Below are positions 1 through 64,000 of a stretch of 64,000 nucleotides of DNA, in pieces. A model generated the notes under the pieces. It searched no databases. It was not told where the DNA came from and worked only from the letters and a program-made list of their open reading frames with translations. The stretch's first letter is position 1; each line of letters begins with the position of its first letter. Source of the DNA: Oculatellaceae cyanobacterium bins.114. GTDB lineage: Bacteria; Cyanobacteriota; Cyanobacteriia; Elainellales; Elainellaceae. The DNA lies in NCBI GenBank assembly GCA_033764315.1, contig JANRJA010000077.1:91256-155255 (forward strand), in the 5' to 3' direction. A program made the position numbers and the translations under genes.

Positions 1-1
1 T

Positions 2-640
2 GGCGATCGCCTCAGAGCTAAATATGCAGAGGTCTTAACCGACGAAGGACAGGATTATTTGCAACGCATGCAAAACGCAGCTAAACGGATGCAAACCTTG
101 ATTAATGACCTACTCACGTTTTCTCGCGTCACCACAAAAGCTCAACCCTTCATGCCAGTTAACTTGACAGCTATTGTACGAGATGTCTTGTGTGATCTAG
201 AGATCCAAATTCAGCGCGTGGGAGCACGACTAGAGTTAGGCGACTTACCTACGATTGACGCAGATCCACTACAAATGCGGCAGTTGTTTCAAAATCTGAT
301 TAGTAATGCCCTCAAGTTTCACGGTCAGGCATCTCCCATCGTGCAGATCAACGCTCAGATCCAACCTATGAATTCTGATCGACCCTTCTCACAAGGCACT
401 CAACATCAATGTGAAATTACAGTTTCAGACAATGGAATTGGTTTTGACGAAAAATATCTCGATCGCATTTTTACCGTGTTTCAACGACTCCATAACCACA
501 GTGAATATGAAGGGACTGGAGTTGGTTTAGCCATTTGCCGTAAGATTGTGGAGCGGCACGGAGGGCAGATTCAAGCCCACAGTGCCCCTGGACAGGGAGC
601 CGCATTTGTGGTGACATTACCCGTACACAACACAAGGTGA
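2..640 (+). CDS. Sensor histidine kinase, C-terminal part (Cph1/bacteriophytochrome-type kinase core); 5' end lies outside the window
   Basis: Frame is open from base 2. HATPase boxes QLFQNLISNALKF, DNGIGF, IFTVFQRLH and GTGVGLAICRKIV are present. An Rcp1-like receiver follows. Confidence 0.9.
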   Translation, partial: GDRLRAKYAEVLTDEGQDYLQRMQNAAKRMQTLINDLLTFSRVTTKAQPFMPVNLTAIVRDVLCDLEIQIQRVGARLELGDLPTIDADPLQMRQLFQNLISNALKFHGQASPIVQINAQIQPMNSDRPFSQGTQHQCEITVSDNGIGFDEKYLDRIFTVFQRLHNHSEYEGTGVGLAICRKIVERHGGQIQAHSAPGQGAAFVVTLPVHNTR

Positions 641-644
641 ATTC

Positions 645-1115
645 GTGGAGAACAAACGCCGTCGCTCTATTGTGATCTTGATGGCAGACGATGATGAAGA
701 CGATCGCATGCTGGCAAGCGAGGCATTGGCAGAGTGCCGTCTGATGAATAATCTCTACTTTGTTACTGACGGTGAAGAGTTGATGGACTATCTGCATCAA
801 CAAGGACGCTATGCTCAACCTGGAAGTGCCCCTCGACCTGGGCTGATTTTGTTGGATTTAAACATGCCCCGCAAAGATGGACGGGAGGCATTGAAAGAAA
901 TCAAAGCATCTCCAGAGTTGCGTCACATTCCAATTGTGGTACTAACGACTTCAAAAACTGAGGAAGATATTTATCGCAGCTACAACTTGGGTGCTAGTTC
1001 ATACATCACCAAACCTGTGACATTTGAGTCACTCGTTGATGTCATGAAAGCGATCGGTCAATATTGGTTTGAGATTGTAGAATTACCCCCAGATGATAGC
1101 AATAATCCAAACTAA
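645..1115 (+). CDS. Single-domain response regulator, Rcp1-like
   Basis: ADDDEDD, LILLDLNMP, VVLTTS and SYITKP receiver motifs; starts 4 nt after the kinase stop. Confidence 0.9.
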   Translation: MENKRRRSIVILMADDDEDDRMLASEALAECRLMNNLYFVTDGEELMDYLHQQGRYAQPGSAPRPGLILLDLNMPRKDGREALKEIKASPELRHIPIVVLTTSKTEEDIYRSYNLGASSYITKPVTFESLVDVMKAIGQYWFEIVELPPDDSNNPN

Positions 1116-1332
1116 AATCGTGTTCTAAAAGTCATGTTTCTGGCTTGAGTATATGCAGCATATACGGGTTTTATAAAGCTATAGCTATAGTCTGTTCAAT
1201 TAGATCCTGCTTACGGATGTCTAACCAGAGAGACGCAATTAATCGCGTCTGTTCTATTGATGGTTTGCCAATGAGGAAGGGGCAAAAGAATGGAAACCCT
1301 TTCACCCCTATTTATCTCTCTATTGTTCTTAA

Positions 1333-1788
1333 TTAAGGCGTAGTTTGAGGAGTGCCACCACAGTAGGTATTCACCTCATTTACCAACGGAGTTTCTTGAT
1401 CGGTCGCGGTTTGCAAAGCAGTATAAGCCGCTTCAGCCCCCTGACTATTGTTTGCATTGACAGCCGTAACCAAGTCACGGGTGGCTTTGCTAGTATCAGC
1501 ATACATGGCAACAAACCGTTGTTTAAAGGTTTGGAGTGACTCATCAGACACTTCTAAAGCCTCCATAGAAGCTTTGGCCTGGTCTGCTGTCTCCGCAATT
1601 TGTGTCATTGCATTTACATCTTGAGGATTGGCACTAGCAGTGATGGCTTGAACATCTGACACTGCTTTATTAGCAACCTCAATCAGCTTATTGCATTGGG
1701 AGACCTTACTTTCACCACAACTTGCTGCTAAGACACTTAAGGCAGCAAGCACCGAGATAACGATCCCACGCTTACGAAAAGAAGGCAT
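1333..1788 (-). CDS. Hypothetical lipoprotein, helical
   Basis: Signal peptide with lipobox LAASC; Ala/Gln-rich helical body. Confidence 0.75.
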   Translation of the reverse strand: MPSFRKRGIVISVLAALSVLAASCGESKVSQCNKLIEVANKAVSDVQAITASANPQDVNAMTQIAETADQAKASMEALEVSDESLQTFKQRFVAMYADTSKATRDLVTAVNANNSQGAEAAYTALQTATDQETPLVNEVNTYCGGTPQTTP

Positions 1789-1833
1789 TCACATTCTCCT
1801 ACAGTGATTACGTTGCTCTGCTGATCAGGGCAA

Positions 1834-2310
1834 TTAGGCATCTGTCGGATTGAGGCGCATCATCTCCCAGGTTGTATAGGTGCCAATCGGACTCCATAGC
1901 AAATAGGGAATCAAGAGTGCAGCCGCCCATCCAGACAGTGGCCAGACTGTTGCAGCAAGCAATAGTGCCAAGATAGCACCCGCACCGCCAATGATTACAC
2001 CAACTTTGAGACTCCGCAATGCAAGCATGACCGTATTGTAGGAAAGCGTTACAACTTCTAACAGGATGTAAAGCCCCATAAAAACCCATGTTTTAGGTGT
2101 ACCTGGGGCTTGTTCCCAGGTGAGATAAGCCGACCATCCGGTGCAAATAAAAACGACCGTCCAAATAACGGGAATGGCTTTCTCAAAGGTTAACCAGCGA
2201 GGTCGCCGTAAGCGGCTAAACCATTTGATCCCTTTTGGTTCTAAGAAAACGTTACTAAGAATCGCCAGTGCGATCGCCACTCCTCCAATGACCATCCAAG
2301 ATTTGATCAT
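1834..2310 (-). CDS. tspO: TspO/MBR tryptophan-rich sensory protein
   Basis: WFSRLRRPRW, PVIWT and LLIPYLLW motifs; about five hydrophobic segments. Confidence 0.88.
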   Translation of the reverse strand: MIKSWMVIGGVAIALAILSNVFLEPKGIKWFSRLRRPRWLTFEKAIPVIWTVVFICTGWSAYLTWEQAPGTPKTWVFMGLYILLEVVTLSYNTVMLALRSLKVGVIIGGAGAILALLLAATVWPLSGWAAALLIPYLLWSPIGTYTTWEMMRLNPTDA

Positions 2311-2449
2311 GATTTTTCCTCAACTGCCAGGTGATGTGTGATTCCACCCGCAGTGAAGACGGAACCAAAATAATCCTTGCAGATTGCACATGAGTTTGAA
2401 TCAATCTCTAGAATGGAAGCGATTCATTACGTTTCTTTTTAACTCCTGA

Positions 2450-3712
2450 CTAGCCAAAAATATTGCCGAAAAAGTCGATCGCTTCTTTGAGGCTAGCGAT
2501 AAAAGTGTCGATCTCATCGCGGGTGTTGTAGAAATACAAGCTGGCTCTGGCGGTGGATTGTGCTCCAAGATGACGGTGCAGAGGTTGGGTGCAATGGTGT
2601 CCTGCCCGAATAGCAATTCCGGCCTGATCCAGAATGGTGGAGAGGTCGTGAGGATGGACTGCCCCAGCGGTGAAGGAGGCAAGTGCTGCCCGTCCTTCGC
2701 CATTTGCATCGGGTCTGGGACCCAACAAACGCAATTCAGAAATCAGTTGTAGTTGTTGCCACAGATAGGCTGTTAACTCCGCCTCATAAGCGTGGATGGC
2801 GTCCATGCCAATATCACTGAGATAGCCAACCGCCGCACCCAGGGCGATCGCCTCAGCAATAGCGGGAGTGCCTGCCTCAAACTTGTGAGGCAGGTCAGCA
2901 TAGGTAGCGTGGTCGAGAAAAACATCGGCAATCATCTCACCACCGCCCAAAAACGGAGGCATCGATCGCAGCACATCCAGCTTGCCATAGAGAAAGCCAA
3001 TACCCGTCGGAGCACACATCTTGTGACCCGATGCGACTAGCCAATCACAGGCGATCGCCTGCACATCGATTGGCATGTGAGGCACACTCTGACAAGCATC
3101 AATCAAGACTTTGGCTCCATAGTGATGGGCCAACGCAGTGATCTCTTGCACCGGATTGATGCAGCCTAAGGTATTTGATACGTGAACCACCGACACTAAT
3201 TTAGTTTTGTCTGACAGCAGAGATTTGAAGTGGTCTAGATCAAATTCTTGAGTCTCCGTTAACTCAACGAACTTCAACACCGCCCCTGTTCGCTGTGCCA
3301 GCATTTGCCAGGGAATCAAGTTGCTGTGGTGCTCCATCACCGACAAAATGATTTCATCCCCAACTTGCAAATTGCTCGTTCCCCAGGTATATGCAACTAA
3401 GTTGATTGCCTCAGAGGCATTGCGGGTGTAGACAATCTCATTGCGCGAGGCAGCGTTGACAAAGGCGGCCACCTTATCGCGTGCCCCTTCATAGGCATCG
3501 GTTGCTCGTGAACTCAGCGTGTGAACACCCCGATGCACATTGGCATTGTCATGCTCGTAGTAATATTGCAACGCCTCAATCACAGCTTTGGGTTTTTGAG
3601 AAGATGCGGCGTTGTCAAAATAGATCAACGGTTTGCCATGAATTTGCTGATCCAAGATAGGAAAGTCAGCACGGAGTTTGGCAGCGAGGGTTCTTTCTTG
3701 AGCAAGAGTCAT
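2450..3712 (-). CDS. sufS: Cysteine desulfurase SufS
   Basis: [16 protein letters not shown] (PLP Lys) and RAGHHCTQP (catalytic Cys). Confidence 0.97.
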
Positions 3713-3768
3713 AGGAGCAAGGAGTTAAATGGGACGAGGGGCGATCGACAAAGGAGTAACAAAAACCT

Positions 3769-5130
3769 TTAGGGGTAAAGGAGTTGAGCCAATGTTTGTC
3801 GCAGAGAACTCAACGGCAACTGTTCTAAAATCTCGTAGGCGAATGCATAAATAAGTAGGCTACGGGCAGTATTGGCATCAATGCCCCGACTTTGTAGATA
3901 AAAGATCTCATCTGCCTCTAGTTGCCCAACCGTTGCCCCGTGGGTGCATTTCACGTTATCCGCAACAATCTCAAGTTGGGGTTTAGTGTCTACCCGTGCT
4001 TTAGAAGAGAGCAACAGGTTGCGATTGAGCTGTCCAGCATCGGTTAGTTGCGCTGCCTTGGGTACAAACACCTTACCGTTGAAAACCGCGTGTGCCCGGT
4101 CATCGATGATACATTTGTGCAATTGGCGAGTGGTGCCATAGGGCTTACTCAGGGCGATCGCACTATGGGTATCTGCCACCTGTTCCCCCCGAATCATCGT
4201 CAACCCATTGAGCGTCGTGTAGGTTTGCTCTCCAGTTTGATAAATCTCAAGATTGTGGCGTGAAATTTTGCCCCCTAAACTCACCGCATTGCAGGTATAG
4301 CGAGAGTCACGCGCCTGAGAAACGGTAGTTTTACCAATGTGAAAGGCAGCTTGATCATCTCTCTGAACTCTAGTGTGGTTCACTTCAGCGTTTTCAGCGA
4401 GGCAGATTTCCGTAACGCTATTCGTGAAGTAAACCCCTTCACCTAGACCCACATAATCCTCAATGACGGTAACTTGACTGTTTGCCTCTGCCACAATCAA
4501 GCAGCGAGGATAGGATACCGTTGCAGCATCCTGACGAGTGGATATAAAGAGCAGGTGAATGGGTTTCTCAATACTCTGGTTTTTGGATACCCAAATCACT
4601 GCACCGTCTTGAAAGCTTGCCGTATTCAAGGCAGTGAAGACTTCCTCTACTCCAGGTTGCTTGCCAAAATAGGTTTGTACCGGATATGTGCTGTTAAAAC
4701 TGAGCAAACTACCCGTAGACAGACCGATTTGGGAGACTTGAGTCGATAAATCAGGGGCAAAAATGCCGTCAATGAAAACTAAGCGATCGCCCGTTTCTGG
4801 CAATGCAAAGGCATCAATATCCGATAGTTGCAGTGAAGTATGAGCGGCTAACTGAAACGGGGTCTGCACCAGGGATGACAGATCGGTAAACCGCCACTCT
4901 TCATCACGAGTCGTGGGAATTGCCAACTCTTTGACTCTAGCCGCCGCACTGTCTTGCAACGATTGCAGCCAAGTTTGGCGTTCGGGTGACATCGTAGGGC
5001 TAGCGATCGCCGGACGGAGATCTAAAAGGGATTGGAGATAAGCGGCGCGATGCGAAGCTGTTCCTCCTTCAGAGGAATCACCTGCTCGGTTAATGGTTGA
5101 AGCTCGATTAGAGGAGGCTTGAATCGTCAT
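3769..5130 (-). CDS. sufD: Fe-S assembly protein SufD
   Basis: [27 protein letters not shown] and FYLQSRGI; lies in the suf operon. Confidence 0.96.
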
Positions 5131-5915
5131 GATAGTGCTGCCTCTGCTTCTTCTTCGCGCACCCAGTCATAGCCTCGTTCTTCGAGTTCCATCGCTAACT
5201 CTTTGCCACCTGTCGTCAAAATGCGTCCACCTTCCATCACATGCACGTAATCGGGCACGATGTAGTCGAGCAGGCGTTGATAGTGGGTGATTAATAAAAT
5301 CGAATTGTCAGGGGTAGACAGTTGATTGACCCCAGAAGCGACAATCTTGAGCGCGTCAATATCTAAGCCAGAATCAGTTTCATCTAAAATCGCCAGAGTA
5401 GGTTCTAGCAAAGCCATCTGAAGAATTTCGTTGCGCTTCTTTTCACCCCCCGAAAAGCCCTCGTTCACACTGCGGTTTAAAAAGCTGGGGTTCATCTTGA
5501 CGACATCGAGCTTTTGCCGCACCAGATCATCAAAATCAAATGCATCTAGCTCTTCTAATCCCTGGTGTTTGCGTTTTGAGTTGTAGGCAACGCGCAAAAA
5601 GTCGAGGTTACTGACCCCGGGAATTTCTAGCGGATATTGGAAGGCCAGAAAAACGCCCGATCGTGCCCGGTCTTGGGGTTCCAGTTCCAGGAGATTTTGT
5701 CCTAGATAAACCACGTCGCCCCCAGTCACCGTGTAGTCGGGGTGCCCTGCCAACACTTTCGAGAAAGTACTTTTGCCAGACCCGTTAGGTCCCATAATGG
5801 CGTGAATCTCACCAGCTTTAATTTCCAGGCTCAACCCTTTCAAAATTGGTGTGCCATCAACCTCAGCCGTTAAATTTTGCACCGATAAAACGGTTTTGCT
5901 AGTCTCACTAATCAT
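5127..5915 (-). CDS. sufC: Fe-S assembly ATPase SufC
   Basis: [19 protein letters not shown] and [12 protein letters not shown] at 5915 preferred over the upstream TTG. Confidence 0.97.
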
Positions 5916-5962
5916 CTTCAATCTTTACTGAGTGGTGAACACATCCTGGGCGATCGCTCTAG

Positions 5963-7399
5963 TTAACCCACACTATTTTCAAGTTTCAAGGCTAAGAGGC
6001 GATCGGCCTCAACCGCAAACTCCATCGGCAGTTGGTTAAATACATCTTTGCAAAAACCGCTGATAATCATTGACACAGCGTCTTCAGCAGAGATGCCCCG
6101 CTGTTGAAAAAAGAACAACTGGTCTTCCCCAATTTTGGAGGTAGACGCTTCGTGCTCTACTTTGGCACTGTTATTTTGCACTTGGATGTAAGGAAAAGTA
6201 TTTGCTCCAGCATTGTCACCAATCAGCATCGAGTCACACTGCGAGTAGTTGCGTGCTCCTTCTGCCTTGGGACTAATCTTAACCAGGCCGCGATAGCTAT
6301 TTTTGGAATTGCCCGCCGAGATTCCCTTAGAAACAATTGTGCTGCGAGTGTTTTTGCCAATGTGCACCATCTTGGTGCCTGTATCTGCCTGCTGCTTATT
6401 GTTAGTCAGGGCAACCGAGTAAAACTCGCCCACTGAGTTGTCGCCCACCAGCACACAGCTAGGATATTTCCAAGTGATGGCCGAGCCTGTCTCAACCTGA
6501 GTCCATGAAATCTTAGAATTGGCTCCCTGACACAGCCCCCGCTTGGTGACAAAGTTGTAGATGCCACCCTTGCCATTTTCATCTCCGGCATACCAGTTTT
6601 GCACCGTGGAATACTTAATTTCGGCATTATCAAGTGCCACCAATTCCACGACCGCAGCATGCAGTTGGTTCGTGTCAAACATGGGCGCAGTACACCCCTC
6701 TAAGTAAGTGACCGAACTCCCTGCCTCTGCCACAATCAGCGTCCGCTCAAACTGACCCGAATCTCCATTGTTGATGCGGAAATAGGTGGATAAATCCATT
6801 GGGCAGCGAGTGTTTTTGGGCACGTAGACAAATGAGCCGTCACTAAACACCGCCGAATTGAGAGCGGCATAGTAGTTGTCGGCGATCGGCACTACACTGC
6901 CCAAATATTTTTCGATCAGGTCAGGATATTTCTGCAATGCCTCAGAGATCGAGCAAAAGATAACCCCTTGTTCTGCTAGCTTTTCCTTGAAGGTTGTAGC
7001 GACCGAAACGCTATCAAAGATCGCATCCACGGCTACATTCGAGAGACGTTTTTGCTCAGATAGAGGAATCCCTAGCTTTTCAAAGGTTTCTAACAGCGTA
7101 GGATCGACTTCCTCTAAACTATTGAGCTTTTCTTGTTGCTTGGGGGCAGAGTAGTAAACGATGTTTTGGTAGTCAATTTGAGGATAGGTCACTTCCTGCC
7201 AACCCGGTTCAGTCATGGTAAGCCAATGGCGATAGGCTCGCAGACGAAATTGCAGCATAAACTCTGGCTCATTCTTCTTAGCCGAGATCAAGCGAATAAC
7301 GTCTTCACTGAGTCCACGGGGAATGGTTTCTGACTCAATGTCGGTCACGAAACCGTATTTGTAAGGCTGATTAACTAAGGATTTGACGGATGCTGTCAT
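5963..7399 (-). CDS. sufB: Fe-S assembly scaffold SufB
   Basis: [18 protein letters not shown] and [18 protein letters not shown] at 7399 (MTASVKSL) is the likely start. Confidence 0.97.
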
Positions 7400-7520
7400 C
7401 GGACGTGCTTCTCTCAAAATCAAAGGAGTGAATGGTGGGGACTCAACAACCAACTCTATGGCTCAACTCTTCTGCCCTGTGCTTAAACCCAATTCCAGCA
7501 GTTCTAAAGGAGGTTTTGTT

Positions 7521-7544
7521 TCAAGCACTCAATTGAGTGCTTGA
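7521..7544. terminator. Perfect 24-bp palindrome just after the ftrC stop; possible terminator or mRNA-stabilising hairpin
   Basis: TCAAGCACTCAATTGAGTGCTTGA is its own reverse complement; no clear U-tract. Confidence 0.45.
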
Positions 7545-7551
7545 GCAAGGC

Positions 7552-7914
7552 TTAACACTGACTTGTAGTGGAACGAATTTCCTCAAAGGAAATATCTTGC
7601 TTATCGCCCGCAAAGTCGTTGTCAGGGGTGAGAAACAACATGCAGTGGCACTCTTTGCGTTCACGCATGGGCACACAAGGGCAATTCCAAAATGCTGCTG
7701 CTGCCTCTGCCTCTTTATCTTCATAATGACGGCAAGGACAAAGGGGTGCGCCCAATTCATCTTTATGCTTTGCGAGTCCTTCAATGACGACAGCGGTAAC
7801 ACCCAGATCGACACAGAAGTAAGTCCCTGTCCGTTTGGCATATTGCTCGGAGAAGTGCCTCATGTTTTCGAGGCTTTTATCGGAGGCTTGAGTCGTGTTT
7901 GCAGATGTATTCAT
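7552..7914 (-). CDS. ftrC: Ferredoxin-thioredoxin reductase catalytic subunit
   Basis: PLCPCRHY, WNCPCVPMRE and ECHCMLF (CPC/CPC/CHC motifs). Confidence 0.96.
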   Translation of the reverse strand: MNTSANTTQASDKSLENMRHFSEQYAKRTGTYFCVDLGVTAVVIEGLAKHKDELGAPLCPCRHYEDKEAEAAAAFWNCPCVPMRERKECHCMLFLTPDNDFAGDKQDISFEEIRSTTSQC

Positions 7915-7956
7915 GGTCTAAGCGACAGAGCAGGCGGTAAACTTCTATAATTAAAA

Positions 7957-8010
7957 CAACTTGTTTGTTGCTTATCTCAATTGTAAGATACTTTAGCAAC
8001 ACAAAAGTTG
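7957..8010. promoter_or_regulatory. Two SufR operators CAAC-N6-GTTG, 26 bp apart
   Basis: CAACttgtttGTTG at 7957-7970 and CAACacaaaaGTTG at 7997-8010, between the divergent ftrC-suf operon and sufR. Matches the known cyanobacterial SufR site arrangement. Confidence 0.9.
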
Positions 8011-8138
8011 TCAAAGTTAATCTTAAATTCTTTTGGGTCTCTTTTTTGCACACAAGTGCTGACATTTCTTAAAAACCTTGATTTAGGAAGACGCTCTGGA
8101 AAGCCCATCTGGAAAGTAGCCCACCTGGAAAACAGCCA

Positions 8139-8795
8139 ATGACAGCCACGCAGCAACCTTCCACTAAGCAAGATATCTTGCGTTTATTACTCAAACAGGG
8201 ACAAGCCAGTGCTCAAGAGTTGGCTGAGCAGTTAAGCATTAGCCCTCAAGCCACCCGTCGCCACTTAAAAGATTTAGAAGAAGATGGGTTAATTGAGCAT
8301 CAATTGATTCAAGCTGGGATGGGACGCCCCAATTTTGTCTATCAGTTGAGTCGGGAAGGGCGCGATCGCCTTCCCGGTCGATATGACGATTTTGCCCTCT
8401 CTCTGTTAAATACCCTAGCGGAAACGGTCGGGAAAGATCAGGTGGGAACGATTTTGCGAAAGCAATGGGAGCAAAAAGCCCTGGAATATCAACGGCAGGT
8501 CGGCACAGGAGCCTTGCAAGAGCGGGTGGCAAAGTTGGCCGAGTTGCGCAAAGCGGAGGGCTATATGGCAGAGTGGCACTTTGTTGATCCAGACCCTACC
8601 AAAGATTTAAGTCAGCCCAAGTTTATTATCACAGAATATAACTGTGCGATTTCCCATATTGCTGAGTCGTTTCCCAGCGTGTGTGGGCATGAATTAGAAA
8701 TGTTTGAGGTGGCACTGCAAGATTGCCGGGTCGAGCGGACTCATTGGTTGGTCAATGGAGAGCACCGTTGCGGCTATCTAATTCAACCTAAATAA
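8139..8795 (+). CDS. sufR: Fe-S cluster-sensing repressor SufR
   Basis: N-terminal HTH (ISPQATRRHL), GRP, and C-terminal Cys residues (EYNCAI, SVCGHE, HRCGY); divergent from suf. Confidence 0.96.
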   Translation: MTATQQPSTKQDILRLLLKQGQASAQELAEQLSISPQATRRHLKDLEEDGLIEHQLIQAGMGRPNFVYQLSREGRDRLPGRYDDFALSLLNTLAETVGKDQVGTILRKQWEQKALEYQRQVGTGALQERVAKLAELRKAEGYMAEWHFVDPDPTKDLSQPKFIITEYNCAISHIAESFPSVCGHELEMFEVALQDCRVERTHWLVNGEHRCGYLIQPK

Positions 8796-8810
8796 AGCAA
8801 GAGCATAGCG

Positions 8811-9227
8811 ATGACGAATCCTAGTCAACCCCTTGACCAATTTTTAACGGTCGAAGAATCGGCTGAAGTCGATCAAGCCATGATGACAGCCCGCGATCGC
8901 TTTTCTGCCCGCGTGGCCATCTATTCACTGCGCCTGTTAAAGCAAATTGCTGAAGCCCAAACCAGTGCGATCGCAGATCTAAAGCCTCAACAAATCGCCA
9001 CCTGGATGGAACAAGATCAATCCCTGGAACCAGCAAACGGCACAGATGGAAACTTTAAGAACTTTTTTGTGCAGCTTGTGCTGTCTTCGCTAAAACCATT
9101 GCAGCAAATTGCCTTAGAAGCAGACGTGGCGATCGAAGCATTAACCGTCTCTCAAGTCGTCCGCTGGTTTGAAAAAGAGGCTAAAATCCGCATTGAGCAA
9201 GGCAATGGAGCAACTTTTTTAGGTTAA
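8811..9227 (+). CDS. Hypothetical protein
   Basis: 138-aa ORF starting 15 nt after sufR, with protein-like composition. Confidence 0.75.
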   Translation: MTNPSQPLDQFLTVEESAEVDQAMMTARDRFSARVAIYSLRLLKQIAEAQTSAIADLKPQQIATWMEQDQSLEPANGTDGNFKNFFVQLVLSSLKPLQQIALEADVAIEALTVSQVVRWFEKEAKIRIEQGNGATFLG

Positions 9228-9339
9228 TGTTTAGACTCGTCTTAGGTATTCAACATATCCGTATAAAAGCAACAACTCAGGGTAATCTATAGAACAGTAA
9301 GATGCTGTAACAGCAGATTTGAGCGAGGTAAAACAGGCA

Positions 9340-9867
9340 ATGAGCGGAACTCCTGAATTTGCTCATGCAGTTAGCAACATGGTTTTGATGGGTCCAGAGT
9401 TGCAACCTTGGGATTCTGGTCCTGCGGTCGCTGAGTTGCAGGAGTTGTTACAGGCTCATGGGTTTCAACTGCGTATTGATGGTGATTTTGGCAGTGTCAC
9501 CGAAGCTGCTGTCAAAGCGTTTCAACGGTTACATCATCTCAGAAGCGATGGAATTGTGGGAGCTAAGACCTGGATTGTCTTAAAGTCATCGGTGCAAATG
9601 GGCTGTCGCACTTTGAAATATGGCCACACCGGCATTGACGTTTATGAATTGCAAGGGTTGCTGCAAGTGCAGGGTCAATATATTGCCCGCAATGGCATTT
9701 TTGATATTGAAACTCAGCAAGCCGTCATCGCCTTTCAGAAAAAACATCACCACATCGAAAGTGGCGTTGTGGATGCTATCACCTGGACGGCTCTACGTGG
9801 AGGAAAACCCCTCTGCTTACCCCCCAAACAAACAGGGTGGTTTTATGACAACCGCAGATGGTGGTAA
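9340..9867 (+). CDS. Peptidoglycan-binding domain protein (two PG_binding_1-type repeats)
   Basis: DGDFGSVTEAAVKAFQ...DGIVGAKTW and NGIFDIETQQAVIAFQ...GVVDAITW. Start uncertain (TTG 9319 or ATG 9340). Confidence 0.85.
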   Translation: MSGTPEFAHAVSNMVLMGPELQPWDSGPAVAELQELLQAHGFQLRIDGDFGSVTEAAVKAFQRLHHLRSDGIVGAKTWIVLKSSVQMGCRTLKYGHTGIDVYELQGLLQVQGQYIARNGIFDIETQQAVIAFQKKHHHIESGVVDAITWTALRGGKPLCLPPKQTGWFYDNRRWW

Positions 9868-9889
9868 CTTGAGCCATCCTGAAAAGCTA

Positions 9890-9971
9890 TGCGGATGAAA
9901 GGACTTGAACCTTCACTTCGTGAGAAACTAGAACCTAAATCTAGCGCGTCTACCAATTCCGCCACATCCGC
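9890..9971 (-). tRNA. trnL: tRNA-Leu(TAG)
   Basis: Reverse complement reads GCGGATGTGGCGGAATTGGTAGACGCGCTAGATTTAGGTTCTAG...GGTTCAAGTCCTTTCATCCGCA; anticodon TAG; long variable arm. Confidence 0.96.
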
Positions 9972-9989
9972 TTCATTTAAGCTGATCCA

Positions 9990-10370
9990 TCATAGCAATT
10001 TCTTTAGCGATTCTTGCAATTCTGCGATCACAAGTTTTAAATCCGTCACGTCTGCGCTCAAGCGGTCGAGGCGATCGACAATATGAGCCGAATCGAGATA
10101 ATGACCCTTTTGGGAAAACGGCTGCGCATCAACCTTTTGATCAGGAAGACGATTGACCTGCCAAAACGAGACATTTAACGCCGAGAGAATTTTTTGTACC
10201 GTTGAGAGGGTGGGGTCATAAGCGGGATCATTGAGAATGCGACTAATTTGCTGAGTGTATCCATACACACTGCCACCATATTGTTCGGCAATTCGAGCAG
10301 ACACCTTGCGAACGCTGAGGTGTTGAGTGTCCATTAGCTCTCGAATCACCGGTGCGATGTTTCCTTGCAT
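9990..10370 (-). CDS. XRE/Cro-like helix-turn-helix protein with a C-terminal coiled coil
   Basis: LSVRKVSARIA...YTQQISRILN..YDPTLSTVQKILSAL resembles an XRE HTH; leucine heptads at the C-terminus. Confidence 0.7.
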   Translation of the reverse strand: MQGNIAPVIRELMDTQHLSVRKVSARIAEQYGGSVYGYTQQISRILNDPAYDPTLSTVQKILSALNVSFWQVNRLPDQKVDAQPFSQKGHYLDSAHIVDRLDRLSADVTDLKLVIAELQESLKKLL

Positions 10371-10465
10371 TGGGTTTTGTCGAGAATGGGGTACAGGAGT
10401 AGCGACCCAGGCAGAGCGATCGCCTCAGGATATTGACTTAGTTTCATCAAAGGCTCCTGCAATCA

Positions 10466-10744
10466 TCAAGCAACCATTTCCCGTTGCTTCTCGCGGGATG
10501 GGGTGTGCGTTGGCACCTCAGCTTTGCTTAAAGGGACAGGTTTTGTTGAGGGAATAGGGGCTGCTTCAAGGACTTTGATTTGAATCTCAACCGAGACCAA
10601 ATAGGCACCCGATTGTCCACCTACGGCTTCGGCAACTAGTTGAGCCAGTTCAGGACGCTCAGCGGTAATCGGGTCACGAAGGGTGCAGCGATCCCAATCG
10701 TATTCAGCAGATGGATTGACATTTAAGACGTAGTGCTTAGTCAT
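10466..10744 (-). CDS. Hypothetical protein, 92 aa
   Basis: ATG start, protein-like composition, co-oriented with the HTH gene, motif-rich upstream region. Confidence 0.7.
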   Translation of the reverse strand: MTKHYVLNVNPSAEYDWDRCTLRDPITAERPELAQLVAEAVGGQSGAYLVSVEIQIKVLEAAPIPSTKPVPLSKAEVPTHTPSREKQREMVA

Positions 10745-10755
10745 GAGCGTAAAGG

Positions 10756-10769
10756 CGTACTAATGTACT
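10756..10769 (-). promoter_or_regulatory. Cyanobacterial LexA-type box within a (GTACTAAT)x3 array
   Basis: Minus strand AGTACATTAGTACG fits RGTAC-NNN-DGTWCB; about 12 nt upstream of the 92-aa gene start. Confidence 0.55.
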
Positions 10770-10779
10770 AATGTACTAA

Positions 10780-10801
10780 TTGTAGTGCAAAAACACAACA
10801 A
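10780..10801. promoter_or_regulatory. 22-bp imperfect palindrome TTGTAGTG-caaaaa-CACAACAA (site A)
   Basis: Its reverse complement is 21/22 identical to site B at 11255-11276. Confidence 0.65.
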
Positions 10802-10833
10802 TGACAAAGATCGATGGAGGTGTAAAAACCGTC

Positions 10834-11229
10834 TTAAGCGGCGATCGCTGGAGGCAAATCAGAGCCTCTAGACGCAAATTTGAGTTGAGCCAGAGGAACC
10901 TCAAGCGAGAGGCAAACCGGATGGCGATCGCGCCGATCCCAAAAAGCAAGTGTCTGGGCAAGGTCTGTATTTCCCCACAAAATCACCTCATAAGGACATC
11001 CAGGCAGGAGTTGACCAAGGCGCACCTCAAAGCGCAAACCCAGGCTAGATAAAGCTCTGGATAAAACGTTTGGCGTGCCAAAAGGTATCAAACCAAAGCA
11101 GCAAAATTCGTTAGGGTGGCGCATTGGGTGGTGCTGTCGAAAGGGCGATCGCATCACTAATACGCGAGGAGACAAGAACTGACCTGCCTTGCCATCTCCC
11201 AGGGAAAAGAACCAACCCCCTCGCATCAA
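10834..11229 (-). CDS. Hypothetical protein (true start may be downstream)
   Basis: C-terminal half looks protein-like (LGLRFEVRLGQLLPGCPYEVILWGNTDLAQTLAFWDRRDR); co-oriented with its neighbours. Confidence 0.5.
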   Translation of the reverse strand: MMRGGWFFSLGDGKAGQFLSPRVLVMRSPFRQHHPMRHPNEFCCFGLIPFGTPNVLSRALSSLGLRFEVRLGQLLPGCPYEVILWGNTDLAQTLAFWDRRDRHPVCLSLEVPLAQLKFASRGSDLPPAIAA

Positions 11230-11254
11230 AAATCATTGATCTCAGCTATCTCGA

Positions 11255-11276
11255 TTGTAGTGTTTTTGCACTACAA
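11255..11276. promoter_or_regulatory. 22-bp palindrome TTGTAGTG-tttttg-CACTACAA (site B)
   Basis: Perfect 8-bp inverted arms around an asymmetric 6-bp core. Confidence 0.65.
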
Positions 11277-11335
11277 GAATAGTAATTTGAAAGACCTGAA
11301 AAGGAGTTTTGTACTACTTCAATTCCCCTAATAAT

Positions 11336-11349
11336 AGTACAAAAGTACC
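11336..11349 (+). promoter_or_regulatory. Cyanobacterial LexA-type box
   Basis: AGTACAAAAGTACC fits RGTAC-NNN-DGTWCB exactly. Confidence 0.55.
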
Positions 11350-11375
11350 ATTCCTGTCCTATGGGCGACTATTCC

Positions 11376-11434
11376 AGATCCCCAGTTTCTAAAGAGGCAC
11401 CTTTTAGTCAGTTCCAGCAAGAAACCGGGGATCT
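11376..11434. repeat. Intergenic inverted repeat, small dispersed repeat type
   Basis: AGATCCCCAGTTTCT ... AGAAACCGGGGATCT, 14/15 complementary. Confidence 0.6.
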
Positions 11435-11707
11435 CAACCCCTAAATTGCACATCGCAGGGGCTAGTGGACAATAAAGCTGTTTACCCCTTGGAAATAGGG
11501 GATTAAATCAGGGATTTTTAGATCTCTATCTCGCTTGACACATCTGATGTATAAGTAAAAATCTATTTTTATCCGCGAAAACGCTAAAGATTATAATATT
11601 TCCTGATAAGCAAGATTGCTTATTGAAACTTTACAAAAAGGGGGATCAGTAGCCGATAATAGAGAGGCAAAGAGCAAAATGGTTTTCACTTTTGTAGGAG
11701 GGTTGGC

Positions 11708-13429
11708 ATGGTAGCACTAGCAGACCGCACTCAGACTCGGTTGACAATGCAGCAGGTCGATATTGCCCCTGATACTACGACCTTGCGATCGCTTGATTGG
11801 GATCGCGATCGCTTTGATATCGAGTTTGCACTGCAAAATGGCACAACCTACAACTCATTCCTGATTCGTGGAGAAAAAACGGCTCTAGTCGATACGTCTC
11901 ACGAAAAGTTTCGAGATCTTTATCTCGACATGCTGCAAGGGTTGATCGACCCTCAAAAGATCGACTACTTGATCGTCAGCCATACCGAACCTGATCACAG
12001 CGGTCTGGTCAAAGATATGCTGCAACTGGCTCCTCAAATTACAGTGGTGGGGGCAAAGGTTGCGATTCAGTTTTTAGAAGATTTAGTGCATCAGCCGTTT
12101 AACCGCAAGCTGGTCAAGAGTGGCGATCGCCTCGACTTGGGCAACGGTCATGAACTAGAGTTTGTTTCTGCCCCCAATTTGCACTGGCCCGACACCATCT
12201 TTACCTACGACCACAAAACACAGATTCTCTTTACTTGTGATGCATTTGGCATGCATTACTGCAACGACTTCACCTATGACGAAGACCTGGAGCTGATCGA
12301 CGAAGATTTCAAAACCTACTACGACTGCTTGATGGGGCCTAATGCTCGATCGGTGTTGTCTGCGATTAAGCGGATGAACGAGTTGCCAGAACTGAATCTG
12401 ATTGCCACGGGTCATGGCCCTCTGTTGCGCTATCACATTGGTGAATTGGTTGGTCGCTATCGGGATTGGAGTGAGGCTCAAGCCAAAGCAGCAACAACGG
12501 TTGGGCTGTTTTATGCGTCGGGTTATGGGTATTCTGAAAAGTTGGCACAGGCGATCGCTACTGGAATTAGCAAGACTGGAGTAACCGTTGATCTCGTGGA
12601 TTTGACCTCGGCTGATCCACAGGAAGTGCGAGAGGCTGTTGACCTAGCAGCGGGGATCGTCATTGGAATGCCACCCCAATCTGACGATTCAACCTTATCT
12701 GCCGCCATGAGCACGATTTTGGCAGCCGCTCACACGAAACAAGCGGTCGGGCTGTTTGAGAGCGGTGGGGGCAATGATGAGTCTGTTCACCCGTTACGTA
12801 ATCGGTTTCGGGAAATCGGTTTAACAGAAGCTTTTCCTCCCATCTTGATCAAAGAAACCCCAACGGATGCTACTTATCAGCTCTGTGATGAGGCAGGTAC
12901 TGACTTAGGACAGTGGCTCACCCGCGATCGCACTGTGAAACAGATGAAATCCCTCGATAACGAACTGGATAAAGCATTGGGTCGTTTGAGTGGTGGGCTG
13001 TATATCATCACTGCCAAGAAAGGCGACATTTCCAGCGCAATGTTAGCGTCGTGGGTGTCTCAAGCGAGTGCAAAGCCGTTGGGCATTACCATCGCTGTAG
13101 CCAAAGACCGGGCAATCGAGTCGTTTATGCATGTGGGCGATCGCTTTGTGCTTAACGTTTTAGAAGAAGGCAACCACCAAACCTTGATGAAGCACTTCCT
13201 CAAGCGGTTCTCACCCGGTGCCGACCGATTTGCCGGAGTCAAAACCTACGCCGCAGTCAACGGTTCCCCCATTCTGGCCGATGCCCTAGCCTATTTAGAG
13301 TGTGAAGTAGTGAGCCGGATCGAGTGCAGCGATCACTGGATTGTTTACAGCACTGTTGACGCAGGACGGATTTCTAAGGTTGATGCGTTAACGGCTGTTC
13401 ACCATCGCAAGGTAGGCAACCACTACTAA
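11708..13429 (+). CDS. flv4: Flavodiiron protein, Flv3/Flv4 clade (Flv4-like)
   Basis: Canonical diiron motif HTEPDH, then LHWPD, a flavodoxin domain and a C-terminal flavin reductase (HHRKVGNHY). The flv4-versus-flv3 call rests on recalled similarity and the downstream partner; a tree is needed. Confidence 0.72.
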   Translation: MVALADRTQTRLTMQQVDIAPDTTTLRSLDWDRDRFDIEFALQNGTTYNSFLIRGEKTALVDTSHEKFRDLYLDMLQGLIDPQKIDYLIVSHTEPDHSGLVKDMLQLAPQITVVGAKVAIQFLEDLVHQPFNRKLVKSGDRLDLGNGHELEFVSAPNLHWPDTIFTYDHKTQILFTCDAFGMHYCNDFTYDEDLELIDEDFKTYYDCLMGPNARSVLSAIKRMNELPELNLIATGHGPLLRYHIGELVGRYRDWSEAQAKAATTVGLFYASGYGYSEKLAQAIATGISKTGVTVDLVDLTSADPQEVREAVDLAAGIVIGMPPQSDDSTLSAAMSTILAAAHTKQAVGLFESGGGNDESVHPLRNRFREIGLTEAFPPILIKETPTDATYQLCDEAGTDLGQWLTRDRTVKQMKSLDNELDKALGRLSGGLYIITAKKGDISSAMLASWVSQASAKPLGITIAVAKDRAIESFMHVGDRFVLNVLEEGNHQTLMKHFLKRFSPGADRFAGVKTYAAVNGSPILADALAYLECEVVSRIECSDHWIVYSTVDAGRISKVDALTAVHHRKVGNHY

Positions 13430-13462
13430 GGATTGTGAATCAATCCGTTGCGCAAAACCCTT

Positions 13463-13574
13463 GTAGAGAGATAGTAGTGCTATGTCTCTCATTCAAGTTG
13501 CATGTTTGGTGTGGGCAATGACATTTAAACCAGCAGGCTCCTTGAAGATATCTGACCCAATACATTGCCCCTAC
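13463..13574. repeat. REP-like hairpins in the flv intergenic gap
   Basis: GTAGAGAGATAGTAGTGCTATGTCTCTC hairpin and GGGCAATG...CATTGCCC inverted repeat. Confidence 0.5.
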
Positions 13575-13602
13575 GACTCACCTCACACCCTAATCAATCC
13601 TC

Positions 13603-15324
13603 ATGGCTGACGTTAAACCTCGTGATGTTCAAGTCGCTAGTATCGGTACAAATACTCTGGTTCTGCGATCGCGCACCTGGGATCGATTGAAGTTTGAAGT
13701 GGAATATGCCCGCCAAAAAGGGACAACCGCTAACTCTTACTTGATTCAAGCAGAGAAAAATGCGGTCATTGATCCTCCAGGGGAATCCTTTACCAACATC
13801 TATCTGCGGGAATTGCAGCAGCATGTTTACTTTCAGAAGATTCATTACGTTATTTTGGGGCATGTCAATCCCAATCGGTTTGCAACCCTGAAGACACTGC
13901 TGGAATACGCTCCCCAAGCCACCTTTGTCTGTTCTAAACCAGGGGCGATCGCGCTCAAAGCGGCGTTTCCTAACCAGGATCTAAATATTCATGTGGTTCG
14001 AGATGATGAAACCCTGGATCTGGGCAATGGACACAACCTACAGTTTGCCTTTGTCCCTACACCTCGTCACCCCGATGCGTTGTGTACCTACGATCCAGCG
14101 ACTCGCATTCTCTATACGGATAAGCTGTTTGGGGCTCACCTCTGCGATGATGCTGTCTTTGATGAACAGTGGAAACAACTGGATGAAGATCGCCGCTATT
14201 ACTTTGACTGTCTGCACGCCTCCCAATCTCGCCAGGTAGAGGCCGCGTTAGATAAATTGGCGACGTTTACTGCCAAGCTTTATGCACCGGGGCATGGTCC
14301 TATCGTGCGCTATAGCTTGAGCCGTTTTAACTACGATTATCGCCAGTGGTGTCAGCAGCAAAAGACCCAAGATTTGAAAGTAGCTTTGCTCTATGCCTCT
14401 GCCTATGGCAACACCACTGCAATGGCAGGAGCGATCGCCCAGGGGCTACAGCAAGCAGATATCACTGTCGAGTCAATCAACTGCGAATTTACTGACCTCG
14501 CTGATATTACAGAGGCGATCGAGACGAGTGACGGTTTTATCATCGGCTCTCCAACATTAGCGGGTCATGCTCCCACCCAAATTCAGACTGCCTTGGGTAC
14601 CGTTCTCTCGACAGCTTCTAAAACAAAGCTGGCAGGAGTATTCGGTTCTTATGGGTGGAGTGGGGAGGCGGTTGACATGATCGAGCGCAAGCTCCAGGAT
14701 GCAGGGTATGCTCTCGGCTTTGAAACCTTGCGGGTCAAGTTTAAGCCGACCGATGAAGTGCTCAAACAGTGTGAGGTGGCTGGCACTGAATTTGCTCAAG
14801 CTCTTCGCAAAGCCCGCAAAAACCGTAGTGTGCGCCAGTCTGTAGTAGAAGCTCAGAGCGATCGCACCGAACAAGCTGTGGGTCGAGTTATTGGGTCGTT
14901 GTGTGTCCTAACGGCAAAAAACGATGAAACTGATACAGGGGTTCTCACCTCTTGGGTAGCTCAAGCCACGTTTAGCCCACCGGGACTGACCGTTGCTCTA
15001 TCAAAGTCATGGGCAGATGACGTATTGACCCAAATCGGAGATGTCTTTGTTTTAAACGTGTTGAAGGAAGGACGTAACCTGCGGCGGCATTTTGTCAAAC
15101 CGATTGCCCCAGGTGAAAACCGCTTTCACGATATTCCAACCCACCCTGCCGCCAATGGCTGCTTGATTTTAGAAGATGCTCTTGCCTATTTAGAGTGCAG
15201 GGTGCACGACCGCATGGACTGCGGGGATCATTGGTTGATCTATGCCACGATTGACAACGGCAAAGTGTTAGAGCCAGTTGGCATGACTGCTGTGCAGCAC
15301 CGCAAAACAGGCAGCTATCAGTAA
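13603..15324 (+). CDS. flv2: Flavodiiron protein, Flv1/Flv2 clade (Flv2-like)
   Basis: Non-canonical metal motif HVNPNR; WDRLKFEVEY and YRQWCQQQ...KVALLYASAYGNT recall Synechocystis Flv2. Confidence 0.75.
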   Translation: MADVKPRDVQVASIGTNTLVLRSRTWDRLKFEVEYARQKGTTANSYLIQAEKNAVIDPPGESFTNIYLRELQQHVYFQKIHYVILGHVNPNRFATLKTLLEYAPQATFVCSKPGAIALKAAFPNQDLNIHVVRDDETLDLGNGHNLQFAFVPTPRHPDALCTYDPATRILYTDKLFGAHLCDDAVFDEQWKQLDEDRRYYFDCLHASQSRQVEAALDKLATFTAKLYAPGHGPIVRYSLSRFNYDYRQWCQQQKTQDLKVALLYASAYGNTTAMAGAIAQGLQQADITVESINCEFTDLADITEAIETSDGFIIGSPTLAGHAPTQIQTALGTVLSTASKTKLAGVFGSYGWSGEAVDMIERKLQDAGYALGFETLRVKFKPTDEVLKQCEVAGTEFAQALRKARKNRSVRQSVVEAQSDRTEQAVGRVIGSLCVLTAKNDETDTGVLTSWVAQATFSPPGLTVALSKSWADDVLTQIGDVFVLNVLKEGRNLRRHFVKPIAPGENRFHDIPTHPAANGCLILEDALAYLECRVHDRMDCGDHWLIYATIDNGKVLEPVGMTAVQHRKTGSYQ

Positions 15325-15486
15325 CAGGCAATAGCGCGATTATTGAACCAAAGGTGAAACAGCTGCACATTACACCTGTCCCTCTGGTAAACCTAGCTAT
15401 TCAGCGATCTGTGCTGGTGTCATGGGTGAACGGTATGATTAGCCTTGCATTGAGCAGCTTGCTGCAAAAGCAAACTTAACTTTTAA

Positions 15487-15559
15487 TGAGCATGGAGGGA
15501 TTCGAACCCCCGACCCTCAGGACCGGAACCTGATGCTCTATCCACTGAGCTACATGCCC
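15487..15559 (-). tRNA. trnR: tRNA-Arg(CCG)
   Basis: Reverse complement GGGCATGTAGCTCAGTGGATAGAGCATCAGGTTCCGGTCCTGAGGGTCGGGGGTTCGAATCCCTCCATGCTCA; anticodon CCG. Confidence 0.96.
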
Positions 15560-15597
15560 ACGTAACCTTTCGAGAGTATAGCATTTTAGAATCATTC

Positions 15598-16083
15598 ATG
15601 CCTTATAAGCTACTGTTTGTTTGCCTTGGCAATATTTGTCGTTCTCCCTCAGCAGAGAACATCATGAATCACTTGATTGAGCAGCACAACCTGCAAGGGC
15701 AGATTGTGTGCGATTCTGCTGGCACAGCAGGCTATCACATTGGCAACTCACCCGATCGTCGCATGTCTGCTGCCGCCCAAACAAAGTTAGGGTTCCCACT
15801 CAAGGGAGCGGCTCGCCAGTTCACTCGACAAGACTTTGAGACATTTGATCTGATTTTGGCGATGGATCGAGACAATTATCAAGATATTTTGCGGCTTGAT
15901 TCTCAGGGAGTCTACGCTAAAAAAGTGCGACTCATGTGTGAGTTTTGTCGTCAACATCCTGATGAGGAAGTGCCCGATCCTTACTATGGAGGAACGGAAG
16001 GGTTTAACTACGTCATCGACTTACTCATGGATGCTTGCGGTGGATTGTTGCATGAGGTGGTTGAGCAGCAAATGAAGGAATGA
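15598..16083 (+). CDS. Low-molecular-weight protein-tyrosine phosphatase
   Basis: P-loop VCLGNICRS, DSAGT and VPDPYYG. Confidence 0.95.
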   Translation: MPYKLLFVCLGNICRSPSAENIMNHLIEQHNLQGQIVCDSAGTAGYHIGNSPDRRMSAAAQTKLGFPLKGAARQFTRQDFETFDLILAMDRDNYQDILRLDSQGVYAKKVRLMCEFCRQHPDEEVPDPYYGGTEGFNYVIDLLMDACGGLLHEVVEQQMKE

Positions 16084-16109
16084 GGGGATCAAGAATTCTC
16101 AGGAAATCA

Positions 16110-16176
16110 ATCATTACCTAATGACTCATGACGAATAACCCATCATCAATGACAATTGACAACTAACCATTGACTG
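16110..16176 (+). repeat. Degenerate heptamer tandem repeats (STRR-like)
   Basis: AATGACT/CATGACG/AATGACA/ATTGACA/ATTGACT-type units in intergenic DNA. Confidence 0.45.
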
Positions 16177-16200
16177 CGACTCCATTACCATTTCCCTTTT

Positions 16201-16641
16201 ATGCACCACGCTTCGATTAGGACATCTGACATTTTTCGAGCGATCGCCTTCTACGAGCGGCTCGGCTTTGTGGTGTGTGAACGGTTTACAGCAGGGGTAA
16301 CGCTGGCCTGTTGGATGGAAGGATTAAGGGGGCGGATAGAGCTGTTGCAGGTTCCCCGCCCTCGTCCGGCAGCCGATGCCTTTTCAGATGAGCATTACAC
16401 AGGGTACTACCATCTGTCGTTTGATCTCACCGATCAGGTAGAGGAGTTGCCTACCTGGTTGACGCAGTTACAAGCCCAGTTTGACCAAGCCGCCCAAGCT
16501 GGACAGGGAGAACCCCTGAAGGTGTTATTGCCACCTACCCAACAGATGATTGGCGATCGCGTCTATGAAGTGGCGTTTATTGCCGATGCAGACGGTCTGC
16601 CCCTGGAATTCATTCGAGTTTTAGGAGAACGGGAGCCTTAA
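16201..16641 (+). CDS. VOC/glyoxalase family protein
   Basis: HHASIRT..AIAFYERLGF, GYYHLSF and FIADADGLPLEF. Confidence 0.88.
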   Translation: MHHASIRTSDIFRAIAFYERLGFVVCERFTAGVTLACWMEGLRGRIELLQVPRPRPAADAFSDEHYTGYYHLSFDLTDQVEELPTWLTQLQAQFDQAAQAGQGEPLKVLLPPTQQMIGDRVYEVAFIADADGLPLEFIRVLGEREP

Positions 16642-18494
16642 AAACTTGTCGCATCCTCATCTTCAGTTAATGAGCGGCTGGGAGGCAGGTTTTCCAGGCT
16701 AATGATCGCTTCCATCACAGATTTGGCGATCGGCGCAGATACAGTTGAGCCATAAGCATCATCTCCTTGAGGCTCATCGATCACCACTAGAACTGCATAT
16801 CGAGGTGCTTCTACAGGCAAGATGCTGACAAAGCTGGTGATCCGGGCATGATCATAATAGCCTCCATCAGGACTAGCTTTTTGAGCCGTTCCGGTTTTGC
16901 CTGCCACCCGATACCCAGGAATTTGAGCCGCTTCTCCCGTCCCGTCGGTCACCACTTTTTCCATCATGGCCAATACATTTTGGCTAGTTTGGGGTGAAAA
17001 GATCTGAGGAGGGGTTGCCTGACTTGGTTGCCATTCAAGCTCACCGTTAGCATGAAATAATCCCTGGACAATGTGAGGCTTGACTAACCTGCCCCCATTG
17101 GCGATCGCTGCATGGAGTTGCAGCAGTTGAATCGAGGTTAACGAAAAACCTTGTCCAAAAGCAGTTGTCGCCCGTTCCACAGCCGCATTCATAAATTGGT
17201 CATAGGGTTTCATTTGGCTAGGCGACTCAAAGGGCAGGTCGATCCCCGTTGTCTTGCCCAACCCTAACCGCTCTAACCAACTGTAATAAAGGTTTGGTTG
17301 CAACCGTTCAATAATGTGAACCATGCCGACATTACTAGAGTGTTGCAAGATCTCCGTGATGGTTTGAGCACCCCGTCCGCCTCGCTCATCATAGTCATAG
17401 TTTTCAATCGGCCATTCACCAAATTGCAAAGTACCTTCATCGTTGATGACATCATTCGGGCGAATGGCTCGTGCTTCTAGGGCGATCGCTACATTGAGAG
17501 GCTTAAAGGTTGATCCCGGTTCAAACAGGTCACTGACTGCCCAGTTACGAAAGCGATCGACCTGAAATCGAAAATATTCATTGGGATTGAAAGATGGCTC
17601 AACAACCAAAGACAGCAGTCCGCCATCGCGCACATCCATGACCAACACAGCTCCCCGTTTTGCCCCAAATTGCTCCATTTGCTGCTTAAGAGCATAGCGA
17701 GCAGTACGCTGTAAGCGGCTATCGAGAGTCAACTGCAAGCGTAAATCATCCTGATGCACAAACCCCTGTGGCAGTTGATTGGGGATCAATCCGCCGTCCC
17801 CCGTCCGACTCAATTCAACACTCTCAGCCGAGGGTTGCTCTAGCATGGCCTGCTGACTAAACTCAATGCCCGCTTGCCCTTGGCGATCGACATCAACATA
17901 TCCCACCACGTCACCAAATAAGTCCTCTTGAGGATAGAGTCGTTGGGGATGTTGCACTAGCTCCAAGCCATCTATGTGCAAGGCTGTCACCCGCTCGGCG
18001 GTATCTGCGCTCAACGCATATTCCAGACGAATGCCACTATTGCCTTGACTGAGTTGACTCCATAGTTGAGCAGAGGTGCGGTTTAGCAGGGGTGCCAGAG
18101 CGTTGGCAACGGCTTCCTTGGGTTGTTTAAACAGCACTGGATGGGCATACAACGTATAAACGGGTTGGTCGATCGCTAACACATTGCCCTGTCGATCTAC
18201 AATTGGGCGACGTGAGGCTAACGGTTGCCAAGTAACAACCTGTTGTTGTTGTGCCCGCTCTCTGAGCATCGGAGCCTGAACAATTTGCAGCCAAAATAAG
18301 TTTAGAAGTAGCCCTAACCCCCCTAAAATCAAAATTCCCCAAACTAACAACAACCTCAAACGCGAAGGCTGAATCGGTTTATCACCGGGGCGAGACAGCA
18401 GGAGAGGGAAGTTACCCCGGTGAGGTAATCGCCGTTGAGCACGTTTGTTGCGTGTCGTGTAAGGGTGACGAGAAGAAGGAGGAAAAGTCGCCAT
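16638..18494 (-). CDS. ftsI: Class B penicillin-binding protein (FtsI/PBP3-like transpeptidase)
   Basis: N-terminal TM, RRPIVDRQG, SxxK (EPGSTFK), SxN (HSSN) and KTG (GKTGTAQ). Confidence 0.88.
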   Translation of the reverse strand: MATFPPSSRHPYTTRNKRAQRRLPHRGNFPLLLSRPGDKPIQPSRLRLLLVWGILILGGLGLLLNLFWLQIVQAPMLRERAQQQQVVTWQPLASRRPIVDRQGNVLAIDQPVYTLYAHPVLFKQPKEAVANALAPLLNRTSAQLWSQLSQGNSGIRLEYALSADTAERVTALHIDGLELVQHPQRLYPQEDLFGDVVGYVDVDRQGQAGIEFSQQAMLEQPSAESVELSRTGDGGLIPNQLPQGFVHQDDLRLQLTLDSRLQRTARYALKQQMEQFGAKRGAVLVMDVRDGGLLSLVVEPSFNPNEYFRFQVDRFRNWAVSDLFEPGSTFKPLNVAIALEARAIRPNDVINDEGTLQFGEWPIENYDYDERGGRGAQTITEILQHSSNVGMVHIIERLQPNLYYSWLERLGLGKTTGIDLPFESPSQMKPYDQFMNAAVERATTAFGQGFSLTSIQLLQLHAAIANGGRLVKPHIVQGLFHANGELEWQPSQATPPQIFSPQTSQNVLAMMEKVVTDGTGEAAQIPGYRVAGKTGTAQKASPDGGYYDHARITSFVSILPVEAPRYAVLVVIDEPQGDDAYGSTVSAPIAKSVMEAIISLENLPPSRSLTEDEDATSF

Positions 18495-18607
18495 GCAAAT
18501 TGGTGTGGAGGCTGAGGGCTAGAAGCAAAACGAGGATATCTAGGAGAGAGTCCGAGTTCTTAGAGGATATTAGTCTGTTTGTGCCACTCTAGCCCAGGCA
18601 GCGTAGA

Positions 18608-19294
18608 TTAATATCCCAGAGGGGTCGTTGTCTCTAAAGTCGGAGTATTTACAACCATTGGAGCCGGACGGGGTGGAGCAGGTTTCAAAGGAATAGCATT
18701 GCCAGGAGTCGGTTGCACCAATCCAGTCGCAGGGTTTTCTGCTTGCGATGCTAACTGATGTTTCAACGCTTCATTCGCGATGGTTAGCTGGAGTTCTTTT
18801 TGCCGTAGTACCTCTAGCTGATAAGAGCCTCGACCCCAGGCTAGTTGTGTGTGTACTGTCCAGCCATACACCGTAAGCACGGTTGCCACAAGCACAAGAG
18901 TGGCAACTGATGAGGTGCGCTGAGCTACCGTGAGGAGTTGAAGCCACGCAGGTATGGCACGGGGATTAGGCAGCGATGCGAAGCCGTTTCTTGGTTGGGG
19001 CAATCGCCCAGTTGATGGGGTTTTACGGAGTGTGCCTGCGGGCGGTTGCCGGACTATTTGCGGCTGTGAGCCTTGTTGAAAGGGTTGCTGCTGAAAAGGC
19101 TGCTGCTGAAGAGGCTGCTGCTGAAGAGGCTGCTGCTGAAACAGTTGTTGCCGTTCACGGCGAGTTCTGGCAGATGCCGGAAATTGAATGACATCAGCCC
19201 CATTGCTGTGACTATGCTGACTACTGGCACCGCGTTGATTAGATGAACGGCGATCGCGATTGGCAGGTTTGAGGACAGCAGACATCAATTTCAC
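18608..19294 (-). CDS. FtsL-like membrane protein upstream of ftsI
   Basis: Single TM followed by a coiled coil (LEVLRQKELQLTIANEALKHQLA); ftsL-like position; disordered N-terminus with QQQP(L/F) repeats. Confidence 0.6.
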   Translation of the reverse strand: MKLMSAVLKPANRDRRSSNQRGASSQHSHSNGADVIQFPASARTRRERQQLFQQQPLQQQPLQQQPFQQQPFQQGSQPQIVRQPPAGTLRKTPSTGRLPQPRNGFASLPNPRAIPAWLQLLTVAQRTSSVATLVLVATVLTVYGWTVHTQLAWGRGSYQLEVLRQKELQLTIANEALKHQLASQAENPATGLVQPTPGNAIPLKPAPPRPAPMVVNTPTLETTTPLGY

Positions 19295-19688
19295 TCCTGG
19301 ATAAACACACCGTACCTAGGAAAGTATCTATTGGATTTGAGTTCACACACGCTGTGGATAACCCTAAATCCTATATAAGCAGCGGTGACGCGAGGAATCT
19401 ATCCCCTTTAATGCAGGTATTCTTCCCAAGAAATACTGCAATGGTACAGATAGTTCCCAAGTATACGGGTTAAGTACGAAATAATAGTGTATTTCAATGA
19501 AATTTGCTGATTTTCAGGAGAAAAGAACCATCGCAAGAGACGAGAAATAGCAGAGAAAAGAATGAGAACGGAAATTGAGTGAATGGTTAAGCGTGCTGAG
19601 TGCTGCGTGTGCTCAAGTTATTGGGTTAGCCCACCATACGTTTGAGAGCACAATTTCGGCGGTTAAAGCCGCAACTATAGCCACTGCT

Positions 19689-21818
19689 TTAACTCAAATC
19701 TCTCTTGGCGATCGCCGCTTTAACGTTAGTTCGCGTAGGAGGATTTACACCTGAGAATAAGTAGAGATTACGATTACGAACCCTCAGATCAGAATGCTTA
19801 ACAGGAATCTCAATGACAAATGTTGAACCATGTCCTGGCTCTGACTCCACTCCCAAAAAACCCTGGTGCTGATTAACGATGGTTTGATAACTGACTGCCA
19901 ACCCTAACCCCGCTCCCTGACCTGTCTTTTTGGTTGTGAAGAAGGGTTCAAAAATTTTGGGTTGAATGTCGTAATCAATTCCGCAGCCATTGTCGGTGAT
20001 GGCAATTCGCACCCACGGCTGTTGAGTCACATCATGGCTGATGACTTCAGTTGTGATTTTAATAACTTTAGGATCAGGTTGAGGATGGTTTAGGGCTTCG
20101 ATCGCATTCATCAGCAAATTCATAAACACTTGGTTGAGTTGCCGAGGATAACACTCAACTCGTGGCAATTTGCCATAGTGCCGAACGATGTTGACATCAG
20201 CTTTAATATGGCTTTGCAATACCAATAATGTGTCGTCTAAACCGACATTTACATCAGCAACTTTACAATGCGCCTCATCCAATCGTGAAAAGCTGCGTAG
20301 CGACAGCACGATCTCACGGATGCGGTTAGCCCCAAACTGCATGGAGGTCAAGATGCGAGGCAAATCTTTGGTGAGAAAATCTAACTCAATTTCTCGCGTT
20401 AACTCTTTTAGCTCTTCCGAGGCTTGAGGACAATGACGCTCATAGGCATCGAGCAACCGCAACAAATCTTGCACATATTGCTCAACGTAGGGGATGTTGC
20501 CATAGATAAAGCTCACCGGATTGTTAATCTCGTGAGCAATTCCCGCAACCATTTGCCCTAAGCTCGACATTTTCTCACTTTGAATCAGTTGCGCCTGCAC
20601 ATGCTGCAAATGCTTTAGAGTTTCCGTCAAGCTCCTGGCGTGTTCAGCACTTTCAGCCGCTTGTTGGCGACTTTGGGCATACAGATGCGCTTGCTTAATC
20701 GAAATTGCTAACTGATCGGCAACTGCTTGCGCCAGTTTTTGATCATCGCGTGACCAATACCGCACATGAGAACACTGGTTTAAGTAGAGAATGGCTTGCA
20801 GGGTACCATTCGCTCTAACGGGCACAACTAGTGACGATTTGATCTGGGCCAGTCGATATTCAATATTGTCAGGACCAATCCGAGGATCTTGGGTAATATC
20901 GGGGATCACCACTTGCTGACGAGTCCGAATGACCCATTTTGTAATTGGCCCGTCTGTATTGAAGTCCCGAAATGCAGGTGGATAGGGGGAACGGCACACC
21001 TCAAACAGATGCTTGCGACGGAAAATAGTTTGATTAATTCCAGGTTCGTAATACTCTGAAGAGCTGTCGCAGTCGTCATCCAGATTTTCAACGAGATGCA
21101 CTAAACAGCGATCGGCGTCCAAAGCTTTTTGCAGGTGGGCGATCGCCTTGGTCAAAATGGTCTTTAGATCCAGGCTTTGCCGAGTTTGAGTGGTTATCTG
21201 GTTAATTAACTTTTCACGCTGTGCCTGCTGTTGCATTTGCTCATACAGTTGCGCCTGTCGCACAGCGATCTCTAAGCGTTGAGCAATCAGTTGAATAAAC
21301 TCAACCTCTGGGGCTGACCACTGACGGGGTTCATCGACCAGGCAAGCAATAAACCCAATTGATCGCTCTCGTCCCCGAACGGGAACCAATAAACTGGCTT
21401 TAGCACCAAAAATCTCGTGCGTGTGAACCGTCTGGGTGGGTGGTTGAATGAAGTGGTTCAACCAGCGTTCTAAACCAGAAACATGTCCGGCACTGATGAC
21501 GATCTCGCCACGATTGATTAAAGGAGCCGCTGAGCCTAACTTGTGTAGTGGGTGATCGCCCAAATGAGAGGGATGGTTGCTGTGCAACCGCTCACAAACA
21601 ACTTGTACTTGTTGACGATCTTTAAAGTGCCAAAAGAAAATGCAGCGATCGAGTTGCAGCAGCTCAGCAACTTCATCAACAGCAGTTTGCAGAACAACTT
21701 TGAGTTCTAATGATGTACGGATGCGATCGACAATCTTGCGAAGGAGGGCACTCTGCTGTGCAGGATTGCGAAACTGGTGGGTGAGCCAATTATTAGTCAG
21801 GGAGGAGAAGAAAGTCAC
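19689..21818 (-). CDS. GAF-GAF sensor histidine kinase
   Basis: Two GAF domains (IRTSLELKVVLQTAV..., TRQSLDLKTIL...), H-box AGIAHEINNP and HATPase boxes. Confidence 0.92.
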   Translation of the reverse strand: MTFFSSLTNNWLTHQFRNPAQQSALLRKIVDRIRTSLELKVVLQTAVDEVAELLQLDRCIFFWHFKDRQQVQVVCERLHSNHPSHLGDHPLHKLGSAAPLINRGEIVISAGHVSGLERWLNHFIQPPTQTVHTHEIFGAKASLLVPVRGRERSIGFIACLVDEPRQWSAPEVEFIQLIAQRLEIAVRQAQLYEQMQQQAQREKLINQITTQTRQSLDLKTILTKAIAHLQKALDADRCLVHLVENLDDDCDSSSEYYEPGINQTIFRRKHLFEVCRSPYPPAFRDFNTDGPITKWVIRTRQQVVIPDITQDPRIGPDNIEYRLAQIKSSLVVPVRANGTLQAILYLNQCSHVRYWSRDDQKLAQAVADQLAISIKQAHLYAQSRQQAAESAEHARSLTETLKHLQHVQAQLIQSEKMSSLGQMVAGIAHEINNPVSFIYGNIPYVEQYVQDLLRLLDAYERHCPQASEELKELTREIELDFLTKDLPRILTSMQFGANRIREIVLSLRSFSRLDEAHCKVADVNVGLDDTLLVLQSHIKADVNIVRHYGKLPRVECYPRQLNQVFMNLLMNAIEALNHPQPDPKVIKITTEVISHDVTQQPWVRIAITDNGCGIDYDIQPKIFEPFFTTKKTGQGAGLGLAVSYQTIVNQHQGFLGVESEPGHGSTFVIEIPVKHSDLRVRNRNLYLFSGVNPPTRTNVKAAIAKRDLS

Positions 21819-22456
21819 GGAGTTTGACCAGGAGTGATTTGACGCAGGTTAGTTACGACAACGCAACGTTTTCTAGTAGACTGCACCAACCTTGACACCA
21901 AACGATGAAACTCTCCGAAGGGAACACTGAGGCTAATTTGCATTGGGAAAACTCAGTATCCGTCACGATCCAAGGTAGCCATTCAGCAGGAAAGAACCAG
22001 AGATGAGGGAAAGATAAAGGCTACCTCAGTCTTGAGTCTCTTGCCCGTGCTTTTTTAGGGCTACCCGACTTAACTCTTTTGACCCTGTTCTATTTTTATA
22101 CCAGGCAACTCCGTAGGAACGATGAACTTTTCCCTTGCTTTACGGTTACTTCATCATTACTTCGCAGCAATCTAAAGGTTAGATGAATTGAAGTAGTTGA
22201 GACTACACAAAATCTCAGATTGAATCGGTTTACTGTTAGGAAAGCTAATCTTTAAGAAATTTGGAATGTAAGGAAATCTAAACAAAGTTTCTGAAAAATA
22301 GGTAAAGGGCGATCGCCCAAAAGGTTATACAACAAGGAATAAACTGATTTCAGGTAATTAGTTCAATCCCCAACATCTTCATTTAAAAAAATCGATTAAA
22401 CTCTTAAAAACCATCTTCTCCTTAAGTATTATTGCTCAGTTCATAAAATAGTTGCT

Positions 22457-23752
22457 ATGTCTTCTCAGCCCTTAGATTTGTTGTTACGTCATTGTTACTT
22501 GTTGCAGGTTGATCGCGTTGCTGAGGCAGTCGATATTGCCATTCAAGATGGCAAGATAGCGGCGATCGCGCCCCATATTCAGCAGTCCGCTCAATTAGAG
22601 CTTGATCTAGGGGGACAAGTGGTCAGCCCTCCCTTCGTCGAGTCCCATATTCACCTAGATTCGGTGATGACAGTCGGTGAACCTCGTTGGAATCAAAGCG
22701 GTACTTTGTTTGAAGGCATTGAGATTTGGCGGGAGCGCAAACAATCCCTCACATTGGAGGATGTCAAAGAACGAGCGATCGCCGCTCTAAAGCAACAGGC
22801 GATGCAGGGTGTTTTGTTTGTCCGGAGTCACGCTGATGTTAGTGAACAAACCCTGACAGCCCTAAAGGGCTTACTCGCCGCTCGCGAAGCGGTTAAAGAC
22901 TGGATCACGTTGCAGATCGTGGCATTTCCTCAAGATGGGGTATATGGCAGTCCCCAAAATGAGGCGTTACTAGAAGAAGCCCTGAAAATGGGAGCCGATG
23001 TGGTAGGCGGTATTCCTCACTATGAGTTGACTCGTGAAGATGGGGTGCGATCGGTTCATCGTATTTTTGAACTGGCACAGCAGTACGATCGCCTGATTGA
23101 CATCCACTGTGATGAGATTGATGATGACCAATCTCGTTTTCTTGAAGTCGTAGCGGCATGTGCCATTCGCACAGGGATGGGCTCTCGGGTCACTGCCAGT
23201 CACACTACTGCCTTTGGCTCTTACAACAATGCCTATGCGCTTAAGTTGCTAGGGTTTTTACAACGCACTCAACTCAATTTCATCGCTAATCCCCTCATTA
23301 ACATCACCTTACAAGGGCGAACTGACACCTATCCCAAACGGCGGGGTGTCACCCGAGTCAAAGAATTGTGGCAACAGGGCAGCAATGTCAGCTTAGGGCA
23401 TGACTGCATTCAAGACCCCTGGTATTCTCTGGGAACAGGCAATATGTTGGATGTTGCTAATATGGCAGTGCATGTTTGCCAGATGACAGGCACGTCAGAA
23501 ATTGACGCCTGCTACAACATGGTGACGTGGCAGGGAGCCAAAACCCTACACATTGAGGACCAATATGGAGTTGAGGTGGGCAAGTCTGCCAACTTGATTG
23601 TGCTAGACACAAACGTTCCCTCCGTTACCCCAGAGCGACTGCGCTATGACACTATTCGACGACGAGCTACCATTCGTTATGTGATCTCGCAAGGAAAACT
23701 ATTGGCTCACACTGAACCTCCTCAGTCCCAGTGGAAAGGAGAATGGCTCTAG
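22457..23752 (+). CDS. codA: Cytosine deaminase (amidohydrolase family)
   Basis: PPFVESHIHLD, QIVAFPQDG, DIHCDE, ASHTTA and GHDCIQDPW. Confidence 0.92.
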   Translation: MSSQPLDLLLRHCYLLQVDRVAEAVDIAIQDGKIAAIAPHIQQSAQLELDLGGQVVSPPFVESHIHLDSVMTVGEPRWNQSGTLFEGIEIWRERKQSLTLEDVKERAIAALKQQAMQGVLFVRSHADVSEQTLTALKGLLAAREAVKDWITLQIVAFPQDGVYGSPQNEALLEEALKMGADVVGGIPHYELTREDGVRSVHRIFELAQQYDRLIDIHCDEIDDDQSRFLEVVAACAIRTGMGSRVTASHTTAFGSYNNAYALKLLGFLQRTQLNFIANPLINITLQGRTDTYPKRRGVTRVKELWQQGSNVSLGHDCIQDPWYSLGTGNMLDVANMAVHVCQMTGTSEIDACYNMVTWQGAKTLHIEDQYGVEVGKSANLIVLDTNVPSVTPERLRYDTIRRRATIRYVISQGKLLAHTEPPQSQWKGEWL

Positions 23753-24402
23753 CGACCTAAATCGTGCAAAGCGTGAATTGCATCAACACATTGCTGAGTT
23801 ACGGCTGCCAATTCTTCCCGTTGAGTCGAGTGAGGAGGGGCAATTAACTGCCCCACTCGAACCGTTACTGGGACAGGTCGGGGCAAAAAACTCCCTTTAG
23901 AGACAATTCGATGAGTGCCCCATAGACTGACGGGTAATAGAGGTACCTGAGCTTTTGCTGCAACCATCGCAGCACCCAACTTGGCAGAGGGAATGCGCCC
24001 ATCAGGAGTACGGGTGCCCGACAGGAAGATGCCCACTGCCCAGCCTGCCTCTAATTGAGCCAAAGCTGCTCGAATGGCACTGCGATCGGGAGACCCACGC
24101 TTGACAGGATAAGCTCCATAGAGCCGGATCGCTTGCCTTAAACCTGGAACTCGAAATAATTCCTCTTTTGCCATATATGACACAGGGCGACGCATGCAGA
24201 CAGATAACAATGGGGGATCAAAATCGCTGGCATGATTTGCCACGACGATTAAAGGGCCATTGTGGGGAATATGCTCTAACCCGTGCGATCGCCCTCGAAA
24301 ATAAACTTGCAGCATTGGAGCAATCACCAACCACTTGAGTAAGTGATAGAGTTGCAAGCTCAACCAGGGTTCACGACGATTGCCCATAGGAGTATCAATC
24401 AA
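23749..24402 (-). CDS. plsC: 1-acyl-sn-glycerol-3-phosphate acyltransferase
   Basis: NHASDFD (HX4D), MAKEELF and GTR; last gene of the plsX-fabH-fabD operon. Confidence 0.92.
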   Translation of the reverse strand: MIDTPMGNRREPWLSLQLYHLLKWLVIAPMLQVYFRGRSHGLEHIPHNGPLIVVANHASDFDPPLLSVCMRRPVSYMAKEELFRVPGLRQAIRLYGAYPVKRGSPDRSAIRAALAQLEAGWAVGIFLSGTRTPDGRIPSAKLGAAMVAAKAQVPLLPVSLWGTHRIVSKGSFLPRPVPVTVRVGQLIAPPHSTQREELAAVTQQCVDAIHALHDLGR

Positions 24403-24429
24403 ATCTTAGGATGCTTTCGAGTGAGTAGA

Positions 24430-25317
24430 TTATAGTTCCAAAGCATCTAACGCAGAGAGACTACTGACATTGATCAGAGTTAAAGGGCATGTCCGCTTAA
24501 TTAAGCCAGTTAAAACGTTACCAGGGCCAACTTCAATGACTTGCTCGACTCCCTCGTCTGCCAGTTGTAAGGAGATCTCTCGCCACCGAACTGAGCCAGT
24601 CATTTGACGAGTTAGCCGATCCTTAAGCGTCGCCGCATCGCTAGCGGGGGTCGGGTCTACGTTTGAAAGGACAGGAACCTGAGCATCGGCAAAGGCAATT
24701 GGTTCTAGCACAGTTTGAAATTCAGTCGCCGCAGGTGCCATCAAAGGTGAATGAAATGCCCCACTGACGTTGAGTTTGACGGCTCGTTTGGCTTTGACTT
24801 GCGACAACACACTATCTACCCCTTCGGCAGTGCCAGAAATCACAACCTGTCCTGGATTGTTGTCATTGGCTAAGACGACAGCAGGGGTCTGCTGAATTTT
24901 CTGTTCTAACTCTGTGCGATCAAACCCCATCAAAGCTGCCATGACTCCCTCAGAGGCGTGATCCATTAACTCAGCCCGACGTTTGACCAGACGTAATCCT
25001 GTTTCAAAGTCAAAAACTCCAGCGGCATAGAGCGCACCATATTCACCCAAACTATGACCAGCCACCAGGTCAGGGGTATAGCCGCGCGATCGCAATACAT
25101 CGACTAGCAAACTTTCAACCGTATAGAGACAGGGTTGGGTATAAAGCGTTTTAGACACTTTATCTTCTTCGCTTTGGCAGACCTCTGCCACCGACCAACC
25201 CAAAATTTGCGTTGCTGACTCTAATTTGGCTTGAGCCTCTGGTAACGCAAACAAATCTGCTCCCATACCAACGGCTTGAGAGCCTTGCCCTGGAAACACC
25301 CACGCTGTTTTAGTCAT
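24430..25317 (-). CDS. fabD: Malonyl-CoA:ACP transacylase
   Basis: VFPGQGSQ, GHSLGEY and SGAFHS; start at MTKTAW. Confidence 0.96.
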   Translation of the reverse strand: MTKTAWVFPGQGSQAVGMGADLFALPEAQAKLESATQILGWSVAEVCQSEEDKVSKTLYTQPCLYTVESLLVDVLRSRGYTPDLVAGHSLGEYGALYAAGVFDFETGLRLVKRRAELMDHASEGVMAALMGFDRTELEQKIQQTPAVVLANDNNPGQVVISGTAEGVDSVLSQVKAKRAVKLNVSGAFHSPLMAPAATEFQTVLEPIAFADAQVPVLSNVDPTPASDAATLKDRLTRQMTGSVRWREISLQLADEGVEQVIEVGPGNVLTGLIKRTCPLTLINVSSLSALDALEL

Positions 25318-25331
25318 GCCAATCTCGTTCC

Positions 25332-26336
25332 TTATCTGCCCCATTTAAACACTGCTGCACCCCATGTCAGTCCTGCGCCAAAGCCAGAAGCAGCAATGAC
25401 ATCTCCAGGCTGAATTTTGCCTTGGCGAACTGCTTCATTCAGGGCAAGCGGAATCGAGGCAGCAGAGGTATTGCCGTAGTCTGCCATATTACTCAAGACT
25501 TTGTGGTCAGGAATCGTGAGTCGTTGAGCAACGGCATCTAGAATGCGTTGATTAGCTTGATGGAGAAGGAGCCAATCCACTTGATCGACGGTGAGATTTG
25601 CCCGAAATAGGGCTTTTTCTATCACTTCAGGAACTCGCTTGACCGCAAAACGATAAACTTCTTGACCATTCATCGTGATGGTTTGAAACGTGCCCTGACC
25701 AATGGTAATGGTTTCAGTGAGGGGTTTAGGTTCTGGCTGATAAGCCAGATTTAGTAAATTATGTTGAGTGCCATCACTCCGCAGCTCAAACCCCAACAGG
25801 CGATCGCTTGTGTGAGCTTGCAGCACAACGGCTCCTGCTCCGTCTCCAAATAACACACAGGTGCGGCGATCGCTCCAATCGGTCCAACGAGATAAAACAT
25901 CAGCTCCGATTAGCAAGACCGTTTTATAGGCCCCTGTGCGAATGAACTGAGCCGCTGTCACCAGCCCAAACACAAATCCTGAGCAAGCAGCCGTTAAATC
26001 AAATGCCACTGCTGCTGTCGCCCCCAAAGCTCCCTGAATTTGGCTAGCGGTGCCAAACAAATCATCAGGCGTGGATGTCGCCAAAATAATTAGATCGACA
26101 TCTAAGGGAGTCAGACCTGCCATCTCCAGAGCTTGCTGGGCTGCTGTAGTGGCGATCGCCTTGAGGGAGGTTTGTGGGTCAGCCAAACGCCGCCGCCGAA
26201 TGCCTGTGCGAGAGGCAATCCACTCATCAGATGTTTCAACAATCTGACTTAAGCCATCGTTGTCTAAGGAGGTAGATGGTGCGGCAGAACCGCAGCCAGT
26301 GATGGCGACCCCTAATCCTAGTTGTTGTTGCGGCAT
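25332..26336 (-). CDS. fabH: 3-oxoacyl-ACP synthase III
   Basis: AACSGF, HQAN and GNTSAAS catalytic triad. Confidence 0.96.
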   Translation of the reverse strand: MPQQQLGLGVAITGCGSAAPSTSLDNDGLSQIVETSDEWIASRTGIRRRRLADPQTSLKAIATTAAQQALEMAGLTPLDVDLIILATSTPDDLFGTASQIQGALGATAAVAFDLTAACSGFVFGLVTAAQFIRTGAYKTVLLIGADVLSRWTDWSDRRTCVLFGDGAGAVVLQAHTSDRLLGFELRSDGTQHNLLNLAYQPEPKPLTETITIGQGTFQTITMNGQEVYRFAVKRVPEVIEKALFRANLTVDQVDWLLLHQANQRILDAVAQRLTIPDHKVLSNMADYGNTSAASIPLALNEAVRQGKIQPGDVIAASGFGAGLTWGAAVFKWGR

Positions 26337-27374
26337 CTACTCACCACTCTCTGTCGTCGCAGTCGTCACATTGTCATACTGAGACCGGATGCGTTCCAGG
26401 ACTCGATGATCTACGGCCTCTTTAGCAAAGCGAACCGCATTAAAGATCGAAGGTGCCTGTGAGCTGCCATGACTAATAATGCAGATTCCTGCCACTCCCA
26501 GCAGCAGTCCTCCACCGTGCTCAGCATGGTCAATGCGTTGTTTAATTCGACGCAGATTAGGTTTTAAGAAAGCCGTCCCAATTCGGCCACGGATTCCCTG
26601 AGGAAGTTCTTCCCGCAAGATTTGCAGCAAGACCTCACCCATTGCCTCAGCAAATTTGAGCAACACATTCCCAACAAAACCATCACAGACGACCACATCA
26701 AAGTGACCCGTTAGCACATCCCGCCCCTCAGCATTACCCACAAAGGTAATCTGAGAATTGTTTTGTAACAATTCATGGGTGCGTAGGGCTAAATCATTTC
26801 CCTTGGATGGCTCTTCACCAATATTAAGTAACCCCACCTTGGGCTCGTCGATCTCCAAAACGTATTTGGAATAGACGGTGCCCATAACCGCAAACTGTTC
26901 TAAAAACTTTGGACGACAATCGACATTTGCCCCGACATCCAAAACTAAAACAGGTTTACCTGCCACCATCGTTGGCAACACTGTGCCGATAGCAGGGCGA
27001 TCAATTCCAGGTAAGCGACCTAACCGCAGCAAAGCTGAAGCCATTGCTGCGCCTGAATGACCCGCAGAAACAACGGCATCTGCCCGTTTCTGCTTGACTA
27101 AATCCATTGCGACATTAATAGACGCTTTTGGTTTACGCCTGAGTGCACCTAGAGGCTCTTCATGCATCTCAACCACTCCATCAGATGGCACGATTTCCAT
27201 CTGAATTGAGGAGTTGTGATGCTTCATACAGGCTTCAATCTGTTGGGGATCACCCACCAGCAAAACCTCTACCCCTAGCTCTTGCTGTGCTCTTAATGCG
27301 CCAGCAACTATTTCAGTGGGGGCGTAGTCCCCTCCCATCGCATCTACCGCGATCCGTGCCCGAGTTGATCCCAT
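26337..27374 (-). CDS. plsX: Phosphate acyltransferase PlsX
   Basis: IAVDAMGGD, LDVGANVD, NIGEE and CDGFVGN. Confidence 0.96.
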   Translation of the reverse strand: MGSTRARIAVDAMGGDYAPTEIVAGALRAQQELGVEVLLVGDPQQIEACMKHHNSSIQMEIVPSDGVVEMHEEPLGALRRKPKASINVAMDLVKQKRADAVVSAGHSGAAMASALLRLGRLPGIDRPAIGTVLPTMVAGKPVLVLDVGANVDCRPKFLEQFAVMGTVYSKYVLEIDEPKVGLLNIGEEPSKGNDLALRTHELLQNNSQITFVGNAEGRDVLTGHFDVVVCDGFVGNVLLKFAEAMGEVLLQILREELPQGIRGRIGTAFLKPNLRRIKQRIDHAEHGGGLLLGVAGICIISHGSSQAPSIFNAVRFAKEAVDHRVLERIRSQYDNVTTATTESGE

Positions 27375-27558
27375 TGATCAAAGTTATAGAAACCTCAAAG
27401 ATTTTATCAGATGGACTCTACTCATGACGGTGAAGCTTGAAGGATGGACTTAGGATTTTTTATCTTTATCGCCAAAATAATCCTCACAACCGTTCAAAAT
27501 CAACGATCCATCCCTATAATCCGTATTCTTGAGAAGACATCTGAGTTTTTGCCAAACG

Positions 27559-28287
27559 CTATTCTTCTCCGGGTGGAACGATGCGCTGGAAGGAATAACC
27601 CGTCCCTCTCGCCGTTAGAATCAGTTCTGGATTGCTGGGATCATCTTCTAACTTGGCTCGTAGTCGAGAAATATGGACATCGACGACTCGTGTATCGACA
27701 TGCCGCTCAGGGGTATAGCCCCATACCTCTTGTAAAATTTCGGAACGAGAAAAAGGCTCACCCGATCGACTTACTAGCAATTCCAGCAAGCTAAATTCCA
27801 TACCAGTCAAGCGAATACGCTCATCTCCCTTATAAACTTGACGCTTATTCGTATCAATCCGAATGGTATTGATTTGAATCACGCCTGAGCTAGGAATACC
27901 AGTCGTGCCAACTTTTTCAACTCGTCGCAGCACCGAGCGAATTCGAGCTTCTAATTCTTTAGGAGAGAAGGGCTTAACCACATAATCGTCTGCGCCCAAC
28001 TCTAAACCCGTGATCCGGTCTGCCACATCGCCCAAGGCAGTGAGCATAATGATGGGTACGTCTGACTCTTTGCGAAGCTCTTGGCAGACCCCATAGCCAT
28101 CGAGTTTGGGCATCATCACGTCCAGTACTACCAAATCGGGGTCAGCATGACGAAATGTTTCGAGTGCTTCTTCACCATCTGCGGCAGTCACAACGTCATA
28201 GCCGATCATTGAGAGGCGCGTTTCAAGGATGCGGCGGATGCTTGCTTCATCATCTACAACTAGGATCTTTTCTTTTTGACTGTCCAA
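27559..28287 (-). CDS. rpaB: OmpR-family response regulator RpaB (Ycf27)
   Basis: KILVVDDEASIRRILETRLSMIGY ... DDPSNPELILTARGTGY; TTG start at 28287 after AAGGAG. Confidence 0.95.
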   Translation of the reverse strand: MDSQKEKILVVDDEASIRRILETRLSMIGYDVVTAADGEEALETFRHADPDLVVLDVMMPKLDGYGVCQELRKESDVPIIMLTALGDVADRITGLELGADDYVVKPFSPKELEARIRSVLRRVEKVGTTGIPSSGVIQINTIRIDTNKRQVYKGDERIRLTGMEFSLLELLVSRSGEPFSRSEILQEVWGYTPERHVDTRVVDVHISRLRAKLEDDPSNPELILTARGTGYSFQRIVPPGEE

Positions 28288-28632
28288 TTTACTTAACACT
28301 CCTTAAAGTGATTTCGCGATATTAAATTTATCCACTTTATCATTAAGATATTACCCCATCCAAATAGTATAGGAACGCCAAACTTGCCACTATAACTACG
28401 CTTCAGAGTTTTTTAAGATTTGATCGGTTTTCTTCAGTTATTTAAACGAATTCAGAGTAGTGTTGCTCCTAAATTTAGGGATGATTTGCCCAAAATATCT
28501 TTAGTTTTGATTCCTAAAACGTTTCATTGTAAACCTCGATCCTGTTTTCTATAAAGCAATTTTTCTATCGTGTTAATAGTTAGGATTGCTATCTTCCAGC
28601 CTTTTATTGGATGAATAAATTGGGATTAACGC

Positions 28633-30117
28633 ATGCCAAAATTGCGATCGCTCTATGTCTGCAATCAGTGCGGGGCAGAATCTCCCCAATATTTTGGGCG
28701 ATGCCCGTTTTGTAGTAGTTGGAACTCAATGGTAGAGCAGGTTGCCTCCTCGACTCTAGCAACTCCAAGTCGCGCTAGTACTGCCGCCGCCGCACGCGCA
28801 ACGAGTAAAGCTCGCAGCGGTTCTGGGCAAAATACCCCCCCTCAGGCGATCGCCGCTCTGACCCTACCCGAAATTACCGATCATCCTCAAATTCGCTTAC
28901 CTTCTAGCTATGTTGAGCTTGATCGGGTGTTGGGCGGAGGCATTGTGCCAGGTTCCCTGGTTCTCATTGGGGGCGATCCGGGCATTGGTAAATCTACATT
29001 GCTGCTCCAAGTGGCAACTCGGTTGGCTGGGCAATATCGAGTTCTCTATGTCTGTGCCGAAGAATCGGGGCAGCAGGTCAAACTCAGAGCACAGCGGATT
29101 GGTGTGACAGCAAAAGAAAAGAAAGAAGGAAAAGAAACAATAGAAGGCTCAAAGCCAGCCTCTTCTAGTTTGTATTTGATGCCGGAGACCGATCTAGAGA
29201 CCGTATTGCTGGAGTTAGAGTCATTGCGCCCACAAGTTGCCGTGATTGATAGCATTCAGGCCCTCTATTTTGCAGCATTAAACTCGGCTCCGGGTTCCGT
29301 GGCTCAGGTGCGAGAATGTACGTCAGCGTTGATGCAGGTAGCCAAACGAGAGCATATCACCCTGTTTATTGTGGGGCATGTCACCAAAGAAGGGGCGATC
29401 GCCGGGCCAAAAGTACTAGAACACCTAGTAGATACCGTCCTTTATTTTGAGGGCGATCGCTTTGCCAGTCATCGACTGTTGCGATCGGTCAAAAATCGTT
29501 TTGGTGCAACCCATGAACTGGGAGTATTTGAAATGGTCGATCGCGGTTTAGAGGAAGTGCTCAACCCCTCTGAGTTGTTCTTGGGCAATCGCAACGAACA
29601 CAGCTCTGGTACGGCCACCATTGTTGCCTGTGAGGGGACTCGTCCTCTGGTAGTAGAGTTGCAAGCGTTAGTCAGCCCGACTAGCTATGCGTCACCTCGT
29701 CGCTCTACAACAGGCATTGAATACAATCGCTTTCTGCAAATCTTAGCGGTGTTAGAAAAGCGCGTTGGCATTCCTCTATCTAAGCTAGATGCCTACGTCT
29801 CCTCCTCTGGGGGGTTAAATGTGGGAGAACCTGCCGCTGACTTGGGAGTCGCGATCGCGGTTGCTGCCAGTTTTCGCGATCGCGTAGTGGATCCGGGGAC
29901 GGTCTTAATTGGTGAAGTCGGTTTAGGGGGGCAAGTTCGTTCGGTGTCACAGTTAGAGCTACGCCTCAAGGAAGCTGCCAAATTGGGGTTTAAGCGAGCG
30001 ATCGTGCCTGCCCATCAAAATGGCGTTAGCTCAGAGTTAGAGGTGATCCCTGTGGCACGGGTGGTGGATGCGATCGCCACTGCTCTATCAGGAAGTACTG
30101 CTGAGACAGAGGAATAG
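28633..30117 (+). CDS. radA: DNA repair protein RadA/Sms
   Basis: C4 zinc finger (CNQC..CPFC), GDPGIGKST, KNRFG and a Lon-like C-terminus. Confidence 0.96.
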   Translation: MPKLRSLYVCNQCGAESPQYFGRCPFCSSWNSMVEQVASSTLATPSRASTAAAARATSKARSGSGQNTPPQAIAALTLPEITDHPQIRLPSSYVELDRVLGGGIVPGSLVLIGGDPGIGKSTLLLQVATRLAGQYRVLYVCAEESGQQVKLRAQRIGVTAKEKKEGKETIEGSKPASSSLYLMPETDLETVLLELESLRPQVAVIDSIQALYFAALNSAPGSVAQVRECTSALMQVAKREHITLFIVGHVTKEGAIAGPKVLEHLVDTVLYFEGDRFASHRLLRSVKNRFGATHELGVFEMVDRGLEEVLNPSELFLGNRNEHSSGTATIVACEGTRPLVVELQALVSPTSYASPRRSTTGIEYNRFLQILAVLEKRVGIPLSKLDAYVSSSGGLNVGEPAADLGVAIAVAASFRDRVVDPGTVLIGEVGLGGQVRSVSQLELRLKEAAKLGFKRAIVPAHQNGVSSELEVIPVARVVDAIATALSGSTAETEE

Positions 30118-30124
30118 GTGGTTT

Positions 30125-30289
30125 AACGTGAATTCGAGATAAGGATTTTGGCGGTTGAAACCGCAACTACAGGAGCAAAACCGACCTGCGTCGGTTCACT
30201 CAATCCTTGATTCTCCGTAGTTCGCGAAGGCGAACTTTGCTCTGATAGCTGCGAATTTATTCGCTAGGCTCTTAAACCGAACTGACGTT
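30125..30289. mobile_element. 165-bp MITE-like element with imperfect TIRs and a 5-bp flanking direct repeat
   Basis: Ends AACGTGAATTCGAGATAAG and CTTAAACCGAACTGACGTT are 14/19 complementary. GGTTT flanks both sides (30120-30124, 30290-30294). Four internal hairpins. Confidence 0.7.
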
Positions 30290-30335
30290 GGTTTAATACT
30301 ATTGCTAAAAATCTGGACTACACATCAATATCTTC

Positions 30336-30363
30336 GTAGGGATGTTTCGCGAAATGCCCCTAC
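30336..30363. repeat. REP-like GTAG...CTAC hairpin
   Basis: GTAGGGATGTTTCGCGAAATGCCCCTAC. Confidence 0.65.
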
Positions 30364-30371
30364 TGCTGATC

Positions 30372-30440
30372 TATAGCAATCCAATATGGGGTGCGACTCT
30401 CACAACCTCCTAATTTCACAAATGATTTAGGACTGCTATA
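30372..30440 (-). mobile_element. Internally deleted copy of the TATAGC-ended MITE at 47083-47175
   Basis: Its reverse complement begins TATAGCAGTCCTAAATCATTTGTGAAATTAGGAGGTTGTGAGAGTCGCACCCC, identical to 47083 onward, and ends GGATTGCTATA. Confidence 0.8.
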
Positions 30441-30626
30441 GAACCGTTTTGAGCCGAAAGGCAATTCAGGCTGCATCAAACCTATTTATATTTTCTTAAG
30501 AATTGCTGTCAATCAGTCAAAACAAACCTTTACTGATGTTTCTATCCTTTGATCGAAGGGCATATTTAACAGTAAAGGATGGATTCTCTGCACCCTAGCT
30601 TTGCCAATAGTTAACCTTATCTTTAA

Positions 30627-32918
30627 ATGACCAAAGCTCCTCTGACTGAAAACGAGTTAGACCGCTTGCGTGCATTGGTTCAGTGCAGAATTTTAGACAC
30701 TCCCCCAGACGTCATATTTGATGATATTGCTCGGCTTGCAGCCCAAATTTGTAATACTCCCTTTGCATTTGTCGGTTTGATGGATGCTGAACGGCAATGG
30801 TTTAAGGCAAAAGTGGGCTTAGACACATCGGAAATCTCGCGAGATGTTGCTTTTTGTAATTACACCATCCTGCAATCTAGCTCTTTAATCGTTCCCGATA
30901 CCCTATTAGACGAACGCTTTAAAGACAACCCTTATGTGCTTGGGGAACCCCACATTCGCTTTTATGCTGGAGTGCCACTCATCACATCAGAGGGGTATGG
31001 ATTGGGAACCGTTTGTGTTGTGGATCAAACCCCACGAGAGTTGAGCGATCAACAAATTCAAGGATTAGAAGCGTTAGGGCGGCAAGTCACTCAGCAGCTT
31101 GAATTACGCCGCAGCCTGTCAGCTGTAGAACAAACCATTTTTGAACGTCAGGCTATCTCGCCCCAGCCCGGTCAGGTTGGTCGATCTAGAGGTTTTCTAC
31201 TGGGAGGTCTTTTAGCCACATTACTGTCAATTGGGGTTTACGCTCAGATCACAACGAATAGGCTTCAATCAGAGGGGGTTCAGGCAATCTGGGAGGCTGT
31301 GTTCATGCCTCTGGCACGAGGGTTATCTCAAGTTCAGTTGCCTGGATTGAGTCAATTAGGACTGGCGATCGCTCCGCTGCTTTTTTATGCCCTTTACCAT
31401 GCAACCTGGCAGCAGCGACAAATCAAAAAAGTTTTAAAGACAGAGCGCAATTTTACCAGGGCACTTCTAGATACAGTGGGCGCGTTAGTGGTGGTGCTCG
31501 ACACGCAAGGCAGAATTGTTCGGTTTAATCGAACCTGTGAACAAATCACGGGTTATTCATTTGAAGAGGTGAGACACAGGTATGTTTGGGACGTTTTTTT
31601 GCCAATAGATGAACGAGAAGCGGCTAAGGCACAATTTGCAGACGGGCAGACCCAGCGATTTCCGAGAGTATGTGAGGGCAGTTGGTTAACCAAATCAGGT
31701 CAAAAACATCCGATCGCCTGGTCACAGACGGCTTTGTTTGATCAATCTGGGTCAGTGCAATATGTGATTAACACTGGGCTTGACCTGAGCGATCGCAAGC
31801 AAGCTCAAGCGGCTCAATCGCAATTAGCAGCGATCGTTGAGTCCTCTAACGATGCCATTATCGGCATTACGTTAGATGGCAAGATTCAGACCTGGAATGC
31901 CGCAGCAGAGAGAATGTATGGCTATTCTCCAAACGAGGTTCAAGGTAAGCCAGTCATTTTCTTGGCACAGCCCATGACATTAGAAGAGGATTTAGCGTCT
32001 AGCCAACAATCGTTGGCTCAGTTTTTAGAACCCAATCAGACTCAGCATGTGAGGAAAGATGGAAAGCGCATGGATGTGGCATTAACCCTATCCCCTATTC
32101 GAGAAATCGATGGTAGCGTCACTGGAACGTCAATTATTGCTCGTGATATCACTGCACTAATGGCAATTGAGCGCATGAAAGATGAGTTTATTGCGGTCGT
32201 CAGTCATGAACTAAGAACTCCACTTGCTTCTTTAAAAGGTGCTTTAGAGTTGTTATTAACTGGGAAATTAGGGAATTTATCTGAGAAAGGGCAACGGATG
32301 TTAAAAATAGCCCTGGTCAATTCAAATCGATTAAATTTCTCAATTAATAATATTTTGAATGTTGATCCTAAAAATTATCAATTGTCAAAGCGATTGTGTG
32401 ATGTTGCTGACATTATTCAATCGGCTCTCAAGTCAGTGCGGGCGATCGCTGATGAAACGGGCACTGTCATTTCAGCAACGGTTATCTCTGCGCAGGTATA
32501 TGCTGACCCTGAGCGGCTCGCTCATGTGTTTGAGCAGTTGCTCCATAATGCGATTAAATTCTCCTCAAAACCAGGAGAGGTTGTCATTACGGTTGAGCAA
32601 CTCGTTGATACATCAGTAGAAATTGATGTTAATCACGCCCTAACAACTCAAAACCAAATTCTCATTCGAGTGCAGGATCGGGGGATCGGCATTCCTGCGG
32701 ACAAATTAGAAATTATTTTTGAGCGGTTTTACCAGATTGATGCTTCTAACTCTCGACCCAAAGGAGGCACAGGGTTGGGGTTGGCGATTTGCCGCAATTT
32801 AATAGAGCAGCATCAAGGGCGTATTTGGGCAAAAAGTTGTTTAGGAGAAGGAAGCACATTTCACATCGTGTTGCCCTGCATTATTGGGCAGACTGATAAC
32901 AAGACAACGATTGGTTAG
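30627..32918 (+). CDS. GAF-TM-PAS-PAS sensor histidine kinase
   Basis: GAF (ILDTPPD..FDDIARLAA, IRFYAGVPL), two PAS domains, H-box VSHELRTP and HATPase GGTGLGLAIC. Confidence 0.92.
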   Translation: MTKAPLTENELDRLRALVQCRILDTPPDVIFDDIARLAAQICNTPFAFVGLMDAERQWFKAKVGLDTSEISRDVAFCNYTILQSSSLIVPDTLLDERFKDNPYVLGEPHIRFYAGVPLITSEGYGLGTVCVVDQTPRELSDQQIQGLEALGRQVTQQLELRRSLSAVEQTIFERQAISPQPGQVGRSRGFLLGGLLATLLSIGVYAQITTNRLQSEGVQAIWEAVFMPLARGLSQVQLPGLSQLGLAIAPLLFYALYHATWQQRQIKKVLKTERNFTRALLDTVGALVVVLDTQGRIVRFNRTCEQITGYSFEEVRHRYVWDVFLPIDEREAAKAQFADGQTQRFPRVCEGSWLTKSGQKHPIAWSQTALFDQSGSVQYVINTGLDLSDRKQAQAAQSQLAAIVESSNDAIIGITLDGKIQTWNAAAERMYGYSPNEVQGKPVIFLAQPMTLEEDLASSQQSLAQFLEPNQTQHVRKDGKRMDVALTLSPIREIDGSVTGTSIIARDITALMAIERMKDEFIAVVSHELRTPLASLKGALELLLTGKLGNLSEKGQRMLKIALVNSNRLNFSINNILNVDPKNYQLSKRLCDVADIIQSALKSVRAIADETGTVISATVISAQVYADPERLAHVFEQLLHNAIKFSSKPGEVVITVEQLVDTSVEIDVNHALTTQNQILIRVQDRGIGIPADKLEIIFERFYQIDASNSRPKGGTGLGLAICRNLIEQHQGRIWAKSCLGEGSTFHIVLPCIIGQTDNKTTIG

Positions 32919-33022
32919 TTGATGGCTCACCTATAAATTCAAAATTGGCGATCGCAGCCCTATTTGGGCATATAAAGCGACATCAATAGTTAATCTGCCT
33001 CGCGCAAAGATATTCCCTAAGT

Positions 33023-34771
33023 ATGGAAACGCAAAAACACGCAACAGATCATTCTGAGCAACAGCAAAGCTCTTGGCAGATGGCCAATGAATTACTTCAC
33101 AATTCGGATGATATTACCTCACTGGTGAGCTATGAGTTACGAGCACCACTGACATCCATTCGGGCTGCGCTGGGGTTGTTGTTAACCGGGATGATGGGCA
33201 CGCTCTCTCCCAAAGGGCACCGAATGCTAGAAATTGCATTGAGTAATACGGATCGGCTGATGCGAGTCGTTGAGACCTTAGAGTATGACTCAGAGTTATT
33301 TAGCAACGCCAATGGAGCCAGTCATACCAATGGAACCAGTCATACCAATGGGACAGCATTACCCTCAAATGAAGGTATTGAAAGAGTCAACACAGTTGGA
33401 GGAGAAGATTTAGCTCAGCCATCACGCAAAACGCCTATCAAACATAAGCGAATTTATTATGACCGATTAACGGGCTTGCCCAACCGGACGTTATTTATGA
33501 GTTGGTTGCGTCAGGCGATCGCTCGGACTCAGCAAACCCCAGATCAGGTCTTTGCGGTATTGATCGTGGCACTCGATCGGTTTCAGGTGGTCAGCGATAG
33601 TTTAGGGCGAATGGCGGGTGAGCAGTTGTTGGTGGCGATCGCTCAGCAGTTAAGCACCTATGTCGAATCATTTGGAGTGTTAACTCGGCTTCAGGAAAAT
33701 GAGTTTGCCATCTTGATCCATCAAGTTGAGACCCGCGATGAAATCTTTGCGATCGCTACTGAAATTCAAGGCAGGCTCAGCCACCCTTTCACGCTTTACC
33801 AGCAAGAGATTTTCTTAACCGCCAGCCTGGGTATTGCCTCAAGCCAACAAGGATATGAGTCTCCAGAAGATATCTTGCATGATGCTGCAACAGCCCTTCA
33901 CCGTGCTCAGGGGAGAGGTGGCAACTGTTATGAAATGTTTGATGCTCAAGTCCGCAGTGAAGCGATTTCTCGGTTTCAACTCGAAACAGATTTGCGGATG
34001 GCGTTAGAGCGACAGGAGTTTCAACTCCACTATCAGCCGGTGTTATCTCTAAGCAATGACCAAGTGGTTGGGTTTGAGGCGTTGCTGCGGTGGTTTCACC
34101 CTAAAGAGGGGCTTGTTTCTCCAGCCAAATTTATTCCGATCGCTGAAGAGGCGGGGTTAATTCACCCGATTGGCTTATGGGTGTTGCGACAAGCCTGTGA
34201 ACAACTGTGTCGGTGGCAACAGGAGTTTCCCCTAGAGCTACCGCTGACGATGAACGTTAACCTGTCAGCTCAACAGTTATCACAACCTCGTTTGATCGAG
34301 CAGGTATCTGCGATTTTGCGTGAGACGGCGATCGCACCCAATACCTTGAAATTAGAAATTACCGAAACATCGATTATGAGCAGCCCAGAGGCCGCCATTA
34401 CGGTGTTGGAGCAGTTACAAGCGTGTGGCATTCAATTGTGTGTGGATGATTTTGGCACAGGTTACTCATCTTTGTCTTACTTACACCGCTTTCCACTGGA
34501 TACGCTCAAGATCGATCGCTCGTTTGTCAGCCGCATTGACTCTGAAGGTGAGCAGTTAGAAATCGTGCAGGCGATCGTCAAATTAGCCTGGAACTTGGGC
34601 ATGAATGTGGTGGTGGAAGGCGTGGAAACGCTGAAACAGTATGCCCAATTGAAAGCGTTGAGATGTGACTATGCGCAGGGCTATTTCTTCTCAAAACCTG
34701 TGAATGCTGAGGCAGCCGCTTTATTCCTCAAGCAAAAACTGGCAATGGCACCTTCTCACCGATCCCATTAG
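33023..34771 (+). CDS. Pseudo-HisKA + degenerate GGDEF + EAL protein (probable c-di-GMP phosphodiesterase)
   Basis: N-terminal VSYELRAP; DRLTGLPNR with RLQENEF in place of GGDEF; intact FEALLRW, LEITE, DDFGTGYSS, KIDRSF and EGVET. Confidence 0.88.
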   Translation: METQKHATDHSEQQQSSWQMANELLHNSDDITSLVSYELRAPLTSIRAALGLLLTGMMGTLSPKGHRMLEIALSNTDRLMRVVETLEYDSELFSNANGASHTNGTSHTNGTALPSNEGIERVNTVGGEDLAQPSRKTPIKHKRIYYDRLTGLPNRTLFMSWLRQAIARTQQTPDQVFAVLIVALDRFQVVSDSLGRMAGEQLLVAIAQQLSTYVESFGVLTRLQENEFAILIHQVETRDEIFAIATEIQGRLSHPFTLYQQEIFLTASLGIASSQQGYESPEDILHDAATALHRAQGRGGNCYEMFDAQVRSEAISRFQLETDLRMALERQEFQLHYQPVLSLSNDQVVGFEALLRWFHPKEGLVSPAKFIPIAEEAGLIHPIGLWVLRQACEQLCRWQQEFPLELPLTMNVNLSAQQLSQPRLIEQVSAILRETAIAPNTLKLEITETSIMSSPEAAITVLEQLQACGIQLCVDDFGTGYSSLSYLHRFPLDTLKIDRSFVSRIDSEGEQLEIVQAIVKLAWNLGMNVVVEGVETLKQYAQLKALRCDYAQGYFFSKPVNAEAAALFLKQKLAMAPSHRSH

Positions 34772-34813
34772 CCCGAAGAATTAGTACAATTGTATTAATT
34801 CTTGGTCGTCCCT

Positions 34814-35296
34814 ATGCTTTCTAGAGCGATTACCCCAGTAGCCATTACCCCAACAGGGAACTGCTGCGCGCCGCCTAATTGGATGCAACTCCTGATGCAT
34901 AAACCTCTTTGGCTTCACCCCAATGCCCTTGTCTATCATCAACCGTCAGACACGGTTTTTGTGGTTCATCGGTTGCAACAGCAACGAGGCACAAATGCGC
35001 TCGTTTTGCTGCCTGCCTTGCTAGAGGGCGATCAAGCTAAACGATATTTGCTCTCTCAGTGCGATCGGGCATGGTGGCATCATTTTGCTCAACCCCGTTG
35101 TGTGATGGATCGGGGAGAATCGGTGTGGGTCGATCAACCCCAACAACAATTGGCGATCGTCGGCAGTGGAGATGCTCAGCGACTTGAGCTAAATCAGGTA
35201 CAGGATGCTGCCCTTAAATTTGCAGAGGCATTTGGCGGTGAGATTATTCAAGTCAGCTCAGACACACTGCTGCGGTGGGAGTTGCCCATCCTTTAA
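34814..35296 (+). CDS. Hypothetical protein
   Basis: Open frame with protein-like composition; start uncertain (34802, 34814 or later). Confidence 0.6.
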   Translation: MLSRAITPVAITPTGNCCAPPNWMQLLMHKPLWLHPNALVYHQPSDTVFVVHRLQQQRGTNALVLLPALLEGDQAKRYLLSQCDRAWWHHFAQPRCVMDRGESVWVDQPQQQLAIVGSGDAQRLELNQVQDAALKFAEAFGGEIIQVSSDTLLRWELPIL

Positions 35297-35328
35297 GGTT
35301 TTCTGATGGTTTGGTCAGCCTTAAGCGT

Positions 35329-35433
35329 TATAGCCGTAGCCACATTCGATGGGGCGGAGGCGAGTCAGAAAGCTTTCCCAGCATCAGGATTTGAGCCATT
35401 GCCTTTGCCTTAAGCTCTCTGACCAGAGCTATA
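35329..35433. mobile_element. Possible degenerate TATAGC...GCTATA miniature element
   Basis: Same 6-bp termini as the other MITEs but an unrelated interior. Confidence 0.4.
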
Positions 35434-35637
35434 GTTTTATAGATGAGTAGGTAGGGATCAAGTCTGTTATACTCCTTGCAGATGTATTTAACGGGTATCG
35501 TCTATCCTGTTGATGTGGATGACGACTGTTGGCTGGTGCAGCTGCAAATGACATGCAACAGGGTCTTTTGAAGTAGTTGCTTAACTAACTCCTACAGAGA
35601 ATTTTTGAATCGCATATTCTAATTCAACTATTCAACA

Positions 35638-37326
35638 ATGAAACGCTATTGGTTCATTGGGTTTTCGTTATGGATAGCGTTGGCATCTTATACCAATGCT
35701 CAGCCTATCGCTCCGTTGCCCAATCCAGTTTTGCCGAGGGAACCCGACCCCCTACCGTCTCCTGAAACTCCATCACCCACGCCCGATCTCTCAATGCCAA
35801 CGCCTCCAATAGAGCCAGCGGATGATATTCCTGGAACGATTTGGGTGGAGCGGTTTGAGTTTGAGGGCAACACTGCCTTTAGCGATCGCCAATTGAGTGA
35901 AGCAACTCAACCCTTTATTGGGCGAGAGATCTCCTTTGCAGAGTTGTTGCAAGCTGAGGCAACGGTTGCTCAACTATATACCAGCAGTGGCTATATCAAC
36001 TCTGGAGCCGTTATTCCTGCTGGGCAAAACCTGGTGAGGACAAGGGCGATTGTGACGATTCAGGTGATTGAAGGAGGGGTAGAGGAGATCCAAATTACTG
36101 GAACCCGTCGGTTGGATTCTGATTATGTGCGATCGCGCCTGGAATTGGTGACTCGCGTTCCCTTGAACCGCGATCGCTTGTTAGAGGCATTGCAACTCTT
36201 GCAACTTGACCCCTTAATTGAAACGATCTCAGCGGAACTACAAGCTGGAACCCTTCCAGAGCGGAGTTTGCTGGTTGTGCGGGTGCAGGAGGCAGATACC
36301 TGGCATGCGGATGTGTTTGCTGATAATGGACGATCTCAAAGTGTAGGCCGCTTTCGGCGGGGGGTGACGTTAGAGCAGGGCAATCTAACCGGGTTGGGCG
36401 ATCGCCTGGAATTGACCTATACCAACACAGAAGGCAGCAACCAGGGTGACTTGAGTTATACGTTGCCGTTAAACTCTGAGAATGGCACGCTGCAATTGGG
36501 GGTGAGCGTGGCGAATACTCGTGTGGTTGAGGAACCCTTTGATCTGATTGATATTACGGGAAATTCACGCATTTATGACCTGACCTATCGCCAACCTGTA
36601 GTGCAAACTCCCAGTCAAGAACTGGCGTTAGGAATCACCCTATCCCATTCAGAGAGTGAGACGTTTTTGCTCGATCAACCTTTTCCTCTGTCACCGGGTG
36701 CTAATGCTGAAGGGGAGACGAGAGTCACGACATTGCGGGTGTTTCAAGAGTTTGTGCAGCGCAATGCCCGAAATGTTTTTGCGGTGCGATCGCAGTTTAA
36801 TCTGGGGGTAGATTGGTTTGACGCGACGCGTAATGAGGATGCTCCCGATAGCCGTTTTTTGGCGTGGCGAGGACAGGCCCAATATGTGCAGTTACTGGCT
36901 CCAAACACCTTTTTACTGTTGCGGTCAGATTTGCAACTTGCCGATAATGATCTCGTTCCGCTTGAGCAATTTGGGGTTGGTGGTTTAAGCAGTGTCCGAG
37001 GCTATCGCCAGGATGCATTATTGACCAACAATGGCTTCTTGGTCTCCGCAGAGTTGCAGGTGCCAATCTTACGGGTGCCTGAGGTTAATGGTGTTTTACA
37101 AATCGTGCCATTTATTGATGCGGGGGTAGGATGGGATGAGACAACTCTCTTTCCGGATGCATCTTCTACAACGCTGGTTTCAACAGGGGTTGGGCTGCTC
37201 TGGCGGATGGACGATCGACTCTTGCTGCGGCTCGATTACAGCGTTCCCCTGACCGATTTTGATGCGGATCCATCTACTCAGACTGACGATAAGCTCTACT
37301 TTCAGTTAAACTATTCGGCTTTTTAA
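35638..37326 (+). CDS. ShlB/FhaC/HecB (TpsB) two-partner secretion outer-membrane transporter
   Basis: Signal peptide, POTRA (YTSSGYINSGA..VIEG), SVRGY loop, C-terminal Phe. Confidence 0.92.
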   Translation: MKRYWFIGFSLWIALASYTNAQPIAPLPNPVLPREPDPLPSPETPSPTPDLSMPTPPIEPADDIPGTIWVERFEFEGNTAFSDRQLSEATQPFIGREISFAELLQAEATVAQLYTSSGYINSGAVIPAGQNLVRTRAIVTIQVIEGGVEEIQITGTRRLDSDYVRSRLELVTRVPLNRDRLLEALQLLQLDPLIETISAELQAGTLPERSLLVVRVQEADTWHADVFADNGRSQSVGRFRRGVTLEQGNLTGLGDRLELTYTNTEGSNQGDLSYTLPLNSENGTLQLGVSVANTRVVEEPFDLIDITGNSRIYDLTYRQPVVQTPSQELALGITLSHSESETFLLDQPFPLSPGANAEGETRVTTLRVFQEFVQRNARNVFAVRSQFNLGVDWFDATRNEDAPDSRFLAWRGQAQYVQLLAPNTFLLLRSDLQLADNDLVPLEQFGVGGLSSVRGYRQDALLTNNGFLVSAELQVPILRVPEVNGVLQIVPFIDAGVGWDETTLFPDASSTTLVSTGVGLLWRMDDRLLLRLDYSVPLTDFDADPSTQTDDKLYFQLNYSAF

Positions 37327-37329
37327 ACA

Positions 37330-40293
37330 ATGCGCTTTAAAGTAATGCGTTTTGAAGTCACGATGCGTTTTGCGGCCACACCCTGGGCGATCGCCCTATT
37401 GTTGAATCCGCTGATCGGGTTAGGGGCGGCTCGGCCTGCGGTGGCTCAACTGACCCCTGACAACACCCTGGGAAATGAGCGATCGCAGACCGTTCCCACG
37501 ACTATCAACGGGTTGCCCGCAACTCAGATTGAGGGGGGTGCAAGACGGGCATTGAACTTATTTCACAGTTTCCAGAGCTTTAATATTGGGACGGGTCAGC
37601 AGGTCTATTTTGCCAATCCAGCGGGGGTACAAACGATTATCACCCGTGTGACGGGGGGCAGTTCCTCCACCATCTTAGGAACTTTGGGGGTGCAGGGAGC
37701 TGCAAACTTATTTTTGCTCAATCCTAGAGGCATTGTCTTTGGGCCAGAGGCACGCCTGGATTTGCGGGGTTCGTTGATCGCTTCGACAGCCGATGGGGTG
37801 GTGTTGAGTGATGGTTTTGAATTTGCTGCAACCAATCCTCAATCTCCTCCATTGCTCAGTGTGGCCATTCCAGTGGGGTTGCGATTTCGGGATAACCCCG
37901 GTGCGATCCTCAACCAATCTGTCGCCCAACAATCTCTAGGTGGCTTGCCTACGACGGGGTTGGCCGTTGACCCAGGACAGGCGATCGCCCTCATTGGGGG
38001 AGATGTGCGGTTAAACAACGGCAGCATCATTGCTTCGCAGGGAACGGTATATCTGGGCAGTGTGGCAGGGCCGGGAGTGGTCGGGTTGACGACTACACCG
38101 ATAGGGTTGGCAGTGGACTATGCCAATATCCGCAATTTCGGCAGTATTGATCTCTCCAATGCAGCTTCAGTCAATACTTTAGGGTTAGGAGGAGGGGCAA
38201 TTCGCATTTACGGAGGGAGTGTAACTTTGCGCGATCGCGCCAATTTAGTTGCAGATACCATCGGGGATGTGAATGGCCGAGGCATTACGATTGATGCCAC
38301 TCGATTGCGGGTGCAAGGTCGTGCTTTTATTGGCATGTCAACCATTGGCACCGGAGCAGCAGGCGATCTAACAATCCGGGCAACAGAGTCAGTTGATCTG
38401 ACAGGTGCTGGCCCTGAGACGTTTCAACGGTTGTTTGTCGATCCCATCCTTGAGGACACAACTCCCAATTTGTTTGATCGAGAGGGCTTGATTTCGACAG
38501 GCACGGCCAGCACTGGCAGAGCAGGCGATATCATCATCACCACGAGACAACTCAGGTTAACGAATGGAGCCGTCTTACTGAGCCCGACTCTGGGTTTAGG
38601 AGCCGGAGGGAACGTGACCATTAACGCCAGAGAATTAGTAGATGTTAGTGGTTCTGGTATTTTAACGACTGCCCTTGACCAGGGAAACGCAGGAGTCTTG
38701 ACGATTGACACGCGCAGATTAATCGTGCGAGATGAATCTCTCGTGAGCACATCAACATTTGGCGCAGGGAATGGTGGCAACCTCACGGTGGATGCAACGG
38801 AGTCAGTGCGGGTGTCTGAAATTTTTGAGAGAACTGAATTTGGTACGAGCATTGCTACATCGACCATCGGCGGCACAGGAGATGCAGGCGATCTGCTGAT
38901 CAATACGCGATCGCTCTTAGTGGAAGGAGGAGCAACCATTACCTCTGCGAGTGGAGCCACTGCGGTGACTCGGCTGATTCCAGCTGAAGGAGCAGGCGGC
39001 AACTTAACCGTAAATGCCACCGATTCAATCACGGTTACTGGACGATCTATCGGACGTCAACCCTCACGCAGTCAAATTGTCACCGCAACAGCAGGGAGTG
39101 GTAACTCAGGAAACTTACGCATTAATACTCGTCGCTTAACCGTCCAGGATGGAGGAGCCATTGGAGCCTCAACGGTTGCCGCAGGACGAGGAGGAAACAT
39201 CATCATTCGTGCCTCTGAGTCAGTCAATGTGGTAGGCACTAGTTCAGCCCAGAGCTTCCTCACAGGAATTGTCACAGCGTCTGGAGATTTATTGGTAGGA
39301 ATACGCTTTCCCATTAACCCTACGGGTGATGCTGGAAGCATCGATTTGCAAACAGGCAGGTTGAGTCTGCAAAATCGAGCAACGATTAGTGTGGCGAGTT
39401 CACTCACGGGTGATGCAGGCACACTCAATGTGATTGCCGATACGATCGCCCTAGACGATCGCAGCAGAATCACCGGAGATACGGGGGCAGGGGCAGGGGG
39501 TGACATCAATCTGCGATCGCAGCTACTTCAGTTACGCGATAGAAGTCGGATTAGCACCGATGCGGGTGTCTCGAATGGAGGCAACATCGCCATCGACAGT
39601 CAATTTTTGATTGGCTTCCCAAATCAAAATAGCGATATTACAGCCAATGCTAGAACTGCTCAGGGGGGACGGGTGACGGTCAATTCTCCTTATATTTTTG
39701 GCATTGCCCCGTTGACCCGCGAACAACTGCGATCGCGCCTGGGGCTAACGGAGGAACAGTTTGCTAACCTGCGAGTGAATCCTGCTAATCGGCTGATCAG
39801 CAATGACATTACGGCTATTTCTCAAACGGCTCCCAGTTTGTCAGGCAGCGTTGTTTTCAATACGTCTGGGATTAATCCAGCACAGAGTTTGGTGGAGTTG
39901 CCCCAAACCGTCGTTGATCCCAGCACGCTCATTGCGGCAAATCCCTGCGTTCAAGCACAAGGGAGAAGTGAGTTTGTCATCACTGGACGAGGCGGTTTGC
40001 CGCTCAATCCAAATGACACCTTGAGCATTCAGACAGGTTCTTATCCCTGGGTAGAGGCGGTAGGAACGCAACGGGCGCGAGGGCAAGAGGGGGAGAGTAG
40101 GGAATCAGCAAGCCAGAATAGAGCGGCGGTAGGAGCGGCAGGGGAGGAAGCGTTTCAACCCGCTCAAGGGTGGGTGATGACGGGTGGAGATCAGGTGACA
40201 TTAGTAGCGGGGAATGCAGGAGTAGCGGGGAATGCAGGAATGGCAAGTCAGGAGCGATCGCCCCAAGATTTTTCCTATTGTTCTCCCCGTTAA
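37330..40293 (+). CDS. Filamentous haemagglutinin-family exoprotein (TpsA)
   Basis: TPS domain (NLFHSFQSF, NLFLLNPRGIVFG), G-x-A-G beta-helix repeats and C-terminal FVITGRGGLP. Start may be the third Met. Confidence 0.92.
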   Translation: MRFKVMRFEVTMRFAATPWAIALLLNPLIGLGAARPAVAQLTPDNTLGNERSQTVPTTINGLPATQIEGGARRALNLFHSFQSFNIGTGQQVYFANPAGVQTIITRVTGGSSSTILGTLGVQGAANLFLLNPRGIVFGPEARLDLRGSLIASTADGVVLSDGFEFAATNPQSPPLLSVAIPVGLRFRDNPGAILNQSVAQQSLGGLPTTGLAVDPGQAIALIGGDVRLNNGSIIASQGTVYLGSVAGPGVVGLTTTPIGLAVDYANIRNFGSIDLSNAASVNTLGLGGGAIRIYGGSVTLRDRANLVADTIGDVNGRGITIDATRLRVQGRAFIGMSTIGTGAAGDLTIRATESVDLTGAGPETFQRLFVDPILEDTTPNLFDREGLISTGTASTGRAGDIIITTRQLRLTNGAVLLSPTLGLGAGGNVTINARELVDVSGSGILTTALDQGNAGVLTIDTRRLIVRDESLVSTSTFGAGNGGNLTVDATESVRVSEIFERTEFGTSIATSTIGGTGDAGDLLINTRSLLVEGGATITSASGATAVTRLIPAEGAGGNLTVNATDSITVTGRSIGRQPSRSQIVTATAGSGNSGNLRINTRRLTVQDGGAIGASTVAAGRGGNIIIRASESVNVVGTSSAQSFLTGIVTASGDLLVGIRFPINPTGDAGSIDLQTGRLSLQNRATISVASSLTGDAGTLNVIADTIALDDRSRITGDTGAGAGGDINLRSQLLQLRDRSRISTDAGVSNGGNIAIDSQFLIGFPNQNSDITANARTAQGGRVTVNSPYIFGIAPLTREQLRSRLGLTEEQFANLRVNPANRLISNDITAISQTAPSLSGSVVFNTSGINPAQSLVELPQTVVDPSTLIAANPCVQAQGRSEFVITGRGGLPLNPNDTLSIQTGSYPWVEAVGTQRARGQEGESRESASQNRAAVGAAGEEAFQPAQGWVMTGGDQVTLVAGNAGVAGNAGMASQERSPQDFSYCSPR

Positions 40294-40320
40294 AAAGACT
40301 ATATTCATAGAGGTTTCTCG

Positions 40321-42990
40321 ATGCTGCTAAAGTATGTAGCTCAACGATTGCTCCGACGTCCTCTGCGATGGGGACGATGCGTTCGCGTGGCACCTCTACT
40401 GCTGGCCTTGTGGTTTATCTGTGGCATGGCCGTGCCCGCAGCCCTGGCTCAACTGCGATCGCCCCTAACAGGTTTAGAGTTGTTGCATCAAGCCCAACAA
40501 CTCAACCAGCAGGAACGCTATCAAGAAGCGATTCCTCTATTGCAGCAGGCAGCTCAGCAGTTTGAGGCACAACCAGATCCCCTGAATCAAGCCACTGCTC
40601 TGAGTAATTTGGCAACAGTTTATGCTCAGGTCAACCAACGACAACAGGCAAATGAAGCGATCGCCAATAGCCTGGAATTGCTCCAAACGTCTCCTCCAAC
40701 TGCTGATCAGCAACGGGTTTTAGCCTATACCTGGGAGATTCAAGGGATGTTGCAACTAGAACAGGGTAATGCTCAAGCTGCACTGGATAGCTGGACTCAA
40801 GCCACCGCCAACTATACTGCGTTGAGTCCTGAAGATCCCCAACTGCAAAATCGCCTCTTGCAAATCCACATCAACCAGGCTCAAGCATTACAAGTCTTGG
40901 GGTTAATGCCGCGAGCCTGTCACACTCTGTTAGCTGCTCTACAAGCCGCCGCATCCACCTGTCAAATCTCACCTGAAACGCTAGCCATTTTAAGCCGCCA
41001 ATCGTCGGAGGAGGCAATTCAAGCCATCAATGCGTTGGGGCATGTGTTGCGAGTCTTGGGTCAACTCGATGAATCACAGCAGGTGCTCTCTCTGGCATTG
41101 CAACAGGCTCAGCAATCTGGAGATCGTCAGGCGATCGCCACGGTTTCGCTGCACTGGGGCAACACGTTGCAGGCACTCGCCAATCAGCCTGCGTTAGCGA
41201 GTGAACAGGTTGCACAGTTAACACAAGCCGCTCTGATGGCTTATCAATCGGCTGCTCAGCAGGCGACTCAGATTGAAACCCAAATTCAAGCGCAACTCAA
41301 TCAACTGAGTGTAGCCATTCAGCAAGACAATTGGAGCACTGCCCAACAGGTGTGGCAAACCCTGCAACCACAACTCAGGCAACTGCCTGCTAACCGCATC
41401 GGCATCATTGCTCGCATCCATCTGACCGAACAATTGCTGCAACTCATGGCGCGGTCGCCCGAAGCGGTCACTCCGCCTGATCTGGAATCACTCTTAGCTC
41501 AAACCATCCAGCAGGCAAATCAACTGGGCGATCCACGGCTCGCAGCCTATGCGCTCAATAGCCAAGCTAAATTTGAGGAGTTGCAACACCACTGGCAATC
41601 AGCAGAGGCGATCGCCAGCCAAGCACTGACATTAGCTCCGGTGTCTCAATCTCCCGATATTGCCTATCAACTCTTTTGGCAATTGGGGCGGGTACAGCAA
41701 GCCAAAGGTAAACGCAGCGAGGCGATCGCCTATTACTCGCGGGCGGTGGAGGTGTTGAAATCTTTACGGGGTGACTTGGTGGCGACCAATTCTGATGTGC
41801 AATTCTCCTTTCGGGAGCGGGTAGAGCCGATTTATCGTGAATTAGTTAGCCTGCTATTGAATGAAGCGACTCCCACGGATGTCAACTTGCGACAAGCCCG
41901 ACAGGTAATCGAATCATTGCAACTGGCAGAGCTAGACAATTTCTTTCGAGATGCCTGTGCTGATGCGGTGCCGTTATCAATTGATGAAATCGATCCGACC
42001 GCTGCAGTGTTGTACCCTATCATTTTGAGCGATCGCCTAGAGGTCATTCTGGCGTTGCCAGGACAAGCCCTACAACACTATGTGATCCATCAATCCCAAG
42101 TTGATTTAGAGCGGATCATTCGCAGAGCCCGCAATGCGTTGCGCCCAACTGCCTTTGCCGAAGAATATCTCCCTCCAGCTCAGCAACTGTATGACTGGCT
42201 GATCCGTCCCGCCGAAACGGCTCTCACTGCCCAAGGCATTAAAACCCTGGTGTTTGTGTTAGATGGTGCGCTGCGAAACGTGCCAATGGCTATTTTGCAC
42301 GATGGACAACATTTTTTGATTGAGAGGTATAACCTGGCGTTGACCTCAGGGCTGCAATTGCTGTCTCCTCAACCCTTGCAAAGCCGTTCGTTAAGTGCCT
42401 TAGTGGGTGGGCTGAGCGAGTCAAGCCAGGGGTTTGACCCACTTCCAGCCGTGGAGCAAGAAGTGTCTCAAGTCAGTCGTGAGTTGCCAACAGAGGTGTT
42501 ACTCAATCAACAATTCACCCAACGCAATCTGCAACAGCAAATCATCGAGCATCCCTTTCCTATTCTCCATCTCGCCACGCATGGACAATTCAGTTCTTCG
42601 GCTGAGCAAACCTTCTTAGTCACCTGGGATGGTCGCCTCACCGTTCGGCAACTCGATACGTTACTTAAATCAAGAGATCAGATCAACTTACAACCCATTG
42701 AGCTATTGATCTTGAGTGCCTGTCAGACGGCTGCCGGAGATCAACGAGCCACGTTAGGTATGGCAGGCATTGCCATTCGCTCTGGTGCACGCTCTACCCT
42801 GGCTAGCCTCTGGTTAGTCAATGATGAGCCTACTGCCGATCTCGTGACTGAGTTTTATCAACAATTTGCAAAAGCACGCGTCAATCGAGCCGCTGCACTG
42901 CGACAGGCACAACTCAAACTGCTAGCCAATCCTGAATCGCAACATCCCTTTTATTGGGCCGCATTTGTCCTAGTGGGCAACTGGTTATAA
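40321..42990 (+). CDS. TPR + CHAT (caspase/HetF-like) protease, exported
   Basis: N-terminal hydrophobic signal, TPRs, catalytic HLATHG and LSACQT, C-terminal HPFYWAAFVLVGNW. Confidence 0.93.
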   Translation: MLLKYVAQRLLRRPLRWGRCVRVAPLLLALWFICGMAVPAALAQLRSPLTGLELLHQAQQLNQQERYQEAIPLLQQAAQQFEAQPDPLNQATALSNLATVYAQVNQRQQANEAIANSLELLQTSPPTADQQRVLAYTWEIQGMLQLEQGNAQAALDSWTQATANYTALSPEDPQLQNRLLQIHINQAQALQVLGLMPRACHTLLAALQAAASTCQISPETLAILSRQSSEEAIQAINALGHVLRVLGQLDESQQVLSLALQQAQQSGDRQAIATVSLHWGNTLQALANQPALASEQVAQLTQAALMAYQSAAQQATQIETQIQAQLNQLSVAIQQDNWSTAQQVWQTLQPQLRQLPANRIGIIARIHLTEQLLQLMARSPEAVTPPDLESLLAQTIQQANQLGDPRLAAYALNSQAKFEELQHHWQSAEAIASQALTLAPVSQSPDIAYQLFWQLGRVQQAKGKRSEAIAYYSRAVEVLKSLRGDLVATNSDVQFSFRERVEPIYRELVSLLLNEATPTDVNLRQARQVIESLQLAELDNFFRDACADAVPLSIDEIDPTAAVLYPIILSDRLEVILALPGQALQHYVIHQSQVDLERIIRRARNALRPTAFAEEYLPPAQQLYDWLIRPAETALTAQGIKTLVFVLDGALRNVPMAILHDGQHFLIERYNLALTSGLQLLSPQPLQSRSLSALVGGLSESSQGFDPLPAVEQEVSQVSRELPTEVLLNQQFTQRNLQQQIIEHPFPILHLATHGQFSSSAEQTFLVTWDGRLTVRQLDTLLKSRDQINLQPIELLILSACQTAAGDQRATLGMAGIAIRSGARSTLASLWLVNDEPTADLVTEFYQQFAKARVNRAAALRQAQLKLLANPESQHPFYWAAFVLVGNWL

Positions 42991-43047
42991 GCCTGCTTCA
43001 ATGACACCGATTTGAAACAATACTTTGGATACTTTTGCTGAGTCTTG

Positions 43048-43137
43048 CCCTCATCCTCAACCCCCTGTTTTCAAAAAAGGTTAAGGAGAGCCGGATTCAA
43101 GTTCCGCTCCGGCTTTGGGAAGGAGATTTGGGGTGAG
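43048..43137. repeat. Degenerate cyanobacterial dispersed hairpin repeat
   Basis: CCCTCATCCTCAACCCC...GATTTGGGGTGAG with complementary ends and internal hairpins. Confidence 0.45.
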
Positions 43138-43526
43138 TCCCAGAGAGGACGAGGTTAGCGCAGGTTTCCAGCCACACCACAAAAACTGTTTGGACGATGG
43201 TTTAAAGAATCTTTGTAACTGATGATAGTGCAGAGCGATTTAGCCTCGCTAAACTCATAGATAGATATTTGTAGTGATCGTGAAGCAAACCGTATTTTGA
43301 TCGGAATCCATAGATATACGTGCATATTCTTAGTAAGGTGCGCGTACATATACTTAGTTGACTGATAGTATTTTGCCCATAGGAACACGACTATTCTTCT
43401 GAGAGAATATAGTGATTGTTTTTGAAAAAGTTTTTGGAATGGAGATCTAAGTATATTTCGGGTGCTCTGCGATCGACCCTATGTGATCTCGGTATTGTTA
43501 CTTAAACCATTGCGAGGTGTTCAATC

Positions 43527-44066
43527 GTGTCCCTGCATTTTTCTAAACTACCCTTTTCTAAACTACCTTTTTCTAAGCTAACGATAGTCTTAGCAGGACT
43601 GTTGCTGAATGGCTTGCTGCCGCTGTCAACCTTAGCCACTGAGGTTGGGTTTGAGCCAGCACCCGATAATGGTCGTCCTCATCGCACGACTGCTGGCGGG
43701 TCTCGTAATCCAGGGTATTGTCCTAATGATCAAACAGGCAGTCAACCGCTAGCCGCATTGCAATCCCCTGATCCAGCGGTCGATTCTGCGTTGGCGGTAC
43801 AAATTCAGGTGCCCAAAACCTCTGCTCGTGAAGCCGAATTTAGTCTCTTTGATGAATCAGGTAGAGGGGTGTATCAGACGTTATTAGCGTTAGGAGACGA
43901 ATCGGGTGTGATTCGGATTGACCTACCTGAAACGGCTTCCCAGCCGCAATCGAGTCGCCGTTATCGCTGGGTCTTTTCATTGATTTGCCAAGCAGACGAT
44001 CGCCTGCAAGACCGCTCTATTTCTGGATGGATTCAGCCTGGAGAGGCTTCTGCGCTGCAAAATTAA
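43527..44066 (+). CDS. DUF928-like protein
   Basis: Signal peptide, P.RTTAGGSR..C, AEFSL.DE, YRWVFSLIC and GWI; usual position in CHAT/CHASE2 clusters. Confidence 0.82.
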   Translation: MSLHFSKLPFSKLPFSKLTIVLAGLLLNGLLPLSTLATEVGFEPAPDNGRPHRTTAGGSRNPGYCPNDQTGSQPLAALQSPDPAVDSALAVQIQVPKTSAREAEFSLFDESGRGVYQTLLALGDESGVIRIDLPETASQPQSSRRYRWVFSLICQADDRLQDRSISGWIQPGEASALQN

Positions 44067-44356
44067 GAGATTTGAAGATCGGCTTAAAGTGAGCTAATGT
44101 TGGTTGAGTGGTATCAACCCAACTGAGTTTTTTGGGGGTTAGTCCTAAGCTGGTAGCGGTATATCTGCTGCGCGGGACACCTCCCGACTCCAGCATTATC
44201 CTTCAACATCATTCCCTGCTAGAGCACTACCTAATTTCTTTGTTCAAAGATATAAAAATTTACGCAAGTTGAAAGAACAGGGGCATAAAACTCTTTTTTG
44301 AGTGTAAAAATTGAATCTCAACCCTAGCGATCGCAACGCACCAGGTTTTATCAATC

Positions 44357-47065
44357 GTGTGGACCCAACGACTTAAACGGCTTGAGCAGTGGCGCAATAT
44401 TGGCATCACAGCAGTAGCCGTGTCTTGTTTGACGATTGGCTTACGACTGACGGGGGGGCTACAGATTTTAGAGTGGACCGTTCTAGATTGGTTTTTCCAG
44501 CATCGCGCCTTAGAAGAACCCGATTCTCGAATTGTTTTAGTCACCATCGAGGAAGCTGACATTACCCGATTGCAGCAGTGGCCTATCTCAGATGCGACCC
44601 TGGCAGAGGCTCTGCAGCGGATTAAACAACAACAGCCGAGGGTGATTGGTTTAGATCTCTACCGAGATCTTCCGGTTGAGCCGGGTCATGCTCAATTACT
44701 AGATGTTTTTCGATCGACCCCCAATCTGATTGGCATTGAAAAAGTGACCTCTGGGTCAGAAGGTGGGGCGATCGCTCCTCCTCCTGTTTTGTCAGAGCGA
44801 GGTCAGGTCAGTGCCAGTGATCTTGTGTTAGATGATGACGGCACACTGCGACGAGTCTTACTCTCTCTAGACAATGCAGACGGAGAAACTGTCTTAGGCT
44901 TGGCAAGCCGATTGGCATTAATTTACTTAAAGACTGAAGGCATTCAGTTAGAACCGATCAACCGAGATCGGGGGCACGTCCGCTTAGGCAAGGCCGAGTT
45001 TCTGCGGTTGCAAGCTAATGATGGAGGGTATGTCCGGGCTGATGTAGGGGGCTATCAAATTCTGTCGAATTTCCGTCATTTTAAACAAGAGTTTACTCAA
45101 GTTTCTTTATCAGAGCTGTTAGAGGGTCAGGTTCCTGCTGATTTAATGCGCGATCGCATTGTGTTGATTGGGACAACCGCCGCCAGTGTGAGCGATCGCC
45201 TGAATGCCCCCCGAATCGATAACACCGATAACCTGCCTGGTGTACCGGGGGTGATGATTCACGCTGACATCATCAGCCAATTGTTGAGTGCAGCGTTGGA
45301 AGGGCGTCCTGTCTTGAAAACCTGGTCAGAACCGGGAGAATGGGTCTGGATCGGGGTTTGGGCAGTGGTGGGATCATGGCTGGGATGGCGGCTCCAGTCT
45401 CCTTTACGCACGGGGATTGGAGCCTCGCTGCTGAGTGGTGGTTTGGGAGTCACAACCTACATTTTCTTTTTGCAAGGCTGGTGGGTGCCCCTGGTGCCAG
45501 GGGTGATTTCACTGCTAGGGTCAGCCGTAGTGAGCAAAAGTTATTTGCTCTGGAGCCACCTGTTGCAGTCAAAGCAGCAACTCGAAGAGTATGCCTCTAC
45601 GTTGGAACAAAGGGTGGATGAACGCACCCGTGAGCTAAACGAAAAAAATCGGCAACTTGAGCAAGCTAAAGAGGCGGCTGAAGCAGCCGCAAGGGCTAAA
45701 AGTCGTTTTTTGGCGACGATGAGCCACGAATTGCGAACCCCGCTCAACTCCATCATTGGTTTTTCTGAGTTGCTGCTGGAAGATATCTCGGTTGAAGCAC
45801 CAGAACATCGACAGGTCAACATCATCTACCAAAGCAGTTCCCACTTGTTGAATCTAATCAACGATGTGTTGACCATGTCAAAGATTGAATCTGGGCGCAC
45901 TAGCCTTAATTTAGATTGCTTTGACCTGCATGCGTGTGTTGATAATCTAATACAAATGTTTCGTCAGCAAACCGATTCTAAGCAGTTGCAACTACGGTGC
46001 GATCGCTCTGCCGATGTGCCCCAACTGGTGACAGCTGACGAAGGGAAACTGCGTCAAGTGTTGCTCAATTTATTGAGTAATGCGGTCAAATTTACCGAAC
46101 AGGGAGAGGTCATCCTGCGCGTCAAATTGCCCGATGAGACCGGAAAAGCCCTGGATGAGCCAAACCCTAGCACGGCACAGCCTCATGTCTTGCTGTTTGA
46201 AGTGGAAGATACCGGCTGTGGTGTGGCAGAAACAGAATTAGATAAATTGTTTCAGCCGTTTGAGCAAACTGAAGCAGGAAGGCGATCGCAGCAGGGCACT
46301 GGACTTGGACTGGCAATTAGCCGCGAGTTTATTCGCTTGATGGGCGGTGACATCTCAGTTCAGAGTCAGGTCAACGTTGGGACAACCTTTCGATTTTCGA
46401 TTCCAGTTCAGGTGGGCGACCTGTCTGAGCGTGAGGAAATCTTTCATCATCAAGTGCGGGTTGCCACCGAACAGCCCAAATATCGTATTTTGATCGCTGA
46501 AGATAACGTCGTCAATCGCACCCTGTTGATCTATATCCTGGCGTCTGCTGGGTTTCAAGTTCAGGTTGCAGAAAACGGGGAGGCTGCCATCCAACTGTGG
46601 AAGACCTGGCATCCTCATCTGATTTTTATGGACATGAATATGCCTGTGATGGATGGATATGAGGCAACTCGGCAGATCAGGGCAATCGAAACTTCAGATC
46701 TGAGTGCTCAATCTAACTCGGCTCAAGCGTCACAGCGACTGACGCCATCTGAGGAACCCTTAAGCCCATTGACGTTGACTGGTTATAACGGTCACAGCAA
46801 CTCAAGTGATGCTGCCCTCAGTCTTCCTAGTCTTTCTTCTCTACAAAATTCGACCTTGTCTGCAACCCACCCTCAGCACCCACGAACCGTTATTATTGCG
46901 TTGACAGCTCACATGTTTGAAGAAGAAAAACAAGCGGCGATCGCGGCAGGTTGTGATGATTTGTTGTCTAAGCCCTTTAAGAAAGAGTTGCTATATCAAA
47001 CTATTACCAAGTATCTGCAAGTTAACTATGTGGCGATCGACAAGAAAGTTGAATCGCCTTCTTAA
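44357..47065 (+). CDS. CHASE2 hybrid histidine kinase with receiver
   Basis: CHASE2 (PRVIGLDLYRD, DGTLRR, DRIVLIG, PGVMIHA), three TMs, MSHELRTP, HATPase, receiver FMDMNMP. Confidence 0.93.
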   Translation: MWTQRLKRLEQWRNIGITAVAVSCLTIGLRLTGGLQILEWTVLDWFFQHRALEEPDSRIVLVTIEEADITRLQQWPISDATLAEALQRIKQQQPRVIGLDLYRDLPVEPGHAQLLDVFRSTPNLIGIEKVTSGSEGGAIAPPPVLSERGQVSASDLVLDDDGTLRRVLLSLDNADGETVLGLASRLALIYLKTEGIQLEPINRDRGHVRLGKAEFLRLQANDGGYVRADVGGYQILSNFRHFKQEFTQVSLSELLEGQVPADLMRDRIVLIGTTAASVSDRLNAPRIDNTDNLPGVPGVMIHADIISQLLSAALEGRPVLKTWSEPGEWVWIGVWAVVGSWLGWRLQSPLRTGIGASLLSGGLGVTTYIFFLQGWWVPLVPGVISLLGSAVVSKSYLLWSHLLQSKQQLEEYASTLEQRVDERTRELNEKNRQLEQAKEAAEAAARAKSRFLATMSHELRTPLNSIIGFSELLLEDISVEAPEHRQVNIIYQSSSHLLNLINDVLTMSKIESGRTSLNLDCFDLHACVDNLIQMFRQQTDSKQLQLRCDRSADVPQLVTADEGKLRQVLLNLLSNAVKFTEQGEVILRVKLPDETGKALDEPNPSTAQPHVLLFEVEDTGCGVAETELDKLFQPFEQTEAGRRSQQGTGLGLAISREFIRLMGGDISVQSQVNVGTTFRFSIPVQVGDLSEREEIFHHQVRVATEQPKYRILIAEDNVVNRTLLIYILASAGFQVQVAENGEAAIQLWKTWHPHLIFMDMNMPVMDGYEATRQIRAIETSDLSAQSNSAQASQRLTPSEEPLSPLTLTGYNGHSNSSDAALSLPSLSSLQNSTLSATHPQHPRTVIIALTAHMFEEEKQAAIAAGCDDLLSKPFKKELLYQTITKYLQVNYVAIDKKVESPS

Positions 47066-47082
47066 ACTTCTTAAAAACAGCA

Positions 47083-47175
47083 TATAGCAGTCCTAAATCA
47101 TTTGTGAAATTAGGAGGTTGTGAGAGTCGCACCCCTCCGGGGTGCGACTCTCACAACCCATTTAGGATTGCTATA
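47083..47175 (+). mobile_element. 93-bp MITE with TA-ended TIRs and a long internal hairpin
   Basis: TATAGCAGTCCTAAAT...ATTTAGGATTGCTATA is 15/16 complementary. Internal hairpin GGTTGTGAGAGTCGCACCCC-TCC-GGGGTGCGACTCTCACAACC. Confidence 0.82.
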
Positions 47176-47201
47176 GGTTGAACCAATCGCAATTTTGGGG
47201 C

Positions 47202-49499
47202 TTATTGCCGAACCAAAGAGCGATCGCCCACACTGATGCGTACCAGTTGACGGGTGCGATCAAAGGTGACAGCCGTACTCAGTTTTTTAGATACCCCAGG
47301 AATAGTCACAACGCCTACTAGAGTTGAGTCAGATTGCCATTGTCCGGCATAACGAGCAAAGGCTAACCGAGGGAAAAAGGAACTACCAAACTGGTAAGCC
47401 ATACAACGCAACCCTGTTGTCACGGTGCTGATGGGTAGATAATCCCACCAGAGTCCAGCTTGATGCACCAACGGCAGTTTAGGCAGAGCAATCAAGAGCA
47501 TAGCCAGAGCCGGATCGTGGCCCTCTAACCGATGGCACATGAACCCATCTTGATCACGGCTATAGAACAGCTTGGCTGAACCAGAGTCAAAGTAAAAACT
47601 GCCATCGATCGCCATGCGATTGGTCAGGGTGAGAGTGGCGATCGCCCGTTCCTTTTGAACAACCCAAAAATGGAGTTGGGTGTCTAGTGGAAATGTGAGC
47701 GACTGAGCCAACGCTTGATCGGGTGCCATTGCTTCTAAAACGGTGTGTTCGGCAGGGCTAACTTCGGTGTGAAAGATGTCATCTACACGTAGATTGGCAA
47801 AGCTAAAGGGCACCGTAGCGGCTCCCACTTCGGGGGTAAGCTGTACCTGAATGTGAATGTGGGGTTGAGGCGAAAAGCCAGAGTTACCACAACGTCCAAT
47901 GAAGGCTCCTCGGTTAATGCGATCGCCCTGTTTGACGACAATACTGTTTTGGGCGAAGTGCGAAATTTCCACGTAAAAGCCGCGCTCGTCATACAGCACG
48001 ACGTGGTTGCCCCAGTTGTGATCTGCATCCACTGCGCCGATCGCACAGTCTGGTAAATCATTCACCACGCGCACCACCCAACCCCGAATGGGAGATAGGA
48101 CGGGTTTTTGAAACGCGTAATAGTCGGTTATCTGGGTTCCGGTGCCGCTATAGGCTTTTCCTTGCTCATCTTGAATGACAAAGTCGTAGGCATATCGCCA
48201 CAATCCTTGATGTGTCCAGACCCCATTACACCCCTGCCAGACTGACCAGCGTCCTGCAAAGGGGAGCGCGATCGCCCTGCCACTGCCCTGATAGCGTTGT
48301 CGAGCCGTCAGCTCAACATCCAGCGTTTTTTCGGGCGATGTTTGGGGAATGCGAACTAGCGAGCGGTTGCCTGCGATCGTCAGCAAATACAACAGCAGCA
48401 TAGTCACCAGATTATAAGGGAGGGCATGGACGGGCAAACCCACCGCCGCCCAAAAGACTCCAATGGCTTCACTCAAGAGAGCCACTAACGTAGTGGCGAT
48501 CGCAGCTAGCAGATAACTACGAGGCGAGGGAAGAAGATAAAATCCACCGATTGCTAACGCTACCAGGATGAAATTTAACGCGGCTGGGTCGTAGTAAACA
48601 TAGTCAAAGGTTCCGGTGAGAACACCTCGCAGAACAGTGCCCAGGACATAACTGGCGATCGCCAACAAAAACTGGATACGCGAATTGAGGAACAGCAGCA
48701 ACGCCACCACCATACCAACCCAAACATTTGGCAAAAAAAAGATCAGCCCCAACGCACGCAGAAACCCTTCTAGGGGCAGCGGTAGACCAATCGTATAAGC
48801 ATGGGCCGGAAGAATGGCGTGGTCTAACCCAGCATAGTGAAACGCGGCTAGATGCACCACCCAACTGACTAGAATGAATGGCAAACTGAGGACGGGCAAC
48901 CACAAAAAAGTTTTAAGAATATGAGCCAGTGTCCAGGTCAGCAGAAATGCCAGCACCCCTGCCGTTGCTGCCAGAAATAGAGCTGGAACACTGAGTTGAA
49001 ACAGGTAGCCCACACCCAGACCCGCTAATAACGGGTTAAACAGCAGCGGGGGACGATTGGCGATGCCCAGTTCTAACGAATTGCAATCTTTTGGCTCAAG
49101 TTGCACTAATCGAGAAAACACCACAGCCGTTAACACAGCCGTCAGTCCTAGAATCAACACTGGAGGTTGCAACAGCATCGCTGCCAGTAAGAATGCCCCT
49201 GTGCTCACCCCTCTTAGAAACAAGATCTCAGCGGTTGCCGCACAAATAGCTCGAAATAAGCGAAAGGGAGTTTGTGCTTTAAACCGGCTCCAGAGTTGGG
49301 TAGCTGAATGGGTTGGGGTTGCCACCTTTAAATACCGCCAGCGTGGGGGGGAGTGATGCAAGTCCAACATGGGTTGTGTAGGGAGTAAGGAATGGGGAGA
49401 AGGGAATCGCTTTGTGTCCAGGAAGACTGGAAATACCATTTTGGAAGCTCCGCCTCTGTGCGTCGCGGAAGACCGAGCTTCCAGGGTCTGAGTTAGCAA
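47202..49499 (-). CDS. Urea-transporter-like membrane domain fused to an M23-family peptidase domain
   Basis: About 10 TMs with UT-like motifs (AEILF, FNPLLAG, LPVLSLPF, LPVHALPY), then THQG...YDF, PVLSPIRG.VV, WGNHVV, ISHF and GNSGFSPQPHIH (HxH). Start uncertain. Confidence 0.8.
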   Translation of the reverse strand: MLTQTLEARSSATHRGGASKMVFPVFLDTKRFPSPHSLLPTQPMLDLHHSPPRWRYLKVATPTHSATQLWSRFKAQTPFRLFRAICAATAEILFLRGVSTGAFLLAAMLLQPPVLILGLTAVLTAVVFSRLVQLEPKDCNSLELGIANRPPLLFNPLLAGLGVGYLFQLSVPALFLAATAGVLAFLLTWTLAHILKTFLWLPVLSLPFILVSWVVHLAAFHYAGLDHAILPAHAYTIGLPLPLEGFLRALGLIFFLPNVWVGMVVALLLFLNSRIQFLLAIASYVLGTVLRGVLTGTFDYVYYDPAALNFILVALAIGGFYLLPSPRSYLLAAIATTLVALLSEAIGVFWAAVGLPVHALPYNLVTMLLLYLLTIAGNRSLVRIPQTSPEKTLDVELTARQRYQGSGRAIALPFAGRWSVWQGCNGVWTHQGLWRYAYDFVIQDEQGKAYSGTGTQITDYYAFQKPVLSPIRGWVVRVVNDLPDCAIGAVDADHNWGNHVVLYDERGFYVEISHFAQNSIVVKQGDRINRGAFIGRCGNSGFSPQPHIHIQVQLTPEVGAATVPFSFANLRVDDIFHTEVSPAEHTVLEAMAPDQALAQSLTFPLDTQLHFWVVQKERAIATLTLTNRMAIDGSFYFDSGSAKLFYSRDQDGFMCHRLEGHDPALAMLLIALPKLPLVHQAGLWWDYLPISTVTTGLRCMAYQFGSSFFPRLAFARYAGQWQSDSTLVGVVTIPGVSKKLSTAVTFDRTRQLVRISVGDRSLVRQ

Positions 49500-50866
49500 C
49501 CAGCAACCAGCGAGTTAGTCCGGCTTGCTAACGCCGCAGGCAGGTGTTCCCGTCGTTCTAAATCGGTGATATCTTCCGCTGCACGAATTAGCTCTACCTC
49601 GCCGTTTTCCATCACCATGACGACATTGGGACGATATTCAATGAACTGCATCCACTGGGTGTTGTTGTATGCGCCCACGGTGGAAACTACTAAGCGATCG
49701 CCTCGTGCCAATGGGGGCAATGAGATCTGCTCATCGATCACATCAATGTTCATACAGAGAGGCCCATATAACACCGACGGTTCCGCCGTACCAGAGATGG
49801 GTTGTGCCAGTGACACATCAAAGCGATACCAAAAACTGGTGAACAGCAAGTTGACGCCAGCATCCATCACGTAGGCGCGAGTGCCATTGGGCAAGCGTTT
49901 GGTGCCGCATACACTCGTAATGAGTGATCCGGCTTCGTCGATCATGGCGCGACCAGATTCCACAATGAGTTTGGGTGTGTGTCCTGGCTTGAGAGATTTC
50001 CACATCGCATCACAAATCGCATCGGCATATTCATCAATTGTGGGCAGTGTCACCTCAGCCGCGTGATAGGCTCCCTTGAGCCGACTGCGAGAGGGCAAAC
50101 CACCCCCAATGTCGATGTAATCCATGCGCCACCCGTATTGGGTTTCAATGTCATAGCCAAATTGCACCATTTTTTCGACCTGCTGAGCATAAGCTTCAGG
50201 ATCAAGAATGTAAGTGCCGATGTGGCTGTGCAAGCCATTCACGCGTAATTTTCCACCACGAGCCATGCGCCGAATCGCCTCCATCGCTTGCCCTGATTCC
50301 AAATTGAAGCCAAAGCGTGACCAGCAGGGCTGAATGCCTGCATCCAGGTTCAAGCGAATGCCTACCGAAATGACCCGATCAAGACGAGTGGCGATCGCCT
50401 CCAGATCTTCAATTTCATCCAGGTGATCGACGTTGATCGTGACACCATCGCGCACAGCCGCTTCTAACATCTCAAACGGTTTATGGGGACCATTGAGAAT
50501 AATTTGATTGCCCGGAATATGCAGTGCCTTCGCCTTGTCATACTCCATTTTAGAAACGAGTTCTGCCATTGCCCCTTCTTGATGGAACACAGCACAAATC
50601 GCTTTGAGATAATTAGTTTTGTAAGACCACCCAAACGTGACATCAGGATAACGAGTTGCAAAGGCGTTACGAATGGTGCGAAATTGACGTCGAATGCTGC
50701 GTTCAGAATAGACAAACAACGGTGAACCATACTGCTCTACTAAGTCATCCACAGACACCCCAGCGATCGCCCGTTTGACTCGGTTTTGGGGGGGTGTGGC
50801 TCCCGCAAACTTGTTCATCAATCCACTGCGTAACGGCTGAATCACAGGCTTTTCGTAGGTTTGCAT
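49493..50866 (-). CDS. PLP-dependent fold-type III (group IV, LysA/BtrK-like) decarboxylase
   Basis: YGSPLFVY, WSYKTN (PLP Lys), GLHSHIGT, IDIGGG, ESGR, GPLCMNID and GAY. Confidence 0.88.
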   Translation of the reverse strand: MQTYEKPVIQPLRSGLMNKFAGATPPQNRVKRAIAGVSVDDLVEQYGSPLFVYSERSIRRQFRTIRNAFATRYPDVTFGWSYKTNYLKAICAVFHQEGAMAELVSKMEYDKAKALHIPGNQIILNGPHKPFEMLEAAVRDGVTINVDHLDEIEDLEAIATRLDRVISVGIRLNLDAGIQPCWSRFGFNLESGQAMEAIRRMARGGKLRVNGLHSHIGTYILDPEAYAQQVEKMVQFGYDIETQYGWRMDYIDIGGGLPSRSRLKGAYHAAEVTLPTIDEYADAICDAMWKSLKPGHTPKLIVESGRAMIDEAGSLITSVCGTKRLPNGTRAYVMDAGVNLLFTSFWYRFDVSLAQPISGTAEPSVLYGPLCMNIDVIDEQISLPPLARGDRLVVSTVGAYNNTQWMQFIEYRPNVVMVMENGEVELIRAAEDITDLERREHLPAALASRTNSLVAGC

Positions 50867-51906
50867 TAACGTTCTCCTTGGGTCACGAGGGTTTGTAGTG
50901 GAGTTGCGTCTGTCACCAATTCGTAGGTGTAGCGCATAAAAAGTTTGCCTGCGGCGTAGTCAGGCAAAGGGAACATCGGTAAGCCAAAGGCAGCTTGGAC
51001 TAAACGAGTGGGCAGATTAATGCCAACTCCGGTAGCGAAGTAAGTCCAGGCAGGAAATCGGGGGTTAATTTCAATCAGATAAATCGTGCCATCACGGTCG
51101 GCAATGCATTCCAGTTCAAAGGGACCCTTCCAGTGGGTTTGTTGCAAAAAGGCTTGGGCAGCACTGATTAAACCAGGATGGTGAATCGTCAAGCCACTCC
51201 AGATTTTGCCCAATTCGGTGACACCCATTTTCTTGATGGCGACCAATCCGAGGTGTCCCCCGGTACCGTCACCAACACCAACCAGGTTTAATTCAATACC
51301 GCTAACAATCTGCTGCACTAGAATTGGGAATCCTGCTTCTGTGGCTAGTTGGTGAAACCGCGATCGCGCTTCTTCCTGGCTAAATACCCGATATGCCTTG
51401 TAGTAAGCTCCTTTGATCATGAGTGGAAAGCCCAATTCTGCGGTCGCTTGCTGTAGTTCCTGGAGGGATGTGACACTCACTGTTTCTGGAGTTTTGAGTC
51501 CAAATTGGGGGGCTAGTTCTGCCAACTTGGCTTTGTTTCGCAGGGCAAACTGGGCTTTGGTAGGCAGATACGTGCGAATGCCGATCGCCTCTAACTCTGG
51601 AGCGCAGCGGATATACAGCGGTAGCTCTAAATCAAAATTGGGAATCACACAATCTAAGCCAAACTGCTGTTGAATCTGCTGTAACCGCTCTAGTAAGATA
51701 TCCGGCTCTGCGGATGGATAGGGCATGATATAGCGGCGATCGAACAACCAATCCATATATAGTCCTGGTTCCAGGGCATCATATGCCAGTCCGATGAGCT
51801 GAGTAGATAGGTGATCCGATTCTCGTAAACTGCGAGCAACCCCTGTACCAGGACCCGGATTATCCACTGAGTTAATGCCTGTAATGGCGATCGCAAGGTG
51901 ATCCAT
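50866..51906 (-). CDS. ATP-grasp carboxylate-amine ligase
   Basis: NKAKL, GFPLMIKG, QQIVSGIE, KGPFELE and YLIEINPRF; TAATG overlap with the decarboxylase start. Confidence 0.88.
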   Translation of the reverse strand: MDHLAIAITGINSVDNPGPGTGVARSLRESDHLSTQLIGLAYDALEPGLYMDWLFDRRYIMPYPSAEPDILLERLQQIQQQFGLDCVIPNFDLELPLYIRCAPELEAIGIRTYLPTKAQFALRNKAKLAELAPQFGLKTPETVSVTSLQELQQATAELGFPLMIKGAYYKAYRVFSQEEARSRFHQLATEAGFPILVQQIVSGIELNLVGVGDGTGGHLGLVAIKKMGVTELGKIWSGLTIHHPGLISAAQAFLQQTHWKGPFELECIADRDGTIYLIEINPRFPAWTYFATGVGINLPTRLVQAAFGLPMFPLPDYAAGKLFMRYTYELVTDATPLQTLVTQGER

Positions 51907-52029
51907 GACTCTTTATTTACTGGTTATTTAAAGTAGTGGGAAAAAACAAGACGATGACACGATCAGAGAATGGCGGGAGAACAAGAGTACGAACACAAGA
52001 GCACGAACACTCAGCCTGCCCTCACCCGC

Positions 52030-52269
52030 TCACCCTTTTAAGCCCAACGTGCGAAGGATTTGAAAAAAGTCTGAGACATCTCGCTCTACCAGACTTTGAG
52101 CCACACCAAACTCATTGGCGATCGCTTGAATAATGTGATCTGGCGTTTCACCAGAACGGAGGCGGCTTAAAATCGACCGAGCACAGCGATTGAGAGTATA
52201 GCTTTCACCCGTAGTGACATCAAAGGCAAATCCATCGTTGCTAATCGTGAGTGATGACAATTGAGACAT
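52030..52269 (-). CDS. Stand-alone PqqD-family (RiPP recognition element) protein
   Basis: 79 aa with the three-strand/three-helix pattern: GFAFDVTTGESYTLN...ILSRL...IANEFGV...VERDVSDFFQIL..LGL. Confidence 0.85.
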   Translation of the reverse strand: MSQLSSLTISNDGFAFDVTTGESYTLNRCARSILSRLRSGETPDHIIQAIANEFGVAQSLVERDVSDFFQILRTLGLKG

Positions 52270-52284
52270 AAGTTTCTGTGCCGT

Positions 52285-52341
52285 AGATTGTAGTTGGGTA
52301 AGAGATTGTAATTGGGCAAGAGATTGTAGTTGGGTAAGAGA
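52285..52341. repeat. 18-bp tandem repeat x3 in the pqqD leader
   Basis: AGATTGTAGTTGGGTAAG / AGATTGTAATTGGGCAAG / AGATTGTAGTTGGGTAAG. Confidence 0.85.
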
Positions 52342-52507
52342 GGTCAGAACGATAGGGAACGAGATGATGTGATGACGTAGATTACTGTTTCATCTCTTAC
52401 TCTTGAATCCTTTATCGTTTATCCTTTAGCCCTTTTCCTTTTTGTCTCTGGCCCTTCTCCATAACTCGATTAAGCAGGTCAAAAATGACAGCTTCTCTAA
52501 CGCTTAG

Positions 52508-52523
52508 ATTACAAATCTGTAAT
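52508..52523. promoter_or_regulatory. Palindromic operator ATTACA-N4-TGTAAT upstream of the pqqD operon
   Basis: ATTACAaatcTGTAAT; recurs at 53154-53169 and partially at 53058-53073. Confidence 0.65.
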
Positions 52524-52559
52524 GATGAGAAGTGTTGTTTTTACAGAATTCGGGGAACT

Positions 52560-53030
52560 TTAGGGACGTCCACGCCATTCTTGAATCACCTGCACCAGTT
52601 GGTCGGAGGTGAGCACCTGCCGCTCGGCTAACAGAGCTTCAAAGTGGTTTTCATCCAACTGTTGCCGTAATTGCTGTACCTGCTGATGTTGTTCCCGTAA
52701 AGCTTCAATTGAGGTATCGCTATTTTGCAACAGCGATCGCAGTTGTTCTTCCGCTGCTACCAATTGTTGATGTAATGCGTCACCTGACTGGCGGGCTTGC
52801 TCATGAATTGTCTGGAGTTGCGATCGCTGTTCACTACTCAGATCGAGATTTCTAGCCCACGGAGGCGCAGGACTATTGCTCAGGGCAGTGTTTCCATCTG
52901 ATGGAGATGAAGCTTGTGCCAGGAGGATGGTCGTTTTAGCAAGCGTGGGAGATTGAGCCGAGGCAATTGTGCTGCCTACCTGAATTAGCACTAGAACGGT
53001 GGGCAATAGCCATACATATCGAACTTTCAT
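52560..53030 (-). CDS. Spy/CpxP-like periplasmic helical protein
   Basis: Signal peptide from MKVRYVWLL with GGAGG RBS; LDLSSEQRSQL and VLTSDQ (LTxxQ) motifs. Confidence 0.8.
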   Translation of the reverse strand: MKVRYVWLLPTVLVLIQVGSTIASAQSPTLAKTTILLAQASSPSDGNTALSNSPAPPWARNLDLSSEQRSQLQTIHEQARQSGDALHQQLVAAEEQLRSLLQNSDTSIEALREQHQQVQQLRQQLDENHFEALLAERQVLTSDQLVQVIQEWRGRP

Positions 53031-53153
53031 AAGGGCCTCCTGTATGGGGTCAGTAAAATTACAAATCTGACAGATCGGATGGTTGTGGCGATCGCTCAAT
53101 GCAGCCACATCCTCATTAACCAACGCAAATATGACTGTTCAAGTCACTCCTCG

Positions 53154-53169
53154 ATTACAGTTTTGTAAT
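53154..53169. promoter_or_regulatory. Palindromic operator ATTACA-N4-TGTAAT between the Spy-like gene and the response regulator
   Basis: ATTACAgtttTGTAAT, 52 nt upstream of the regulator ATG. Confidence 0.65.
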
Positions 53170-53221
53170 TGGAACCTACCAATAACGGACATAGAATAGA
53201 TAAGAGATTCACCCTTTTTCT

Positions 53222-53905
53222 ATGCACGTTCTCTACGTTGAAGATGAAGCAAAAATTGCTGACTTTGTCCAGGCCGGATTAAAGGAGCAAGGCTTTTTAG
53301 TGGATTATTGCGACAACGGTAACGATGGTTATTTGCGGGCAATGGACCATGAATACGACGTGATCGTGTTGGATATTATGGTGCCGGGAAAAGATGGATT
53401 GGCAATTCTCAAAGGGTTGCGGCGAGCCGGTCGCAATACTCCAGTAGTGCTGTTGACCGCCCGAAACGAACTAGACGATCGCCTGGAAGGGTTGAACCTG
53501 GGAGCAGATGACTATATCGCCAAGCCGTTTTTTGTGGAAGAACTGGTTGCTCGGATTCACGCAGTCGTACGACGGGTATCTGGCGATCGCCAAAATCTGC
53601 TCAGTGTTGGCTCCATTAAACTCGATCGGATTACACGAGAAGTCACTTGCAATCAACAGTCGGTCGAATTGACTACCCGTGAGTTTAATTTGTTGGAATA
53701 CTTGATGCGATCGCCCGGTCGTGTCTTTACCCGTACCCAAATTCTAGAGCACGTTTGGGGCTATGACTTTAACCCCAGCACCAACCTGGTAGATGTCTGC
53801 ATTCAGCGGTTACGAAAAAAGATTGAACCCTTGGGAGGAGCAGGCTACGTCGATAGTGTGCGAGGGGTGGGCTATTGTTTTCGCAAACCTGATATCGACT
53901 CGTGA
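53222..53905 (+). CDS. OmpR-family response regulator (CusR/CzcR-like)
   Basis: VEDE, VLDIMVP, GADDYIAKPF, LTTREFNLL, WGYDF..TNLVDV and VRGVGY. Confidence 0.93.
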   Translation: MHVLYVEDEAKIADFVQAGLKEQGFLVDYCDNGNDGYLRAMDHEYDVIVLDIMVPGKDGLAILKGLRRAGRNTPVVLLTARNELDDRLEGLNLGADDYIAKPFFVEELVARIHAVVRRVSGDRQNLLSVGSIKLDRITREVTCNQQSVELTTREFNLLEYLMRSPGRVFTRTQILEHVWGYDFNPSTNLVDVCIQRLRKKIEPLGGAGYVDSVRGVGYCFRKPDIDS

Positions 53906-55524
53906 AACGTCTTTCCTTTCGATTCCGCATTGCTCTTTTATCTGCTCTGTTAGCAGGTGGAACGTTAGTTAGTTTTGGCACGGTGTCGTGGTGGCTGATT
54001 TATCAGACCAAAATGAATCGCATTGACGATGGCATTCAAAATGAGTTAATGCGCGAATCTGATCGCCCCCGACCAGAGAACCACTGGAAAACCTACACTG
54101 ATTCACTCTGGAGGATTTTTAGTACTAAGACTCCAAACGATGTAGCCTTGCTGGTACAAACCGCTGCTGGGGAGATCACTTATCAATCTCCCACTTGGAC
54201 GGCAGAGTTAACTGGCATCGCGGCTGTTTCAAATCGCTTGCCTGCACCCCCCCAGATCACACCTCAGATAGCACCCCAAAACTCATCACAAACGGTGCCG
54301 TTGCCCCCGTCACAGCCATCTACATCATTTCCTCCACCTCCGTTTCCACCTCCGGGTCAAGGCCCCCCACCTGGGCAAGGAGCACCCCCAATGGGCGCAT
54401 CCACCGATCCATTTGGACAACCCCCGATACCACCTCCAACTGAAGCTCCGGGTGTCTTTCGTCTACCGGGTCAGTTATCTAAACTTGTGACCTACTCCAC
54501 TCCTGCTGGCTCTTGGCGGGTGGGTGCTGTGACGGCTTCAGATATTCACATTGCGATCGCGATTAATTTACGCACCCTCGAAGCCGAGATGGATGTCATT
54601 CGCAATGCCTATCTGGTTAGTATTTCTTTGCTACTGGTGTTGGTTGCGATTGGTGCCTGGTGGCTCTCTGGCAGTGCGTTACAACCGATTCGAGATATCA
54701 CTGATACGTTGCGTCGGGTCACGGCTAAAGGGTTAGATCAACGCGTTCCTGTTAGCGGCAGCGATCGCGAATTTGTGGAACTGTTGCAAGTTTTTAATCA
54801 AATGATGGAACGCCTGGATCGGAGCTTTACTCAAGCATCTCGTTTTAGTGCTGATGCGGCACATGAACTCAAAACACCTTTGTCAATTTTGCAAGGGGAA
54901 TTGGAACGAACCCTGCAAGCCGCGGAACCCGGTTCTTTATTACAGCAACGTTTGAGCAGTTTGTTGGATGAGGTGCGGCGGTTAGGGGCGATCGTTCGTA
55001 AACTGCTGTTGCTCTCGTTAGCCGATGCTGGACAGATGCGTCTTTACACCACTGAAGTCAATTTATCAGATGTGTTAGTGGATCTGATGGGCGACATTGA
55101 GATGTTAGCCCCTGAACTGACAGTGCAGATGCAGATTGCACCTGACTTAATCGTTCATGCTGATCAAGCACTCTTGATCCAGGTGTTGCAGAACCTGATT
55201 AGCAATGCCATTAAGTATAATCTGCCAAGCGGCTGGGTGCGGATCGAGGCAGGACAACGTAACCAGGCTGTTTTTGTCAGAGTAAGTAACAGTTCTAGAG
55301 ATATTCCAGTGAGTGAGCGATCGCAAGTTTTCGATCGCTTTCATCGGGGTGATCCGGCTCGCACTCGTCATGTGGAGGGGTTGGGGTTAGGGCTGAGCCT
55401 GTCCCGCGAAATTGCCTATGCACATCAAGGCAATTTGACCCTAGACCCTACGTTGGCTGGGCAAACGGCGTTTACCCTGACTCTCCCAGGTTCGGTTTAT
55501 CTAAGCAATTTGGCGGCTGATTAA
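53902..55524 (+). CDS. HAMP sensor histidine kinase (CusS/CzcS-like) with a Pro-rich periplasmic region
   Basis: Two TMs, HAMP, ADAAHELKTP and GLGLGLS; GTGA overlap with the regulator. Confidence 0.92.
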   Translation: MKRLSFRFRIALLSALLAGGTLVSFGTVSWWLIYQTKMNRIDDGIQNELMRESDRPRPENHWKTYTDSLWRIFSTKTPNDVALLVQTAAGEITYQSPTWTAELTGIAAVSNRLPAPPQITPQIAPQNSSQTVPLPPSQPSTSFPPPPFPPPGQGPPPGQGAPPMGASTDPFGQPPIPPPTEAPGVFRLPGQLSKLVTYSTPAGSWRVGAVTASDIHIAIAINLRTLEAEMDVIRNAYLVSISLLLVLVAIGAWWLSGSALQPIRDITDTLRRVTAKGLDQRVPVSGSDREFVELLQVFNQMMERLDRSFTQASRFSADAAHELKTPLSILQGELERTLQAAEPGSLLQQRLSSLLDEVRRLGAIVRKLLLLSLADAGQMRLYTTEVNLSDVLVDLMGDIEMLAPELTVQMQIAPDLIVHADQALLIQVLQNLISNAIKYNLPSGWVRIEAGQRNQAVFVRVSNSSRDIPVSERSQVFDRFHRGDPARTRHVEGLGLGLSLSREIAYAHQGNLTLDPTLAGQTAFTLTLPGSVYLSNLAAD

Positions 55525-58500
55525 TTGGGCAAACAGCCCAGGTTGGTGGACTAATTCCTCAAACCGTCCTTGTTGCACCACTCGACCCGCCTCTAACACA
55601 TAAATGCGATCGGCATTACGAATGGTGCTGAGGCGATGAGCGATGACCACACGAGTCACCTTGAGGCGATCGAGACTTTGACTGACAACCGCTTGAGTCC
55701 GGTTATCTAAAGCACTGGTTGCCTCGTCTAGCAATAGAACCCGTGGCTGCAATGCCAATGCACGAGCAATGACCAGTCGCTGTCGTTGTCCGCCAGAGAG
55801 GTTGCTACCCCCTTCGCTGATAATGGTGTGCATTTGCATTGGCATGGCTCGCACATCATTGGCAAAGCCACTATTTTCAGCCGCTTCCCATGCCTCATCC
55901 AAGGTGATCAACGCACCACTGGCAATATTTTCAAAAATCGAGCCAGCATTGATGCGACCATTTTGCAAAACAACCCCAAGTTGCCGCCGAACAGCGGCCA
56001 CATCTAAACCTGCCAAGTCTTGACCATCATAGTAAACCGTTCCAGAGATGGGAGCTTCAAACCCCAGCAGCAACCGCAAAATGGTGGATTTACCCGAACC
56101 AGAAGGCCCCACTAAGGCGATAAATTCACCAGGTTGAGCTTGAATCGTGACATCATCCAGGATCAGTGCTCCATCTTCCTTGTAGCGGAAGGTGACGTGA
56201 TCCACTTGAATGCTACCTGAGAGCCGTCCTGGGTCGGCTTTGTCAAGGGTAATCTCTGGCTCAGCCGTAAGGATGGGTTGCGATCGCTGCCACAGTGGAA
56301 CCACCCCTAACACTTCAGTAAAGGTCAAGCTCAGACTGGTAACGCCTGTGATAAAAATGCCAAAAGCCACGTTAAAGGCTAAGAACGTACCCACCGACAG
56401 ACCCGTCACGCCTTGGCTGGGAGCAATTAAACGGCTTGCCAGCCAAAATACCATAACCGCTGTTAACGCTGGGGTAACCGTAGTAAACACATCCACCACA
56501 TCCTCTAGGTGCTGAGTACTCAGCATTAGCCGCAACTGTTGGATGTATTGCTTACCCCAATAGGCAAAAGCTCTTTCTTCGACTCCCGCAATCCGCAATT
56601 TAGAAACCCCGTTGACCAGTTGCACGACAATCCCAAAGAGGTTACCTTCAAGTTCTGTTAACGAGCGATTTTGATGAACTAACATAGCTCCAGAAGCAGC
56701 CGTAAACAAGATTATGACGATCGCCACAATCAAGGCCAGCGTCGCCAGTGGAGGGCTGTAATAAAACAAAAGCCCCAAATTTAACAATGCAAATGAGCCG
56801 CTGAAAATGCTCTGGAGGACTGTACCACTTAATTTACGGCGAATAGCACTGATACCAGACACTCTAGAGTTCAAATCCCCAATGGCATACTGCCGAAAGA
56901 ATGTTGTTTTTAACTTCAGCAACCGATCCCACACTGCCGCTTGCAGCGAGGCATCTGACAGGGTTTCGATGCGCATGGAGGCGATCGCCTGAGCCAACTG
57001 AAAGCTCGCGCTACCTAAAGCGGTTGCCAACAGCGTTAAGCCAATTTGGATCAGCAACGACATATCCGCCATAGGAATCGCCTGATCGATCAACAAAGCC
57101 GTGGCTTGAGGCACCAGCATTCCCAACAACGTGGCAGCAATCCCTGTCCACAAGATGTGGAGCAGGTCAGACTGACGCCCTTTGAGGGCAAACTTGAGTA
57201 GATCAACCGCCTTGAGTACGCCATCTGGGAGGGGACGATAAAAGACGTAAGCCACCGGATCCAGGGTCGCTGCCAACGTTTCATCGACTTTGACGTGCAA
57301 CCGTTGTTGACGAGACATCCGCATGGGGGTGGGCATCTCTGTATCCGTATTTTGACCGACCAAACCAACTCGAATCGGGTCTAAAAGCTCATATCCCCTG
57401 CCGGGGGTAGGCAACAACGCGACTGGATGTTGATCCATGCGGGTATAGGCCAGAATCGGTTCACCATCCTTTTCCCACCAGCGATCGCGCAACAAAATTC
57501 GTCGCAGTCGCAGTTGAGAGGCACGAGCGATCGCCTCTAGTGGCTCTTTAACCCGGGTTAAATTTTCTGACTTCATCGGAGGGGCGATCGTCACCCCCAA
57601 CGCCTTGGCGATCGCCCCTGCAGCAATCAGTAACGGGGTCTGAGCTTGCAGAAAACGGTCTGACTGCGGTCTTAGCACCGACACTAAATCATGAATCGTT
57701 TCCTGGGTCAGGTGCTGATTGAGTTGCTGCCGTTCGTGAAACCGCAACAAGGCGGCCTGAGCCTCTTGTTCTAAGATAGATTCAACAGCTCGCAAGAAAT
57801 GCGTATGCAGTTGCGACAAGCCCTTCAATAAACAACCATCTTCAATGGTTGACGCAATCTCTAAAGTAGGTTGAGCCAATAATTCAAGCGAGTCGCCCGC
57901 CGCTAGCCACATTCCACCTCCCAAAGGAAAGATGCCTGACTCCCGCGTCAAGACAAAATTTTCATCTCCCATCCAAAAGGCTTGCCCTTGCTGGATTTGC
58001 ACCCAGACCATTGAGCCATTTGGAGGTTGATAAACCTGTCCCTGGAGCAACGAAATGTATTGGGTCTGAGGAATCTGGGTCTGAGAAATCTGGGTTTTGG
58101 GAACCGTTATTGGTGAAATGGCTGGAGCCAATACAGGTTGAGGTAAGCCTTTGACTTGACCCAACTGCTGCACCCAACCTTCTAAGCAGGATGGAAAGCT
58201 CGTGTGGGGTAAGACGAGACTCAACAGTTCTGTCGGTTCCAGTGCGACAGCAATGAGCCCCAATGATTCATCGTCATAGCAAGGTGTCATGCCAAACAGA
58301 GCTTGACCCACTGTGACATGAAATAAATAGCGGCGTTCCCCTTCGGCAATGCCCCGCTTTAAGGGCACAGCAAACACAACTAAAGACCCCGATTGAATCA
58401 GCCAAACCCGCTGTGGGTCATCCAATAGAAGGAGTTGATTGCCTCGCAGTCGATGCGACTTCGGGGTCATCAACTGAGGTTGCGCTTGCTCTAAATCCAT
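55501..58500 (-). CDS. NHLP-type bacteriocin export ABC transporter permease/ATPase (no active peptidase)
   Basis: N-terminal cNMP-like region, IARAS..R.R.I.L...WW..D..P, ABC TM domain, GPSGSGKST, LSGGQRQR and LLDEATSALD. Confidence 0.88.
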   Translation of the reverse strand: MDLEQAQPQLMTPKSHRLRGNQLLLLDDPQRVWLIQSGSLVVFAVPLKRGIAEGERRYLFHVTVGQALFGMTPCYDDESLGLIAVALEPTELLSLVLPHTSFPSCLEGWVQQLGQVKGLPQPVLAPAISPITVPKTQISQTQIPQTQYISLLQGQVYQPPNGSMVWVQIQQGQAFWMGDENFVLTRESGIFPLGGGMWLAAGDSLELLAQPTLEIASTIEDGCLLKGLSQLHTHFLRAVESILEQEAQAALLRFHERQQLNQHLTQETIHDLVSVLRPQSDRFLQAQTPLLIAAGAIAKALGVTIAPPMKSENLTRVKEPLEAIARASQLRLRRILLRDRWWEKDGEPILAYTRMDQHPVALLPTPGRGYELLDPIRVGLVGQNTDTEMPTPMRMSRQQRLHVKVDETLAATLDPVAYVFYRPLPDGVLKAVDLLKFALKGRQSDLLHILWTGIAATLLGMLVPQATALLIDQAIPMADMSLLIQIGLTLLATALGSASFQLAQAIASMRIETLSDASLQAAVWDRLLKLKTTFFRQYAIGDLNSRVSGISAIRRKLSGTVLQSIFSGSFALLNLGLLFYYSPPLATLALIVAIVIILFTAASGAMLVHQNRSLTELEGNLFGIVVQLVNGVSKLRIAGVEERAFAYWGKQYIQQLRLMLSTQHLEDVVDVFTTVTPALTAVMVFWLASRLIAPSQGVTGLSVGTFLAFNVAFGIFITGVTSLSLTFTEVLGVVPLWQRSQPILTAEPEITLDKADPGRLSGSIQVDHVTFRYKEDGALILDDVTIQAQPGEFIALVGPSGSGKSTILRLLLGFEAPISGTVYYDGQDLAGLDVAAVRRQLGVVLQNGRINAGSIFENIASGALITLDEAWEAAENSGFANDVRAMPMQMHTIISEGGSNLSGGQRQRLVIARALALQPRVLLLDEATSALDNRTQAVVSQSLDRLKVTRVVIAHRLSTIRNADRIYVLEAGRVVQQGRFEELVHQPGLFAQLISRQIA

Positions 58501-58514
58501 CGCTGTCTACTCCC

Positions 58515-60746
58515 TTAACTGAGTTCTCCGTCACTGCGAATCAGTTGGGCATAATAGCCAGACTGTTGCCACAGATCCTCATGAGTTCCTCGCTGCACCA
58601 CTTTGCCGCGTTCTAGCACGATAATTTCATCACAGTCTCGAATGGTGCTGAGACGGTGTGCCACGATGATGCAGGTGCACCCCCGTTGGCGCAAGCGCAA
58701 GTCAATTTCTCGTTCTGCCTCAGAATCTAATGCGCTCGTGGCTTCGTCCATCAGCACAATCGAGGGATTGTTGACTAATGCTCTGGCAATCTCAAGGCGT
58801 TGTCGTTGTCCTCCACTTAAATTAGTGGCACCTTCAAGCAGCGGAGCATCATATCCCCCTGTTGTCGCCAAAATGACATTCGCGATCGCCGCGTCCTGAC
58901 ACGCTTTTTCGAGGGCACTATTCGGAACAGTCGTATCCCACAACGTCAAGTTTTCTCGAACACTCCCCGCAAATAGCAAGATATCTTGCTCAATCATGGC
59001 GATTGAATTGGTGAGGATCGAGCGTGGAATTTGGGTTCTAGGAATGCCATCAAAATAAATTTCGCCTGACCAGGGATTAAATAATCCTGCAATCACCTTT
59101 GCCAGAGTTGATTTACCAGAACCGCTGCCACCCACAAAAGCAACTCGCTGACCGGGCTTAATTGAGAGATTAAAGTTTTCAATTAAGGGGGCTTCTAAGG
59201 AATTGTAGCCATAGGTAATGTCTTTTAATTCAATGTAACCCTGGAGCCGATGAGTGGGTTGTGAGGCATATTGAGGCTGAGATTCAGATTGTTTAGAGGC
59301 ATAATGCTCCATTTCAGTGAGTTGAGGGTCTACTTCATTGCCCAAAACATCATCCAGCCGTTGTAAATTTCCCTGTAAGTCTTGAATCGTGCTGCCAAAG
59401 CGAACCAACCGATTGACGGGCAGCAAAAAGCTCTGCGTCAACATCTGAAAGGCGACCAACATGCCAATGCTGAGGGTGCCGTTAATCACGCGCCAACCCC
59501 CGATCGCCAACAACGACAACGCTGTTAAAGCTGATAAAAGTGCAGGTAACACACCCAGTGTTTTGCTGACAACGCCTAACTCTTGCTGAGCATTAATGGC
59601 TTTGGTGTAATACCCTGCCCATCGGGCAAAAAAATCAGACTCTAACCCAGAGGCTTTTAGAGTCTCCATGCTTTGCAGCCCAGCGATCGCCACCCCAGAG
59701 ACTTTGCCATATTCTTGAGCGAGTCTCAAGTTAGCATCAACCCGTCGCCGCGACACCCACTGTAGGGTCAAGACATTGACCGCTGCAAAGAAGACCACAA
59801 TGAGAGTGAGCACAGTGTCATATTGAAACATGGCGATCGCATAGAAGATCACCAACACCACACTAATCACCGTCGTCGTTAAGCGACCCGACAACACATC
59901 CGCTACATCATCGTTTAAGCGAACGCGACTACTAATTTCTCCGGCATAGCGTTGCGCATAAAAGTTAATCGGTAAGCGCAACACATGCCAGAGAAATCGA
60001 CTCGACATACTCACAGCGAGCTTAATTTTGAGGCTTCGCAGATACCGCAGTTGCAACAGGGTTAACAGTCCTTGTAAGGCGATCGCCAGCAACACCCCCA
60101 ACAAAATATAAGGGAGCCAACTAAACCTGGCATTCACCAAAACCTGATCAATAAAGACCTGGGTAAAAACAGGCAAGGCAAGATTAGGAACAACCAGCAA
60201 AAATCCGGCAAGAATACAATAGAGTAACGCCCCTGTTGAACCCTGAAGACGACGGCCTAAAGCGGAGACAACGTTAGGTTTATGACCCCCCGGTTTGAAG
60301 TCTGCACCCGGTTCCATGACTAACACAACCCCGGTATAGCCCTCATCAAAATCTTGATAAGACACGGTCATAGGCCCAGCCGCAGGGTTATTGAGATAGA
60401 CGCGATCGCGCCCAAATCCATCCACCACCAGAAAATGATTAAAGTGCCAAAAGATAATGAAAGGAGTCCGTAACTGTTTTAGGCTCTCCAGGTTTTTCTT
60501 AAACCCTTTGGCGACCAGTCCATATTTTCTTGCTGCCTTGAGAATGTTGGCAGCCGTCACGCCATCACGCGAAACCCCACAGGCTTGCCGCAACTCTGCC
60601 AGAGGCACATAATTGCCGTAATACCCCAACATCATGCCTAAAGCCGCCGCTCCACACTCTACGGCTTCCATTTGCAAAATCGTGGGGGTTTTAACGCGAT
60701 TTTGACGCTTTAGTACTTGTTGTAAGGGCTGATTGATCCACATCAT
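58515..60746 (-). CDS. NHLP-type C39 peptidase/ABC transporter
   Basis: TPTILQMEAVECGAAAL (catalytic Cys), FNHFLV (His), GGSGSGKST and LSGGQRQR. Confidence 0.92.
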   Translation of the reverse strand: MMWINQPLQQVLKRQNRVKTPTILQMEAVECGAAALGMMLGYYGNYVPLAELRQACGVSRDGVTAANILKAARKYGLVAKGFKKNLESLKQLRTPFIIFWHFNHFLVVDGFGRDRVYLNNPAAGPMTVSYQDFDEGYTGVVLVMEPGADFKPGGHKPNVVSALGRRLQGSTGALLYCILAGFLLVVPNLALPVFTQVFIDQVLVNARFSWLPYILLGVLLAIALQGLLTLLQLRYLRSLKIKLAVSMSSRFLWHVLRLPINFYAQRYAGEISSRVRLNDDVADVLSGRLTTTVISVVLVIFYAIAMFQYDTVLTLIVVFFAAVNVLTLQWVSRRRVDANLRLAQEYGKVSGVAIAGLQSMETLKASGLESDFFARWAGYYTKAINAQQELGVVSKTLGVLPALLSALTALSLLAIGGWRVINGTLSIGMLVAFQMLTQSFLLPVNRLVRFGSTIQDLQGNLQRLDDVLGNEVDPQLTEMEHYASKQSESQPQYASQPTHRLQGYIELKDITYGYNSLEAPLIENFNLSIKPGQRVAFVGGSGSGKSTLAKVIAGLFNPWSGEIYFDGIPRTQIPRSILTNSIAMIEQDILLFAGSVRENLTLWDTTVPNSALEKACQDAAIANVILATTGGYDAPLLEGATNLSGGQRQRLEIARALVNNPSIVLMDEATSALDSEAEREIDLRLRQRGCTCIIVAHRLSTIRDCDEIIVLERGKVVQRGTHEDLWQQSGYYAQLIRSDGELS

Positions 60747-61345
60747 TGAGCCGCCTCAAGAAACGGAAAGGCAAAGGCGATCGGGGCTTTATGCTCCAAC
60801 GTGACATGAGCCGTCGTCGTCATCCCTGGAGACAGTTGAATTTCTTGCCCAGCCATCGAAGACCAGCGATCATTCATCATGGAGGGATCGTGTTCTAACT
60901 CGATTAACACTTCCACGGAGTCTTGTTGCAAAGACGCTGTATTAACCTGGCGAGCTGCATCCAGCGTTGTCACAGGAGATGCCATCACCGCTTTGACGCG
61001 ACCCAAAATTCCACTCGTTTGCTCGGCTCCCACCACATCAGGAATAATCATAATTTCCATACCGGGTTGAATGCGATCGCCCTCTCCCCGCTCAAAGTAG
61101 GCTACTCCGACTAATTCAGTTGAGGTCGTGGTGGGATGAACCAAAACTCCTCTGCCCGTCACCATGATGGGAATGCGTCCCCAAATGCTCCAAACGACTG
61201 CTAAACCAACTAATGACCCTAAAGCCGCTAAAGACAGCCAACTTCTAGAGTGAACAATTTGCATCAGTTGGTCTAACTGCTCTGGCGACGACAACCGTTC
61301 CAGAGACTCCTGACGAAAAATGCTAGTTTGTGGGTCGTTTTTCAT
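60743..61345 (-). CDS. Short NHLP-system secretion protein (HlyD-like) lacking the central hairpin region
   Basis: IFRQESLERLSSPEQLDQLM, TM and GRIP..VTGRGVL, joined almost directly to GDRIQPGM...PI. Confidence 0.8.
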   Translation of the reverse strand: MKNDPQTSIFRQESLERLSSPEQLDQLMQIVHSRSWLSLAALGSLVGLAVVWSIWGRIPIMVTGRGVLVHPTTTSTELVGVAYFERGEGDRIQPGMEIMIIPDVVGAEQTSGILGRVKAVMASPVTTLDAARQVNTASLQQDSVEVLIELEHDPSMMNDRWSSMAGQEIQLSPGMTTTAHVTLEHKAPIAFAFPFLEAAQ

Positions 61346-61358
61346 GATTTAGACCTAC

Positions 61359-62441
61359 TCACATCACTCCTAAGCGTTTCAGCATCCAATTAAACCGAGC
61401 GGCACCCTGAGCGACTTTATGCAAGGAATCCAGATTGAGTTCATCGTCGTACTCCATATCCTCATCCATCTCATTGCGGGCTTGATATCGCTGCTGAGGA
61501 CACCCCAAAAGCCCGATCGCTGTTTGCAACGTTTCTAACATCTGAATGGCCAACACTCGATAAAAGCGAGATGCAAATCCCATATCTTGTTGCAATTTGA
61601 TCGTTAAGTGCGATCGCGGAATCGCCAATACCAACGATTCTTCAATGGCTCGAACCGTGACTGGAGGTGGACTCATATTCAAAAACGAACTGGTTCCACT
61701 CATTTCCCCTTTTGACAGCCGCACCAGCACCTTTTGAGAACTAGCCACTTTTTCTGGACACTCAAAGCACAGCGTCAGCGGGTTGACTTCCTCTTCAAAC
61801 ACAGACACCGATAACAACCCATCCAGCACGATATACAGCGCATCCACGGGTCTGCCTGCTTGAATCAGGATCTGTTTAGGAGGTAGCTTTTCTAGCCGAC
61901 CCGCCGCAACTAGCCAATCGACATCACTATCGTATAATTCTCCAAAGACAAACAGGGCTTCCTTAATCGGTTGATCGTTAGTTGCCCGAATTTGAGCTGG
62001 CATCGAGAGCATTTGCTGTATTCGTTTAGCCAAAATCAGGGCGATCGCTCGATAAAAATGGGTACTGAAGTCGCTATCTTGCTGCAACTTCAAAGCCAGT
62101 TTTTGCTGGGGAATGGAAAGAACAATCGAGTCCTTAGCCGCTTTCACAACGGCACCCAACGCATGAATATTAAACAGTAATGTCTCACCTACGATCTCGC
62201 CTTCTGAGAGACGAATCATCTCATGATCTAAGCGATCGCCTGAAGAGGCTGTTTCTGAACACTCCGAACCATTTTGAGGAACACCCAGCGTCAAAGCTCC
62301 ATCGAGCAATAAATAAATTGCATTTGGCTCTTCTCTCGGTTGCAATAATACGGTTCCTGAACGGATTTGCTGTTGCTGACCTGCGGCAATGAGCCAATCA
62401 ATGTCAGTATTACTTAATTCCTGTAGCAGAATTCCTGCCAT
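61359..62441 (-). CDS. Tandem cNMP-binding domain protein associated with bacteriocin-type transport
   Basis: Two repeats of L.ELS..D(I/V)DWL..AG...LY(L/I)(L/V)LDG.L...GE...A...S.VL.IP...L..KLQQD..F...FYR. Confidence 0.87.
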   Translation of the reverse strand: MAGILLQELSNTDIDWLIAAGQQQQIRSGTVLLQPREEPNAIYLLLDGALTLGVPQNGSECSETASSGDRLDHEMIRLSEGEIVGETLLFNIHALGAVVKAAKDSIVLSIPQQKLALKLQQDSDFSTHFYRAIALILAKRIQQMLSMPAQIRATNDQPIKEALFVFGELYDSDVDWLVAAGRLEKLPPKQILIQAGRPVDALYIVLDGLLSVSVFEEEVNPLTLCFECPEKVASSQKVLVRLSKGEMSGTSSFLNMSPPPVTVRAIEESLVLAIPRSHLTIKLQQDMGFASRFYRVLAIQMLETLQTAIGLLGCPQQRYQARNEMDEDMEYDDELNLDSLHKVAQGAARFNWMLKRLGVM

Positions 62442-62991
62442 AACATCACTGCTACTCTGTAGAGAAACTTAAGAACTAATAGAGATTCGCGATGCGCAAC
62501 TTAGCAACTTAGAGGTTTAGATCTTCGGTTACTCGTTCAGCATCCTCAAAGTAGTCTGATTTGCATCACAGCAACCAGGGATCTGGAGAAAGTCACACAC
62601 GGCCTTAAAGATTTCAGCTATCAGCACTAAAAGATAGAAAGCAATCAACGATATCTAAAATTCAATAGAGTAAAAATAGAATATTAAAACTCTGAAATCA
62701 ATGATAGTGATTATAAATTAGCGCAAGACTAGCGCAAGATTTTCTATTGAATCATCCGAAAGCGAGTTGATAACTTGCTTGTAGACATTGACAGAGACAA
62801 GAGATAGAGCGATCGCGCCAGCTCTGCCGCGCAATATCCTAGATCATCATAAAAATAGCAAAGCTGAAGTCAAGACCAACAACAGAACCAATCATTCAAA
62901 AAAATCTCTTAGCTCTGGTTTGAATCATGATGACTTCAGCCTTACTCTTTTCCAACTCAACCTAATGATTTTGTGAGTAACCTAACAAAAT

Positions 62992-63171
62992 CTACTGTGC
63001 GTGTGGATTGATCACTTCGCTAGTATCCACTGTAGGGTTGGTGAGGTCGCTAGGGTTCAGATCTCCAGAAGGAGGACGACCAGCTCCGCCTGCAACTCCT
63101 TTGAGTTGCTCATCTGAAAGCTCTTCAGAAGGCTCACCAGCAGATTTTTGTGTTGCTTTATCTTCAGTCAT
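62992..63171 (-). CDS. Double-glycine leader precursor peptide, 59 aa (not in the ORF track)
   Basis: Hand translation: MTEDKATQKSAGEPSEELSDEQLKGVAGG|AGRPPSGDLNPSDLTNPTVDTSEVINPHAQ*. GAGGA RBS 9 nt upstream; directly upstream of and co-oriented with the C39 exporter cluster. Confidence 0.88.
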   Translation of the reverse strand: MTEDKATQKSAGEPSEELSDEQLKGVAGGAGRPPSGDLNPSDLTNPTVDTSEVINPHAQ

Positions 63172-63343
63172 GAGATGTTGTCCTCGCGTTGAACAAAGGG
63201 ATATAGCGTACCGTTAAGATTCAAAGGGAACTTATATCCTATGAATCTACACAAGGTCTTTCAAATCCAGTTGAATCCTGGAAGAATTTCTTTGCGTCTA
63301 TTAAGGAGCATAGTGATCATGCCTGACTGACACCTTAGAGAGG

Positions 63344-63383
63344 AATGAGTTTTTGCTGAGTTTTTAATGAGTTTTTGCTGAGT
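63344..63383. repeat. 18-bp direct repeat with a 22-bp period upstream of the precursor gene
   Basis: AATGAGTTTTTGCTGAGT at 63344-63361 and 63366-63383. Confidence 0.7.
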
Positions 63384-63725
63384 GCAAATTTTAGTGATTG
63401 ATAGTCGCTCTTTTTTATATTAAGAAGTATATCTTGAGCTTAACAAATGTATTTCTTTTGCAAACTATATCTATTCAATAAGATACCCGAAATACGTATT
63501 GTTTTAACTGTAATGCTCATTACTCTAGTAAATTAGCAAGGACTACCCGATGCTTTGCAACGTTTATCCAATACTCGATGGCCTTGATCCCAGTCGAGTA
63601 GAATGTCCTAACTGATACCTGTTTAAATAGCGATCGTTACAGATCACAGATCAGGGTTTAGCATGCTAGACTCCCAGACTCAATTACATGATCTGAATTC
63701 AATTCAAATCGGTATTACAAATTAA

Positions 63726-63801
63726 GATAGTCCTCTAAAAGTAATGATTTTTGAGTAAGGATATGCTCCGCGGAGCATATCCTTACTTGTTTAGGACTAC
63801 C
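63726..63801. repeat. Miniature element containing a perfect 34-bp palindrome
   Basis: AGTAAGGATATGCTCCGCGGAGCATATCCTTACT at 63754-63787; outer ends GATAGTCCT and AGGACTACC are 8/9 complementary. Confidence 0.6.
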
Positions 63802-64000
63802 TCATTTTGTAGTTACCTTCAGTATATACACAGTGCTTTAAAGCACCAATCAATAAAGCTATTCTCAGTGTAGTGTCTGTGCAAGCTCTGAATTTGGTAA
63901 GTGAGTTAGAACCCTATATATCCAGTTCTCTTAGCGTAATCGCATAACCTGCATTGACGTCATCTATCTGATCGACCATGCCCACATGCCTTTATCAGAG

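Follow-up and report, generated by a model that had tools for sequence, protein, structure and literature searches.

ATP-dependent ligases are paired with alanine-racemase-fold PLP decarboxylases in BtrJ/BtrK (butirosin side chain), FigA/FigC and SbnE/SbnH. Lasso-peptide operons encode the small, stand-alone B1 protein (RRE) alongside a peptidase and an enzyme that forms amides at the expense of ATP. In the peptidase-containing ABC exporters (PCATs) a membrane transport protein carries a fused cytoplasmic peptidase, and the E. coli CusRS/HprRS systems (targets cusCFBA and hiuH-msrPQ) consist of an OmpR-family regulator and a kinase encoded divergently from the target. We analyzed a locus with likenesses to all of these in a 64,000-nt stretch of DNA (the window) of Oculatellaceae cyanobacterium bins.114 (GCA_033764315.1, contig JANRJA010000077.1, positions 91,256 to 155,255, forward strand).

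The cassette occupies 47202-52269 of the window on the minus strand and encodes a PqqD-family protein, an ATP-grasp ligase, a PLP decarboxylase and a membrane protein joining a urea-transporter-like (UT) domain, an M23 peptidase and a beta domain. The four co-oriented ORFs recorded in the preliminary description were all present, and the TAATG stop/start overlap at 50866, with AAGGAG just ahead, was found at the ligase/decarboxylase junction. The other overlap, placed at 49493-49499, did not hold up: it needs a TTG start, and a gap of about 122 nt between the decarboxylase and membrane protein genes is more likely from the sequence, conservation in the membrane protein family beginning near residue 85 and an Atlas record starting at Met44, the ATG at 49370. 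The PqqD and ligase genes are separated by 123 nt, so some of the junctions are not tight.

A neighborhood survey, recommended earlier as a check of four-gene conservation, was carried out on genome contigs and gave 287 relatives, among them 63 loci with enough flank. The script found all four genes in order in 59 of these 63, and inspection by eye recovered PqqD in two of the four misses, bringing the count to 61/63 with L012 and L026 as the exceptions. The arrangement is far beyond chance. It spans more than 10 phyla, was seen in diderm phyla only and is rare: of 401 sampled cyanobacterial genomes, 4 have it. Literature searches directed at these four genes found no description of the cassette, in line with the earlier remark that no characterized pathway with this set was known. 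Envelope genes (TPR, outer-membrane proteins, OprB) lie nearby. An NHLP-type peptide export ABC transporter is encoded 3 kb away in the window and is not a conserved neighbor.

The alanine-racemase-fold decarboxylase (49493..50866, minus strand, 457 aa; Orn_Arg_deC_N 116.6 bits, Orn_DAP_Arg_deC 49.7 bits) belongs to the FigC/SbnH/AcsE/BtrK/MccE/DAPDC clade. The NCBIfam models FslC (223 bits, cut-off 500) and LysA (221 bits) both matched below their cut-offs, and the closest of the solved chains was FigC 7kh2 (189 bits), followed by LysA (136) and BtrK (83). A true LysA is encoded elsewhere in the genome (498 bits, over the cut-off), which rules out this enzyme as the genome's LysA, let alone its only one. 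The WSYKTN, ESGR and GPLCMNID signatures, which had suggested a different substrate, are all present, and that suggestion is in line with the pocket, in which T343, W346, Y347, M372, I374 and Q404 are invariant. T343, Y347 and M372 are the equivalents of the enlarged-pocket residues T327, Y331 and M355 of FigC, whereas the citrate-binding H357 and R387 of FigC are replaced by I374 and Q404; an equivalent of DAPDC R343 and the acidic residue beside the catalytic Cys are missing. K83, H215, G254-256, R306 and C371 are also invariant and match the roles listed for FigC residues in the available part of PMC7857480. The same part describes the FigC/SbnH/BtrK/MccE type as acting on amino acids tethered via the side chain, with BtrK and MccE using protein- or peptide-tethered ones. 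Since the decarboxylase groups with these enzymes, the ATP-grasp-then-decarboxylase order borrowed from BtrJ/BtrK is reasonable. Unlike BtrJ/BtrK, FigA/FigC and SbnE/SbnH, the cassette has neither an acyl carrier protein (BtrI) nor an NIS synthetase and adds the PqqD protein, a leader-like tail and the channel-peptidase fusion.

The partner enzyme (50866..51906, minus strand, 346 aa) is an ATP-grasp carboxylate-amine ligase resembling PRK12767-type and CPS-like enzymes. Its Pfam matches fell under their cut-offs, the best NCBIfam match was a PRK12767-type model (72 bits), and the closest solved chain, 2pn1 (63 bits), is itself an uncharacterized protein. A PDB profile search did not place it near LysX/RimK or graspetide ligases, and D-Ala-D-Ala ligase models matched only marginally (18 bits). 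It is 50-89% identical across phyla, with K165, E279, N281 and R283 among the invariant residues. Judged by their invariant catalytic residues, the ligase, decarboxylase and M23 enzymes look active.

The PqqD-family (RRE-type) protein (52030..52269, minus strand, 79 aa; PF05402 45 bits, E 1.4e-11, cut-off 23.4), which in related loci, too, has an orthologue encoded ahead of the ligase, is small and stand-alone like lasso B1. Among NCBIfam models it matched the lasso-type PqqD model NF033530 best, with 42 bits, short of the cut-off of 70. In contrast to lasso clusters, the cassette has no B2 transglutaminase-like protease, Asn-synthetase-like cyclase or precursor gene. As noticed before, no plausible precursor ORF was present in the spacers of the window, and no short ORF was conserved across phyla in 80 loci. 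No fusion of PqqD to any partner enzyme was found either, which is weak evidence.

The only candidate ligand was the N-terminal tail of the decarboxylase itself (codons 1-40, 50747..50866, minus strand; YEKPVIQPLRSGLMNKFAG). The tail motif YEKPxIxxLxxGxMNKFG was found in 64/66 aligned family decarboxylases, Y4, P7, G15, N18 and K19 being invariant. Neither the LysA model nor the solved chains have anything corresponding to the tail, their alignments beginning at residue 31-33. When 1.84 billion representatives were searched with a profile of the tail, 73 of the 88 matches went on into decarboxylase sequence, and free-standing peptides with the motif did not emerge as a family; it was found on decarboxylases only. 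We take Y4-x-x-P7-x-I9 to match the lasso leader motif YxxPxL that is recognized by B1, carried here by a 457-aa enzyme. Co-folding of tail and PqqD scored 0.42 (best control 0.02), which the tool rates as weak support; of 157 solved complexes 116 reached its mark, as did 2 of 215 mismatches, but only 18 of the 157 did so with a score of 0.60 or lower, along with both passing mismatches. At least 94% of contacts were the same between runs, partner pLDDT was 72 or higher, and the solved RRE-leader complexes could yield such a result from the predictor's memory. Of the earlier idea that the RRE presents a peptide, the separate peptide dropped out, and the tail is left as a weakly supported ligand.

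The membrane protein (47202..49370, minus strand) is 722 aa long if translated from the ATG at 49370 and 765 aa if the TTG at 49499 is the start. Its AF2 model (pLDDT 87.7, pTM 0.80) matched urea transporters in Foldseek at E about 1e-14, and also M23 peptidases. The UT domain (residues 83-373 in the 765-aa numbering, 48381..49253; PF03253 148.7 bits; family profile versus dvUT 3k3f 130 bits) keeps the two pore motifs LPVLSLPF and LPVHALPY, a signature that suggests a narrow pore. The M23 domain (about residues 418-553, 47841..48248; PF01551 39.8 bits at residues 464-553) has H430, D439, H514, H547 and H549 invariant in 30/30 sequences, the numbering in that alignment being shifted by 43, and its first motif has the non-canonical spacing H-x8-D. 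The C-terminal beta-rich domain (47205..47693, AF2 pLDDT 91) has no Pfam family and gave no Foldseek match at E <= 1e-3 (best LolA, 3e-3); the best VIA-align matches, vitellogenin (Z 9.1), lipoprotein (8.5), ApoB (8.5) and LolA (6.6), are close to the tool's stated background level.

Both termini of the UT fold lie on one side, K/R-rich stretches stand ahead of helix 1 and behind helix 10, and the central loop is K/R-free, so the M23 domain, and with it the beta domain, which follow the tenth helix, are predicted to be cytoplasmic. Because of this placement and the kept pore signature, the role of product exporter proposed in the preliminary description is doubtful, and a urea-sized pore fits export of a larger amide poorly. 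PCATs offer an analogy in that the cassette, too, would combine a cytoplasmic peptidase-conduit fusion with a leader-binding element in one cluster, but the conduit is a UT-fold channel instead of an ABC pump and the peptidase is M23, not C39. Peptide passage through the channel would be an extension of that analogy.

The regulatory context had been missed in the earlier account of the locus. Upstream of the cassette, on the same strand, lies a gene for an LTXXQ/Metal_resist (CpxP/Spy/ZraP-like) periplasmic protein (52560..53030; PF13801 40.4 bits, PF07813 27.6 bits), which is kept upstream of PqqD in 14 related loci besides the window. Divergent from it, at 53222..55524 on the plus strand, are an OmpR-family response regulator (53222-53905) and a sensor kinase (53902-55524) of the heavy-metal (CusRS/CopRS/HprRS) type (TIGR01387 and TIGR01386, 238 bits each, short of the curated cut-offs for heavy-metal systems). 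The periplasmic part of the kinase includes a proline-rich segment unlike what is known of CusS. That cyanobacterial copies of the cassette adjoin a CusRS/HprRS-like system and an LTXXQ protein is a new observation: the regulator next to the cassette has 80-96% identity in 15 cyanobacterial-type loci and 62-69% in three non-cyanobacterial ones, and outside the cyanobacterial-type clade the cassette lacks the link to a two-component system.

Two palindromes accompany these genes, TTACAAATCTGTAA at 52509..52522, 253 nt upstream of the PqqD start, and TTACAGTTTTGTAA at 53155..53168, in the spacer that separates the divergent response regulator and LTXXQ genes. Their core, TTACA-N4-TGTAA, is identical to that of the E. 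coli CusR/HprR box CATTACAAAATTGTAATG (PMC9302797, part available). It occurs twice in the window versus 0.05 expected, whereas genome-wide it is no commoner than the reversed control (5 versus 4 sites), so the argument rests on position and not on count. Among 24 cyanobacterial-type loci, a box was present in 19 and missing in five; the proximal one precedes PqqD in 11, in nine of these at -91 to -132. The box of the second palindrome also stands beside the regulator gene in genomes devoid of the cassette. A regulator and target that are adjacent and appear to travel together resemble the E. coli CusRS/HprRS type, as far as the available part of PMC8249747 describes it, but the targets here are the LTXXQ protein and the cassette, not an efflux pump or MsrPQ as in those single-target regulons. 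In this cyanobacterium a stress sensor of the copper/oxidant type appears to turn the cassette on.

Our tentative preference, held at somewhat less than even chances, is a ligation-decarboxylation pathway induced by stress and located on the cytoplasmic side of the inner membrane, encoded by a horizontally spread, strongly conserved accessory cassette and most likely yielding a small amine-type product. The ligase would couple a carboxylate to an amine, giving an alpha-amino acid tethered through its side chain, and the FigC/BtrK-clade decarboxylase, with a pocket enlarged like that of FigC and uncharged, would strip the alpha-carboxyl. PqqD would serve no separate precursor and may dock on the YEKPxI...G..NKF tail, holding or positioning the decarboxylase in a complex at a trimeric UT-like channel, the M23 and lipid-binder-like beta domains of which could process or pass on substrate or product. 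In this cyanobacterium the cassette and the LTXXQ protein would be the local output of the CusRS/HprRS-type system, and induction by envelope copper or oxidant stress would follow. The reading put forward in the preliminary description is partly supported.

The tail might instead be both a docking tag and the putative carrier, PqqD binding YEKPxI and presenting N18-K19-F20 to the ATP-grasp enzyme, which would add an amino acid by an isopeptide bond, on the pattern of LysW/LysX, BtrI/BtrJ or the pearlins. The tethered amino acid would be converted by the decarboxylase, and M23 would free the product or clip the tail. The invariant N18 and K19, 8-12 residues past the leader-like motif, favor such self-scaffolded synthesis, as do the fused cytoplasmic peptidase with its complete catalytic set, the failure of the searches above to find a separate carrier or precursor gene and the tethered substrates of BtrK and MccE (PMC7857480, part available). 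We consider it rather unlikely: no enzyme of this fold is known to bear its own stoichiometric carrier, the PDB profile search did not bring the ligase near LysX/RimK or graspetide ligases, and the co-fold is silent on the ligase. A conventional RiPP pathway, with a precursor missed or encoded elsewhere, PqqD presenting it to the ATP-grasp enzyme and M23 as leader peptidase, would account for the lasso-type PqqD matches, the peptidase, the ATP-dependent ligase and the NHLP-type transporter. It is even harder to credit, as that transporter is not conserved nearby, no short ORF is conserved, the ligase is remote from graspetide ligases, the motif was found on decarboxylases only and all four proteins are very highly conserved across phyla, unlike what is typical of RiPP clusters.

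M23 enzymes cleave peptidoglycan peptides, and the cassette could edit or recycle such peptides in response to envelope stress, with the Ddl-like ATP-grasp and DAPDC-like decarboxylase acting on meso-DAP stem peptides or precursors, for example at the free D-centre of peptide-bound DAP. Precisely those pocket residues to which the distal free carboxylate and amine of DAP bind are gone, and the restriction to diderms, the envelope genes and the adjoining envelope-stress-type regulator agree with this; the FigC score well above LysA, the marginal D-Ala-D-Ala ligase match, the lack of a Mur-ligase or amidase partner and a rarity that speaks against a general wall function, together with PqqD and the channel left without a role, make it improbable, though less so than the RiPP pathway. 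Least probable of all is a part in urea or nitrogen metabolism, in which UT would be a true urea channel, the enzymes would make or use a urea-related or polyamine metabolite, and PqqD and M23 would be regulatory. The strong UT match with its kept pore motifs and the fold shared with polyamine-pathway enzymes point that way, but the available part of PMC7857480, which notes that fold, describes the clade as unrelated to polyamines. No urease, agmatinase or arginase gene was found as a conserved neighbor in the related loci, and the regulator is of the metal/oxidant type, not the nitrogen type.

The cassette is a run of four minus-strand genes (47202-52269) encoding a PqqD-family protein of 79 aa (52030-52269; PF05402, 45 bits against a cut-off of 23.4), an ATP-grasp ligase of 346 aa (50866-51906), an alanine-racemase-fold PLP decarboxylase of 457 aa (49493-50866) and a membrane protein, an ORF of 765 aa in its longer form, that combines a urea-transporter (UT) and an M23 peptidase domain. 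The preliminary description had called the junctions tight, which stood for the ligase and decarboxylase genes, whose stop and start share TAATG preceded by AAGGAG, but did not hold elsewhere. The PqqD-ligase spacer measures 123 nt here and 10-20 nt in most related loci, and the supposed overlap at TTG 49499 gave way to ATG 49370 as the most likely start of the membrane gene (47202-49370), judging from family conservation, which begins at about residue 85, and from an Atlas record that begins at Met44. Inside the 123-nt spacer a 14-bp unit is repeated in 2.1 copies (51981-52010). The base composition of the window was not out of the ordinary, and the promoter and terminator scan gave a signal no higher than shuffles. 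Rfam searches for riboswitches and RNA leaders returned nothing relevant in 46500-55600 (E <= 1) and tRNAs only in eight related loci, and the PADLOC defence-system models matched none of the five proteins compared with them. On the 3' side of the cassette, a DUF928 gene (43527-44066, +) is followed by a gene for a CHASE2 hybrid histidine kinase (44357-47065, +) converging on the cassette end; this gene pairing appears unrelated to it.

Of 7645 candidates scored, 3028 proved related to the ligase at E <= 0.001, the 120 matches listed being 54-100% identical to it, and a scan with one genome per species gave 287 ligase-encoding stretches, the best 80 of which were compared. The taxa given in their titles are cyanobacteria, Verrucomicrobia, Gemmatimonadota, Planctomycetota, Aquificales with Persephonella, Thermodesulfobacterium, Kapaibacteria, Leptospirales, Lentisphaerae, Armatimonadota and Burkholderiales, some of the MAG labels being plainly mis-binned. 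A script counted the four genes in the same order in 67 of the 80 loci. Among the 63 whose flanks were long enough it counted 59, and inspection of the four misses revealed the PqqD ORF in two (L041 and L047), which brought the count to 61 of 63. The neighbourhood survey bore out conservation of the four genes, the exceptions being L012, with the ligase alone of the cassette, and L026, without the membrane gene. That the four genes form a real and coherent cassette is nearly certain. Between the cyanobacteria and the Aquificales-type and Verrucomicrobia genomes, identity reached 50-89% for the ligase and 55-89% for the decarboxylase, and the cassette is rare within its phylum (4 of 401 cyanobacterial genomes sampled, that of the window counted). 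Such high identity across phyla, together with patchy occurrence, points to an accessory unit probably spread by transfer.

Flank clustering showed that the cyanobacterial-type cassettes are preceded by a divergent response regulator and sensor kinase (53222-53905, + and 53902-55524, + in the window) and a same-strand LTXXQ/Metal_resist gene (52560-53030, -); an OprB porin gene lies downstream in six cyanobacterial-type loci. The best models of the regulator and kinase are of the heavy-metal CusR/CopR/HprR type, both with scores below the cut-offs (TIGR01387, 238.1 versus 279.2; TIGR01386, 238.3 versus 292.55). In 15 loci a response regulator 80-96% identical stands beside the cassette; locus L015 keeps a remnant, and 62-69% identical regulators occur in three non-cyanobacterial loci whose cassettes are the closest to the cyanobacterial type. 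The regulator orthologue is commoner (31/401 genomes) than the cassette, and in cassette-free genomes its partner is an LTXXQ-like gene in divergent orientation. Adjacent to the sensor kinase gene are a gene for an NHLP-type bacteriocin export ABC transporter subunit (55501-58500, -; TIGR03797, 981 bits, above the cut-off) and a second ABC gene (about 58515-60428, -); neither gene regularly accompanies the cassette in the other loci.

The palindrome TTACA-N4-TGTAA occurs exactly twice in the 64-kb window (0.05 expected; none of 100 shuffles reached two), at 53155-53168 between the regulator and LTXXQ genes and at 52509-52522, 253 nt ahead of the start of PqqD. The two copies flank the LTXXQ gene. 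The E. coli CusR/HprR box, CATTACAAAATTGTAATG in the legend to Fig. 1 of PMC9302797, has the same core. When the window and 23 cyanobacterial-type loci with PqqD were surveyed (n = 24), a box with at most one mismatch was found within 400 nt upstream of PqqD in 11, nine of them at -91 to -132, and in the regulator/LTXXQ spacer in 14. At least one box was present in 19 of the 24 loci, and the remaining five had no intact two-component system; about 400 kb of surveyed loci held only 8 further matches. Genome-wide, the box is as rare as its reversed control (5 versus 4), so the argument rests on the position of the sites and not on their number. A third box with an A/T spacer, in the petC-petA promoter region, is probably due to chance. 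An 18-bp unit, AGATTGTAGTTGGGTAAG (plus strand), is repeated in 3.2 copies at 52285-52341, in the stretch that separates the PqqD start codon from the proximal box, and this repeat may explain why the box lies at -253 here and at about -96 in related loci. From these sequence features the LTXXQ gene and the cassette would form a local regulon of a copper/oxidant-type sensor, and we consider control of the cassette by the two-component system rather probable.

The decarboxylase had been set apart from LysA by its signatures, a view that gained ground here: it scored 221.5 bits with the LysA model TIGR01048, below the equivalog cut-off of 297.9, and the true LysA of the genome, which scores 497.8 bits and exceeds that cut-off, is encoded by the C14 gene on another contig. 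Identity with LysA was therefore rejected. The DAP-binding residues are also replaced. In the available text of PMC7857480, the distal carboxylate and amine of the substrate are bound in MjDAPDC by R343, on the specificity helix, and by an acidic residue that follows the catalytic Cys; here T343 and M372 occupy these positions, and both are invariant in the family. The placement of the enzyme, made from model and PDB-chain scores, lies nearest to the N-citrylornithine decarboxylases FslC/FigC (NF041039, 223.1 bits, below the cut-off of 500; chain 7kh2, 189 bits, as compared with 136 for LysA and 83 for BtrK). The FigC specificity residues listed in that part of PMC7857480 (T327, T330, Y331, M355, H357 and R387) correspond, in ungapped stretches of the phmmer alignment, to T343, W346, Y347, M372, I374 and Q404, all invariant among 21 family members. 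Hence the enlarged FigC-like pocket is kept, and the distal-carboxylate Arg of DAPDC and the acidic residue beside the catalytic Cys lost. FslC/FigC identity itself was not borne out, the citrate-contacting H357 and R387 of that description being replaced by the uncharged I374 and Q404; no IucA/IucC-type Pfam match, as expected of an NIS synthetase partner (FslA/FigA), was obtained for any cassette or flank protein scanned. The same text groups FigC with SbnH, AcsE, MccE, BtrK and DAPDC, several of which have as substrates amino acids whose side chain is attached to a small molecule, peptide or carrier protein. Taken with the pocket residues, this makes an alpha-amino acid whose side chain is long, uncharged and amide-linked the probable substrate.

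For the ligase, the Pfam ATP-grasp matches remained below the cut-off, the best NCBIfam match was of the PRK12767 'carbamoyl phosphate synthase-like' type (72 bits), and the top PDB matches were 2pn1 and carbamoyl-phosphate synthetase.

The decarboxylase carries an N-terminal tail (residues 1-40), the first 30 residues of which match nothing in the LysA model or the solved chains. Of 66 family members aligned, 64 have the motif Y-E-K-P-x-I-x-x-L-x-x-G-x-M-N-K-F-G, an ORF-start call and a garbled frame accounting for the other two, and Y4, P7, G15, N18 and K19 are invariant. Its Y-x-x-P-x-[IL] part is similar to the leader motif that B1 RREs recognise in lasso peptides. The motif also occurs, with another continuation (YERPxIxKLNTGLMNKFGTRTEY...), in a more distant, second subfamily of decarboxylases (P0153, P0157, P0161 to P0210 in the profile search), and by this sequence comparison the tail predates the cassette clade studied here. 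Co-folding of tail residues 1-40 with PqqD gave 0.42 in three runs, a value that the tool grades as weak support, since most passes up to 0.60 are false unless there was good prior reason to expect the pairing; the best control gave 0.02. The runs shared 94% or more of their contacts, with a partner pLDDT of 72 or higher; the tool also cautions that memorised solved look-alikes may yield a pass. Binding of the tail by PqqD is plausible, if just short of an even prospect.

The AF2 model of the membrane protein (30-sequence alignment) reached a pLDDT of 87.7 and a pTM of 0.80. The UT domain (PF03253, 148.7 bits, above the gathering score) matched the urea transporters 3k3g and 8xdf in Foldseek (E about 1e-14; TM to target 0.73-0.83), i.e., the ten-helix UT fold. 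Members of the urea-transporter family have N-in/C-in topology; Arg/Lys-rich segments stand before helix 1 and after helix 10, and the central loop has none, so the M23 and C-terminal domains should be cytoplasmic. The last 170 residues form a beta-rich half-barrel with helices (AF2 pLDDT 91). For this domain Foldseek gave nothing at E <= 1e-3 and the ESM Atlas no usable match; VIA-align placed lipid-binding barrels on top (vitellogenin, Z 9.1, rmsd 3.4 over 135 residues; ApoB, Z 8.5; LolA, Z 6.6), with Z values barely exceeding the stated background level of the tool.

Altogether, the reading that we put forward, tentatively and as a possibility that stops short of being probable, is a stress-induced pathway at the inner face of the membrane in which ligation would be followed by decarboxylation. 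PqqD would dock on the decarboxylase tail, and the channel-peptidase protein would serve as a platform and as a processing or hand-over module. An alternative is that the tail itself acts as the carrier. The BtrJ/BtrK/BtrI system has a dedicated acyl carrier protein, whereas domain scans found no carrier-protein domain in the cassette or its conserved neighbours, and the likeness of the decarboxylase to BtrK is limited to 83 bits. Such a self-carrier mechanism is unlikely. In its full form, PqqD would grip the YEKPxI tail, the ATP-grasp enzyme would load an amino acid onto the region of the invariant Lys19, and the cargo would be decarboxylated on the enzyme's own tail and released at the membrane by the channel-fused cytoplasmic M23 domain; that this yields a copper- or oxidant-protective small amine under the CusR/HprR-type sensor is distinctly doubtful.

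A conventional RiPP pathway with a hidden precursor draws on the presence of a PqqD/RRE domain protein, as in RRE-dependent RiPP clusters, whose best NCBIfam match is of the lasso type. Neither the B2 protease nor the Asn-synthetase-like cyclase C of the lasso pathway was found in the cassette with Pfam and NCBIfam; no graspetide macrocyclase of the MdnB/MdnC or PsnB type was among the 43 PDB matches of the ligase (E <= 0.01, sequence profile comparison). The impression that no precursor gene accompanies the cassette was reinforced, as no convincing ORF of at least 20 aa was found in the window spacers and clustering of 1320 short ORFs around 80 loci left only out-of-frame shadows and clade-local repeats, none kept across phyla. 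Word-based search found no short protein with the tail motif. The tail profile gave 88 hits among 1.84 billion representatives, 73 of which continue into decarboxylase sequence; of the other 15, 8 end too early to tell, 5 diverge past the motif and 2 are unrelated, 13 thus being ambiguous as fragments. With 73 hits being decarboxylase fragments, no free-standing tail-peptide family emerged. A conventional RiPP pathway of this kind is highly improbable. Editing of peptidoglycan peptides, which we regard as quite unlikely, would agree with the M23 domain (PF01551, 39.8 bits against 28.7), matched in Foldseek to Csd1/Csd2, LytM, ShyA and lysostaphin (E 2e-5 to 2e-4). M23 zinc and catalytic motifs are HxxxD, H and HxH; all 30 sequences aligned have H430, D439, H514, H547 and H549, and H514 and H547-x-H549 fall on catalytic positions of solved enzymes. 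The first pair is spaced H430-x8-D439, not HxxxD, the Pfam match begins downstream of it, and the predicted location is cytoplasmic. Urea or polyamine metabolism is scarcely credible. The family profile scored 130 bits against dvUT, and the pore motifs LPVLSLPF and LPVHALPY, aligned to PALTAPF and PALTWPF of dvUT, are kept in both halves (LPVFTLPF being the family consensus of the second); the bacterial Yut equivalog model TIGR03441 gave 79 bits, below its cut-off of 274.6, and urea would be a putative cargo of the UT domain.

The cassette as a whole corresponds to no described system and is by kind a ligase-decarboxylase one. A search of the literature on the gene set found no description, in line with the preliminary description, which knew of no characterised pathway; the available portions of PMC12710340 and PMC8939145 do not mention it, and a 2026 paper (PMC12998343) notes, in the part available, bacterial UT-M23 fusions as an architecture only. 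The cassette is nearly unchanged across distant phyla, yet this literature assigned it no function, and its combination of parts is otherwise unseen: a peptide-recognition protein comes without a peptide gene, a leader-like tail is built into an enzyme, and a wall-type peptidase, predicted to be cytoplasmic, is fused to a urea-channel fold. The putative copper/oxidant induction through a defined box would make the product experimentally reachable. Should the product prove to be an amine that binds metal or scavenges oxidants, it would be relevant to the way in which some cyanobacteria withstand copper stress. If PqqD does bind the tail, RRE domains double as protein-protein adaptors; were the tail the scaffold, a RiPP recognition element would be used anew outside RiPPs, along with a new kind of enzyme-borne carrier.

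The loci also differ in detail. At 7962-9041 of L012, from an Oscillatoriales genome, the ligase is 77% identical and is kept together with the two-component system and the LTXXQ gene; the missing PqqD, decarboxylase and membrane genes suggest a decayed copy. Cluster look-up of three ligase orthologues gave generic names only, and the search for PqqD fusion proteins a single 148-aa match. Tandem double PqqD-like proteins of 138-142 aa are encoded in three loci (L040, 7574-7990; L043, 6165-6581; L045, 7564-7992). According to flank clustering, an unknown protein of ~290 aa and a TPR protein are encoded downstream outside cyanobacteria, with an additional Peptidase_S74-bearing protein in Verrucomicrobia. 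In the verrucomicrobial loci L033-L038, L070, L075 and L082, an element that is NVQRST-rich in translation, probably a clade-specific intergenic repeat, lies between the decarboxylase and membrane genes.
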